Shown in pieces: positions 1-64,000 of a stretch of 64,000 nt of DNA. The DNA is from Ascoidea asiatica JCM 7603 (Eukaryota; Fungi; Ascomycota), in the NCBI GenBank assembly GCA_001600695.1, contig BCKQ01000011.1, positions 523,238-587,237 on the forward strand, given 5' to 3'. Position 1 is the first letter of the stretch; each line of letters begins with the position of its first letter. Made by a program: the position numbers and the translations under genes. The notes beneath the pieces were generated by a model. That model searched no databases. It was not told the origin of the DNA and saw only the letters and a list, made by a program, of their open reading frames with translations.

Positions 1-114
1 ATTAAAATATTTATTATTTGATAAATATGAAGAAGGTTGAATTAATTTAATTGAAGTTCCTTTAATATAAGTATTTGAATTTAAATTTGAATTTGAAAAT
101 GAGTTATAATTCAT
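1..114 (-). CDS. 5' end of a gene running off the left edge (MNYNSFSNSNLNSNTYIKGTSIKLIQPSS...)
   Basis: ATG at 114 followed by 38 open codons to the window edge; codon and Asn/Ser bias match neighbouring genes; product not identifiable. Confidence 0.4.
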   Translation of the reverse strand, partial: MNYNSFSNSNLNSNTYIKGTSIKLIQPSSYLSNNKYFN

Positions 115-839
115 TACTAGTTTAAAATTATTTTTTGTTTAAAAAAAAAAAAGATATGAATTCTAGCTATTTTATATCATTAATAATTAGATAAAAAACA
201 AAAGATATAAGAATTAGAATTGGATATAAATATATATAATAATATAATGAATAATGAATAATAAACTTGAATTGTAAATAGCAAAAATTAAATAAAGTTA
301 ATTAAAGTTTTTTGATTATAAATAATTTAATTTAAAAAAGAAGGATCTTTTAAAGTGAAAAATTTGATAATGTCAGAATATGATTTATATTTTCTTCTTG
401 TAATGATTTATGTTAAAAGGGATTGAATTATTTCATTGTTTGAAATAAATAAATTTTGAAATATTAAAGAAGAATATCATTGATCAATGAATGATATTTT
501 GGAAGATTGAGATCTTCAGATTATTCATTTGAAGTGAATGATAATGATAATGAAAATGGCAATTGCAACAGAAACTCTCTACTAAAAAGTGACACAAACC
601 ACAGATTTTAAGCACAGACAGAGATAAATAAGGAAATACAGAGAGATAGACATAATAAAGAAAATGGCAGCAGTGGAGGAATCTGTGGCTCTTTTCTGGC
701 TCTTCTCTGGCTCTTCTCTGGCAGCTGTTTTTGGTGTTTTTGGTGTTTTTGGTGCAAAGGAAAAGCAGTGAAATATTGAAATATCGAAATATCGATACAA
801 AGTTAAATACAGGAAATATAAAACAAAAAATTAAAAAAA

Positions 840-957
840 TGGCTGCAAGGAGGTTCGAACTCCTGCATCTCTCGATATCTGATTGCTCGCTTTTTTGTTA
901 AGTGAAAGTTAACAAGTAACTTGAGTCAGACGCCTTAGACCACTCGGCCATACAGCC
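840..957 (-). tRNA. tRNA-Leu(CAA) with a 36-nt intron (884-919)
   Basis: Minus strand GGCTGTATGGCCGAGTGGTCTAAGGCG, anticodon arm TCTGA-CT-CAA-G[intron]A-TCAGA, long variable arm, GGAGTTCGAACCTCC T-arm, TGCAGCCA end. Confidence 0.95.
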
Positions 958-1108
958 ACTTTCTTGTGGTTTTACGATTTGGAAGTTTTGACAGGCAGAG
1001 CTTCTAAGAGCTAGTGTGAGACCGGATTTATGGTACTTTTGTTCTAGACGACTGTTGCACACGTGCCGGAGGTGAAACGAATAAACAACAACAAAAGAAG
1101 ATGCAAAA

Positions 1109-1160
1109 GAAGCAGAAGCAGAAGCAGAAGAAGAAGAAGAAGAAGAAGAAGAAGAAGCAG
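1109..1160 (+). repeat. (GAAGCA)n/(GAA)n microsatellite
   Basis: Visible tandem run between the tRNA and VPS3. Confidence 0.9.
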
Positions 1161-1424
1161 GAAAGAAAGAAGAGGCAAAAGAAGTAAAAGAAGCTGATTC
1201 AATCATAAATCTTATCTTCCAGTCTTTCAGTCTTCAAAATAACTGACTTGGCCATATAGTCTTATCTTTCTAATCCATCGTGTAGCTTCTTTCCAACTTA
1301 GAAATGGATCTTGTGAGAAACTAAGTATCTGACACATCAACATATTAAAAGAAGAAAAGAATAATAAAAAGACCACCAAGAACAAGAATAAGAATAAAAG
1401 TTAATAGATAAAAGATAATGAGAA

Positions 1425-4400
1425 ATGGAAATGAACGAAGACAAAGATCCAGATTTAACTAATCAAAATCCCATTGATGACACTTCATCTTTTAAAAAAA
1501 CAAGTAATGTCAAAGAGCCAATTGAAAATATACAAAATGATCAAAAAAATGATTATAATAATGATCAAAACTCACTAATTGAAGGTGGAAAAATTTCAAT
1601 TGAGAATGATCAAGAACAACAAAGTCAATCATCTGAAATTATTAACAATGATTCATTAGAAGGAGCTAAAGAAAACAAAGAAACTGAAAAAACTGAAGAA
1701 ACTGAAGAAAATAACAATAATGAACAAATTAAAGAATCAAAACATATTCCAATTTCAATTTCAAATAACAATAACAATTTATCAAATCTTCAATTAATTA
1801 AAAATATTTCAAATGGTCCTTATTTTATTAAAAATTTATTAAATTCAGATAATTTTAATTCAATAACTAAAAATAATAATTTAACTTGTATTCAATCTTA
1901 TTTAAATAATATTTATATTGGTACTAAATCTTCTCAAATTTTTCATTATTATAAATTAAATAATGAATCAACTTATATTTTAATCTCAAAAACTGATTTC
2001 AATTCAATCAATTCAAATGATAATGATTCAACTATATCAAATGATATTACTAATAATAATAATAATAATAAATCTAATTCATCAAAAATTAAAAAAAAAT
2101 CAAAACAAATTAAATTAAAACCAATTTTAAAAATTATAATTTTACCTTCAATAAATAAAATTGCAATACAATCTGGTTCAATAATTAATTTTTTTTTATT
2201 ACCTGAATTATCTCCTGCAAATATTGGTAAATTAAAAGATATTAATGATTTTCATTTATTTAATAATAATAATTTAATTTTATATCATAAAAAATTAATT
2301 AGAATTGTTAAAATTACAAATAATTCTATAAAATTATTAAAAGATATTAATTATCCAAATGTTACTAAAGGTAAATCAAATTCAAATTATTCTTTAGTTT
2401 CAAATAATTTAAATTATGATTTAATTGATTTAAATAATTTTCAAAAAATTCCTTTATTTCCAATTTATGGTGATCAAAATAATCAATCTAATTCTTCTAC
2501 TGATAATAAAAATGATAATATTCCTGAAATTCAAGATAAATTATCTGATGATAATAATAATAATAGTACTACTACTAATCAACATAATAAATTAAAAAAT
2601 AAAACTTCATTGAAACCATTGATAAAAATAATTAATGAAAATGAATTTTTAGTCAGTTCTTCAACTGGTTCAAATTCTTCTGATCCTTCAATGGGTTTAT
2701 CAATAAACTTAAATGGTGATATATCAAGAGGTACAATTGCTTGGCCTTCTTATCCACTAAATTTTGAAATAGATTTTCCCTACACGATTTCAATTTTCAA
2801 TTCAAACAATTCGAATCATTCAAATAATTCAAACTCTAATCAAATTTTAATCAATTCCTTATATGATTTAAATTTATCTCAATCTATTCAATTTAATAAC
2901 TCAATAGATGAAATTTTAATTGGTAAAACTTTTAAGAAATTTCAATTTCAACTAGATTCATCAAATCTAAATAATAATGATGATCCTATAAAAGATTCAT
3001 TAATTGATTCTAATAATGATTCAGATTCAAATTTATTGAAATTATCTTCAATAATCTTAAAATTACAAATTAATTCATTTTTCTTGAATTTAAATGATTT
3101 AATAAAGTTTAAAAATCAATGTTTCAAAAAAAATTCAAATTTCAAAAATTTAATTTATAATAATGATAGTTTCACTAAAATCAATAAAATTAATAATAAA
3201 CTTTTATACAATCAATTTATAATATCAAATAATTTATCAATAAAAATCTTTTTAAATAATTTTTCAAATATTCTAATATACGGTAAACAAATTGGTATAA
3301 ATGTATTATTTAAAAAACCTTTTTTAATTAATTCAATAGATTCTTTGAATATTTTATTAAATGATTTAAAATCGACAAATTCAAATTTTGTAAATAAAAA
3401 TAAAAATAATTTAAATAATGATATAAGTAACTCAAATAAAATTAATGAACTAATTTTCAATTTCGAAGAGGAATTCAATACATTTTTAAATAAATTTAAA
3501 ATCTTTTTATCAAATAACAAAAACCCTGAAAATAAAATTGAATATTATTTAAATCAAGATAATTCAATTATTTTAAAAAATTTTGCTATTTTGAATGATA
3601 ATAATAATTTGATTTTATTATCAGATAAGATTAAAAAAATCAATGAGATTGAAAACTCAAAAAGTGATCAAAATAATGAAAAAATATATCAGCATAACAA
3701 TGAAAGTAGTTCATCTTCAAATACTGATGATCAAAACATATCATTAAATTCTACTGATCTAAATAATGGTGATGATTCAATAGAAATTCAATTTTTACAT
3801 TTTGATTTTTTACAAAATTTTATAAGTTTATTATACGTTTTGATTAGTTCATATTCTACAAATCCTTCAATAATTGATAAATTATTCAATTTTTGGACTG
3901 AATTTCATTTTCCAATAAATTGCTTATCTTTCACTAACTTTAATGAATTTGAAACAAAGTTTTCAGCTTTATTATTCCAATTAAATTTTACTTTAGATCC
4001 AAGAATTTTAATTCACATAAACTTGAAATTATCAATGCTTGAAAAGAAAAATCTTGTTAGTAATTTAAAACTAGTGAAAGACAAGCAGTTAAGAGTTGAA
4101 AAGGAGAAAGAACTTTCCAATTTTTTCAATATTAATGACTGCATTGACTGTTTAGATTTATCAAATGTTCATATATATAATCCATTTCTTGAAATTATTG
4201 ATGTCTTTTTGAAAAGATTTCAACTGAAACTACAAAAGAATGAAAACGAACCAATTTATAATAAATTCTCAAACTATTACAAACTAATATTACATGATTG
4301 GTTAAACAAATCAAAAGACTTAATTGATTCATATAATAAATTATTAGATGGTCAGCGGTATAAAATATATGATTTAAAACTTGAGCAAATCAAACTTATT

Positions 4401-6269
4401 TCAAAAACAGTTGAAATTGCTTTATTCTTACAATTATTAAAAGAGGTTCAGAATACCAAAGATGTCAATAATAGTGAACTCAAAAGTTTCCTAAAAAATA
4501 ACATTCACTATTCAAAAAGTGAAGTACTTAAAATCCTTGAGAAAACTGAAAAGTTTGATTATATTATCGAGTTTTTAGAACACAAAAATGAAATTAATAA
4601 CTATCAATATTGGGATATAATATTCAACTCAATTGAATCCTCAAGTGGTGAATCGAGAATTATTTTAACAATTAAACTAGAAGGAAAAATTCAAAAGCTA
4701 CTTGACTTTTTTACCTCTTCAAAAGAAGTGGATATCGAAATTTTATACAAGATAATGCATAATATAATATTGAAAAAGAAGTATATAGAGAATTATAAAG
4801 AGTTAATCATAAAAATAATTTTAACCAAAGGTGTTATTAATACAATTGAAAAAGAAAAAGCATTTGAAATATTAGAATGTTTTGAAAGTAGTTCTAGAAA
4901 AATAATCAAAGAGATAGACAGATCTCATATAAATCAAAAGACAAAAGTAATTAATTATGAGAGATTAGATTCTCATGATGCAAAAATTATATATTTGGAA
5001 GCCTTGATGAAAACTGATAGTCAGTTAGATTTAACTTCAGACATTAAAAATGATTTACTTAAAGAATATGTGAGATATATAACTAACATTATAAAAAAAG
5101 AAGAAGAAGCTAAAATGGGTTCAAAAGAGCCTCCAAAAACCCCAGTACAGGAACAATCAACTCTCGACAGTTGGTTTAGAAGAAACCCCAAGCATAAGAG
5201 TCCAAAACAATCACGCAGATTATCTGATGATAGTGCTTCAAATCTGGAGAATATGAAAACTGGAAACTTTCTTCCCGAAGATAAATTTAAAATCAATTAT
5301 ATCTTTGGAAACATAATACAGAAATATAAGGATAAAAATGATACAATTCCAAAAGAATCATTTCTTGAATATTTAAAATTGGAAAATGAAATTTTAGGTA
5401 AGAAACAATACGGATTTCAATTGAGAAGTTCAATGGAAGATCATAATGAAGATTTTAGAAGCTATAAAAATGTTTTGAAATTCATTGATTATTTCTTTCG
5501 GATAACGGATTTCATTTATTTTAATATTGATACAGATTCATTTGAGGACAAAATATTAGAAAATTATCGAATGGAAATTTTCAATAGAAGTTATAAGTTT
5601 CAGGATATTGAAATTTTGGATAATTTACTCGATATTTACAAGAGGTTATATCCATTAAAGGAATTTTTCAATTATATATTGATTGTTATTGATTTTAAGT
5701 TAAAAAATTATGATGAAGTTGTAGATAAATTATTTGAAATGAATGATTTTAATACAGTTGAAAATTTTGCTTCTTGTAATGGAGAATCTTTGGATATAAT
5801 ATCTTTTAAAGACAATAAATATGATGATGATGATGAAGAAAAAACACTTAATAATGATAATGAAGATGACATAAAAGAACAAGGAAATACTAAAATAGAA
5901 AAATACGAAAATTATTCTGAAAAACATTTAGATATTGAAATTGAAAATGAAGATAATCTAGATATAAAAATATTAAGAAAGCATTTGTTTACAAAAATTT
6001 TTGATAATTATATTGAAAAGCTAAAATTGAAAGAAGATGATGAAAAGCAAGAAGAAAAAATTGAATTAGTTGAAAATTTTTTATTTTACTATACATATGA
6101 ATTAAATATTTCTAGAGTTTTAAAAGAATTACCAGATGAAATTTCAGTTAAATTTTTAAGTAAAATTTTAATTAAAAGTATTTTAAATGTTAATAATAGA
6201 TATAATATGAGTGTGATAAAGAAAAATTTAGCCAGAAGTGAATTGAATTTATATAAAGATTTTCTATAG
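1425..6269 (+). CDS. VPS3: Vps3-like CORVET subunit (CNH domain, Vam6/Vps39/TRAP1 family), expanded by Asn-rich insertions
   Basis: 1614-aa ORF; motifs GPYFIKNL, NIYIGT, FLLPELSP, RGTIAWPSYP; C-terminal helical region ending IKKNLARSE. Confidence 0.8.
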   Translation: MEMNEDKDPDLTNQNPIDDTSSFKKTSNVKEPIENIQNDQKNDYNNDQNSLIEGGKISIENDQEQQSQSSEIINNDSLEGAKENKETEKTEETEENNNNEQIKESKHIPISISNNNNNLSNLQLIKNISNGPYFIKNLLNSDNFNSITKNNNLTCIQSYLNNIYIGTKSSQIFHYYKLNNESTYILISKTDFNSINSNDNDSTISNDITNNNNNNKSNSSKIKKKSKQIKLKPILKIIILPSINKIAIQSGSIINFFLLPELSPANIGKLKDINDFHLFNNNNLILYHKKLIRIVKITNNSIKLLKDINYPNVTKGKSNSNYSLVSNNLNYDLIDLNNFQKIPLFPIYGDQNNQSNSSTDNKNDNIPEIQDKLSDDNNNNSTTTNQHNKLKNKTSLKPLIKIINENEFLVSSSTGSNSSDPSMGLSINLNGDISRGTIAWPSYPLNFEIDFPYTISIFNSNNSNHSNNSNSNQILINSLYDLNLSQSIQFNNSIDEILIGKTFKKFQFQLDSSNLNNNDDPIKDSLIDSNNDSDSNLLKLSSIILKLQINSFFLNLNDLIKFKNQCFKKNSNFKNLIYNNDSFTKINKINNKLLYNQFIISNNLSIKIFLNNFSNILIYGKQIGINVLFKKPFLINSIDSLNILLNDLKSTNSNFVNKNKNNLNNDISNSNKINELIFNFEEEFNTFLNKFKIFLSNNKNPENKIEYYLNQDNSIILKNFAILNDNNNLILLSDKIKKINEIENSKSDQNNEKIYQHNNESSSSSNTDDQNISLNSTDLNNGDDSIEIQFLHFDFLQNFISLLYVLISSYSTNPSIIDKLFNFWTEFHFPINCLSFTNFNEFETKFSALLFQLNFTLDPRILIHINLKLSMLEKKNLVSNLKLVKDKQLRVEKEKELSNFFNINDCIDCLDLSNVHIYNPFLEIIDVFLKRFQLKLQKNENEPIYNKFSNYYKLILHDWLNKSKDLIDSYNKLLDGQRYKIYDLKLEQIKLISKTVEIALFLQLLKEVQNTKDVNNSELKSFLKNNIHYSKSEVLKILEKTEKFDYIIEFLEHKNEINNYQYWDIIFNSIESSSGESRIILTIKLEGKIQKLLDFFTSSKEVDIEILYKIMHNIILKKKYIENYKELIIKIILTKGVINTIEKEKAFEILECFESSSRKIIKEIDRSHINQKTKVINYERLDSHDAKIIYLEALMKTDSQLDLTSDIKNDLLKEYVRYITNIIKKEEEAKMGSKEPPKTPVQEQSTLDSWFRRNPKHKSPKQSRRLSDDSASNLENMKTGNFLPEDKFKINYIFGNIIQKYKDKNDTIPKESFLEYLKLENEILGKKQYGFQLRSSMEDHNEDFRSYKNVLKFIDYFFRITDFIYFNIDTDSFEDKILENYRMEIFNRSYKFQDIEILDNLLDIYKRLYPLKEFFNYILIVIDFKLKNYDEVVDKLFEMNDFNTVENFASCNGESLDIISFKDNKYDDDDEEKTLNNDNEDDIKEQGNTKIEKYENYSEKHLDIEIENEDNLDIKILRKHLFTKIFDNYIEKLKLKEDDEKQEEKIELVENFLFYYTYELNISRVLKELPDEISVKFLSKILIKSILNVNNRYNMSVIKKNLARSELNLYKDFL

Positions 6270-6509
6270 TTTAAAGAATTAAGTAATAATATCAAATAAT
6301 TTGGAACATTGAAAATTATAAATTATAAATAAAACAAGGACCATGGAAATTGAAATTTATGAATTTTGAAAAAATGAAAATGATGAGTATTATACAAAAC
6401 AAACCAGAACAAAAAGGGTGAAAAAAAAAATCTAAGTTTCAAAAAGAGAAAAAAGTAAAAGTTTTAATGATTTTTGATAAAAAGATAATTTAAGTTAAGT
6501 TAGATTAGA

Positions 6510-7466
6510 CTAAGATAAATGCTCCACAACAAAATCAAAAGCAGTTATACCAGCTGCGTTTGCTGGAAAACTTCTCATAATTGAAGGTACAAAACCTTTA
6601 AAAAACCCCTTTAAACCTCTATTTTTGTATACAAATCTAATTACAATTGGAATATTATTTTTGAATTTTGGATTTTTGATATTATCGGTCATTATAATTT
6701 GTCTTATTACATCAGCTGGATAACCAATTGACCAAAATACAATTGAAGATAAACCACCAGCCCAGAAATTAATTGAAATTTTAGATAAATTAGTATTATT
6801 AGTAAAATAATTTTTGAAATACTCATAAGAACCCCACCAAGAGGCAGAATTTGTTCTAAATAATAAAGTTGAAGGTAAACCAGAATATAAACCTTTAATA
6901 CCATTTAGTTTATAGATTGTTTTAACACAATCTATTGGACCATTGAATTTTTTTGAATGAGAATCATATTGAATTTGTAATCTTGATTTGATTTGTTCTA
7001 AAGGAGCTGCAATAAAAGAAACAGTCCAACCACTTAAAGCACCAGCCATACAATGACCAATTATTGGTAAATTATTATTATTAAAATTTCTTTGATCGGA
7101 ATTTCTTAAGTTAAAAACATTATCATATAGTAGTTTTCTATAAGTATGTAAAGTACCTAAAGTTACACAATCCATCATAATCCAAGATAATAAAGAAGGA
7201 GATACACCTTTATAAAAACCTTTTGCACCTTCATTTTGAAAAGTTTTTAAAGCTGCATCAAGTGGATTTTTGAATCTATTTTCAGAAGTTTGCATTCTAA
7301 CTTTTATTGTATCAAATGGATGACCAACTATAGTTTCTGAAGCTCCATAGAATATTCCACCAATAAATGAAACATAACCAGGATGAATATTATTATCATC
7401 TTTTAATTTTTTATTCTTTTCAATTTCTAAAATATTGGTTACTGTTTCATTTTGATATTCAGCCAT
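6510..7466 (-). CDS. Mitochondrial carrier (SLC25), carnitine/ornithine/YMC-like subgroup
   Basis: Three PX[DE]XX[KR] signatures: HPFDTIKVR, APLEQIKSR, YPADVIRQ. Confidence 0.9.
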   Translation of the reverse strand: MAEYQNETVTNILEIEKNKKLKDDNNIHPGYVSFIGGIFYGASETIVGHPFDTIKVRMQTSENRFKNPLDAALKTFQNEGAKGFYKGVSPSLLSWIMMDCVTLGTLHTYRKLLYDNVFNLRNSDQRNFNNNNLPIIGHCMAGALSGWTVSFIAAPLEQIKSRLQIQYDSHSKKFNGPIDCVKTIYKLNGIKGLYSGLPSTLLFRTNSASWWGSYEYFKNYFTNNTNLSKISINFWAGGLSSIVFWSIGYPADVIRQIIMTDNIKNPKFKNNIPIVIRFVYKNRGLKGFFKGFVPSIMRSFPANAAGITAFDFVVEHLS

Positions 7467-8395
7467 TTTTTAAAAAATGTAGAGTAAATGAATTGCAAAT
7501 TGAAAAGTAAATTGAAAAAAACAAATTTGAAAAATAAGATTAAATTTCTATATCAAGATATAAAACATTTAAGTTATTCAATAGTTTAAATGAGTAATTA
7601 TCAATAAAGGAATATTAATTTAAATAAATATAATAAAAATGAATTTAAATAAATATGAATAAACTTGAATCAAAACACTAAAAAGAGAATGAATTCAACC
7701 AAAAAGTGATAAAGTGATGAATTAATTGATAACGTAAAAAAGGTGTATTTTGAATGAAGAAATTGAAACTTAAATAGGCGAAACTAAGATAATTTAATCA
7801 TGAATGATTTAACCATGAATGATAAATACTGTCTTTCTGATTTTGAATTAGCTCATAGTGATTGTTAGGTTAGTAAATTAATTAGTGGTTATTGTGATTA
7901 ATGGTGAATATTTCGTTCCAAATTCATAAAAGAAGCCTATTGCAACTCATTCATTCATTTCGCAGTTTATGCCAATCAAAGACTGCTTCTCACGCCAAAC
8001 CACGTTGCGCGCATTTTCCAGCGGCGGGATCCCTTTCCCGGCCCGCAGAGCTTCCACAATTCTGGCCTCTATTATTTTAATACCACTGGTGTGGATCTTG
8101 TTGATATTCTTTATATCAGTGTATTTCTGCTTGGATTTGCATACTACTATGTCATAATGCATTTTGTTTTTCCAATAAGAGCCCTAATGCTTTCCAATGC
8201 TGAAATATGTGTCTAAACAGTCTCTCCGTCTTATCTAGAAGATCTGCTGCAATTGACGTTTTTCCGTATTCGGTACCACTTTTAGGGGTCTCCTCCTACA
8301 AATTGCCCAATTAAACCCTGAATTTAGTTTTACAAAATATATTATTTATTTTATATTATTTATATACTTTGAATTATTCCCATTTGAAATATAAG

Positions 8396-10168
8396 TTATT
8401 CTTTTTGAGTGAAATATTCATATTCGTAACTTGCATTTATAAGTTCTTTGATATTTTCATCATTATTAGTTTTAGTAAAACATTTTTCAATTAATTCCGG
8501 ATCTCTTGGTTCCAAAATAATATTGAATGCCTTTGGTGCATATGTTTGAGCTTTTGTATCTTTACAATATGTTTTATAATTCAAATCAAGTTTATCATCT
8601 TTTGAGCTTGGTTTAACTTTAAATAATAATAATAATCTTGCAAAAAATGCAAATAATATTCTATTGGATAATAGCATTCCAGGACAAACTCTACCACCTG
8701 CTCCAAATGTGAAATGATATGGAGGTTTATTGAAATTATAATTATTTAAAGAACCATCATTTTCTTTATCTAACCATCTTTCAGGTTTAAATTCTTCAAC
8801 ATCATTTCCAAAATGATTTTTATCATGATTAATTGATTGAATATTTAATATAACTGTTATACCTTTTGGAATATTAACAATTTCACCTTCTTCAGTTTTA
8901 TAATCAAAGCTTTTCATTGTTTTTCTTGGAGGACATAATGGTATAACTGCATAATGTCTTAAAGTTTCTTTAATTAATGAACATATAAATGGGCATTTTT
9001 CTTCAATTGTTATTAAATCCCAAATTTCTTCAATATTTTTAATATTTTCATTATTATAAACTTTTAAAATTTCTTCATATGCTTTATTTTGCCAAATTTC
9101 TCCATTTTTATTAAATGTTAATTGTGCTAATAAAATTGTAGTTATACTTGCTAAAGTTTCAAATCCTCCACTTACTAATGAAACACAAATACTTTTTATA
9201 TCTTCAGTATTTAAATCTTTATTTAAATTATTAACAAAACAAAATTTATTTTCTTTTTCTTTTTCTTTAATATTATTATCAATTGCTTTATTTAATAAAT
9301 CATTTAACCAAACATCTCTTTTATTTGAATAAATTGAAGCTTCTTTTGATCTTTTATTTGGTAAAATTCTAAGTAAAGGTATATAATCAATTAAATTATT
9401 ATTCGTTGATCTATAGGTTGAAATATGAGAAACTAATTCTAAAATTTCATTTAATAAATTTGTTTCAATATTATCAAATCTAGTTGAATAACAAAACATT
9501 GTTGTAACATTTAATGACATTCTTTGACAAAATTTATATGGATTAACCTTATTATTATTAGAAGAATATTTATATAAATCTCTTAAAATTGAAAAAGATT
9601 CAATATTTACAAAATTTTTTAAATCTTTTGAAATTTTTGTTCTTGTCATAAATTTATTAATATTCAATCTTCTTTTTGAACAAGATTTATTCCATGGCAT
9701 TGTACCAACAGTTAAACCTTGAGTAATTGATAAAAATTTATGAAAAGTATAAAAAATTGGTCTATCTATTAAATTGAACTGATTTTTAATTAAAAAATTA
9801 TAACCAGAATTGAAATTATTTAAAATTAAAATTCTTTCATAACCAAATTTAACTTGAACTAAATCTTTATTTTTTGAAATATTTTGTAAAATTGTTGAAT
9901 GATCATTTTTTAATAATTTTAAATGTCCAAAAAATGGTTTAATTCCATTTGGCTGATAAATTCCTTTAATCTTAGAAAAATTTGAACCAAATGCCTGATC
10001 ATATAGTTTATAAATTGAATAAAAAATTAAGAAAATAAAACTTGAATTTAAAATTATTGAATTCAATTCTTTATTATTTATTATATCATTTATTGTATTA
10101 TTATTCTTAAAAGTATTCTCAAGATAATTAGATGAATTCTTAAATTCTTTAATAATTAATTCAATCAT
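8396..10168 (-). CDS. Cytochrome P450, CYP504-like (phenylacetate hydroxylase family)
   Basis: N-terminal TM; RPIFYTFHK..QGLTVGTMPW..C.KRR resembles PhacA; GGFET, ETLR, PERW, FGAGGRVCPG heme motif. Confidence 0.88.
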   Translation of the reverse strand: MIELIIKEFKNSSNYLENTFKNNNTINDIINNKELNSIILNSSFIFLIFYSIYKLYDQAFGSNFSKIKGIYQPNGIKPFFGHLKLLKNDHSTILQNISKNKDLVQVKFGYERILILNNFNSGYNFLIKNQFNLIDRPIFYTFHKFLSITQGLTVGTMPWNKSCSKRRLNINKFMTRTKISKDLKNFVNIESFSILRDLYKYSSNNNKVNPYKFCQRMSLNVTTMFCYSTRFDNIETNLLNEILELVSHISTYRSTNNNLIDYIPLLRILPNKRSKEASIYSNKRDVWLNDLLNKAIDNNIKEKEKENKFCFVNNLNKDLNTEDIKSICVSLVSGGFETLASITTILLAQLTFNKNGEIWQNKAYEEILKVYNNENIKNIEEIWDLITIEEKCPFICSLIKETLRHYAVIPLCPPRKTMKSFDYKTEEGEIVNIPKGITVILNIQSINHDKNHFGNDVEEFKPERWLDKENDGSLNNYNFNKPPYHFTFGAGGRVCPGMLLSNRILFAFFARLLLLFKVKPSSKDDKLDLNYKTYCKDTKAQTYAPKAFNIILEPRDPELIEKCFTKTNNDENIKELINASYEYEYFTQKE

Positions 10169-11520
10169 CTTTTCACTGAGATTTGCATATACAGTATATA
10201 ATAAAAATTAGATTGAATCAAAAGAAATGATTTAATTTAAATGAAGCCATTTGAAAAAAAGTATAAACAGGATTAAAAAGAATAGCAAAGATATTTATAT
10301 ATATAACTAATTTACCCCATTGAATCATCATATTTCTCTAGTACATTAATTATTAAATAACCATAAATCTCGATGAAATATTTAATATTCAATCATAAAG
10401 GACTTTTGTATAGTCTTTATACACAGAGTTTAAGAGTGGTAAAATAGAACGATCCGATATTTGTGGGGACAAGAACGGTAAAATGCGACACCAAACAAAT
10501 CAAGCACAAATCAAATATAAATCAAAATAAAGATCCAGGCAGAAATCAAACAAAATTCAGCTGACATCAGCTCAGATCAAACACAAATTCTGGTGAACAA
10601 GGTTGAGAAGAAATAAATATAAATAGTCAAAAAATTAGTTTTGCTAAGGCTTCATAAAGTTTCCTTCAGCTTCCTCAAGTTCATTGCGGTTTATTAGAGG
10701 TTACTCGTTTCTAAAGGAAAAATCCTATTCAAAAGCTTAGGCTAAATCCGAAAAAGCTTGTATTCTCAGTTACTCAGGTTAATCTTGGGTAGATTATCAC
10801 TTATCATAAGAAACATAAAAGAAGTAACTTAAATGAAAAAAACGAATCATAAATAAAAAAGTGCAATGATTCGATTAGTTCTTAATACCTGCTGATAAAG
10901 AAGAAAATGAGATTTGGAAAAACCGACGCCAGCTTGCTGGAAGCTTTGGTCGCAGTAACAGTCGGAAAAAACCTGAATAGGAAATGCTTTTCGACCTGAC
11001 TTTGGGCGGGAGCTTAAACCTTATTAGGATTTATGGCATACGAATGCATATATTTAGGGATGGGAAAATGACCCGAAGTGAGCTTTGAATGTCCCGAATA
11101 TTTTTGGTGTTCCCGTTCATGTTACGCAGCGCCATTATCAACGCATTAAGTGCCCCAACAATTTACCAATAATTAGCCACTTTTGTAGAAACGGGGTGGT
11201 CAAAAAGGCTGGATTCTGGTGGCGCACGCGTTGCACTGCCGCTTCTTCATTTTCTTCGTTTTTCGCTTCTTTTCTGGTGAGTATTTTCTCAGTATTCTCT
11301 CTGTGGCGAGGGCCTAGGATTTGGGCTTTTTTGAATCAATACTAGTGACTGAAATTTTATTTTTAACGTTAACTTACTCATACTCTTTCACTCAATCAAT
11401 CATTATATTAAATTTTATTTCTATTTGAACTTAATATTTTTTTGTACCTGAAATTATTTTCAAAGAAAAGATACTATATTATAATATATTTCAAAAGTTA
11501 ATTGAATTCAATCTTGAAAA

Positions 11521-13704
11521 ATGGATTCATCTTCAAACGAAAAAAGCTCTTCTCCAATTCACAAATCTGAAGGTCTCTCACAGGTGCCCAGTAGTGATAT
11601 TGAAAATGATACTGATCTTTACTTAGAAAGAGATATTCTTGATCAAGATCTAGAAAGTGATGAAAGTAGTGAAAGTAATGAAAATGGTGTTACTGATGTA
11701 ACAGGTAAATCTTCTAAACCTAGTAAAAATGGTGATAGTAATCAAAGTGGTCAACTTAAACGTGAAATCAATTTATCCGATATCTTGGATAATGATAATG
11801 ACATTGATCTTGATATTGATATAGATAATAAAATAAATAACAAGAAAAGTAAAAAGGCCAATAAAGAAAATGAAGAAGAAGAAGATGATGATGACGATGA
11901 GAATTTAGATAAATATTGTGTGGAATGTACTGATATGCCAATAGAAGTTTATTGTGAAAATTGTGATGAAAAATTTTGTAGAATTTGTTTTAAATTAATT
12001 CATAATTCTGGTAAAAGAGGTAAACATTCAATAAAAGTAATTGGTAATAATAGTGCTTTAGATAATCTAGATAGGGAAAATCAAAATTTCAATCATAATA
12101 ATATTAATAATAATAATAAAAGTAATAATAATAGCAATAATATTGATGATAATTTTGATAAATATACTCAAGAGGAATTAGCCAAATTGGCTGAACCTTT
12201 AAATTTATCCTCAAACCCAAATAATTCTAAGAATAATAATAACAATGATGATATCACTAACTTTTTGTTAAAAAATATTCAGTCTCAATCTCATTATATA
12301 CCCCTAAGATTAAATGAAGAAGAAAGAAGTTTATTTAAATTATTAGATGCTGCTTTAAATGTTTCCGATTATACAAATAAAATTGATATATATTCATATA
12401 CTTCAAAAGCAAAACGAATAGTAGCTCAATTAAAGGAATTATGTTCAATATTATGTGGTTTAGTAATTTCGAAAAATTTTAAAATTGGATCGGAATTAAT
12501 TTTAAATAAAAATTTCAAAGATAATGAATTTTTTTTCAAAAAAATATTTGAAATTGGTAGAAGATATAAAATTATGAACCCAAATAAATTTAATGATAAT
12601 TTTGGTAAGTTATCTTATATTATAATGGATTCAAGATTACCTGATGTTAAAAACTATATGGAATTTGATTTTTACAAACCAATTTTAAATGTATTTGATT
12701 ATTTGAATTCAAAAGATGATAAAAACATTTTGAATATTTTTAATGATTGTTTATTAATTAATGCCATTAGTGAAATTTCTCCAATTGGTAAAACAAGAAA
12801 TCAAATTCAAAAAGATATTCAAATTAAAGAATATTCAATTGAAAAATTATCAAAAAAATACTCAAATTATGATTCAAATTATGGTTTTTCTTCCGATGAA
12901 ATTAAACAAGCTTTATATTCTTTAGCAGATTATCATTCTTATGTTAATTATAATAGAAAACCAATTGAAAGAATGATAAAAAGATTAAAAAGATTTGATT
13001 ATGATAATTCAAATAATAAAAAAACTATTGATCATTATTCTTTGACAATAAGATCTGGTAGAAATGGTTCAAGATTATCTCATAAGCATAATAAACAATA
13101 TGACTATGTTTTACAATCTTTAAATCTTTGGAGTACTATTCAAAAAGAAATGTTTTATCTCTGGAGTTTAGCTGATGATGATTTATTCAATGAAAGTGTC
13201 ATTTATAAATTAGTTCAAACTGGCCAAGGTTTAAATAGAGTTAAGTCTTGTCCAAATGTTTATAGATTAATGTCAAAAATTTTAAACGAAGTTCAAAAAA
13301 AATCTGGTTTTTGGATAGGTTCTTCTTATATTCATCTTGGTGATACAACTGTACCAAATGCTTTATTTTTTTTAGATAAATATTTACAAGTTCCAAAAAT
13401 CATCACTCCAATTGATAATCTTTTAATTAAACTTGAAGATGATTCAAACAAAGAAAGTTTTTATTATGATAAATTTTTGAAAGAAATGATTCAAAAAGAA
13501 TATAATAGCTTTGATGAATTGGTTTTACATATAACTTCAGGTTTTTTCACTGAGGCATTCAATGGTAGTGGTGGGGAAGATTGGTTTAATGCTGGTAGTT
13601 GTATAGACGGTAGATTAACAAGTACATGGGAATGGGCTAACAGTATTCATAAGAAAGATTACTATAAGTTCTTCTTATTAGCGGGATTTAATGGCTTTAA
13701 TTAA
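11521..13704 (+). CDS. UPF0652/DUF2009 protein with N-terminal B-box zinc finger
   Basis: CVEC..CENC..FCRIC..IH..GKR.KH B-box; YIPLRL..EER, IHLGD..VPNAL.FLDKY, AGSCIDGRLTS.W. Confidence 0.85.
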   Translation: MDSSSNEKSSSPIHKSEGLSQVPSSDIENDTDLYLERDILDQDLESDESSESNENGVTDVTGKSSKPSKNGDSNQSGQLKREINLSDILDNDNDIDLDIDIDNKINNKKSKKANKENEEEEDDDDDENLDKYCVECTDMPIEVYCENCDEKFCRICFKLIHNSGKRGKHSIKVIGNNSALDNLDRENQNFNHNNINNNNKSNNNSNNIDDNFDKYTQEELAKLAEPLNLSSNPNNSKNNNNNDDITNFLLKNIQSQSHYIPLRLNEEERSLFKLLDAALNVSDYTNKIDIYSYTSKAKRIVAQLKELCSILCGLVISKNFKIGSELILNKNFKDNEFFFKKIFEIGRRYKIMNPNKFNDNFGKLSYIIMDSRLPDVKNYMEFDFYKPILNVFDYLNSKDDKNILNIFNDCLLINAISEISPIGKTRNQIQKDIQIKEYSIEKLSKKYSNYDSNYGFSSDEIKQALYSLADYHSYVNYNRKPIERMIKRLKRFDYDNSNNKKTIDHYSLTIRSGRNGSRLSHKHNKQYDYVLQSLNLWSTIQKEMFYLWSLADDDLFNESVIYKLVQTGQGLNRVKSCPNVYRLMSKILNEVQKKSGFWIGSSYIHLGDTTVPNALFFLDKYLQVPKIITPIDNLLIKLEDDSNKESFYYDKFLKEMIQKEYNSFDELVLHITSGFFTEAFNGSGGEDWFNAGSCIDGRLTSTWEWANSIHKKDYYKFFLLAGFNGFN

Positions 13705-14026
13705 TTGAGCTATTTTCCATAATTTTCAAACCTTCTGGTTTTCTTTTCTCTTTTTTGCTTTATTTTTGATATAAAATTAACTTATCTCTTTTTCTTTTTT
13801 TTTTACTTGGCTTTATAAATTGTTTTTTTTTTCATGCTTGTCAATTTCTATCAGTGCTGTTCGGAGTTTAAATAGAAGAGTTAACTTCAAATGATAGCTT
13901 GATGATTTAATTCCATTATAATATATAATTATAACATACTATAACTTTTAAAAAAAAGAAAAAAAAGTATTAAAAACAAAAAAAAAGCAATATCTAATAA
14001 ATTTTATTTTTTTTAATATAATCACT

Positions 14027-15121
14027 TTATTGACTACCAATTCTATGACATTCTTTCAAAAACCAATCGATATTCTCAGGTAACATAAATGGGTGAGTGC
14101 CATGCCCAAAATTAATAATATAGTTTGATTTACCTCCGCCAAAACCTTTAATCATTTTCTCCACTTTTTGAGTAATCATTTCTTTTGAACCATACATTAC
14201 TCCAGGGTCAATATTGCCTTGTAATGTTACTCTTTTTTGATTAACTTTAACAGCATCTTCAGGTAAATAAGTCCAATCCAAAGAAACGCAATTAAAACCA
14301 ATTGAACATAAATCGTCTAAAGCATACCAAGCACCTTTTGCAAAAATTGTTATAGGAATTTCATTTTCTTTGAAGCCTAATTGTTGTAATTTTATTGGTA
14401 AATCTTTAGCAATTTGCTTTAAATAAGGTAAAGAAAATTCATTGAATTCATTTGGGCCTAATTCTCCAGCCCAAGATTCAAAAACTTGTAACATTTGTGC
14501 ACCAGCTTTAACTTGTAAAGCCAAAAAATTAATCAAAATTTTAGTGATATTAGTTAAAAGAATATGGGACTCTTTTGGATATTTATAGATCCATTCTTTT
14601 GCGAATCTAAAAATTTTTGAACCTCCCCCTTCAACCATGTAAACTAATAAAGTCCATGGACCACCAGTAAAGCCCAATAATGGAACCCTCCCATTTAATT
14701 TATGTCTTGTTAAAGTTATTGATTTGAATGCCCACCCTAATGATTCATTTAAATCTGGATCCATATTCAATTTAGATAAATCATGAGGAACTCTCAATGG
14801 ATCTGTAAAATTTGGACCTTTTCCAGGTAGCATTTCAACATTCATACCCATAGCTTGTGGTACGACTAAAATATCACTGAATATAATGGCAGCATCAATC
14901 AACCCCTTAAAATGATCTATTGGCTGAATTGTTATAGTTGAAGCTATTTCTGGGTCTCTACAAGTTTCAAAAAAGTCTTTACCATCTTTAACAACGTGAT
15001 ATTCTGGTAAATATCTTCCAGCTTGTCTCATTATCCACATTGGAGGTCTTTCTACCTTTTCACCTCTTGCAGCCCTGAGAATCAAATCATTCTTTAAAGG
15101 TGGAAATTCTTTTGTGCTCAT
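14027..15121 (-). CDS. HEM12: Uroporphyrinogen decarboxylase
   Basis: [36 protein letters not shown]. Confidence 0.98.
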
Positions 15122-15527
15122 TATTAGTTATATTTGTATAATTGTTGTTGGTACTAGTTTTCTTTGTAAATATATGACTACTGGGTAAATGTTCAGTAAT
15201 TATCGATAAATTGTAGAGTAATTATAGAGTAATTTATGCTCTTCGTTTACTTCAATCCTTTGATTTCTCTTCATCTTTTTCACCTTCTTTTACTTCCGAT
15301 TACTGCTCCAGCCAATGAGAACGCGGAATTCGGGTTTTCTGCCTAAAGATGTGTCTTTTAAGCATATTTTATTTGTTTTCTTTATTGATAAATTATTGAA
15401 CATTTTTGATTTAAAATTATTGATTATTGTATATTAATTATATAATATTGTTTGAATAAAAGCACGTAAAAATAAGTGAAATAAAAACAGAAGAAATCTT
15501 TATAATAATAACTAACGAATTAATGTA

Positions 15528-16988
15528 TCATGTCATAAACTTTTCATAAACTGGTAATGAATTGATTTTAAATATTTCAGCATCTTTCATGACAAAACTT
15601 ATATTTCTCAAAGCCTTGAAGTTTATTCTAGGATCTTCATCAATTGCAATTATATCAGCAGCAAAACCTTCTTGAATTGATCCGAACTTTCTACCGATTA
15701 ATTCTCCTCCACAAGACTCCCAACCTCTATAAGTTCCAGATAATAAAACCTCTTCAACAGGAATTCCAGCTTCAATCATCAATTCCATTTCTCTCACATT
15801 TTCACCATGAGGAAAGGTTCCAGTGTCACCACCACATGCTAATCTTATACCCATATCATATGCTTTTTTAGTTTTTTCTAAAATTATATTCATTTTTGGA
15901 CCAAAAAATAATTCACATACAGCCAAAGTTGGTACTAATATACAATTAATTTTTTTAATTGCCTTTAAACAAATTTCATCAGCCCAATATGCATGTTCGA
16001 TAGTTAAAACACCAGCATTTGCAGCCATTATTGCACTTTCATTACAACCACAATGAGCGGCAACAATTGTTTTATTTCTATTTGCTTCATCTACTAGAGC
16101 ATTCATTTCTTCTTGAGAATATAAAATAATTTCAGGATTTGGAATTGGAGGAGGAAATTTAATTGAACCAATATATGGATGTTGTTGCTTTGGAGGATAT
16201 CTCATAATTTTTTTTCTATAATCAGCATACATTTTAATAATATCAGCACCAGCACCAACTCTTTTTCTTACAGCTTTTCTTACCCCTTCAATACCATCAC
16301 AAGGTTCATAAGTTTCAGGCATTATTGAGCCTCCAACTGAATTTTCTGTTCTTAAATCAAAAGCAGAAGTTGAGGCTAAAATCTTTGTTGCTACATATAA
16401 TCTTGGACCTGGAATTAAACCTCTATTAATTGCATCTCTTACATTGGTATCAGCATCTTGCATACCTTCAGTTCCTAAATCTCTATAAGTTGTATAACCA
16501 GAAAGTAAAGCTGTCCTACAATGATTAACGGCTCTTATTATTCTTTCTGCAAAAGATTCATCTCTTTTTTGTTCAACACTTGATCTTTCTTTATAAGCAT
16601 GCAAAAAAATATGAGCATGAGCATCAACTAAACCAGGTAATACGAATTTACCTCTTAAATCGATATCATTTTTTTTCAAAATCAATTTATCTTTGTCATT
16701 TGAATCTGGACCTAGACCCGAGTTTGGTTCTCTTTTGAAAACTTGTAATATTAAACCAGACAGAGGATCGACAAGAATAGATATATTTTTCTTGAATGTC
16801 TTTGAAATTGGATCAAATAAATTTGAAGTATGAACAAAATATGGTGGTTCTGGTGGAACTACTGGTTTTCCAGCGTAAGTTAAAGAGATATCAGCTTGAA
16901 CACCAGAAGGAGTATTTCCAGGAATAGAACTATCTTTGTTTTCTTCTTTATCTTCTAAATTCAATCCATGAAGATAATCACAACCCAT
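15528..16988 (-). CDS. Metal-dependent amidohydrolase (prolidase-like/ochratoxinase-like subgroup)
   Basis: LPGLVDAHAH (HxH), GYTTYRDLG, GADIIKMY, VAAHC, TIEHA, GGDTG, G.I..GFAADIIA. Confidence 0.9.
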   Translation of the reverse strand: MGCDYLHGLNLEDKEENKDSSIPGNTPSGVQADISLTYAGKPVVPPEPPYFVHTSNLFDPISKTFKKNISILVDPLSGLILQVFKREPNSGLGPDSNDKDKLILKKNDIDLRGKFVLPGLVDAHAHIFLHAYKERSSVEQKRDESFAERIIRAVNHCRTALLSGYTTYRDLGTEGMQDADTNVRDAINRGLIPGPRLYVATKILASTSAFDLRTENSVGGSIMPETYEPCDGIEGVRKAVRKRVGAGADIIKMYADYRKKIMRYPPKQQHPYIGSIKFPPPIPNPEIILYSQEEMNALVDEANRNKTIVAAHCGCNESAIMAANAGVLTIEHAYWADEICLKAIKKINCILVPTLAVCELFFGPKMNIILEKTKKAYDMGIRLACGGDTGTFPHGENVREMELMIEAGIPVEEVLLSGTYRGWESCGGELIGRKFGSIQEGFAADIIAIDEDPRINFKALRNISFVMKDAEIFKINSLPVYEKFMT

Positions 16989-17543
16989 TTCGAAAAAAGA
17001 AAGGAATAATTAAAAATTAATTGAGTAATCGACTAAAAATATAGAGTCAAAGAGTTGTCTCAGAAATACTTTACCATTAATCGCAATAGTTTTGAATAGA
17101 ACTATCAGTGATTAAAAGGAAGAGAAAATGAAAATAAAACCTCTTTCGTTTTTTCCTTCTAGCACATATTCTTCTTTATTTTATTTATTTATTCGATTCT
17201 TTTCTCTTTCTTATGATCTTCTTCGTTCTTCTTTGAGGATTATTACGTACTATTTCTGATCTGGTTTTATTTTCTTTCTGGGTTCTTTCTTCTTTTATTG
17301 AGGCCTACAGCAGAAATGCGATAACTTTCTGTTCTGTGTCGGGTCCGATGACCAATCAGTGCTTCCGACGGGCTTATTGCCTTCCGAGCATAGAAAGAAA
17401 GTGAAAACCTCCAGCTGTAAAGGAATAAATAAAGCATTAAATAAAATAAATCAAATAAAGGATTAATCAAATTAAATAAAAGATATGGTAATAGATACGA
17501 TTTGAATTATACGGTCTATATAATTGTATAAAGATTATGATGA

Positions 17544-18647
17544 TCATAATTTGGACTTGTTAAGGGCGACATTGGGAGTGAGAACTCTTTCGAACTCAAT
17601 TTTATCCACCAATTTAGCTATTTGTTCTGCAGCTCCATATGAGAATGTGTATCCAACACCACTAAATCCATAACAATGTAAAATGTTTTTATCATTTGCA
17701 ATATTATCTTCTCTTTCCAATCTTATTCCACCTTTTCTACTTGGTCTGATTCCAACAACATATCCAAGGATATCTGGATTTTTAGAAACAACATCCGGAG
17801 CTAATTTATTGGCTCTTCTTAATTCATCTTTAATTATATCTAAATCTGGTTTTGGATCTGTATTCCAAGGTTGATGAATTCCTCCACAAATAACATATCC
17901 TTGTAAAGGTCTAGGAATGATATATGTATATTCTTTACCATATCTATAATATAATACGTCTGTTTTAGTTTTAACTTTAACTGTCATTCCTCTATCTGGA
18001 TAACAATTTTTATCCATTATACCATCAATATTCATCGATCCAACTCCAGAAGCATTGATAAAAATTTTTGAATTTGAAAACATTGAATATAATTCTTTTA
18101 AGGATTTGATTTCTTTTCTAATAAATTCACCACCTAGTTTTAAAATTTGATTTTTCATATATAGTAAATAATATGTTGGATCAATAACTAAATCTTCATA
18201 TTCACAAACATATTCAATTTCATCTCCATGTTCTTTACCTTTAATTAAATTTTTAAAATTTTTATTAACATTTGTAAACCAAAATTCTCTTTTTTCTCTT
18301 GAAAAATTTGGTGGAGTTTTTTCATAATGTTCTCTTAATGTAACTTTACAAACTCCTGAAGTTTGAGGATTTTCTTCAAAATCTTTTAAATATCTTCTAT
18401 ATGTAACGGATTCCATATATTTCTCATAATCACTTCTACCTCTAGCTCCATACCACATTGCACCTGCAAAATTCGATGCATACCAAATATCTACATCTCC
18501 TGGTAAATGTTTAGCAATAATTTTTACTTTAAAACCTTTCTCTAATAAGACTCTTGCAATTGTTAATCCAATAATTCCAGCTCCAAGAACAATAATTTCC
18601 TGCTCATAGAATGTTTTTTCATTCAAAGGTTCGATATATCCTCCCAT
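17544..18647 (-). CDS. D-amino-acid oxidase family flavoprotein, peroxisomal
   Basis: GAGIIG FAD motif, INASG, YIIPR, VGIRPSR, HCYGFSGVGY, C-terminal SKL (PTS1). Confidence 0.92.
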   Translation of the reverse strand: MGGYIEPLNEKTFYEQEIIVLGAGIIGLTIARVLLEKGFKVKIIAKHLPGDVDIWYASNFAGAMWYGARGRSDYEKYMESVTYRRYLKDFEENPQTSGVCKVTLREHYEKTPPNFSREKREFWFTNVNKNFKNLIKGKEHGDEIEYVCEYEDLVIDPTYYLLYMKNQILKLGGEFIRKEIKSLKELYSMFSNSKIFINASGVGSMNIDGIMDKNCYPDRGMTVKVKTKTDVLYYRYGKEYTYIIPRPLQGYVICGGIHQPWNTDPKPDLDIIKDELRRANKLAPDVVSKNPDILGYVVGIRPSRKGGIRLEREDNIANDKNILHCYGFSGVGYTFSYGAAEQIAKLVDKIEFERVLTPNVALNKSKL

Positions 18648-18999
18648 TTTTAGTTAATTTATTGCTTTGGTGTTTTTTTAGTGTACTGTTATATAAATAA
18701 ACAATTTTTATTGTGTATGTTTTTCGGATGAATATTTTTTACTTAAAATTGACTAAAATTCTTATTTATTTATAAGAACCCATATGAAATTCATAAATTC
18801 GTTTCATAAATCGTATGTTTTTACCTATTTTTTTTTTTCCCGAAGTATTCGATCAAAACTTTATAAATTTTCTATTTTATTTATTTATTGGTTAATTTTT
18901 TAACCATTGAATTATCTAATTATCTAAAAATTAACCTATTTATGATTATAATTATAATTATACTCTCCATGATTTAAGTATTTTACTGCTTTTAGCTCA

Positions 19000-19049
19000 G
19001 GGGTGGTTATTACCGCAGTCTCGGTTCGAACTGCGGGCTTCTCCACCCC
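19000..19049. promoter_or_regulatory. GC-rich dyad in the divergent DAO/peptidase promoter
   Basis: GGGGTGG-N6-CCGCAGT-N10-ACTGCGG-N6-CCACCCC, symmetric arms and spacing. Confidence 0.5.
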
Positions 19050-19197
19050 CGTTAATTTTGGGAGCATAGGTCAAAACCTCGAAACAGTGAAAATGCTTGG
19101 AAAATGAGCAAAACTGTGCAAATTTACGTTTTCACTAACGATAACTTAAATCTCATAGTGTTTTTGAACCCTTATCAAATCCAGAGAGAGTCAAAAG

Positions 19198-19221
19198 GAT
19201 AAAGATAAAGATAAAGATAGA
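19198..19221 (+). promoter_or_regulatory. Tandem GATA-type sites (GATAAA)3-GATAGA
   Basis: Direct repeats ~180 bp upstream of the peptidase ATG; GATAA cores are typical of nitrogen-regulated fungal promoters. Confidence 0.4.
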
Positions 19222-19395
19222 CATCAATATAATCATAAACATAAAAATAATTTTGAACATGATTAAAAGAATTCGAATGAGAAGAATGAATAAAATGAAA
19301 CGAATTGCTTTCTTTAAATCTCCTATTTATTTATTTACATATTTTATTGATTTTATGGTGTGATTCATATAATTAATTATTTCTCAATTTAAAAA

Positions 19396-20997
19396 ATGTT
19401 TTATTCATCAAAAATACTTTTGGTTATTTTACTTTTCATTCAAATCGGAATATTCAAATTAGTTCTATCAGATCAAATTCCATTAAAATTAGATGAAGAA
19501 AGTAAACCATCACTTGAATCCAATTTATTTCAAAATTCTATTGATATTGACTCGCTAATAGATCATGCTGAAGTTTTATATCAATGTTCTAAAGAATCAA
19601 TTGAAGAATATGGTCATATGAATAGATTAGTTGGTTCAAAGGGGTTTGACTGTACTTTAAACTATTTAATAGAGAAATTTCAAAATGTGAATCAAATTTA
19701 TCCTAATTTTTATAATATTTCAACTCAAGATTTTGAAACTGTTTCTGGAAATATATTTGATTATAAATTAACTTTATTTGATGATATTGATAATAATGGT
19801 AAAGAAATTCAAAATGTTATTCCTTTTTTTCAAACTCCTCCAACCCCAAATAATGGATCTTCAATTAAGAGAAAATTAATTTATGTTGAAAACAATGGTT
19901 GTTCAATGAATGATTATCCAAAAGAATCAAAAGATAATATAGTTATTTTTCAACATGGTTTAGGTTGTTTTTTCGGTGATAAAGCAAATAATGCTGGTAA
20001 AGCTGGTGCTTTAGCTGCAATAATTTATAATAAAGATAAGGGTGAAATGCATAGACCTTTAGGTCCTCCAAGAGAATTTACAGTTCCAACTTTCTCAATT
20101 TTAAAAGAAACTGGTGAAAATATTGTTAGTAAAATTATCAAAGGACAAGATTTATACATTGAAGCAAAATTAAATTCTACAATATTCAATGTTAAAACAA
20201 CTAATTTAATTATAAACTCAAATTTTGGTGATCAAGACAATTGTTTGCTTCTTGGTGCTCATACAGATTCTGTTATTGATGGTCCTGGTATTAATGATGA
20301 TGGTAGTGGATTGATTTCTTTATTACAATTAGCTTTGAATTTGCCAAAGTTCAAATTCAATAATTGTGTAAGGTTTATGTTTTGGTCTGCAGAAGAAGAA
20401 GGTATGATTGGTTCTCAATATTACATCAATAATTTGAATTATAATGAATTAAGAAAAATTAGATTATACTTGAATTTTGACATGATTGCATCTCCGAATT
20501 ATATTTTCCAAATTTTTGATGGTGAACCAATAATAACTGAAATTTTCAAGAAGTTTTATGATTCATTAAATTTAAATTATCAAATCATACCATTTGACAT
20601 GAGATCTGATTATGTTGGTTTTCTTAAGAAAAATATACCATGTGGGGGGATTGCTACTGGTAGTGAAGCTTTAAAAAATAAAGAAGAGTTTGATAAATTT
20701 AATGGTTCAATTGGTGAATGTTTTGATAGTTGTTATCATCAAATTTGTGATGATGTCTCAAATTTGAACAAAATTGCTTGGCTAACAAATACAAAACTTA
20801 TTGCTCATTCAATTTCAACTTTTGCAAATGAATTTGATATAAATTTACCAATTTATGAAGACTGGCTTGACAAACTTTATAATTATACATTAATAATTTT
20901 CCCAATTTTTTCAATATTTATGCTTTGGTCAATAAATAAATTGATAAATACCTCAGCTGAAAACGATGAAAATGTAGGTGGAAAAAAAGATAAATAA
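19396..20997 (+). CDS. M28 aminopeptidase Y-like (PA domain) with signal peptide and C-terminal hydrophobic anchor
   Basis: GAHTDSV, GINDDGSG, AEEEG, NFDMIASPN, CYH metal/catalytic motifs; Ape3-like; tail TLIIFPIFSIFMLW...KKDK. Confidence 0.9.
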   Translation: MFYSSKILLVILLFIQIGIFKLVLSDQIPLKLDEESKPSLESNLFQNSIDIDSLIDHAEVLYQCSKESIEEYGHMNRLVGSKGFDCTLNYLIEKFQNVNQIYPNFYNISTQDFETVSGNIFDYKLTLFDDIDNNGKEIQNVIPFFQTPPTPNNGSSIKRKLIYVENNGCSMNDYPKESKDNIVIFQHGLGCFFGDKANNAGKAGALAAIIYNKDKGEMHRPLGPPREFTVPTFSILKETGENIVSKIIKGQDLYIEAKLNSTIFNVKTTNLIINSNFGDQDNCLLLGAHTDSVIDGPGINDDGSGLISLLQLALNLPKFKFNNCVRFMFWSAEEEGMIGSQYYINNLNYNELRKIRLYLNFDMIASPNYIFQIFDGEPIITEIFKKFYDSLNLNYQIIPFDMRSDYVGFLKKNIPCGGIATGSEALKNKEEFDKFNGSIGECFDSCYHQICDDVSNLNKIAWLTNTKLIAHSISTFANEFDINLPIYEDWLDKLYNYTLIIFPIFSIFMLWSINKLINTSAENDENVGGKKDK

Positions 20998-21127
20998 ATA
21001 AAAAATAAATACTTTTTCAAATATAGAAAATTGATTACTTAATTAAGAATATAAAGATTTCATTTTATTTTATTTTATATTATATTATATATTTATATAT
21101 TATATAAAAAGTAATATTGATAATAGT

Positions 21128-22732
21128 TTATGGCTTATACGATTCTCTTTCTATTGCAACATTTTTAATTAAAAATTCCTCATTTCTTGGAATGAAAAAA
21201 CAATTAAATTCATTAGGAGGTCTATTATGATTACCATGAGAATAACCAAATTCAATAGGATCTAAATTCATTGGATTTGATTCATCTTTTTCAATTTTAA
21301 AGTTGATTAAAATTCTAATAAGCATAACATATAAAATATGATTGGAAATTAAAAAAGCAGGGCAAATTCTTGCACCAATACCGTAAGAAGCATGAGGAGC
21401 ACCATTAACAGTTTTTAAATTGGGATCTAACCATCTCTCTGGACGGAAATTTGAACCATCAATCCAATATTCATCATCATGATTAAAAGCTTCAGAATTT
21501 AAATAAAAAGTAGTACCTTTTGGTATGGTTGCATTATCAATAATTATATCTCTTAAGGAACAATGAGGATTTGCATAAGGAGCAACAGTAAAATATCTTA
21601 AACTTTCTTTATATAAAGCAACAATATATGGAATATTTTCTTGTGGATCAAAACAATCATTCCAAGCTTTGTTTAAATCATTATTATAATATTTTAAGAT
21701 TTCATTATAAGCGGTCTGTTGAATTTTTTGACCCTTTTCAGAAGCTAAATAACCTAAAGCAGCAGATAAAGTTGAACTTATAGTTTCTGAACCTCCTTGT
21801 AACATACCCCTACAAACAGCATCTAATTCTTCTTGATTTAGTTTTGTTTCTTTATTAGACATTAAAGTCGAAGCAATACAATTTTTTTCAATACCATTAT
21901 CTAGATCATTTTTTAGATTTAAAAATAATTTATTTTGTAGATCTTTTCTTTTTTGATTAGAAATTTGAGCTTTATGAATATTTGATTTTACAATTGGGGA
22001 AAGTTTTAAAATCGGTATAAAATTAGCCCAATTTGAAGTTGCGTTTCTTAATTTTGAGACATTTTCAGTTTGAGTTATAAATTCTTTATAAAAAGGATCA
22101 CTTGTTGATTTAAATCTAGTACCATATGTAATATTAAAGGAAAAGTTCATTGTAACTTGTTGTATAAAAGAAATTGGAAATAAAGATTTTTTACCAATCT
22201 CACCATTTTCATAAAAATTAGAAATTAAATTTGCAGTTTCATAATGTAAATAATAATCATGATTTTTCCAAGTTGGTTTACCAACAGATTTTATTGAAGC
22301 AATTCTCATTCTTCTCAAAGAATCACTCATTGGTCTATTACCAACATCAATACCAAAACTTTCATTAAATACAGGATGAACAGGTCTTGAAGATAAAGCA
22401 GCAGTATTGATACCATTTGATAATTTTGCAATTGATTTAACAGAATTTGCAACTACAACTCTTTGATTTCCTAAACGTATTTGAAAAATTGGATAATTAT
22501 ATTTTTTTGACCATTCAGTAAAAATTGTTGCATCATGTTTATTAAATTTTCCTCCTAGATAAGGTAAATGACCAACAATTAATTTTGAACCTGGAATTTG
22601 TGGTAAATTTTTAATTTTACTTTGACAAGAGTTTAGTTGAATAAAACCTAAAATAAATATTGTTAATACTAATATAGCAATTGTAGTTGGATTTAAATTT
22701 GACAAGAATTGGTTAAGTATTGGTTCGATCAT
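21128..22732 (-). CDS. Cytochrome P450, divergent CYP504-related
   Basis: N-terminal TM, QIRLGNQRVVVANS, LSSRP, GGSET, ESLR, PERW, YGIGARICPA. Confidence 0.88.
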   Translation of the reverse strand: MIEPILNQFLSNLNPTTIAILVLTIFILGFIQLNSCQSKIKNLPQIPGSKLIVGHLPYLGGKFNKHDATIFTEWSKKYNYPIFQIRLGNQRVVVANSVKSIAKLSNGINTAALSSRPVHPVFNESFGIDVGNRPMSDSLRRMRIASIKSVGKPTWKNHDYYLHYETANLISNFYENGEIGKKSLFPISFIQQVTMNFSFNITYGTRFKSTSDPFYKEFITQTENVSKLRNATSNWANFIPILKLSPIVKSNIHKAQISNQKRKDLQNKLFLNLKNDLDNGIEKNCIASTLMSNKETKLNQEELDAVCRGMLQGGSETISSTLSAALGYLASEKGQKIQQTAYNEILKYYNNDLNKAWNDCFDPQENIPYIVALYKESLRYFTVAPYANPHCSLRDIIIDNATIPKGTTFYLNSEAFNHDDEYWIDGSNFRPERWLDPNLKTVNGAPHASYGIGARICPAFLISNHILYVMLIRILINFKIEKDESNPMNLDPIEFGYSHGNHNRPPNEFNCFFIPRNEEFLIKNVAIERESYKP

Positions 22733-23512
22733 TTTGAAAGAAAAATAAAAATGAATCTAGAGTATTTGTTATATTCACTATATTTTTTTACCTATTTTTC
22801 TATCTATTTTTCTATAGATTCGTTTTACTCCTGATTATTAGAGAAAAATATTATCTAGAACCTCAAGTATTAAAATACAGTAAATGGTGGAAAACTTTAT
22901 ATTTATATATCATATGAAGGATAATTATCTTGTAAAGTAATATATTATCGGGTCTTTTTAATAAATAATTTTAATCTTTTTTTCAGAATCTAGTCATTTT
23001 AGAATATGACCTCAGATTAACTGAAATATAGTTTTTGAGAATAATTGAACTTTTAAAAGTGATTTATTCGTAATTTCAAGTCGATAATTGGCGATGAGCA
23101 AATGAAGTAGCTAAAAAAGAATATATCAGCTACCAAGCTACAAAATACACCTTTTCTCGTTTGGAGCTTCGAGCAGCGAAAGTCTTGGGAAGTGAAGCAC
23201 GCAAAACTCCATCTAATACAGCGCGGAGCAAGGAATCCAGCGCCGGCAACGACCGTTGAACCTTAATTGGCAGAAGATTAAATTTAATCAACGCGACATG
23301 AGATTAGCTTTAATTAATGGAAGTTAAATTGGATTAATTGATTAAGAATTAATTGAAATAAATTAATTGAAAAAAAATATTCAATTAAACTTTATTAGAG
23401 AAACCATTTAAGAAGAGATTCAATTCCGGATTCTTATTCAGAGTACAAAAAGATTGCTGAGAGGTTTACAAACTATTATAAGAACTAATAAGAACTACTA
23501 TAATATTAAAGA

Positions 23513-24286
23513 ATGACAAACAGAATATTTATCACCGGTGGTGGTTTAGGAATTGGCTATAAGACAATAGAATTTTTAATAAATGATTACGAAGACACAA
23601 AGATAGTTACTTTGACTTTGGATGTTGGCAAAGATTTGACTCAATTGAAAGAATTACATCCAGATAGAATATTTATTGTTAAAGGAGATGTCACTGTTGA
23701 GGAAGATATGAAAAAAGCAATTAAAGAATGTGAGTTAAAATTAGGTGGTATAGATACTTTAATTGTAAGTGCAGGAATCGAAGGTGATTTTAATAGAATA
23801 TTTGATATGTCTTATGAACATTTTAAAAAAGTAATGGATATAAATGTATCTGGTGTATTTTTAACAATCAAATCTTCTTTACCATATTTAAGAAAAAGTA
23901 AAGTTGGTAAAGCAATAGTTGTTTCTTCAACAGCAGGTAGAGCTTGTTATGCTGGTAGAGTGGCTTATACTTCTTCAAAAGCTGCTCTTAATAGAGTTAT
24001 TGATACTTTAGCTTGGGAAGAAAAAAATTTAAAAATATTTGGTGTATTTCCTGGTTTAACTAAAACTCCAATGTCAGATAAATTAATAAATGGTGATTAT
24101 GATCATATAATGTATCCAGAAGAAACTCAAAGATATCATAATTGGATTAAAAACGGTCAAGTTGATCCTCCAAATTGGTGTGCAGATGCAATAGCTAGAA
24201 TTTCAACAGGTAAATCTCCTGGTTTGCCTGGTAAAAGTTGTAGTTATTCAGAACATGTTCCTGAGTTAAAATTAGGCTATTGGTAA
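23513..24286 (+). CDS. Classical short-chain dehydrogenase/reductase
   Basis: TGGGLGIG, GDVT, SAG, VSS, YTSSK catalytic motif. Confidence 0.92.
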   Translation: MTNRIFITGGGLGIGYKTIEFLINDYEDTKIVTLTLDVGKDLTQLKELHPDRIFIVKGDVTVEEDMKKAIKECELKLGGIDTLIVSAGIEGDFNRIFDMSYEHFKKVMDINVSGVFLTIKSSLPYLRKSKVGKAIVVSSTAGRACYAGRVAYTSSKAALNRVIDTLAWEEKNLKIFGVFPGLTKTPMSDKLINGDYDHIMYPEETQRYHNWIKNGQVDPPNWCADAIARISTGKSPGLPGKSCSYSEHVPELKLGYW

Positions 24287-24396
24287 TTGAATATAATCTT
24301 TTTTATTTTTCATAGTAAATTTATTTGTAAATAGCAATGTTTTTAGTCAATGATAAAGATGAGCAATGTAAAAATAAACATAAATAAAAAAACAAT

Positions 24397-24470
24397 TGAT
24401 TTTGCCCAGGATGGAACTGGGGACGTTCTGCGTGTTAAGCAGATGCCATAACCAACTAGACCACAAAACC
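24397..24470 (-). tRNA. tRNA-Val(AAC), T-loop variant TTCCATC
   Basis: GGTTTTGTGGTCTAGTTGGTTATGGCA-TCTGC-TT-AAC-AC-GCAGA-ACGTCCCCAGTTCCATCCTGGGCAAAATCA. Confidence 0.92.
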
Positions 24471-24839
24471 AACATTAATTTTTAAATATCATTATTTCCA
24501 CTAATACCTACAATATATAAAAGGTAAAAATGTTTTGCGGACTTTTCCATTTCCTTATCTCAAAATAATCGGAGAAATAATAATATGTAATAAGATTTTG
24601 GAGTTTTAGTTGCTGGAATATTTTTGAGGAAATTTCTAAGATTGATTAAAAATTTATTTCAAGTTTGTTGATTACTATTATTTGTTGATTAATGGTTTAA
24701 CTTATTTAATACTACTAAAGACCTTGTTTTCTTCTTTTTTCTGTTTTAGTTTTTTGGTTGTTTCATTTTAAATTATTATTATTATTATTATTATTATCAT
24801 CTTCATAGTCTCATTATTATTATTGATAATTCAAAAGAA

Positions 24840-25754
24840 ATGTCGATTAGTTTGAAAAAAGAATTCAAATTGAACTCTGGTGGAACAATTCCAAGTATTG
24901 GAATAGGAACTTGGCAAAGTGATGGAAATTCAGTTTGTTATGCTTTACAACATGGATTTCGTCATATTGATGGAGCATGGGCATATGGAAATTTAGAAGA
25001 TGTATCGAAAGGAATTAAAGATTCTAAAATTCCAAGAGATTTAATTTTTTATACAGATAAATTACCAAATACTTGGCATAGTAGATCAAAAGAATGTTTT
25101 TCAAAAACATTCGAAAAATTAGGTGGTCTAGACAATATTAAATATATTGATTTATGGTTAATGCATTGGCCAACACCTTTAAATCCTAAAGGTAATAATG
25201 ATAAAACTCCAAGAAAAAAAGATGGTAGTGTTGATTTTGAAGAGAATTGGGATTTTATTAAAACTTGGAAATCAATGGAAAATATTTATGAAAATAATAA
25301 AGATAAATTAAAATCAATTGGTGTTGCAAATTTTGATATTGAACATTTAGAATTATTATTAAAAAATTGTAAAATTATACCTTCAGTTAATCAAGTTGAA
25401 TTACATCCAAATAATCCACAACCTGAATTGAAAAAATATTGTGATAGTAAAGGAATTCAATTAGTTGCATATTCACCATTAGGATCAGTTGGATCCGATT
25501 TAATGAAAAATGAAAAAATTAAAGAAATTGCAATTAGAAATAATAGATCAGTTGCTCAATGTTTAATTAGTTGGGGTATTTATCAAGGATGGGCTGTAAT
25601 TCCAAAATCTTCATCTCCTGAAAGAATCCAAGAAAACTTTGACGTTAAACCACTATCAAAAGAAGATTATGATTTAATAAGTAAAATTGGTAGTGAAAAA
25701 CATAAAAGATATATAAGACCAGATTGGTATATTTTTGATGACAAAGATGATTAA
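24840..25754 (+). CDS. Aldo-keto reductase (Gcy1/Ypr1/Ara1-like)
   Basis: GIGTW, HIDGAWAY, DKL, LMHWP tetrad; SIGVANF, NQVELHP, AYSPLG, IPKS. Confidence 0.93.
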   Translation: MSISLKKEFKLNSGGTIPSIGIGTWQSDGNSVCYALQHGFRHIDGAWAYGNLEDVSKGIKDSKIPRDLIFYTDKLPNTWHSRSKECFSKTFEKLGGLDNIKYIDLWLMHWPTPLNPKGNNDKTPRKKDGSVDFEENWDFIKTWKSMENIYENNKDKLKSIGVANFDIEHLELLLKNCKIIPSVNQVELHPNNPQPELKKYCDSKGIQLVAYSPLGSVGSDLMKNEKIKEIAIRNNRSVAQCLISWGIYQGWAVIPKSSSPERIQENFDVKPLSKEDYDLISKIGSEKHKRYIRPDWYIFDDKDD

Positions 25755-26380
25755 TCAATTGATTAGACATGACAAATCAGTAACTAATGAATCTGAAGTA
25801 ACCACCATTTAAATAAATAATCATTAAATAATTAATCATTAAAATATTCGAATATAATACTGGGAGTTTGTACCTGCATATAAACGCACCGAAGGCAACC
25901 AGTCCAACGGCTTCAAACCCGTTGAAACGGAAAGGTTCGTTAACAAGTTCGTCAGAGGTTGTTTTTTTCGGAAGTGTTCTTTAAAAAACATTTGTGGCGC
26001 AGGGGGTTCGCTAGTATCGGAAATGTTCCGGCGCGGATAGACCCGAGCGGAGAACTGCGACAAGAGGAAGAAAATCTTCTTGAAATCGAGTTTGATCTTG
26101 GTCTTTATTTAAGTTCAGCGTTGATTATTAGTAATTAAGGAGTAAATAAGGATTCTATGATTTCGATAAGGAATCTTTGCTGAGAATTAATCTTACAAAC
26201 TTTAAAGATATTAATATGGTAATAAATATTCTTGTATTTCTTAATAGCAATATTTCAAAAATCATATAATGTTCTCTTTTTTTTTGTATATACAATATAT
26301 AAGATATTAATTGTCATTGGTATATCAATTATATAGTAAAATAATCAAATAACATCAGTAACAATATTTTATATATCAAT

Positions 26381-27673
26381 ATGAGTAAAGATTTTAGTAA
26401 ATTAAGTCCAAAGACTCAAGAAATTTATGATTTATATCATGATCATATATCTTGTGGATTTTCTCCTTTACCTGTTGCAATTATTAAAGCTAAAGGTTCA
26501 AAATTATGGGATATTGATAATAAAGAATATATTGATTTTTTATCAATGTTTGCAGTTACAAATATGGGACATTCTCATCCAAAAATTGTTAAAGCTGCTC
26601 AATTAGCTTTAGAAAATTCTGCAATTATAAATACATCAATTTTAAGTCCATCATTAGCAAAATTTTCTTTAAAATTATGTAAATTTTTAAATTATAATGA
26701 TGGAAAATTTGTACCAATGACAAGTGGTGCAGAAGCTGCTGATTCTGCTGTTAAAATTGCAAGAAAATGGGGTTATGAAATCAAAAAAATTCCAATTAAT
26801 GAAGCTATTATACTTACAGCTACATCTTGTTATCATGGTTTAACAGTTTCAACACATTCTATGGCTTCAAAACCAAATCCAATTTTTGGTCCATATGTTA
26901 ATAATGTTGGTTCAACATTACCTGATGGTGAAATTTCAAAATTTGGTGATATTAAAAGTTTAAAATTAATTATAGAAAAATATCATAAAAATATTGCAGG
27001 TTTTATGGTTGAAGCAATTCAAGGTTCCGCTGGTATAGTATGTCCTCCGGATGATTATATTAAAGAAGCTTTCAATCTTTGTCAAAAATTTAATATATTA
27101 TTTATTGCAGATGAAGTTCAAACTGGTTTTGGTAGAGCTGGTTATAAATTAGCTTGTTTTAAATATAATATAAAACCCGATTTAATCTGTCTTGGTAAGG
27201 CAATTTCTGGGGGATTAATTCCATTTTCAGGTGTTCTTGGTAAAAAACAAGTAATGGATATTCTTAAAGCTAATGAATTAGGTTCAACAATGGCTGGTAA
27301 TCCACCAGCAACTGAAGCTGGAATGGCTGCAATTGATGTATTTGAAGAAGAAAAATTAGATGAAAGGTCTTTAAAATTAGGTGAAATATTAGTTAAAGAA
27401 ATGGAAAAAATAAATCCTCCACATTTTATTGGTTTTGATGGTCAAGCGTTATTTAGATCTGTTTTACTTGATGGTAAAATTAATCCAAGAAGATTAGTGG
27501 CATTATGTGCTCAAAGAGGACTAATTTGTAATGCTACATCTAGTGGTAGAATTAGATTATGTCCAGCTCTTACAATTCCTGAAGAAGAATTGCTTAAAGG
27601 AATTGAAATATTTTGTAATTGTTTGAAAGAAATTGATGAAATAAAAGGTGATATTATCGGAGAATATATATAA
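26381..27673 (+). CDS. Class-III PLP aminotransferase, divergent ornithine-aminotransferase paralogue
   Basis: SGAEA, EAIQG, FIADEVQTGFGR, LGKAISGG (PLP Lys), GSTMAGNP; substrate residues differ from CAR2/OAT. Confidence 0.9.
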   Translation: MSKDFSKLSPKTQEIYDLYHDHISCGFSPLPVAIIKAKGSKLWDIDNKEYIDFLSMFAVTNMGHSHPKIVKAAQLALENSAIINTSILSPSLAKFSLKLCKFLNYNDGKFVPMTSGAEAADSAVKIARKWGYEIKKIPINEAIILTATSCYHGLTVSTHSMASKPNPIFGPYVNNVGSTLPDGEISKFGDIKSLKLIIEKYHKNIAGFMVEAIQGSAGIVCPPDDYIKEAFNLCQKFNILFIADEVQTGFGRAGYKLACFKYNIKPDLICLGKAISGGLIPFSGVLGKKQVMDILKANELGSTMAGNPPATEAGMAAIDVFEEEKLDERSLKLGEILVKEMEKINPPHFIGFDGQALFRSVLLDGKINPRRLVALCAQRGLICNATSSGRIRLCPALTIPEEELLKGIEIFCNCLKEIDEIKGDIIGEYI

Positions 27674-27805
27674 TAAATCTACATTATATAACAATTATTG
27701 TCAATACATTTTTATATTCCTGAATAAATTAATACCAATGAATGAAATAAAAAAGAACAAAAGAAATTTTGGTGAACTAACTTAAAAATTCTTTTAATAA
27801 AATAT

Positions 27806-27878
27806 TGCCTTCAGCCTGATTCGAACAGACGATCTCCTCATTACTAGTGAGGTGCCTTACCAACTTGGCCATAAAGGC
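27806..27878 (-). tRNA. tRNA-Thr(AGT)
   Basis: GCCTTTATGGCCAAGTTGGTAAGGCA-CCTCA-CT-AGT-AA-TGAGG-AGATCGTCTGTTCGAATCAGGCTGAAGGCA. Confidence 0.95.
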
Positions 27879-28718
27879 AATTAGATATACTCTTTTTTAA
27901 ACTGCTAAATAATATCAAACAGCTCTTTGCGTATTTTAAATTTTATGTTTTAACCCAGTTGTTTTATTGGGCTTTAAAGTTGAATATTACTGTAAATGGA
28001 TGTTGTTTTGTGTAGTGTATCACGTGATTTATCAAACCGAAACTTCTCGTAGCGAACCAGGCACAGACAGATTCTTGCCAGAAATTACAAAATAATAGAA
28101 ATAGAAATGATGAGACAATGGAAATGGTAAGGGAAATAGAAATAATCAAAAAAAAATATTCAAGCGTAAATGCATAGAAATAGGTGAAGGATATGTGATT
28201 TCAGTTACTTATTTGCATGTTGTTGAGAATCATGAATAGAATACTTCACATTTGTCTTCGTGCTCTGTCATCTCAAATGGTGAGTGTTTGATGGGGTTGT
28301 TTTATGGGGTGTTTGAGGGATGATTAGCTTGTTTGAATCATTATCTATCTGCATATTTCAGACCTTTATCTGAGTGGGTGAGTAAAGAAAAAAATATTCA
28401 AGTGATCAAAGATTTCCTGAATAATCTATATTCAAATCCAACTCAGAGAATTGAATTACAAGAATAAAACTATTCTTCAAGTTCAATAAACAAATACTTA
28501 TGAAGGAACTCAGAAATCGCTCCCCACCGTTACTTTATATGAATAACTGTGATTTAGTAATTTAGTTTGTAATAGAAATCCTTATTCAATGAAATATATT
28601 TATATACAGTATTTTTTTTATCAATGTTTGTTTTAACAAAGATATAAAATAGTCACTTAACAATTTTCAATCATGTATTAAAAGAAATCTGATGTAATAT
28701 TTTTATGTCATAATATCC

Positions 28719-28742
28719 TTCTGGAATAACATTATTCCAGAA
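28719..28742. promoter_or_regulatory. Perfect 11-bp inverted repeat with two TTCnnGAA (HSE-like) units
   Basis: TTCTGGAATAA-CA-TTATTCCAGAA ~220 bp upstream of the ADH ATG. Confidence 0.4.
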
Positions 28743-28964
28743 TAATTATTGATAATTAGCTAAAATTATATTTGCATAGGGCAGATAGATAATAATTTAA
28801 AAAAAAATATTCTAATATAATTTTCAAATGACAACTTTTGTCTAAACTTTCTATGACTATGATTTAATTTAAATACTCCTTGAAATCTTATAATTTATAT
28901 ATTCAAAAATTTTTTTGTTTTCAAAAATTAATAAAAATAAGTTATAATAATTCATATATAAAAA

Positions 28965-30173
28965 ATGCTTAGAGTCATTTCAAATTCTTTATCAAATCCT
29001 ATTCTTTTGAATAGAACAATAGTTCCATCAACCATATCTTTAATTAGATTATCTTCAAATATTTCTCATATTTCTTCTATTTCTCAAAATAATTTAAGAA
29101 GATTCAATTCTTCATATTCAATACCTAAAACTCAAAAAGCATATATATTTAACCATCAGACTGGAAAATTACAATTTGTTAATGATTATCCAGTTCCAAA
29201 ATTAAATTCAAATCAAGTTTTATTAAAAACTAAAGCTGTTGGTTTATGTCATTCAGATTTAAGTATATTAGAAGGTTTAAGTTTACCTTTTAAAAAATCC
29301 TTTATTATGGGTCATGAAATTTGTGGTGAAATAGTCGATACTAATTTACCAGATTCTAATTTATCATTAAAAAAAATATTTGAAATTGGTAAAACATATA
29401 CTGTTCAAGGTGTTAATCCTTGTGGAGAATGTTCAAGTTGTTTAAAAGGTTTTGAAACAACTTGTACAGGAAATCAAGGTATTTGGTATGGTATTGGTAG
29501 AGATGGTGGTTATGGTGAATATTTACCTGTTGATATTAAACATCTTATAAAAGTTCCAGAATCTTTACAAAATAGTCCAGAAGTTTGTTCAATTGCAACA
29601 GATGCTGTTTTAACTCCATATCATGCTTTGAAAAAAATTAAAAATTTAAATGGAATGCATAAAATCTTAATAATTGGTTTAGGAGGTTTAGGTTTAAATG
29701 CTGTTCAATTAGCTAAAAAAGCTTTTGGTGCTTATGTTATTTGTTCTGATTTTAAAGAAAGTCAAAGATTAAAAGCTAAAGAATTTGGTGCTGATGAAGT
29801 TTATGAAACTTTACCAACTTCATCATTAGATGTAGATTCTGTTCTTGATTTTGTTTCAATTTCTCCAACTGTTTCAACTGGTATATTTCATCTTAAATCT
29901 CAAGGTCAATTAATCCTAGTTGGTATTAATCCAAAAGGATTTGCTTTATCAATAAAAGAAATTACTCAAGTTTTAGCAAAAGAATTAATAATACAATCTA
30001 CTTTTTGGGGAACTAAACAGGATCAAATTGAAGTATTGGATCTAATAGGAAATAAAAAAATTAATCCAAAATATAAAACTTTCTCTTTATTCAAAGACTT
30101 GAAAGCTCAAATGGATGTAATGGCTGAAGGTAAAATGGTTGATAGAGCTGTATTCATTCCTAAGTCTGAATAA
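28965..30173 (+). CDS. Zn-dependent secondary alcohol dehydrogenase/carbonyl reductase (MDR) with probable mitochondrial presequence
   Basis: GLCHSD, GHE, CGECSSC...C, TDAVLTPY (Asp ligand as in Candida secondary ADHs), GLGGLG; ~50-aa Ser/Arg-rich acid-free N-terminus. Confidence 0.9.
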   Translation: MLRVISNSLSNPILLNRTIVPSTISLIRLSSNISHISSISQNNLRRFNSSYSIPKTQKAYIFNHQTGKLQFVNDYPVPKLNSNQVLLKTKAVGLCHSDLSILEGLSLPFKKSFIMGHEICGEIVDTNLPDSNLSLKKIFEIGKTYTVQGVNPCGECSSCLKGFETTCTGNQGIWYGIGRDGGYGEYLPVDIKHLIKVPESLQNSPEVCSIATDAVLTPYHALKKIKNLNGMHKILIIGLGGLGLNAVQLAKKAFGAYVICSDFKESQRLKAKEFGADEVYETLPTSSLDVDSVLDFVSISPTVSTGIFHLKSQGQLILVGINPKGFALSIKEITQVLAKELIIQSTFWGTKQDQIEVLDLIGNKKINPKYKTFSLFKDLKAQMDVMAEGKMVDRAVFIPKSE

Positions 30174-30763
30174 ATCTATTTTTTTCGTTTTTTAAATGTT
30201 TGTTCTTTGTTCTTTCTTTTTTCTTTATTGCCTTTTGCAAAACAATTTTTTATAATAATTAATGACATTTTTCTCTTTCAAGTAAAATATTACCCAATAG
30301 CTAATATTTTTTATAGTAATTCAACTTTTCATTTTTTTCATTTTTCTTTGTTTTTGATGATTTCAAAATCCTTTTTATTAATAATCTGTTAACTCATTTA
30401 TCCTCGATCGTTTTCCACTTTTGAGACCTGAACTTTTATTAAAAAGGATAATTTTGGATTATGATGAGTACTTCAAACTAATATAATCATTCTCAAAATT
30501 GTTTTCATTATTACTGTACTGGATAAATAAGTTTTCATTTATTTTAAAAAATTTTTTCGGTTTATTTTTTGTAAATTTCACACAAAATAATCTTTCTATT
30601 AGTTGAAAAGATAGTGTTAGAATAAAATACATTTCGTTTGAAAATATAAAAAAAAAAATGCTTTATTGATTTATTGATTTAAGTTTAAAATAATTCCTTT
30701 TAATTTATGTATCAAATAAAATTATTTATGTATCAAATAAAATTATTTATGCACTAAGTAAAA

Positions 30764-32848
30764 TTATTTAGAAATTAAGTCAAGATTAAATTTAATTGCG
30801 CTTAAAGTACTATCCAATTTATTTTTAATTGAATCTTTGATATTTGATTTTAATTTAATTTCATCAACTAATCTAATCAAATAAGTTAAGTCGATTTTAT
30901 TAGAGTTGAATGAAGTTCCAATTAAATTGCATATACATCTCAAACACATTAATAGTATACTAACATTTGAATTGTTGAAATTTTCAATATTTTTTTCATT
31001 TTCTTTAGTTTTAAAAGAATCTAAAATTTTTGAAATTATTAATTCGATTTGATTATTATTTTCAGTTGATGATGGTAAAAATTCTATAATTATTCTTAAT
31101 AAATCATAACCAACTAATTTGTTATTAGGAGGCCAGTTATTAATTATTGTTGAAGAATAATTGAATAATTTTAAAGAAGATTCAGGATTTTTTTTAAAAT
31201 CTAAACTTTTTAAATCATTTAAGATTTCATTTAATTCATCGTTTGAGAATTTATGACTAATATTCAAATTAACATCATCATTACCCTTTTTAATACCTTT
31301 TAAAATTAAATCACTTTTGAAACTTTCAAATTTTTTTGAATCTTTTAAAATTTTATCTTTATCATTATAAGAATCAGAATATGGATTATAGATTTCATTT
31401 GAATTATTTGAAGATAAATTACTTTGTTGAGTATTGGTTAGAATAAAATTAACAACTTGATCTAAATAACTTGAAGGCAAATCATTTTCTGATAAAAAAT
31501 TTTCTGCAGCTGTAAAAGGAGATTCAGTCAAATTATAACATAATTTTAAAGGTGGTTCATTTTCTTTTATATCAACATCAAAAATAAAATCAAATTTTTT
31601 ACCATTCATTTCTTTTTTTAAATCACTTGATTGAGTATTAGAACCAACAATATCACCAATTTTAATCCATTTTGATTCAATTGAAGACCATTGGTAAGCT
31701 TCTTTTTTATTTAATTCAGTATTATCAATTAATAAAATTTCACCATCTTTTTTACCTTTTTTTTTCAAAAAAGATTTATTTTTGATTTCGGTTTTATTTA
31801 AATCTAAAGTTTGTTGATTAATTGCAGAATTTTCAACATCTTTTAAAAAATTATTATGTTTTATAATATTAATTCTATTAATATCATTTGAAAAAATATA
31901 AATATAACCATCAGAACCTGCAGTTACAATATCATTATTTGGAAAAGCAGAACAAGACCAGATTGAAATACAAGGTAAATATATAGTTTGAATACAATTA
32001 ACATTATTTAAATCTTTTAAATTCCAAATTCTTAAAGATCTATCTTCACCAGAAGATAAAATATGATTATCATTTAATAAAGATAAATTATAAATAAAAG
32101 AAGTATGACCAGATAATTGATTAATTAAATTATAAGGTTTATTTAAATTCCAAATTTTAATAATTGAATCATTTGAACAAGTTAAAAATATATTTTTTTT
32201 TTTTAAAATTAAAATTTTTCTAATAACATCATTATGAGCATTATTAATTGTATGAATACAATTTTGATTTTCCCAGATTTTTATTGATTTATCTGCAGAA
32301 CAAGTTATGAAATGATTAAAATTTATAAATTTTGAATCCCAAATAACATTTGAATGACCAATTAATTTATATTTTAATTTAAAATTTTCCCAAATTATTG
32401 TAAAATTATCCCAAGATGAACTAATTATTAAATTTTTAAAATCATTTGTAATTGGATCTTTATAATTAATTGAATCTAATGAACATATATTTGATTCATG
32501 ACCAATTAAACAATATTTTGGTTGTAAAATTTCATTATTATTTGATAAAGTAGATAATTCAGTTATATTAATTAATTTATCCTGACCACCAGAAATAATT
32601 AAATCATTTTCATTTTCATCTTGAAAATCTTGGTGATCTTCTTCTGTTTTTTTCAAAATCGATAAGGAATTTAAAAACCCAGTTGAAATATAATTTACAT
32701 TAGTTTCCCATGTTTTTGAAGTAGAATTAAATTTAGTGACTTTCAAATTTGCATCTCTTGACACAGTAACTATTGTATCGTTATAAGGAGTCCTAACATC
32801 CTTAACATCTTGATCATGAACTTTGATAGAATCAGATAATTTATACAT
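30764..32848 (-). CDS. DOA1: Doa1/Ufd3 (WD40-PFU-PUL)
   Basis: HDQDVKDV, SSSWD, SSGEDRSLRIW; PFU motif FDFIFDVDIKENEPPLKLCYN...YLDQVVNFI. Confidence 0.93.
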   Translation of the reverse strand: MYKLSDSIKVHDQDVKDVRTPYNDTIVTVSRDANLKVTKFNSTSKTWETNVNYISTGFLNSLSILKKTEEDHQDFQDENENDLIISGGQDKLINITELSTLSNNNEILQPKYCLIGHESNICSLDSINYKDPITNDFKNLIISSSWDNFTIIWENFKLKYKLIGHSNVIWDSKFINFNHFITCSADKSIKIWENQNCIHTINNAHNDVIRKILILKKKNIFLTCSNDSIIKIWNLNKPYNLINQLSGHTSFIYNLSLLNDNHILSSGEDRSLRIWNLKDLNNVNCIQTIYLPCISIWSCSAFPNNDIVTAGSDGYIYIFSNDINRINIIKHNNFLKDVENSAINQQTLDLNKTEIKNKSFLKKKGKKDGEILLIDNTELNKKEAYQWSSIESKWIKIGDIVGSNTQSSDLKKEMNGKKFDFIFDVDIKENEPPLKLCYNLTESPFTAAENFLSENDLPSSYLDQVVNFILTNTQQSNLSSNNSNEIYNPYSDSYNDKDKILKDSKKFESFKSDLILKGIKKGNDDVNLNISHKFSNDELNEILNDLKSLDFKKNPESSLKLFNYSSTIINNWPPNNKLVGYDLLRIIIEFLPSSTENNNQIELIISKILDSFKTKENEKNIENFNNSNVSILLMCLRCICNLIGTSFNSNKIDLTYLIRLVDEIKLKSNIKDSIKNKLDSTLSAIKFNLDLISK

Positions 32849-33797
32849 TTTTTGAGAATTACTGATTTGATTATAAATTGATTAGAGTTGAATGAATTAA
32901 TGAGATTTTTTTGAAAAAAACACAAAATTTGTCTATAAATGAGTAAAAAGAGGCAATTGGTTTCATCAATTGGATAATCAATGCAAATAAGAAAGGAATT
33001 GAGTGGACAAATTCTAGTAATAGCCTGGATTATCAATTATAAATAAGCAATTATCAACTATGAATCATAAACTTCTTTTTATTTCATTCACTTCATCTAT
33101 GTTAATTATTTCCTGATTTCATTCCTCCATTTCCTTTATATTGTTTGCTTCGCTTATTTCGAAACTCGTAAAGTGCCAAATTCCAAAGAAGGTTCAAGTC
33201 ACATGAATCAAGTGGCAAAAATAAAATTACAGAAATCAAGGATTGCTAATAAATTACATAATCCGTGCTCATTTCCATTACCAGGATACAGTACGTCATT
33301 AAGGTTATTAATCCTTGTTCAGGAACTGTGTGGTGTGGCTGTAATACGGTTTTTGTGGCGGTGTCCGTTTTATGTGGCTGGTTCTGCTTGTTTCTGTTTT
33401 TTTCTTCTCGCTCAGCGGCATTTGCGATTGAAGCACTCAATTCAATTTCTCTTTTTCTGCATCTTTTATTTTATTTTGCAATCTCTGAATTAAAACAGTT
33501 TTAGACACATTCAATAATTTGCCATCTAAAAATTAATTAACCAACTGCTACTCAATCAATAGTTCATATTCAATCTTTGTTAATTGTTAATTGATAATCA
33601 ATAATCCTTAATCATTAATCATTAATTGATAAACTGTTAGTGTAATTGATACATATTAATTCAATTTTGTCAAGTGAAAATTATTTATAAGTGCTATTAC
33701 TTATTTACCTACTTATTTCATTCATATATTCAATATCAAAAGTTTATATTTTTATATCTTTATATAATCTCAATTATTTCATATATTATATGGAAAA

Positions 33798-34763
33798 ATG
33801 TCTCAATATATTGGTAAAACAATCTCTTTGATATCAAATAAAGGTATTAGATATGTTGGTATATTAGATAATATCAATGGTGAGGATGCCACTGTTGCCT
33901 TAAGAAAAGTTAAAGCTTTAGGAACTGAAGGTAGAACTGGTGATCCATTAAAAGAGATCCCTCCAACTTTAGATACCTATGATTATGTTGTATTTAGAGG
34001 TTCTGATGTTAAAGATTTATCTGTTTTAGATGTCCCCCCTGAACAAGTTTTACCTCAAGTTCTTTCTTTTGCATCTCAGCCTGTTCAACATCAACCATCT
34101 GTTCCTCCTTCTCAAGCTCAACCTCAACCTCAAGTTCAACCCCAAGTTCAACCTCCACCTCAACAACAACAACCACAACAATCTCAAGCCTCCTCTCAAT
34201 ATCCTTCTAGTTATCCCCAACAACCATATCAAAGACAATCTCAACAATTACCTCAACAAGCTTCTCAAAAACCTCCTCAACAATATTCGCAATCACTTCC
34301 TCCAAAACCTCAAGTTCCTCAACAAAAATATCAATATCAACAATCAAATTCCCCTTCAAAAATTCCTTCTTCTATTTCTTCTCTTCCAAAAAAACCAATT
34401 AGTAAAACTACAACCTCTCAAATACCTTCTGCTGATTTTGATGATTTAGATAATTCTGAAAATTCTGATAATTCTTCTATATTATCTGTTCCTTCAAATA
34501 AATCTCCAATTATTCAAAATAATAATATTAATAGAGATGCTCCATTACCTCCTTCATCTGATTCAAATAAAAAAATTGATAACAATTATAATACTTTACA
34601 TTCTTCTCCTGAAAAAATCGCTCCTGTTAAACCTTATAAAGGTGATCAACACGATTATATTCAAAGCCAAGCCAAAGAATATGGTTATAATAAACAATTT
34701 AATAATGATCATAACCCAAATTCAAATACTAAAAATCATTATAATAAATCCTATTATAACAAC

Positions 34764-34802
<39 letters not shown>

Positions 34803-35591
34803 CGTCGTTTCATAAATAACAATAATAATAATGTAGATAGTTTAAAAACTGAGATTTCAAAACAAGATTTTAATAAAGATTTTGATTTTCAATCAAATAA
34901 TGAAAAATTTAATAAAATTGATAGTTTGAGTGAATTCAATGAATTAAAATTGAAAAATAATAAATTTTCAAATATTAATAATAATATAAAAAATATTGAT
35001 AATAATAATTTAAATGATTCTAAAAAAGTTAATGATAATAGTCTTCAAAATGAAAATGAAATGGACAGTAAAATTGGTGATAAAATTGAAGATAAAACTG
35101 AAATCGAAGGTGAAAATATTAACAATAATACTACGAATGGTGATGACAATGATTTAAAAAAAGAAATACTTAAAAAATTACCAGCTCCAGAAACTTTTTA
35201 TAATAAAAAATCATCATTTTTCGATAATATTTCTTCATCTGCAAATGAAGAAAATAATAATCGTAGTCAAAATAGAAGAGGTAGAGGTAATAATAGATAC
35301 AGAGGTAATAATTATAATAACAATTATAATAGAAGAAGATATAATAATAATTATAATAATGATAATAATGATAATAATAATGAACATGGAGAAGATAATG
35401 ATTTAAATAATGAAAAGAATAATCCAAACTCTTCAAATTATAGAAATAATTATAACAATTACAATAATAATAATAGAGGTAATTCTAGAGGTAGAGGAAG
35501 TTTCAATAAATCCAGAGGTAGTTTCAATAACTATAATAATTTCAATAAAAATAATAATTATAGAAAAAATGAGGAGGAACCTCAATGGTGA
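33798..35591 (+). CDS. SCD6: Scd6/Lsm14 translational repressor
   Basis: MSQYIGKTISLIS..IRYVG Lsm domain, YVVFRGSDVKDL, DFDFQSNNEKF, YNKKSSFFDNIS, RG-rich tail. Confidence 0.95.
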
Positions 35592-36044
35592 TTAAATTTT
35601 ATAAAAAATTGCATTTTAAATATAATTTATTAATATAAATATTAAAATAATGAATTTTTTTTCAAATTATATATATATAAATGATTTTATTTACCTTTAT
35701 TATTTTTTCTCTTATTTTCTTTACTTACTTACTATTTTTTTCATCTATCTATTTATTTATCTATTTATTTATCACTCTTAGTTTTACTTATTATTGTTGC
35801 TGATAATTCTATAAAGTTATTATTTTATTTTTTTGTGTTTTCTTTACTGTTTCACTATTTTTTAAATTGTAACATTTATAAATTATTCATTCTTTTTCAT
35901 TTAAAAATTCTTATTTTATTTATTCAAAAAAAAAATTATTTTACTTATTTTATTCATTCTTTTATTTAATTTTTTTTTAAATAATTACAATTATCTACAA
36001 AAATAATAAATTTTTTTTAACATTTTCTTTTTTCAACTTATATT

Positions 36045-36476
36045 TTAATAATCTAAAGCAAAATCAGTAGTAATTGTATCTAAATTACTAATTTTATTCA
36101 AATTTGAAAAATCTTTAATTCTATTATTTTGATTATTAATACCAATTGGACTTAAGAAATTTAAATTTCTCTTTAATAAAATACCAAAATTTTTACCATT
36201 TTTTATACATTTTTTTAAATATGGTTTAAAAGTTAATAAAAACATTGCAGTTGCAAAACCTTGAATTAAAGGCATTAATAATTGATCTTTGATAATTGCA
36301 AAGATTATAATTTTGGGAGTTATCATTGGTAATGGATCTGAATTTATATTTATATTCATATTTTTATTTTTGATTTGAATTGATTTTGCTTCTTCAATTG
36401 CATATTTACTCAAAGCTTTTCTAAAACTACTTTCAAATCTTAAATCTGGAATTGGAATTGTTATTTGCTTTGACAT
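36045..36476 (-). CDS. DUF1770 (Atg43-related) small membrane protein
   Basis: IPDLRFESSF and IIKDQLLMPLIQGF followed by a hydrophobic stretch. Confidence 0.7.
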   Translation of the reverse strand: MSKQITIPIPDLRFESSFRKALSKYAIEEAKSIQIKNKNMNININSDPLPMITPKIIIFAIIKDQLLMPLIQGFATAMFLLTFKPYLKKCIKNGKNFGILLKRNLNFLSPIGINNQNNRIKDFSNLNKISNLDTITTDFALDY

Positions 36477-37017
36477 TGTGATGATTTTATGAATTTAATA
36501 ATGAATTTAATAATAAATTGAATAATGAAATGAATAATGAAATGAATACTTGAATATATTTCAAATGAATTTAACAATTAAAATATAAATGAATTAAACA
36601 TTGGAGTTTTCTTTCATTAAAACTTGAGCATGTTCGAAGTTTGGCGAATATAAGAAATAAAGGGGGGTCTAACGAAAAATGACCCCGGGGTTTAATTCCA
36701 GACCTCCTTTGTAGACCCCTTGCAGACCTCTTTTTCAATTAATTTCAAAACTACTGAAACTTTCTGGGGAAGTCAACAAAAAAAAAGAGAATAAAATAAA
36801 AGAATAAAAGAAATGAGGACTAGAAATATTAGAAATATTGGAAAGATCAAAAATATTAAATGAATCATTTGAATTGAGGTTTTACACAATGCTCTTAGAA
36901 ATTTAGAAATTTAGAAATTTAAATATTTTTATTTTTTATTATTTATTTTTAATTTTTTATTTTGAAAAATCAGATTAATGAGGTAAAAAGTTTTAGGTGA
37001 ATAAAAAAATTAAATAA

Positions 37018-37048
<31 letters not shown>

Positions 37049-37128
37049 TAAGGAAATGATACAAAAATCTACTAACTGAAAAGAATATAAAGTAAAATAA
37101 GTATTGATAAAATTAGAGATTAAAAGAA

Positions 37129-38076
37129 TTATTCTTCAAATACAGTAACTTGATCACCGATATAAGGAACTTTAGCTAATACACCTCTCATATATTCATA
37201 AACAGTAAAAGTAACAGCTTGACCAGGAGCAACTCTCATAATTCTTGGAGTAATACCTTTATATAAAGCAGCAATACCTTCTTCAGCAATTAATCTTTTA
37301 CCAATTCTAGTCATTCTTGCAATTCCAGTTTCATTTAATACACCAGTTTCTCTTTGCATTCTTGTTTTTATTGTATCTAAAGGAGCATTTGATAAAGGAC
37401 CTAAAGCACCAGAAATTAAACCAATACTTGAAGTTTGCCAAGATGGTAAAACTTCAGTATGTTGATAATCTTGTAAGAATTCTTTTATTTTTGAATAAAC
37501 AGTAAAATTTACACCTTGATTTGAAGCTTGTCTTGCAGCAGTTAAAGTTACACCTCTATATAAAGTTAAAAAACCTTCTTCTTTTGCAATTAAATAAGCA
37601 GCATGAGGAGCATTTCTATATTTTGGTTGACCTAAAGGATCAGACATTGAATGTCTTTGAGCTTGTAATCTAATTTTAACAACTTCCATTGGAGTTACAA
37701 TACAAACAGCTTCAGTAATACCAGCACCAACACCAGATATAAAAGTTTTTGCAGTTGTAATTGTACCATCCTCTTTTCTAAATAAAGATCTATAATATTC
37801 ATAAGAAGTAAATCTTATAGCCATTTTTGGTACAATACCAATAACAACAGCACCTAAACCTTTATAAAGACCAAAAAAAGTTTCATTTTTTGCAATTGAA
37901 ATACCAGTTTTTATAAAACCAGGAGATTTACCAGCAGTTTTTCTATGTAATTGCATTCTAACTTTTATTGTATCTAATGGATGACAACATAAAGCTTCAA
38001 ATAAACCTGCTGTACCACCAGCAATTAAATCAACTGCTGGATTTTTTCTTTGAGTATTATTTGTACTTGGAGCCAT
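37129..38076 (-). CDS. SFC1: Mitochondrial succinate-fumarate carrier
   Basis: AGGTAGLFEALCCHPLDTIKVRMQ, PKMAIRF, RQASNQGVNFTVY, PRIMRVAPGQAVTF. Confidence 0.96.
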   Translation of the reverse strand: MAPSTNNTQRKNPAVDLIAGGTAGLFEALCCHPLDTIKVRMQLHRKTAGKSPGFIKTGISIAKNETFFGLYKGLGAVVIGIVPKMAIRFTSYEYYRSLFRKEDGTITTAKTFISGVGAGITEAVCIVTPMEVVKIRLQAQRHSMSDPLGQPKYRNAPHAAYLIAKEEGFLTLYRGVTLTAARQASNQGVNFTVYSKIKEFLQDYQHTEVLPSWQTSSIGLISGALGPLSNAPLDTIKTRMQRETGVLNETGIARMTRIGKRLIAEEGIAALYKGITPRIMRVAPGQAVTFTVYEYMRGVLAKVPYIGDQVTVFEE

Positions 38077-40018
38077 TTTAATTTATACAAGAAGAATATG
38101 AATAAGAATATGAATAAGAATATGAAGAAGAATATGAAATAGGAAAAAAAGGTAATTTATAAGTGACAAGAAGGAATAGCAAATCAAATACAAATAATAA
38201 CTAGATATTTATATTTATATATATATATATATATATATATTAGTTGGATATGGATACAGATACCAGTACAAATTTAAATGTTAATATGAATAAGGATAGA
38301 AATAATAAATATAAAAGATAATAAAGAAATGAAAAGTTATATATTTATAGAAAGAATTGAATAAAAATAAGAATTTGAAATCAGAATTTGAAATCAAAAA
38401 TCTGAAATTAAAAATTAGAAATTAGAAATTAGAAATTGAAAGTGAAAATTGAAAATGAAAATTGAAAAAGGTTGCATAAAAACAAGGTAATTTACCTTGA
38501 TGCGGAGTGAGAGATGATTAGTTCCGAAGAAAACAAAGTGAAAAAAGGCCCAAAAAGAAGAGTGAATTCAATTCAAGTTTAAATCCAGAAGCCCAAAGAG
38601 GATAAATTGCAGACATTGCAGAAAAGAATTGTCATGTTTTCTTGCAACTGGCTTCAAAGGCTTCAAAGGCTTCAAAGGCCTTTAAAGGTGGTTTAATTGA
38701 ATTAAAAGTGGATTTTAAATGGGTTGGGCCATTGGCTGAAAGGATTGGAGATTACTTCAGTAACTGTTAACTATTTACCAAACGTTCGTTGAAAGTGCCT
38801 GAGGATTAATAATAATAACATAAACATGATTAAGTATGAATATCAATAAGACTGATACTGTGATTGTGAATTTGCTTATGAATTTGAATATGAACGAGGG
38901 CAGAACGAGAGCGAGGAGGTTGACTGCTGCTGTGTTTACAGCTGTGTTTACAGCTCTGTTTGCTGGTGTGTTTACTGGGCACTTCTTCGAGCGGATCAAA
39001 GACTGTTTGCTGTTTGCTGTTTGCAGTTTGCAGTTTGCTGTGCTCGCTCAGACTCAGAGTCTCGCTGCGACCGAGAAGGAAGTCCGATCCGGGGAAATTC
39101 CAGTTTCAACCATCAACACAGCACAAACACAGCACAAACACAACACAAACACTCCAAAACACTCCAGTTCAATGGCTCTAGTTGTTTCGTGGGGAAATCT
39201 TCTCTCTTTTCATTCACCATCGTCAATCACCCTTTAGCTCTTGGGCCTTCTTCTTGACCATCTTTCTGACCTTCTTTTTCTTCTTCTTCTTCTTTTTCGG
39301 TTAATTCAAATGGCTTATCAGTAGTCAAATAACAGAAAAGATGCACACTAGCCCTGTAGCGTGGCTGATCATTTTTCATACTATTGAATTCACCAGCCAT
39401 AACAACCCTTGCTGTGGCGTTGGCTCAAAGCAGACGAGTCCGCATGACCAGAACAATCGCGAGTTTCCCCGGGGCCCTGTTTGTTGCCAACACTGTGGGT
39501 CGTTGTATTGCCTGACCTCGGAGCTTGCCTGCTGCCAGCCTATCTTTAACCGCTGATATGCTACTAAACGTTTGCTATGCCAGTATTTGGAAGACTGCAG
39601 GGTGAAAATACTTCTTCTTCAGGCCCGCCAACCGTGCTCGCTTCCGACTCTCGTTCTTTGCCATTGGCCATTCGTCACCGGACTCTATTGTAAAGGATCA
39701 CGTGTGCTATTTGTTTTTTCTGTTGATGTGTCTAGGGCTCTTATTATCCTTTTTCTACGCTACCGTAAAACTGGTTTCATTTTTTACTTTTGTCTAGGGC
39801 TCTTATTCTGATTTTTTTCCTCGGTTATATTACTTGGTTAAACCTTTTTTTTTTCAGGGTCCTCATACGTAAATAAATGTTATTTTAATTGTAGATATAA
39901 ATGTAAATGTAAATGTGATATTTGATATTAAAAGAAAGATATAATGCCTAAAAGAATAAAAAAACAATAAAAAACTAGTAATAAAAATACTTAATTATAA
40001 AATTAAAAGAAGATTCAT

Positions 40019-40660
40019 TCATTTATAATAAGTTCTTGCTGATGAAATATTAATTAATCCAGAATCTCTAAAACATATTGGAATTGGTGATTGATTTAAA
40101 GTATATTGACTTAATGTAAATCTTAAAAAATAATTTCCTGTTACTTTAATACCTAAATCTTTAAATTTAAATTCAATTGTTCTATAACTTAAGTTTTTCT
40201 TTCTTTCTTTATTATTTCTATTATTATTTTCATAATTATTACTAATTAAAAATTTTGTACCTATTAGAATATTTTGATCTTTTAAAATTGATTTATTATT
40301 AAAATCAAAAATTGTAACATCAACAAAATATTGTACAAAAACATTATTATTATAGCAAACTTTTAACTCTAATTTATTAATTGGTTGTAACAATCTTTTT
40401 GAACTTGGTGTTGATTGTCTACCTTTATAAGAACATTCAATAAATTTAAATTCAAAATTATTTTCCATTATATTATTATTTTCTGTTTTTGTTTTTTTTT
40501 TTTTTTTAAAATTTGTTGTATCAAAATTAATTAAATCTAAATTACTTAGATCTAAATTACTAAAATCTAAATTACTCAAATCAATTTCACTTAAATCAAT
40601 TTCAACTAAATTTATTTCATTCAAACTTATCTCATCTAAATTAAACATTTCCAATTCCAA
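40019..40660 (-). CDS. Divergent velvet-domain protein with N-terminal pentapeptide-like repeats (first ATG at 40648)
   Basis: GR..KRLLQP..LELKV, NILIGT, FKFKDLGIKVTGNYFLRFTL, SGLINISSARTY follow the velvet consensus in order. Confidence 0.7.
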   Translation of the reverse strand: MELEMFNLDEISLNEINLVEIDLSEIDLSNLDFSNLDLSNLDLINFDTTNFKKKKKTKTENNNIMENNFEFKFIECSYKGRQSTPSSKRLLQPINKLELKVCYNNNVFVQYFVDVTIFDFNNKSILKDQNILIGTKFLISNNYENNNRNNKERKKNLSYRTIEFKFKDLGIKVTGNYFLRFTLSQYTLNQSPIPICFRDSGLINISSARTYYK

Positions 40661-41455
40661 TTAAATATTATATTCTCTATTGAATATTTCTATTCTTATA
40701 TTATATCTCTCCATTTTAAAAGAATATTTCTTTTCTTTTATAATATAATAATCATTTTTAATTAATTTATTTTCACTTACTAATATTATATTATAATTCA
40801 ATATGTAATTATAATAATCATCATAATAATAATCATAATAATAATCATAATAAAGACCCATAAATTGAGTAGAAATATAATAAATCCATATTTTTAACCA
40901 ATGTGAAAATAAATTTTCATTAATTTGGATCTTTTTTGTCATATTTTTCTCTTTAAATTATCTTGAAGTTTCTTGTATTATTTTCAATTATTTTCAGTTG
41001 AATTTATATGGATTTGTAATTTGGAATCCAAAAAAAAAGAAGCGTGAATATTTCAGAACATTCTTTTTAAAGCGTGTATATATCATAACACCAGTTTAGT
41101 AAGTATTTTCGAGCTAAAATGTCATGAATTTTTATTAACCTTTGATTACTTACTAATACAATTAAATAATAAATATTAGTTACTAAACATTTAATCAAAA
41201 GCCACTTCAAGAAATTTTTGGATACAATAGTTATCAATTGTCATTAATACAGAATATGTGATTATAGAATCCATTGTATTTTATTATAATATTAAATAAT
41301 GTTATAAGGACTCAATTGAGTGAAGAGTGGATACAATATTTAAGTAACGTTAATAATTAACTAAAGAGATTTATTAGATTAATGGGTATAATATTAATAA
41401 AAAGTATATATAAATAATTATATAAATTTAAATAGAGAGAAAAATGAAACTTTAA

Positions 41456-41784
41456 CTAAATTGGTAAAATTTTAACTTCTTGATCTTCTTCAACAGTTGC
41501 AATATCTTTATGAGAAGATAATGAAGATGAATGAATTTCTGGTAATTTAACTGTAAAACCTTTAAATAAAGAAAATTCATCAGTAATTTTAGCACCTATT
41601 TTACTTAAATCATTTTTAACTTGATTATATTTTTCATCACTTGTACCATCTTTTAAGGTTACCTATAAAAAAACATTTTATTAGTTTTATTAATTCAATT
41701 ATATTTGATTTAAATTATTTTAATTTAACTTATTTTATTTTAATAATTTGATATACGTACAATATATGTTTTTAAACCAGACAT
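41456..41784 (-). CDS. PBI2: Protease B inhibitor (I9 family), 76 aa, two exons: 41784-41761 and 41662-41456
   Basis: Spliced product MSGLKTYIVTLKDGTSDEKY...EFSLFKGFTVKLP...VEEDQEVKILPI; 98-nt intron GTACGT...AACTAAT...TAG; absent from the ORF track. Confidence 0.9.
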
Positions 41785-44574
41785 TTTTATTATTTGAGAT
41801 TTGAATAGATTTGTGAGCAATTGAAATGATAGTTTATTTTAATTACTAATGATAATAATAATATAATAAAAGTTCTTCTAAATAGTGTTTATAAAGTAAA
41901 TAAATAATCAAAGAGAATTCAATTTACTTATATTTATATTTATATTTAATATTTATATTTATATTAATATTTATTGTAATAAAGTTGATAAGAAACTTGC
42001 TAAAAGTAATGAGAGAGATGAGCCCCGTTGATCTGGGACTTACTGGGAACTAGATTCAACCACTCATTTTGGGGGCCTGAGGAGTTCAAGTCGAGAGGCA
42101 AATTTGCCATAGTGAAGCCTGGAACAAGACTGGAGCGAAGCAAGCTGACAAGTGTTTTGTCTGACGCAACTTCCGCTGGTTATAGTTGCTTGGGAGATCC
42201 AAAAGCACGTTTACCTTCTGTAAACGGGAGATTTCCGGTGCAGCGAATGAAACGAGGATTCGATAACGTAAGCAAAGTCAATAAAAAGCGATTTATTTCG
42301 AGACAACGAAGAAATGTTTGGTAAAGATGAATAAATGATGAACAAATGATAAAATATTGATGAATCAAATGATCAAGAAATGATTAATAAACAGAAAAAG
42401 GAATCTAGAATTGAGATTGATTTTAGCAACTATTATATATTAGATCTTCTTGAATTAATAAAAAATTATTAAATTCATTTTGAAATGAATTTAATTGATT
42501 ATCGTTTAATGTGATTGAAAATCCTCTAATTTGATTAAAATTTATATCATTTTCAATATTGCAGTTTATCTTTTTAACAAAATTCTTAATTTCAAAATAT
42601 TTTCTAATTGTAGTTTCTTTATTTATTGTGACCTATTTTTATATATTTAACAAAATATTGTTTATTCATGCCAATTGATTTTGATTGTTAGAATATAAAA
42701 TTTTGAAAAAAGAAAAGATAAAAGTGAAGGTGAATTGAATAACTGTTGCTTACAATATATTGTTTTGAATTTGAGAATGCATTCACTTTTTTTAAATTAT
42801 TCAATTTATTATAATCATTGAAATCTTTAATGTCTTTCAACCCAGTGAATTTTTCCATTTCTAGTAACTGTTAAATCAACAATAAACTTCTGTTTTATTT
42901 GGACTCTGATAACAAACACTCTGATAACATAGAAAGCACTCTGATAACTGCAATCTTTCACGTCTCAGATAACTAAGAGAAAACTCACGATTCGTAATCG
43001 ATCCACAACACTGGTAGCAAAACAAGTCTGGTTCTAATTCTTTTCTTAATTTCCGTGATACGGATTTACCTTTTTTACTTGAATCCGTTTCCAAAAGCGG
43101 TTTCATCAATTTTTATTTTATTTGAACGTTATCCTACAGCACAATGCATGCTACCGGTTCCCTGGAACAGTATGCATATTTATTCATAACTTCTCAAATA
43201 GGAATTTCCAAATTGGGAGAGATTTTATTTAATTCAAAAGAAATATTTAATTTGTCTCATTTATATTGATTAGCTACTCAAATATAATAGATATGAGCGA
43301 TGAAAAGAATATTAAAGAAAAAGAAAAATGATAAAACTCAGTTAAATGTATAGTTTCAATTTTTACTAGTAGACAGGTACTAATAATTTTGGCCAATTTG
43401 TAGATTATTTATTTTGAAACATGAAGAAATTTATGCAATTTTAATCTATAAGGATCTAATTCATGTATTTGGATTTCTTGAATAGTCAAATTTAATGATT
43501 TCATTGACTATTCAACCAAATTTTATTAGAGTTAGTACTGTAATTAAAAACATTAAATCACCATGATTTGATGAAAAGTATTTGAAAAAATGTTATAAAC
43601 TTATATTTTCTCCAGAAATCAATTTATATAATAAGCTATTGAATTACAGAAGTATAGAAAAAGCTTGCAAGTAAACGTAATATTGTAAGTGGATATACTG
43701 TATAATACTTATTCAGTAACTAAGGTTTTTGTAAAATATGCTGAAGCTCAATTGGATAATCGACTTCAAAGGTGAGATAAATCAAGAGCTCATTTATTTT
43801 GTTTCAAAGCTTCTTTGAACTCTTTAAGAAAGTTAGAGTAAGCAAATGATTAAATTGATTAAAAATCATTGTGTTTATTTGCAAAGAGAAGTCAAACAGT
43901 CGGTGGCTGTGAGAGACCAGGTAAAAATAACAACAGTACATGAAGTCGGATAAAGGTCCAGATTTAAAGAAAATTGAGACTGAATAGCTTTAAAAATTGA
44001 ATGAATTCAATGAATTTGAACGAGTTGCAATGGACTTTTGGCTTATTTACAGTATCAAATCTTGCAATAAGAATATGATTATTAATATTTTACATTTTAC
44101 CTCGTATTTTGGTCAGGTTATCTCTAAAGTCATCTGAACAAGTGCTTTTTAGCTCAACCTTTTCCTATAGAAATGTATCTAGGAGTTTTACCTCAAATGC
44201 AAGGAACATTCTCACCTCAGGTCATTCAATAGCTTATTGGTAAATCAGCTTTAAGAAGTTTTCTTTACCAAAATTCAATACTTTGTAAATTATTTTGTAT
44301 TTGTCAACTGAAACTAGACTCAAATGTCATCTTATTGTTAAGAATAACTTCAATTATTTGTTCTAAAATGAAATGCTATATAAGGACTTTAAAACTTTGC
44401 TTTTCATACATTAGAATATCCTAGCTTTTAAAACTCAAATAAAAATTCAAAAAAAAGAAATATACTAAATAACTTCAACAAATAAACTTTGCAATCTCAA
44501 TCTTCTGTTCTATTTTTGTCAAAAAAAAAAAAAATTTCAAATAAAATAAGCTTCCATCCATTCTGATAATTAAG

Positions 44575-47375
44575 ATGCCATTATCAAATATAGTTCCCTA
44601 TTTTTTTAACGAAAATGCTACAACTTGTAATCTTGTCTCACTTAAAATTGAATCAAATGTTTTAAATGATTTTCTAGCAAATGTTTATTTCGAATTTATA
44701 AAATTACTCCAAAAGTCTATAAAGAAAATGAAAAGGAAAATGAAAAAGACAATAAAAATAATAATGATATTGAAGAGAATGAGTATACTTTCAATTATCC
44801 TGTCCAAAATTCTTCTTCAATTTACTCTTTTATTTTCACAATCATAGATTTAGATAAAGATCCTGAATTTAATACAAAAGTTCTTAAAGGTAAATGCTTT
44901 CCTAAGAAAAAAGCGAAAAAATTGTTTAATTATGTTAAAGAAAAACATAAAGATAAATCAATTGGTTTAACTTCTTCAATTTCAAATGATTCATTTCAAA
45001 TTAATTTATCAAATTTACCAGTTAATGCAATCGTCAAAATTCAATTAAATTATGATATCAAATTAAATTTTGATACTCAATATAATGCTTATAGGCTCTT
45101 TGTACCTTTATCTTTGGCTGACAGATATATCTCTTTAAATGATTTAATTTCTGAAAATTCAAATAATCCAACTTTTTTAAATTACATCAATCAAAAGTCA
45201 GTAAATCTAAATTCTGATAATCACGCTTTAACATTGATTACAAATTTCAACAAACCATATAGTAAAGTTGAATGTATTTCAAATCATCATGAAGACTCAA
45301 AAGGTTCTATATATTCAAATACTAAACAAATTATTTATTCAAATGAATCTTTTTCAAAGTTTATTTCTAATAATGTCAATGAAAGATATTTGGATAAATT
45401 GAACACTGAATATGTACTTATTTTAAGTAAGGATAATTATTCAAATTTAAATAATTTAACTATTTTCAATAGCAATTTACCCTCAAATTTCAAAATAATC
45501 ACTCAATTTCCTTATAATAAATGTATTTCTTTAAATTTATCATTAAATGAATTAATAAATTTACCCTCTAATGTTAAAAATAATTCAAAAAATTTTAAAA
45601 AAAATATTTATTTCTTAATTGATAGATCTGGATCAATGAGTGGTAATCCTATTGCATTATTGAAAGATTCTTTGAAATTATTTTTAGCTTCTTTTCCAAA
45701 TGATCCTAACATTTCATTAAATATAGTTTCATTTGGATCTGAATCCTATCCATTATTCAAAGATTCTTCAAAAACAATTGAGAATCAAGAAACTTATAAT
45801 TTAATTAAAAATTTTATTGATTCCATTGATGCTAATCTTGGTGGTACTGAAGTGTCTGGCGCTTTAAAAACTACCCATAATTTGATCAAACAAGATTTGA
45901 AGTTATTTACAAATATAAATCCAGAAACTATTGTTGAAAATGAAATAATATTATTAACAGATGGATCAGTATGGAATATTGATCCGATTTTATATAAAAT
46001 CAAAGCTTTCAAAGATGTTCAATTAAATTCAATCAATAAAAGTTCAACAGTAAGATATTTTTCATTAGGTGTTGGTAATGGTGTTTCACATGATTTAGTT
46101 GATTCAATTTCCAATATTGGCGATGGATATTCTCAATATGTCCAAGAAAAAGAAAGAATGGAAGTAAAAATTATCAAATTATTAACTTCAATTTTAGCAT
46201 CCCCTTTCGAATTTTTTTCTTTACAAATGAGAAACAATAGAACCAATGAGTATAAAGAAGTACAAAAAGATTCGGAAGAAGACGACTTTGTTATGATTGA
46301 ATTAGAAAATAATTTCAGCAAAAAATTGAATCTTGAATTTAAAAATAAATCAAGAAAAAATAAAGAAATCTCAAATAATTATTTGATTTTACCTTCTAAT
46401 CCTCAATTATTTTTAGGTATCGATAATAATTATTTTATTTTCTATAATGATGAAAGCAAAAGCTTTAATGATTTAAATGAATTCAGTGAATTTAAATTAA
46501 TATCTGAAAATCCATTCAATGATAAAAAAATTGAAATTTCTGGAGAGCTTAAAACAATCACAAATAGTAAAATTAATGACTTGATTTTCAGAAGTGGCGT
46601 TAAAGCTTACTTGAGTGAGTTTTCTAAGAAGGAAATTGAATTAAAATTAGCATCAAAATTCGAAGCTATTGCTCTAAATTTTAGTCTTGTTTCAAAGTGG
46701 ACATCATTGTTAGCCGTTGATGAAGTTGAAAAAATTTCAGATGAATTTGAAGAAGTTGATGGAAAATTTGGTGCAGGAGTTTCCTCATTCACCCATATGA
46801 AAACCTCAATTAATGCTCTTCAAAGGTTTGCAGCTTCACCCATGAGATTATCAAATTTACCTGGAGAAGTTGGTGTAAGAACTTCAGCTAGTTTTACTCA
46901 AATGAGTAGTGCTTCATTCTCAGTAACTTCTCAAAGTTCAAACCGATTTTCTCAAGCTCCAAGCTTATTTTCCCAAAAATTAAACCCATTACCTTATTCT
47001 TTTGCTAATAAAAAAGCCATCAATGTTACTACCTCAATTTCAAATAGAGAACAAGAAGGGCTTATAGGAACCTGTATGGGAAATAGCAAATTGCCGAAAT
47101 CGAGCCCAAGAACAAATATTTCTCTCCTTTCTGATTCTGAAAAACTTCTTAAGATCATTGAATATCAAAAGTTCGATGGTTCTTTTGAAAAATTACCCAA
47201 AGAGTTATTTGACGAAGTTATTAAGGATTCAAAAAATGCAATTGAGTATGACAATTGTGATACTTTAACTTTAACCAAGTTGATTGTTAATTACTGCAAG
47301 GATAAATTAAGTGAGCTAGAAGGGATCTGGAAATTAGCTCTTAGTAAAAGCGAAAAGTATATAGAAAGAAATTAA
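44575..47375 (+). CDS. VIT + vWA domain protein (VWA5A-like) with one frameshift near 44700
   Basis: MIDAS DRSGSM, GGTE, LTDG, SLVSKWTSLLAV, QKFDGSF; main frame is open from 44670 but the only suitable ATG (44575) is in another frame. Confidence 0.8.
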
Positions 47376-48000
47376 GTAAAACCTTTGAATAAAATCTTTT
47401 TTTTTTTTACCAAAGATAGAAATAATTACTGTAGCCTTTTTATAGTAAAATGATTTACTCTGACTAATAAACAAATAAGTGGTTATTATTTCAAGTGAAT
47501 ATTTATGCTTTTAACAATTCCAATAGTTAAGCTGTTTTGATTGAAACCTACCTTTCATTGTTTGAATAAATTAACTCAATTTCTTTTTTTTTTATTTATT
47601 TGTGAGTATTTCGATATACGGCAATCTTTCAGCATTTACGGAACTCTCCTTTAAATTTTTATATCTCACTTTAATCAAACTTTTTTTATTCAATTTAAAA
47701 AACTACAAACGATAGCATCTATGACTATTCACTCAAGTTTATACTTTTTTTTTGCAATTAATGCTGAATGTTATTGGCAAAAATAAGAAAAATTGCATTC
47801 AGAGGCAAACATAATCTAAGAAACTGGAAATGACTATTAAGTAAGAAAAGCTTCACTTTAAAATTTACCATGTCTTAGGCCTAAAATTGTACTTCATATA
47901 TAAATTTTGGGTGGCTTCTAGTTTTATTCATACTTATTCATAATTTTAGCTGATTAACTATTAAATAAAGAAATTTAGAAATTGATATTTCATATAACAA

Positions 48001-50282
48001 ATGATTCAATTGGAATCTTTACCATCTTGTGCATTAATATAAATATTTAATCAGCTTCCTTTAGATAAAGTCATATTATTCTCATTATCAGAAAAATCAA
48101 ACGAAGCTAGTTTTTCCTGTGCAAGATTATACAGAAATATAAAAATTTTGACAAATGTTGCTGAATATCATCAGCCTATGAGATCAAAAACTTCTGATAC
48201 CAAGGAGTTTTTGAATTTATCATATGAAATAGATACAGTCAATTGCTCAAATAACTAGGTCACATTAAATAAAATATTGTCAGTTTCAAATTCAAAATTC
48301 ATTGAAAATTTGGTCATTATTGTTGTTTATGATTCTTTTCTTTTTCAGAATGATTTGATATTTTATAAAAATTTGAACAATCTAAGTTCTTTGAAAATAG
48401 TGAATACCTGTGAAGACTTCTATGTTCCTAGTTTTTCAGAATTGGGAAATGCAGATGAAGATGCTTATAATTATGAAGATCAAACCGAAGATAAATGTGA
48501 AGAGAATGATAATGCAAGAAAAATGTATTCTCGGCTTGTAATTGCAATGAATGATTTAGGAAATACTGATACTCATTTTGCATTTCATTTAATGAAAGAT
48601 TTTCTTTTTCCTAACCTTAATGGATCTATTTTATATAAATTGGATTTATCCTCTTGTTCATTTAATTGAGAGTCATTAAATTATTTTAAGAAAGATAATT
48701 TCAATAAATTCAAGAATTTAATTAATTTAAATTTAAGTGGTAATAAATTGAGAAGAAATGATCTAGATTTTTTGAAATACTTTCCGAGATTGAAATTCTT
48801 AAATTTATCTAATAATTATGATACAGGAAATCGCGAATTTGAAGATTTGACTGAATTTTCAATCCTTTCAAATTTAAAGAACTTAGAATCTTTAAATTTG
48901 ATGAGAACAAATTTAAAGTCAATTCCTAATGATATAAATATGCTTAAAAGTTTGAAATGTTTAAATTTATCATTTAATTCTATCGATGAAATAACTAAAG
49001 ATCTCGAAGCTCCAAATTTAGTTCATTTAGGCCTTAGTAATAATACAATTAAGAAAATTTCATCTGAGTTTTTAAAATCTCTAAAAAATTTACTATTTTT
49101 AAAGTTGGAGAAGAATAGTTTGGTGGAGACTGCTTTCTTGAAAGAAGTAACCAATTTAACATATTTAAATTTAGCATATAATAACATTTATGAATTAGGA
49201 AATTTAGAATTACTGAAAAAATTGAATGTTCTATATCTAAATAATAATAATCTTGAAAAAACTCCAAAATGCTTTGAAAATTTCAAAAATTTAACGAAGC
49301 TAAGACTACAGGCTAATAATATAAGGAATTTAAAATTTTTAAAACATTTGAAGCATTTGAAATATCTAAATATTAGTTCAAATAAGATTAAAGAAATTGA
49401 AATTTATGACTCTTTGGAATTATTGGAGCTTGATTTATCTTACAATGAAATCACAGAGTTTCCACAGGAAATTAACCAAAGTTTAAGAAAATTGAATTTG
49501 AGTCATAATAAAATCAGAGACTTGAAAAGTTTTGATTTTGAAAACCTATATCATCTAGATGTTTCTTATAATCAAATAAAAAAATTACTAGTTTACAAGG
49601 AGTCTATAACTTAAAATCTTTTAATCTTAGTTATAATAAATTAAAAGATATTTCAAAAAAGTTTTTACTATTGCAAAGTTTACTTGTTTTAAACTTGTCT
49701 GATAATTTCATTAAAAAAATGGAAAACTTAGAAAACTTTGAAAATTTGAAAGATTTAAATATTTCCAGTAATAAACTAATTAAGATTGAGAATATCCAAG
49801 GTCTTGAAAACTTAGAAACTTTAAGCTTGGATTCAAATTTCATTACAAATCTAACAATTACTTTTTCCAGCAATAACAAATTAAGAGTTGTAAATTTAAA
49901 TAACAATTCAATTACCGAAATACATTTCGAAAATCTAAGAGCTTTAAATTCATTAAAAGAATTGAATTTATGTGGTAATAAGTTTAGTTTCATTGAAGAA
50001 TTAGATCTTGATAACATGTTAAAGTATATACCAAATTTGGAGACTTTGAAAATAGACATAAAGAAATTCGAAAATTATAGAAATGGAATATATGAAATTA
50101 TTATGAAGGACCAAACTTATGAAGCAATTACTGATAAATCTATTTCATTCAACGGAAGATATGTTCTTCAATTGGATGAAATACTCAATTATGAAGAAGA
50201 GGCTTCTTCTGATGATGAATTTGACCAATTTAATGATTTTGGTGAATCAGAGCTTAGCGACGCTGGATCTATAAATTATTGA
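48001..50282 (+). pseudogene. F-box-like + leucine-rich-repeat gene, disrupted
   Basis: MIQLESLPSCALI*IFNQLPL start; in-frame stops at 48040, 48256, 48667; frameshift ~49605; many LxxLxLSxNxI repeats. Confidence 0.85.
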
Positions 50283-51006
50283 AAATAAATATACAGAATA
50301 CCTTTCACGTTATTGTGTTTATTAGCTATTCAAGGAAAATAATGATTTGTTAATTTATAAATTTAAGGGTTTCCCTTAGAATTTTTTAATGCAAATTCTA
50401 AAGTTTAGTGTTAAAAATAAAAAAATAGCCATGCTTATTTTTGTATCTTTTATTCACTGGAGCCTGTCTGTTGAATTATTTAAGATACTTAATAAATACT
50501 TCACCAATGGCTATAAGTCTATAAACCCCAAAAGAGTAATTTACGAAAAGTTGAATAGGCTCGAAATACTCGAGTTTCTCCATGGTAGTAACTGTTTCTG
50601 GAAATAGAGACGACTGCCCTTCTTTCCTTTGGATATTCACATAGCTCTGCACTCTCGGTAACACAGCCAAAAAACCACCGACCCAGGACTCCTGTCTCAA
50701 CGCGGGCTTCGATTTCCTGAAAGTCAAGAATTCATCAGCCTAATTTATAAAGATGAAGGCCAGAACAGAAATGAAAGGGAGAATTAATCTCCCTAATCTT
50801 AGATATCGATAAATGGTTCAAAATACAGAATGGTATCACTGATAGAGATAGTGTGATAATGAAATATGAAATATATATTCTCAATAAAATATAATTTCAA
50901 AGAATAAACTAAAAGGAAAAGAAGCTTTAATATTAGTATTAAAGGAAGAGTCTTTCCTTTTTTATTATTGAAAATATTGCTTCTTTTTAAACCTTTGGTC
51001 ATTAAA

Positions 51007-51076
51007 TTCATTTAATTATACTTAAATAATTAACTAGTTCATTTAATTATACTTAAATAATTAACTAGTTCATTTA
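51007..51076. repeat. Exact 31-bp tandem duplication just upstream of the DUF1989 gene
   Basis: TTCATTTAATTATACTTAAATAATTAACTAG x2 plus a partial copy. Confidence 0.9.
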
Positions 51077-51109
51077 TAAATTCATTTATCCCAGCTTATA
51101 CTATTCAAA

Positions 51110-52021
51110 ATGTCTTCCCAATCTAATACTATAACTAAAACTGGGCTTCCTACATCAGTTCCAGCATACTTGCCAACTAAGGATAGTCCCTTATATGCCG
51201 ATAGAGAATTTTACACCAAAATTGGTAATGCTGAAAAAAAATTAATTTTAAAAGAGACAGTTCCAATTAGATCAGGTAGGGCCTGGAAAGTACCAAAAGG
51301 TCATATTTGTAGAATTGTTGCTCCAGAAGGTCCTCAGGTTGGTGATTTAAATATTTTCAACTACAATAATCCAAGAGAAAGATTATGGGCTGCAAGAACA
51401 AGACAATTACATTCGGCTCATGTATCTAAATTTGATAGACTATGGTCAAACTTACCATATTTAAGACCTTTAGTTACAATAACTGGTGATTCAATAGATT
51501 ATGGTTTAGATAATCAAGGAGGTAGATGTCATGATTTATTAGGAACTAGATGTGATCCATATGTTAGAAATCTTTTATCTGGTATTGATTTTGACTTTCA
51601 TTGCCATTCCAATTTAACCAGAGCCATTTTACCTTATGGTTTAACTGAATTTGATGTACATGATGTTTTAAATGTGTTTCAGCTAACAGGTTTGAATGAT
51701 AAAGATCAATATTTTATGGAGCCTTGTCCCGCTAAAGCTGGCGATTATTTTGAATTTTTTGCAGAAACAGATTTACTATGTGCTCTATCTGCTTGTCCAG
51801 GAGGCGATTTATCTAAATGGGGATGGGAAGAAGGAGATAATTCAGAAAGTACAACTGAAGATGCGAAAGAAGATCTCGACATGGTTGAATGTTGTAGACC
51901 CTTAGAGTACCAGGTATATGAAATTGTCGATAAACAATTATTAAAAACTTGGAAAGAGCCACAACCTTCAAAATATAAAGGAAATCATGGCCTTAAGTAT
52001 CCTGTTTTTGAAAAACCTTAA
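51110..52021 (+). CDS. DUF1989 / urea-carboxylase-associated family protein
   Basis: GPQVGDLN, HDLLGTRCDPY, HCHSNL, HDVLNVFQ, FFAETDLLCALSACPGGD. Confidence 0.9.
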   Translation: MSSQSNTITKTGLPTSVPAYLPTKDSPLYADREFYTKIGNAEKKLILKETVPIRSGRAWKVPKGHICRIVAPEGPQVGDLNIFNYNNPRERLWAARTRQLHSAHVSKFDRLWSNLPYLRPLVTITGDSIDYGLDNQGGRCHDLLGTRCDPYVRNLLSGIDFDFHCHSNLTRAILPYGLTEFDVHDVLNVFQLTGLNDKDQYFMEPCPAKAGDYFEFFAETDLLCALSACPGGDLSKWGWEEGDNSESTTEDAKEDLDMVECCRPLEYQVYEIVDKQLLKTWKEPQPSKYKGNHGLKYPVFEKP

Positions 52022-52237
52022 ATTTATATAACCACTTCATTGAAAAATATAATAACAAAATGTTTATTTAAAGAAGCTTCAGTAGAAATGATATTTTTAA
52101 AAGGTACGTAGAAGACCAACTGGAAAATAAGGGTCTGTCAGTTAGGCTTCCAAGTAAATGACGTCCCAAATATTTAAAAAAGCACAGGAAAAATCTCACC
52201 TGTATTTTTTTAAATACGGGGACGAGAAGAAAAACAA

Positions 52238-52461
52238 TAAGAAATATAAGTATATTTTGTCTTACTAACTATAAAAGTGGTAAGAAGATGACTAAGTTTC
52301 ATCTTTGCAGATAGACAACTTAAATAGTTACCTAAAACATAAACCGAGCATGTTTTAGGTAATCAGGTGACTCGTTGGACAGATGTTACATGTTATAGAT
52401 ATCACATGGTTAGGCAAACTTTATTAGCCACACAAAGGCTTGTTTAGCCTAATTTAATTCA
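52238..52461 (-). repeat. 3' LTR (224 bp)
   Basis: Ungapped ~88-89% match to 62427-62650; begins TG directly after purine-rich ATGGAGG on the minus strand. Confidence 0.9.
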
Positions 52462-53137
52462 CCTCCATAAACAGGAATTTTTGGTGGATGATGACAATTA
52501 AGGAGAGTGAGCTTTTAAAAAAAAAGTAGTTGTGCCTTACTCAATGAGCTTCACCTCCATATTCTAATAAGGAATACATCATGGAGTAAGGGTTGTTGAA
52601 ACAAGAAATCATGAAAAGAATAAAACAATAGAAAATCTTTCTTTACCAGTAAATAACAACTGAGGAGAAAAAAGACAAAAACAAGGAGAAGAATTAAAAG
52701 AAAAACAAGAAAGATTAAAATAAATATAAGAAAAAAAAAAACATAATTGAGATTAAATTGAAATGCACCTCCATAAACCGAGAACATTCAAAATGTTTTT
52801 AAAACTTATTAAAAGAAAAGCAAACCAAAAAAAGGTGATTAGCTAAAAAGGAGCAGGATTAAAGGTCCACATAAAATAGTTTCAAAATAAATACATTAAT
52901 TGACAGGAAAAAGAAATTATTATTGAATACATCTGAGAGTAATGAAACAAACTTAATCTATAACAGTATCTTATTTGAAATTTAAATTATTTATAAAGCA
53001 TTGACATCATTTATTATAACAGTCTTATTTCAAAATTGCGTAGCAAGTTAAAAGGGCTAGTTAGGTTCAGAGAGAATTTTAATAAACATGTATCTATGCT
53101 CAAAGGCATTAGTTAGTACAAATAGCTCTAATTAGGC

Positions 53138-56100
53138 TTATAAATATTGAATTTCAGTAATTCTAACTGGAGGTTTAGAAACTATCAATTCAGCTAAATG
53201 AGGGAAGGTTGCATGAGTAAGACATTTTGTAAAAATATCAGCAATATTATTTAAAGTGTTAACATATTTGACCCTTTGCTCTTATTTGTAGATTCTGTCA
53301 GAAATTAATAAAAATCTTTGTTTGATATGAGCTTTTACTTTATCTTTCCCAGTATCTGTTGTCCAATAAGTAAGACCTTTAATATCAACAAAAATTGTAG
53401 TAGGAAAAATTTTGATATGTAATTTTTTAATAATAGGTAATTGCAAACGCGAGTTAAAATATGATTTTTTGTTAAAACTGTTATTTGGATCCTCTGAATA
53501 TGTGAAAGAATCAAGTCTTCAGATGAACCACACAAGGTGTCTGGTGTTCTTAGAGCTATATGCAAGGGCATGCAGTTCTAAATCTGAGGAAGATTGAGGA
53601 GGAGCAGCTGCAAATTTAGAACCCCAGTTCCAAAGTATATTACCAAACATCGTAATAGTACCAATAACAGATTGAGCACCAGCAGCATAATGGGCATCAG
53701 AGAAGGTTATTAAGTTATTTTAATTAGATCCATGAAAGTAGAGGCCCAATGTGATTGAATTCCTTATATATTTTAGCATATGTAGAGCACATATGTAATG
53801 AGATTCATTATAATTCATCATATGTCTGGTTAGAATGTGAACATATTGTGTTATTTTAGGTCGACAAAATCTACATAAGTGAATCAAAGTTCCAACTATT
53901 TGGCCATAAGGAAATCTTTTCATTTCTTTAAAATTTTTATTTTTTTCAGAAATGATTTTAAGAGTTTTAAATGAGTCATTATATGGTACATTGAGATTAT
54001 CTTTGTTTGTATTGATTAGGAAAGTATCTATTAATTGATGAGAATATTTTTCTTGATTTAAGAATATATAACCCTTGTCTCTGTTGTAATCAATTTGTAG
54101 TCCAAGAAAATTTTTTATTTCACCTAATAATTTGATATCGAATAAAAGTTTCAAATCAGTTTTAGTAATTTCCATTGCTTTCATTGAAGAAGCAGTAAAG
54201 ATAATGTCGTCAACATAAACAACAACTATTATTAGACCAAAGATAGAATGAATATACCGGAAACCTTTTCATCTTGAGTGTAGAATTTGGATTCTAACTG
54301 ATCCTTTAATTGTAGATACCATTCTCTTGGTGCTTGATGAAGGCCATAAATACTTCCAGTTATTTTGTATATAGAATTAGGATATTGTTTGTTAATAAAC
54401 CTTTCAGGTTGATGAACATAAAGTGTTTCTTTAATTTTACCTCTCAGAAAGGCTGAAGGAACATCTCCAGTTTCAATAAACCAATTTTTTTGAGCACATA
54501 TTGTAATTAATGTGAGAAAAATCTTATTAGGACAGACAGGTGCATAGGTCTCACCGAAGTCTCTTCCATGTTTTTGACGATGACCTTGAATCACCCATCT
54601 TGCTTTTCGTTTTAATTCAGGATTACACTTCATTTTAAGTATCCATCTTCCTCTCAAAATTGAAACTTTATTGATAGGTTTTGGAATTAGTTCCCAAACT
54701 TTGAAATCATTGAAGGAATTGAATTCACGAGTACAAGCTTCAAGCCAAAGTTTTTGAATATTGGATGGTAAATCTTGAACTGCCTTAAAATTTACTGGTT
54801 CCTGATTTAGTTTCTTGATGTTTCTTATATAGTGGCCTCCAATATTGTGATCTAAAATTTCATACAAAGAAGATGATTTAAATGGAAGAGCTGTTTGACA
54901 CAACTTCTAATAAAATGTTTTGACTCAGAGGAAAATGTTTCTTTTATTAATACTTCATCTAATGTATTGGATTGATATAAATGGAGAAGTTCTTCCTCAA
55001 CAGAAACACGTGTTAGGAATGAACCATCATTCTCGATTGGAATAGCTTTAAGGATTGTATAATTAGAATAACGTTTATCAGTATTATTGTAGTTTTTATT
55101 GAATACAGAACAAAGGTCATTTTGAGATAACTCAGAGTTTAATAAACAATTAACAGTAGATATATTTGAATTAAATTTTGAGATTTGAGATAGTAAGTTA
55201 TTGTTATAGTTTAGAATTGGATTAAGGTCATCAAAAGAAATATTTTTTGTTAAAAATGAATACTGGATTAAAAGATATGGAGCCATTCTGATTGGAGATT
55301 TTATTAGAAAATTTTTTACGGGAGTTGTAGTAGAGTTTTCATTTTGAAAGGAAGGTTTTATAAAATCTGTATTTGACGATTTATGATTTTTATTAATAGG
55401 GAAAATAGAAACTTTATCAGAAGATGTTACTTGATTAGATAAACAAGCTGGGTTAGGAGTTAAAGAGTTTTCATTAGATAACTTAAGATTAAATTTATTC
55501 AATTCAAATATAGAGTTATTTTTATCCAAATTTTTTGGAAAAGAGTTATTATTAGAGACGTTTGTATCAGAATCATTTAAATCATGTTTAAACGGTGAGT
55601 TTGTTTAACTGGGTGAGATAGGAAAAACAGAAGGAGGTTTAGGAGTGGTGTGAATTGAGTTTTTTAAAATTTCAGAGATGAAGGTGTTAGCTTTATTTTC
55701 AATTGACTGATAAGAAGGAATTTTTCTTTGAGATAATTTTTTTTATTGACAAGTGGTATAGATGTAGAAAAATTGAATGTAACCTGATTTGAAGGAAAAG
55801 TTTGGAAGGTTTTTTTGGTAAAAAGGAAGGGAAACTTTTTTGGTATTTGTGGAAGAGGTATTAGATCTATTAATGAAGTCAGAAGTAATGGTATTCAGTA
55901 AAGAGTTCCCGTTAACATCAATAAATTAATTAGATGAATTATCAGAGCCATTATTAGAAATTCTAAGTTTATAATCAGTAAAAAATCCTTTAGTTTCATA
56001 GTAATCAGATTTTTTGAAAGAAACTTTAATTGGAGGTTGAAAGTCATTATGATAGGCAGAAACAGAATGGTTTGAATTTCATTTAGAATCAGGAGGAATT

Positions 56101-57560
56101 ATCTGAATTTTGTTTAACTCTAATGTCATATCGAGAGCTTTGAATAGTTTCTGGTTTTTGTCTTGATTGATGACAACTGTAATCATGATTTACATAAATC
56201 AGGATTTAAATAAAGGTGACCAAGTTGAGATCTATGTTCACAAAGATAAATGCCTCTACCTTGTTTAGAAGTGTTAGAACTTTGGAGTCTAACAGACTCT
56301 TTAGTTGTAAAAATTAATGAACCAAATTCATAGAATTGGTGAATTGAAGGTTTATAGTTATATTGCAATTCGAGGGGAGTAATTTTGTTATTATTATGTA
56401 GAGATTTGTTATGCCTATCCATTGAAGCAAAAATAGCAAATTCCCAAAATTCATCAGGAAGACCAGAAGAATCTAATAAGGTTCTACATATAGTGAACAA
56501 GGTTCTATTAGCTCTTTCAGCAAGACCATTTTGAGTACTTCTGTAACCAACAGTAGATCTTTGATCAGTTCCATCCAAGAACAATTTTTGATTAATTAAA
56601 CTCTTAACAAATTCTGCACGTTGATCGCTGAGTAAAAAGGTAGCTTTATATTGGAAAATGTTTTTTAGATGGTTAAGAAAAAATGTTAAATAGATAGCAG
56701 ATTCTCCTCTTTAGTGTATAGGTTTGGCATAAATAAACCTTGTAAATTTATCAACAATAACTAAAATGTATTTATAACCTGTGATACTAATAGGAGATAT
56801 GGGACCAATAGGATCCACTTAAATAATTTGATTAGGTTTAGTAGCAACAAATCTTGATTTAGAAGCAATTTTATCATTAGTATTATTTCTTTGACAGATT
56901 TCGCAAGTAAAGTCTTTATTAGAAATCTTAAGATTTTTGTGATTAATTGCATTAGAATCAATGAGTTTTATTATACTAGTAAGAGGAAGATGATTGAATT
57001 TATGATGGATTTGAAAGTTATTTTTTAACGAGTTAATTCTGAAATTAGAGTTACTCTCAATGAAATTATTTAAGCAAGAATTATAGGATTTGCAGAAATT
57101 TAAAGAAAAACTACTTTAGGTGTTATTTAATTGACAATTCGCAATGATTAATTTGTTATTATTATCATCATAGGTCCAACACTCAAAGCCAAATTTATCA
57201 GTTTTAAAACCAATGATATCAGAATGTTGAAGAGGAGTTATAACGGTATCAGAACCATCGGGAGTATAGTAAACACTTGAGAAAGTCATCTTTATAATTT
57301 TATTATTAACTACAATATAGCCAATGATATCACCTTTTCCAATTAATTGGTTAGGAGAACAAGAATAGTTGTAAATGGTTTTAGTATTTGAAGAGCTAAA
57401 AGATACATAATTATGAAATATATAATTATTTCCAGTTACACTAAGATCAGCACCTGAATCTAAAAGTATTGAAAAGCAATTTGTTGAATTTGAAGCAAGA
57501 TTGTTAAGTTTAGCTGTTTTAAAAGAATTAATAGATATGAAGGTATTGATCTTAGTAAGG
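53138..57560 (-). pseudogene. copia pol (protease, integrase, RT, RNase H), broken by stops and frameshifts
   Basis: ILLDSGA; HHKFNH..CEIC; VDPIGP, SDQRAEF, QNGLAERANRTL; KARWVIQG, DVPSAFL, IYGLHQAPREW, YVDD; FSDA, NIADIFTK. Confidence 0.93.
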
Positions 57561-60500
57561 CCTCGCCCTGTAGTAAGTTTTGTTATTTTTATTGAAATTA
57601 TTAGCACTTTTATAAGCATTAGAATTTGAAGTAAAATTAGAAGAGGAGTTATTTTTATTTGAATTATCAGTTTTAGTGGAGGAAGGTTTATTTTTATTAT
57701 CAGGTTTAGAATTAGAAGAGTGATTTTTAAGATTAGCATTACCTGGAATAAAAGTTTTGTCAGGTAAAACCACTTGAGAGAACATTGAAGTATTTGTATT
57801 ATATTTATTATGTGGTTCATCAGTATTGATAATATTACCATATTTATTAAGCAGAACAGGTAAAATAGAGTTTGAAGGAACATAACACTGAATTTTATGA
57901 TCAGGAGAACCTTTTAGTTTTTTAAATCCAACAAACATTTTTTAAGAAAATATAGAAGCATTTTTACCTGGAAACAAAATTGGAGGATTGTAAGAAAGTT
58001 TATATGCCTTAGATAGATTTTCAAAAATATGTTGAGAAGTATTATGTTTCTTTAATTTGTAAATTAGATGTTCAAATAAGATAGCAGTATAAATGTTGGC
58101 ATAAGCGTTAACAGAAACTCGATTATCAACTAATTGATCACAAGCAAACTCACAGTAATAGAAGTCATTAAATGCATTAGATACAGGATTAGTTTGAAAG
58201 TTTGAATAAATAATATTCATTTGTTTTATAAAATTTTTGATTAATAAGACATCGAAGCCGAAATCAAGGTCAAAAATGAAGTTGATGGTGTTTGTATTTT
58301 TATCAAGAGTAAATAAGTCTTTATAAAATTGAAGGGAATAATTAAGTTTTGGAGGAGTTATAAAAATTCTGTTGTGGCCAGTAGCAGTGCAGTGCAATTT
58401 AAAAGAACTTTCAGAATTATACATTCTAGCAAGTAAAGAATTAGCTTGATTGATATCAATGAGTATAAGGATATCATCAGTTAAATCATATTTGTCAGTA
58501 GATTTAAGACCAGGTGACTCTTGGAGATGAATATCATCATTATCACCAAGATGATGATTATCTTTGGAGGACTCATCGTTATTAATAGTATTAATTTCAG
58601 GAATAGATTCATTAATTTCAGGAATATCAAAAGGAAAAACATCTTTTGATCTAATCAAAGCAACGCCTAGATCTTGAAAAGGATTTTCCAGAGAAAGATC
58701 TTTATTAATAGAAGAGGATAAAGTTTTAGGTAATATTATATCTTGGTTAATGAAAATTGAAGAAAAATTATTTGTACAATTGAGGTTATATTGAAGATTT
58801 AATTTAGAAAAATCATAATATTTGAATGTAGGATGAAAATCTAATTTAATGTCAGTTGAGTTGAAAGATTTTTTATAATTAGCAGAAGCGAAAATTTTTG
58901 GAATTTTGAAAGAAGAAATTCTATATAGATCAGGAAGATCTTCAAAAAAATCTCCAGAAATATATATAGAGTCAAGTTGAATAATAGTAGAAATGAATTT
59001 AAAAGGATTATTCATGTTAGGAATTTTGATTAAAGAAAATTTTGTCTCAAAATTTTCAAATGTTTTAGAGCATTTCGTTTTTTTAATGATATTCATAATA
59101 GAAACATAGTATTTGTCAAAAAATTGAACAAATAATGAATTATCAGGAGCCATTTTATAGTATACTAGAAGTTGGTAAAATTTGGTTAAGTCTGTAGGAA
59201 ATATAGGACAAACTGAATGATGATGTTTGAAGACTTTACAATTAAAGCAAAGTTTACGACCTTCAGAATGAGATTGATAAAACTAATCATCATGAATAGT
59301 TTTTAAAGGAAGGGCAAAAAATTCAGGGGCATCGATTTCTGAGATAAGTAAAATATCTTGATCATGTGTATCAATTTTGAAAGACAAGATATTAGATGAA
59401 TTCGTTTTGTTATTTAAAGCAAGAACTTGAGAATTATCATCAACAGAAGAAATTTTTAATCTTTTAAGTGAAGGAGTTTTTGAATTAAAGTTTTGACCTA
59501 AAGTAGTTTTATTAGCATCTGAAATTTCAGTAGAAAATCTTCTATTCTTATGAAGCTTTTGGATAATTAATTTGTCATTTTCAGCATTTCTAGATTTTAA
59601 TAATTGAGGAGGAATTAAATTGGATTCAACTATAAACTTGACATTTTCATTTAATGATAAAGAGACAAATTTATTTTTATATCTGTTATAATTATCTGTA
59701 TTAATGACTCTAATACAGTTTCCTATAAAATATTTAGCAATGACTTTACAAACATTTTTATCGAAAAGTTTTTTTGTTAATTTGATATAATTATTTTGAT
59801 TTTTGATTAATTCTTGGTGGTCAGATGGAAGGATTTCAATAAAGAATTTTCTAATTTTCTGCCATAGTAGATTAGCACTTTTCAGAACTTCATTTCTTAA
59901 TTTGAAGTTAATGATTGAACGTAATTGATTTAAAGGGTCTTCAAGGGCAAATTTTTTTTCTTGAAGTTTCATGATTAAAACTTGAACTTTAACTTTTGAA
60001 AAGTGAATATCATCGAACACTTGTTGTTGGGTAGAGAAATCTAGATTTTCTTGAATATTATTCTTCAAGAATTGTTTAATGATAGATCATTTTGAGGTGA
60101 AATATCGTTTTATAAAAGAAAGACACCAGAAGTATCCTTAGTGATGAATTGAAAAGATTCAAGGAGAGAGAAGACTCTGTCTACAAAGGAATCAAGATGA
60201 TCAGAGTTCTTGGCTGGAGAATTAATAACTTCAAAACGAAGTTTTGCAATTTCATTATCTTCTTTATTGGAATTTTCATTGTCTGAAGTAATATCATTTG
60301 TGATTAATTTAATAGGAGATTTAATAAAAGGTTTAGTAAAAAATTCATTAGGATAATTAAGGACAATAGGATTATTAGGGTTATTATTTCTTACGAATTG
60401 AATTCTTTCAGTTCTATTTTCTCTTTCAATGTCGATGAAAGTTTTCTCTTCTGGTTGAATAGAAAGTTGATAATTCTCGATAATTTTGGCTTGAAAGAAG

Positions 60501-60730
60501 ACACCTTGAGTAATTTCATTTTGATTGATTTCTTCGACAGTAATAAGTCTAAAAGGGTTTATACGATAGTGAATGAAGGAAATAGAGAGGGGATTTTTTG
60601 AAGAAGCAGGAGCGAATTGATTTAATTTTTCAAATTTTGAAATAAATTGAGTATATTCATCAACATCATCATCATTAAGTTTACCAACAAAGGTTTTATC
60701 AAAGTTACCATCAATAGGAACGTCAGTCAT
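57552..60730 (-). pseudogene. Very long gag-side reading frame (~1060 codons) with an internal CCHC knuckle
   Basis: 60068-57552 is one frame with two internal stops (59283, 57942); CFNCKVFKHHHSVC at 59249-59208; upstream ORF 60730-60110 joins via a stop and frameshift. Confidence 0.7.
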
Positions 60731-60800
60731 TTTGTTAAGATAAGTAAATGAGAACTAAGTCTGATTCAAATAGAAACTGAGACCGAATTAAATTAAAAAA

Positions 60801-62290
60801 CTCTAGGATATTTAATATGATGAACAAATTAAACAAGAAAGTTTTAAAAAATTAGTTCAGAATACTTGAGAGAATCAGATGAGAAAGATAATATTAAGTT
60901 TGTAATAGTTGAATAAGTATTCACTATTTAATAAAGTATTGAATATAAGTTTTTAGAAGTAAAGTGAAAAATTTGAGTTCAGGACTCGAAGTAATAAAAG
61001 ATTAAAACAAAGAAATTTCTAAAATATTTATATTGATGAACAAGATAAACAAGAAATTATTTTGAATTTAATATAAATTATTAAAGTAGAAATTGAATTG
61101 AGAAATATTTGAAGGGAATTGTGTTATTAAATAAGATTATTATTTTGGTGGAAATAGTATAATTTGAAATGTAAGTAAGGAAGAATTATGATATGTAATA
61201 ATCTTTGAAACCTGAATTTGGATGATATAAAGTAAAACTAAAATAAGTTTTTGGATATTGGAATCAGATATTAATATAAGTATTATTTATCAGGATGAAA
61301 CAAAAAACTTCTTAAGCTTTTATAAATAAAAAGTTACTTTAATTGAATTCAAATGATTCTGTAATTAATAATTTTGTTTAGAAGAAAAATAATTAGTAAG
61401 ATTAAGTACAAATTGTATAATATTTATATTGATAAACAAAATAAATAAGATTAAGTAAAAATAAAACTAAAATTTTAATAAAGATTCAGATTTTAAACTG
61501 TTGAATTTAACTCTGGGATGTGAAAATATTTAGGATATCTATTCGAAAGATTAAAAATTCTAAAATATTTATAACGATAAACAGAATAAACAAGAATTAA
61601 TAACTTTTAAAATATTGATATTTAAAGTAGAATTTAAGAGTAATTGTAGTTATTTAAAATAGTAAGTAAGCGCCGATTAAAAATTTAATCTTGATGAAGA
61701 AAATAGAAGATCTATAATATTTAAATTGATAAAGAAAATAAAAAAGAACTTTAATTTTTCTAAGAATAAGTATGACTTGAATGTAGTGATTTAATTAGTT
61801 GAAGACAGTTGAACTATAAAATCTTCTAGTAATAGTTTTTGATTTATGAAAGATTTAAATAAATTAAGCGCTGACAGAAAAATTTAATTTTGGAGAAATT
61901 ATAAAGATTCTAAAATATTTAAATTGATAAACAAAATAAACAAGAACTTTAGTGTCTCTAAATTGAATTTTAGATTGATTATTGTTTTGAATTTTCTGAA
62001 TAATAAAAGAACAATTACGATATATTAAGATGATTAATTTGGTAGTTAATGCAGCTGTAATAAATTAAGCGTTGATAGAAAAAAAACATTAATTTTTGAG
62101 AAATATGAAAGTTCTATAATATTTAAATTCATAAACAAAATAAACAAGAACTTCAATTTATCTAAATTGAATTTAAACTTTTGCTTCTTGATTTTAAATT
62201 AAAGGAATTTAAGAAAAAATAGAGGTTCTATAATGTTTATATTGATAAACAAAAAAAACAAGAACTAGAATTTATCTAAATTGAATTTAA
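60801..62290. repeat. Eight dispersed copies of a ~40-bp motif in the retrotransposon leader
   Basis: Consensus TTCTAwAATATTTAwATTGATAAACAAAATAAACAAGAA near 60801, 61017, 61413, 61558, 61711, 61908, 62112, 62226. Confidence 0.85.
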
Positions 62291-62411
62291 TTTGTAGTCG
62301 ATTATTGTTATTTAAAGAAAGGTAGTTGAATTTTAATAAATATTTTGATGAAATATCAGAAAGATTTAAGAGCAAAAAAAAATTTTAATTTATAAATTTT
62401 ATTAACTAAAT

Positions 62412-62424
62412 AGACTCAATAACC
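62412..62424 (-). other. Candidate primer-binding site (half-tRNAiMet type)
   Basis: GGTTATTGAGTCT 2 nt after the 5' LTR resembles the Ty5-type GGTTATGAGCCC with one extra base and G:U-compatible changes. Confidence 0.45.
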
Positions 62425-62426
62425 AA

Positions 62427-62650
62427 TTAGAAATATAAGTATATTTTGTCTTACTAACTATAAAAGTGGTAAGAAGATGACTAAGTTTCATCTTTTCAGA
62501 GAGACAACTTAAATAGTTACCTAACACACATACCGATCGTGTTTTAGGTGATTATGTGACTCTTCTAACAGATGTCACATGTTATAAAGATCACTTGGTT
62601 AGGCAAACTTCATTTGCCAGACAAAGGCTCGTTAAGCCCAATTTAATTAA
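62427..62650 (-). repeat. 5' LTR (224 bp)
   Basis: Direct repeat of 52238-52461. Confidence 0.9.
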
Positions 62651-62846
62651 AACACTAAATTTTAGTTCTTTTTGAACCTAAAGTTATAAGGACTGTGTAC
62701 TAATAAAAATTCAACTACAGATATTGACTTAAAAAAATTAAATGTTTATTAAGAATAAAGAATTGGAGATCCTAAAAAAATAAAACTAAAGTTGAAATAA
62801 AAAGAAGATATTTGGGGCATATTTATATAAAAAACAATGTAGTATA

Positions 62847-62908
62847 TAGTAATAAATAGTAATAAATAGTAATAAATAGTAATAAATAGTAATAAATAGT
62901 AATAAATA
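62847..62908. repeat. (AATAAATAGT)n decamer minisatellite, ~6 copies
   Basis: Visible tandem array. Confidence 0.9.
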
Positions 62909-62950
62909 ATAGTAAATAAAAAAATAAATAGAACCAAATAGAAAATTAAG

Positions 62951-63930
62951 TTAATTTAGCATAATAAGATTATCAGAATCAGATTCTGATGAAACGTCAA
63001 TTACCAAATGAAATTTAGGAAATATCTTTTCAAACATTGGTTTGGAAATATTATGATACTTACCTTTAATTTTGTTCCATAATTCAATTTTGGATAGAAC
63101 CTGTCCATTGGATTCAACACGAACAATGAGTAAAACACTATGAGTGTAATTTGGTGGATCCATTACAATTTTTTCAATTTCAGATTTCGCTTTCCTATAG
63201 TAAATTTTATTATTTGAATTTTTGTATAATCTAAAGCGGGTACGCTGGTAAGAGATCTGATTTCTGCGGGAAGTTGATTTTTGACAATATTATAGCTTGA
63301 TGAGGTGATACCTTTTTGAGTAATAATTTATAGTTCCCTTGTTCTGGTTTCAAGATTATTGAGTTTTTGATGATGAGCAATGATAAGTTGAATTAATGTT
63401 TTATTACGTAAGTTATATTTATGTGGTTCTAGGATGATTTCACAAATAATTCCGGAAATTTCTTTTTGATAATTTAATTGATTTTGTTTGGTTGGAAATA
63501 AAATTGAATGTAAAATAAAAATAAACTTTGTTGATTGAATATGACTATCGACTGGTAAATTAATAATTGAATTGTAATTGTTAGGTTTAATAATTTCAAT
63601 TTCAGAGGGATGAAAATGATTTAGTCTAAGAATATAGTTTAAATAGTTTAATAACATTTGATTTTCTCCCATATGTGAAAGGGTATTATTTTTATATAAA
63701 ATTAATAATTCCGCTTTGACAAAATAAAAAGTGATAGGGAAATTATGGCCGCTTGCATTGACTAGATTAAGAAATAAAGTTTGAATTGAAGGAGATAAGC
63801 TATTAATTGAAGTCTCATCAAGATAAAAATGTAAATTTGAGTTTTTGGAATAATATTTGACTATTTTAGGAACTTCTTTCCATACTTGAATATCAAAGGT
63901 TGAAGTTGATGATGTAATAGTTCCATTCAT
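62951..63930 (-). pseudogene. Disrupted gene of unknown function; C-terminal part weakly resembles an integrase zinc-binding-type helix
   Basis: 200-aa ORF, then stop/frameshift, then a frame reading ...KIVMDPP...IELWNKIKGKYHNISKPMFEKIF. Confidence 0.35.
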
Positions 63931-64000
63931 TGATATTTTGAAGTTTATTTGATAATAATAATAAAATTTAAAAGAATAAAAATAAAAAAAACAATACAGA

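Follow-up and report, generated by a model that had tools for sequence, protein, structure and literature searches.

Introduction

Several clusters for the catabolism of nitrogen compounds have been described in fungi, including hxn (nicotinate) and prn (proline) in A. nidulans, FDB1/FDB2 (benzoxazolinone) in Fusarium and DAL in yeast. Budding yeasts have few conserved metabolic clusters. Bacterial mechanistic models are the CYP151 route of cyclic-amine degradation in Mycobacterium and the Hin histamine pathway of Pseudomonas putida. Ppr1/UaY-type regulons, which serve pyrimidine synthesis or purine catabolism, use the site CGG-N6-CCG. Those CYP504 enzymes that have been characterised are hydroxylases of arylacetic acids rather than of amines, and by 2019 no function had been reported for the CYP501/CYP504 enzymes of yeasts (PMC6723986).

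The locus described here is from the yeast Ascoidea asiatica JCM 7603. From comparison with related genomes it is very probably the largest piece of an ancient catabolic regulon of fungi, one which has been broken up in this species. The cluster probably breaks down a nitrogen-containing ring or amide compound. A limited search of the open-access literature for the cluster or its genes found no published description of the cluster, which is apparently undescribed so far.

Gene content of the locus

The window, meaning the whole stretch of DNA analysed, comprised 64,000 nt (GCA_001600695.1, contig BCKQ01000011.1, positions 523,238-587,237 of the forward strand). The initial annotation had proposed an uninterrupted run of seven enzyme genes. 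All seven ORFs are intact at the coordinates it gave, their Pfam families were confirmed and the catalytic motifs of the enzymes are intact. The divergent pairs DAO/M28 and P450a/SDR are both as described. The order of the ORFs also stood, with the correction that a tRNA-Val gene lies between SDR and AKR. The cluster extends left, beyond DUF2009 and HEM12, to a second P450 (P450b). The features are as follows.

8396..10168, minus strand: P450b, CYP504-clan P450; yeast-type cluster member
15528..16988, minus strand: AMH, COG1228-type (ochratoxinase/prolidase-like) binuclear amidohydrolase (Pfam Amidohydro_1); core member
17544..18647, minus strand: DAO paralogue (Pfam DAO); not a conserved cluster member
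19396..20997, plus strand: M28, aminopeptidase-Y-like peptidase (Pfam PA+M28); not a conserved cluster member
21128..22732, minus strand: P450a, CYP504-clan P450 (Pfam p450); black-yeast-type cluster member
23244..23260, no strand assigned: CGG-N6-CCG then TTGAA, in the P450a/SDR divergent promoter
23513..24286, plus strand: classical SDR (Pfam adh_short), TGxxxGxG and YxxxK intact
24396..24471, minus strand: tRNA-Val(AAC), predicted by ARAGORN; within the cluster
24840..25754, plus strand: AKR, aldo-keto reductase (Pfam Aldo_ket_red); conserved member
26034..26045, no strand assigned: CGG-N6-CCG, in the AT promoter
26381..27673, plus strand: AT, class III aminotransferase derived from ornithine aminotransferase (OAT), with an altered substrate pocket (Pfam Aminotran_3); core member

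Conservation and distribution

Only 11 loci were sampled, picked from top hits, and the cluster orthologues were compared with nine related loci (±10 kb). The co-location of the genes exceeds chance, as they recur together, in rearranged order, in eight other genera belonging to two subphyla. The claim of a conserved cluster depended on orthologues being found together in other genomes, and the microsynteny in these nine loci clearly bears it out. A CYP504-clan P450 was located less than 10 kb from the AMH orthologue in 9/9 retrieved loci, from yeasts as well as filamentous fungi. Of these loci 7/9 had the OAT-derived aminotransferase and 4/9 had AKR. Co-location in distant genomes with changed order was found for AMH, both P450s, AT and AKR. 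AMH with P450 was the sole pair found in all nine loci, which is expected if one makes the other's substrate. AT and AMH lay apart in Kuraishia (L016) and L013, and no AT was near AMH in Meyerozyma and Priceomyces; AT was clustered in five of the seven AT-anchored loci. AKR (L011, L017, L021, L024) and a second SDR, SDR2 (L020, L107, L145), were mutually exclusive across loci, as expected for a single redox step. Two Ppr1-type Zn2Cys6 regulators usually accompanied the AMH/P450 loci.

The conserved core consists of AMH, a CYP504-clan P450, the OAT-derived aminotransferase, a carbonyl oxidoreductase in the form of AKR or the second SDR, and the two Ppr1-type Zn2Cys6 proteins. Loci differ in their further partners: a C45 hydrolase, an amidase or M20 deacylase, an FAD amine oxidase paired with a type-II HAD hydrolase, and for transport an ACS/DAL5-type MFS protein or an amino-acid permease. 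The A. asiatica locus was the only one sampled with both P450 types.

The proposal that all seven genes form one unit did not hold. DAO, M28 and the window SDR gave no tblastn match at E<1e-5 in the nine related loci (±10 kb). DAO aligns to Rhodotorula DAO (PDB 1c0i, E 4.6e-37), has the FAD-binding motif and active-site Tyr/Arg of D-amino acid oxidase and ends in the peroxisomal signal SKL. It has six paralogues, one of them 49% identical. The M28 peptidase has an N-terminal signal, a C-terminal hydrophobic stretch and a KKxx end. It is a secretory-pathway aminopeptidase-Y paralogue, and a paralogue on contig C19 is 47% identical. The promoter common to DAO and M28 has no CGG-N6-CCG site. DAO and M28 are probably mere neighbours, and the route through D-amino-acid conjugates suggested in the initial annotation thus rests on non-conserved genes. 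The window SDR has no paralogue above 32% in its own genome and, by sequence comparison, is not the SDR of the related clusters. It is possibly co-regulated with P450a through their common promoter.

The window AKR was 51, 48 and 42% identical to the clustered AKRs of Pichia, Ogataea and Cladophialophora, respectively. It was their best match among the own-genome AKRs compared, with a GCY1-like paralogue on contig C3 behind. An AKR on contig C15 and the Priceomyces AKR were both rejected as its orthologues. All trees in this study were quick, midpoint-rooted trees. Recent transfer of the block was also rejected, as GC3 resembles that of the neighbours and yeast AMH and AT form yeast clades.

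Contigs C15 and C16 carry two mini-clusters, which between them contain the remaining partners: both regulators (TF1 and TF2), the C45 hydrolase, the MFS transporter and SDR2. Identities of these own-genome orthologues were 48% (TF1), 43% (C45), 50% (MFS), 68% (SDR2) and 33% (TF2). The earlier gene list had omitted them, together with P450b. The FAD oxidase and HAD of other species' loci were not found in the A. asiatica genome. This genome shows the cluster split into three pieces with a common candidate operator.

Promoter site and regulators

GC-rich CGG patches had been noted in the cluster promoters. They are present but not cluster-specific: the maximum GC in 60 bp was 0.50-0.67 in control promoters (mitochondrial carrier, HEM12, DOA1) compared to 0.30-0.63 in cluster promoters. 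They were rejected as evidence. The site CGG-N6-CCG occurs twice in the 64 kb, both times in cluster promoters. Cluster promoters together contained 16 such sites compared to 2.0±1.4 in shuffles, and this was the sole standout among 51 spacings; control promoters contained 1 against 1.4 expected. The Fusarium locus, used as a held-out check, gave modest support (5 vs 1.3, p about 0.015). The site is missing from the AMH, AKR and P450b promoters of A. asiatica and from the cluster promoters of Pichia, Ogataea and Priceomyces. CCGTTGAA alone was rejected as the operator because it is not conserved across species. The extended 17-bp pattern had three exact matches in 20.3 Mb, at 23244 in the window, in the C16 MFS/SDR2 promoter and at C11:72042. 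The site links the window with the C16 mini-cluster.

TF1 aligned without gaps to the DNA-binding domain of Ppr1 (PDB 1pyi, E 3.5e-6). The Ppr1-type linker length, from the last Cys to the dimerisation helix, is shared by those TF1 and TF2 sequences in which it was readable. We infer that the regulators would recognise CGG-N6-CCG and switch the genes on in the presence of the substrate.

Amidohydrolase

AMH is single copy in the genome (one genome match) and 55-63% identical to its clustered orthologues. The metal ligands H124, H126, K252, H312, H332 and D388 are invariant in 62/62 homologues, and AMH has the HxH motif, carbamylated Lys, two His, catalytic Asp and TIM barrel of COG1228. The AMH model (pLDDT 86.8) matched known folds with a Foldseek probability of 1.0; the PDB and fold matches were ADH3, ochratoxinase and Cc2672. 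AMH resembles these proteins and prolidases in its fold (TM-score by query about 0.7, by target up to 0.89) and has every one of their metal ligands, but it is 23-30% identical to them, has an Arg-rich insert after K252 and represents a fungal subfamily. In the ochratoxinase/carboxypeptidase subgroup the His of the GGH loop binds the C-terminal carboxylate. This His is Y, F or I in 62/62 AMH homologues, which places AMH outside that subgroup. Y257 and R263 are invariant in the specificity loop and could bind a carboxylate, so AMH does not in itself prove a ring substrate.

A GTDB profile search with the AMH alignment returned bacterial relatives of only 31-37% identity and so gave no operon clue. 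Intronless AMH homologues from JGI nest among fungal sequences. ESM Atlas matches gave family names only.

Cytochromes P450

P450b shared 43-52% identity with its clustered counterparts in Pichia, Ogataea, Meyerozyma and Priceomyces and formed a clade with them (SH-aLRT 100). The best matches of P450a (44-45%) were from Cladophialophora and Exophiala/Elasticomyces, both inside AMH+aminotransferase clusters, and the support for this clade was 99. The two clustered types are sister clades (support 98), apart from CYP501-like and PhacB-annotated clades. P450a was 32-34% identical to PhacB-annotated proteins, where more than 40% would have placed it with the phenylacetate/hydroxyphenylacetate hydroxylases; the tree included no named PhacA.

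Aminotransferase

AT shares the fold and PLP lysine of ornithine aminotransferase (CAR2, human OAT) and scored 378.1 against TIGR01885, for which the cut-off is 378.4. Its homologues are annotated as OAT, yet the ornithine-binding residues are replaced across the subfamily. An acidic residue at the position of E235 marks racemases/epimerases of the isoleucine 2-epimerase type. In OAT, E235 and R413 form a switch, and R180 and Y55 anchor ornithine (PMC9136103). AT has F27, L154 and S216 at the positions of Y55, R180 and E235, and this holds across 37 homologues where aligned: Y55 is replaced by F, R180 by a non-Arg residue and E235 by S or A, while K292 and R413 are kept. AT was therefore rejected as CAR2. 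The canonical CAR2 is on contig C5, is 38% identical to AT and has the ornithine-binding residues. A class III amino-acid racemase/epimerase was also rejected, as the E235-equivalent is S or A (W in one sequence) and not acidic. Loss of the corresponding Arg in putrescine aminotransferase accompanies carboxylate-free amine substrates (PMC4244111). A metagenome profile search with the AT alignment gave only 33-39% matches, which resembled ordinary OATs. The subfamily is annotated in databases as ornithine aminotransferase without the ornithine-binding residues and is a possible new amine transaminase.

Proposed chemistry

The best single guess remains the route suggested in the initial annotation, in which a cyclic amine would be converted to a lactam, followed by ring opening and transamination. 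The substrate would be an N-heterocycle or cyclic amine, perhaps imported as an N-acyl conjugate, which C45, the amidase or M20 would first release. Hydroxylation by the P450 at the ring carbon adjacent to nitrogen would give a cyclic amide, or a compound that AKR/SDR would oxidise to one, and AMH would hydrolyse this lactam. AT would take the primary amino group off an amine without the alpha-amino-acid end of ornithine. The substrate might be a saturated cyclic amine of the pyrrolidine/piperidine type or a heteroaryl compound (histamine/imidazole-4-acetate, tryptamine/indole-3-acetate). The arylacetic acid substrates of characterised CYP504 enzymes speak against this chemistry. N-heterocycle or cyclic-amine chemistry is plausible, though somewhat short of probable, and its combination with the conserved regulon is held a little more loosely. 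The fullest form of this proposal is put forward tentatively: a complete undescribed fungal pathway opening N-heterocycles via a lactam, with a dedicated P450 lineage, an amidohydrolase subfamily, a repurposed AT and a pair of Ppr1-like regulators, present as a cluster in yeasts and filamentous fungi and here spread over three contigs with the candidate operator retained. If true, it would be the first function for yeast CYP504 enzymes.

Alternative explanations

The same regulon may instead act on linear N-acyl amides derived from an arylalkylamine or arylacetic acid (phenolamides, N-acyl-tyramine/-dopamine, phenylacetyl amides). AMH, C45 and amidase would cut the amide, AT would deaminate the amine, AKR/SDR would reduce the aldehyde and the P450 would ring-hydroxylate the arylacetate like PhacA/PhacB. 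Up to three kinds of amide hydrolase occur together in related loci, solved AMH relatives cleave linear N-acyl amino acids, the AT pocket suits carboxylate-free amines and the known CYP504 chemistry is arylacetate hydroxylation (PMC6723986). The carrier fungi are mostly associated with plants, wood or insects. However, growth on a hydroxylated arylacetate would call for an aldehyde dehydrogenase and a ring-cleavage dioxygenase, and neither was found in any of ten loci. The cluster P450s also fall outside the PhacB-annotated clade, and the FAD oxidase and HAD module is left unexplained. A linear amide is a serious but unlikely alternative.

It is improbable that the same regulon acts on an amino acid that is cyclic or N-substituted (pipecolate, hydroxyproline, azetidine-2-carboxylate, nicotianamine-like or Amadori compounds). 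Here AT would act on alpha-amino acids via an unshielded R413 and DAO would replace the FAD oxidase, consistent with a genome that has DAO but in which neither the FAD oxidase nor HAD was found. The best NCBIfam matches of the FAD oxidase include L-pipecolate oxidase AmaA, below cut-off, and in Kuraishia AT adjoins two sarcosine-oxidase-like genes and amino-acid permeases. The Fusarium locus adds a DHDPS-family lyase, and HAD family members open azetidine-2-carboxylate (PMC8016842). However, the cluster HAD had no PDB match named azetidine-carboxylate hydrolase, and such substrates offer AMH no amide unless the P450 makes one. DAO is also peroxisomal with a promoter lacking the site.

Synthesis or detoxification of a small nitrogenous metabolite, rather than nutrient use, would fit the two pathway-specific regulators and the P450, AKR, SDR and aminotransferase, which are common tailoring enzymes. 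It is quite improbable, as none of the loci had a backbone synthase (NRPS, PKS, terpene or CDP synthase) within 10 kb, their transporters are of uptake type (ACS/DAL5 MFS, amino-acid permeases) and hydrolases predominate.

A single pathway of all seven genes, including DAO and M28, for N-acyl or D-amino-acid conjugates is very unlikely. In its favour, the genes are contiguous, the window SDR shares its site-bearing promoter with P450a and, among the promoters counted, that of DAO/M28 is the richest in GATAA elements (7). Against it, none of the nine related loci has an orthologue of DAO, M28 or the window SDR, predicted compartments differ and DAO and M28 have close paralogues elsewhere.

Comparison with described systems

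The cluster supplies likely partners, likely regulators and a candidate operator for yeast CYP501/CYP504 enzymes, and it is carried by the tractable hosts Ogataea, Pichia and Meyerozyma. Like hxn, prn, FDB1/FDB2 and DAL, it brings together hydrolases, oxidoreductases, transporters and pathway regulators, probably to use a single nitrogen compound. To our knowledge, a CYP504-clan P450, a COG1228 amidohydrolase and an OAT-derived aminotransferase do not occur together in any of these four. The proposed chemistry would parallel the CYP151 and Hin routes, in which a ring is hydroxylated, a C-N bond is cleaved and an amino group is transaminated. The likeness is one of logic, and the bacterial AMH relatives are only 31-37% identical, as given above. 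The cluster P450s belong to the same CYP501/504 group as phacA/phacB of A. nidulans (CYP504A/B, phenylacetate to homogentisate), but they form two clades of their own, have no homogentisate-pathway genes nearby and are partnered by amide hydrolases and an aminotransferase. With Ppr1/UaY-type regulons the cluster shares the spacing of its candidate site and the linker of the DNA-binding domain, whereas its predicted targets are not URA or purine-catabolic genes and it encodes two regulator paralogues of its own.

Genes of the window and cluster membership

The window (C11:523238-587237) belongs to an AT-rich yeast genome of 20.3 Mb in 71 contigs, in which CTG codons are nearly absent. The catabolic cluster proposed in the initial annotation at 15528-27673 is real, conserved and of a known general kind, with a revised membership. 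All seven ORFs and their assigned families were confirmed, each with intact catalytic motifs.

Genes of the cluster region and other window ORFs
8396-10168, minus strand: P450b, CYP504-clan P450
11521-13704: DUF2009/B-box protein, between P450b and HEM12
15528-16988, minus strand: AMH, COG1228-type amidohydrolase
17544-18647, minus strand: DAO
19396-20997, plus strand: M28 peptidase
21128-22732, minus strand: P450a, CYP504-clan P450
23513-24286, plus strand: SDR
24840-25754, plus strand: AKR, aldo-keto reductase
26381-27673, plus strand: AT, OAT-derived class III aminotransferase
28965-30173: zinc alcohol dehydrogenase whose N-terminus resembles a presequence, directly right of the cluster
44922-47375: VWA-domain ORF
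51110-52021: DUF1989 ORF

A tRNA-Val gene sits between the SDR and AKR genes. Minus-strand ORFs follow in a row at 53720-60730, with strong positive GC skew; a 403-aa ORF there had no Pfam match.

Conservation of the seven genes across loci held for AMH, P450a, AT and AKR, which recur in related loci, but not for DAO, M28 and the SDR, which had no orthologue in any of these loci. The DAO protein terminates in SKL. With its six paralogues it brings the DAO-like genes of the genome to seven, one of which is interrupted by a TAA stop (C4:1099928). M28, an aminopeptidase-Y paralogue, carries secretory-pathway signals. Neither an orthologue in related clusters nor a CGG-N6-CCG operator was found for the zinc alcohol dehydrogenase. 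P450b, 5 kb left of AMH past DUF2009 and HEM12, is the orthologue of the P450 used in yeast clusters (43-52% identity). The closest P450a homologues are from black yeasts (44-45% identity). In the P450 tree P450a grouped with the black-yeast cluster enzymes (support 99) and P450b with the yeast ones (100). These groups were sisters (98), apart from a CYP501-like copy on contig C5 and PhacB-annotated proteins. The window AKR was the closest match to the clustered AKRs among the own-genome AKRs compared.

Related loci

Gene content of related loci
Cladophialophora immunda (locus of a closest P450a homologue): TF, TF, C45 hydrolase, AMH, AKR, AT, P450, amidase, MFS transporter, in that order
Exophiala/Elasticomyces: gene run resembling that of Cladophialophora immunda
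Pichia californica (AT-anchored): P450, two TFs, AT, AMH, AKR, FAD oxidase, HAD hydrolase
Second Pichia-like yeast (AT-anchored), L021:10001-18824: cluster with two AT copies
Ogataea angusta (AT-anchored): permeases, AT, AKR, AMH, HAD, FAD oxidase, P450, TF
Phialocephala subalpina (AT-anchored): TF, P450, AMH, SDR, HAD, FAD oxidase, AT
Fusarium kuroshium (AT-anchored): HAD, TFs, C45, AT, DHDPS-family lyase, SDR, P450, AMH
Priceomyces carsonii: found by AMH-anchored look-up
Meyerozyma (AMH-anchored): MFS, C45, TF, P450, SDR, TF, AMH

AMH and a P450 occurred together in all nine AMH-containing loci, with TF1 in at least eight, AT in seven, TF2 in at least six, AKR, C45 and HAD in four each, and SDR2 and FAD oxidase in three each; this sample is small, was taken from top hits and includes some kin (two Pichia, two black yeasts). 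Gene order varied between genera, so the linkage is not plain inherited synteny. The cluster was missing at two AT-anchored loci, in Kuraishia and one other yeast. In Kuraishia capsulata (L016:5420-20897) the AT orthologue lies in a different cluster, where its neighbours encode two proteins resembling sarcosine/pipecolate oxidase, a START-like protein, permeases and a Zn2Cys6 protein; the AMH match is on a contig of different length. Cladophialophora has a second AT (P0037), its gene number differing by about ten from those of the cluster.

Partner genes elsewhere in the genome

The remaining partners occupy two mini-clusters of the same genome.

Mini-clusters
C15:309166-313928: TF1 (48% to Priceomyces), divergent from the C45 hydrolase (43% to Cladophialophora)
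C16:71495-78190: MFS (50% to Meyerozyma), SDR2 (68%), TF2 (33% to Priceomyces)

Added to the window genes, these make up the Meyerozyma-type set, plus AT, AKR and P450a. Single-protein queries found no FAD oxidase or HAD in the genome. Left of the TF1/C45 pair (C15:295001-301700) are transporter-like ORFs in tandem, in part fragmented, whose N-termini are similar.

Putative operator

GC-rich promoter patches had been taken as a cluster sign; control genes have GC-rich promoter cores too, so these are by themselves no evidence. A comparison of 51 CGG pair spacings across 47 cluster promoters singled out inverted CGG-N6-CCG. It occurred at 16 sites in 13 cluster promoters compared to 2.0 ± 1.4 expected from block dinucleotide shuffles, the spacing having first been spotted in these same promoters. 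The 27 control promoters held one site (1.4 expected). The Fusarium locus, fetched later, had five sites in four promoters compared to 1.3 expected (p ~0.015, cruder shuffle), with two other spacings at p ~0.04. Sites were absent from the Pichia, Ogataea and Priceomyces cluster promoters.

Within the window the site occurs just twice, at 23244 and 26034, and is absent from the AMH, AKR, P450b and DAO/M28 promoters. A 17-bp extended form has exactly three copies genome-wide: window 23244, the C16 MFS/SDR2 promoter and C11:72042. The copy at C11:72042-72058 is nearly identical to that at 23244, and the adjoining gene may be another regulon member. Ppr1 binds CGG-N6-CCG. The TF1 DNA-binding domain aligned to that of Ppr1 without gaps, and the TF1 and TF2 sequences in which it could be read share the Ppr1 linker length. 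Judged from these sequences, the cluster genes are likely co-regulated.

The DAO/M28 promoter (19000-19220) contains a GC-rich dyad and a series of GATAAA repeats; its seven GATAA motifs were the most among the promoters counted. These elements may reflect nitrogen-catabolite control apart from the cluster operator.

Origin

Yeast AMH and AT sequences each fell in yeast clades and cluster GC3 was like that of neighbouring genes, which argues against recent block transfer. No yeast relative was present among the P450a matches, so P450a itself may have been transferred. Kwoniella (basidiomycete) AMH homologues P0065, P0089 and P0146 nested among Pezizomycotina, beside Scytalidium, in a quick unrooted tree; transfer is possible.

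Proposed pathway and comparison with known systems

AT is the genome's second class III aminotransferase, CAR2 being located on C5. Ornithine is anchored by R180 and Y55, and R413 is shielded by E235 (PMC9136103). Across the AT subfamily F takes the place of Y55, no member has Arg at the R180 position, and S or A stands in for E235 (W in one member); K292 and R413 are kept. As the ornithine-anchoring residues are replaced, AT is unlikely to be an ornithine enzyme. Its predicted substrate is most likely a primary amine that lacks the far alpha-amino-acid group of ornithine. Putrescine aminotransferase likewise has no Arg equivalent to R180 (PMC4244111).

The best fit would be a route that oxidises an N-heterocycle to a cyclic amide and continues with hydrolysis and deamination. 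This is based on the invariant AMH and P450 pair, the alternating AKR and SDR2, the amine-type AT and the uptake-type transporters. It also agrees with the lack of any backbone synthase, aldehyde dehydrogenase or ring-cleavage dioxygenase in the cluster loci. Serious alternatives as substrate are linear N-acyl arylalkylamides and N-substituted amino acids.

The cluster is apparently undescribed so far; no description was found in the open-access literature searched, and automated cluster catalogues may contain it unnamed. Yeast CYP501/CYP504 had no reported function in a 2019 survey (PMC6723986). The single-copy AMH shares the fold and all metal ligands of the ochratoxinase/prolidase carboxypeptidases. 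It differs from them in the absence of the GGH-loop His and in a longer loop with invariant Y257 and R263.
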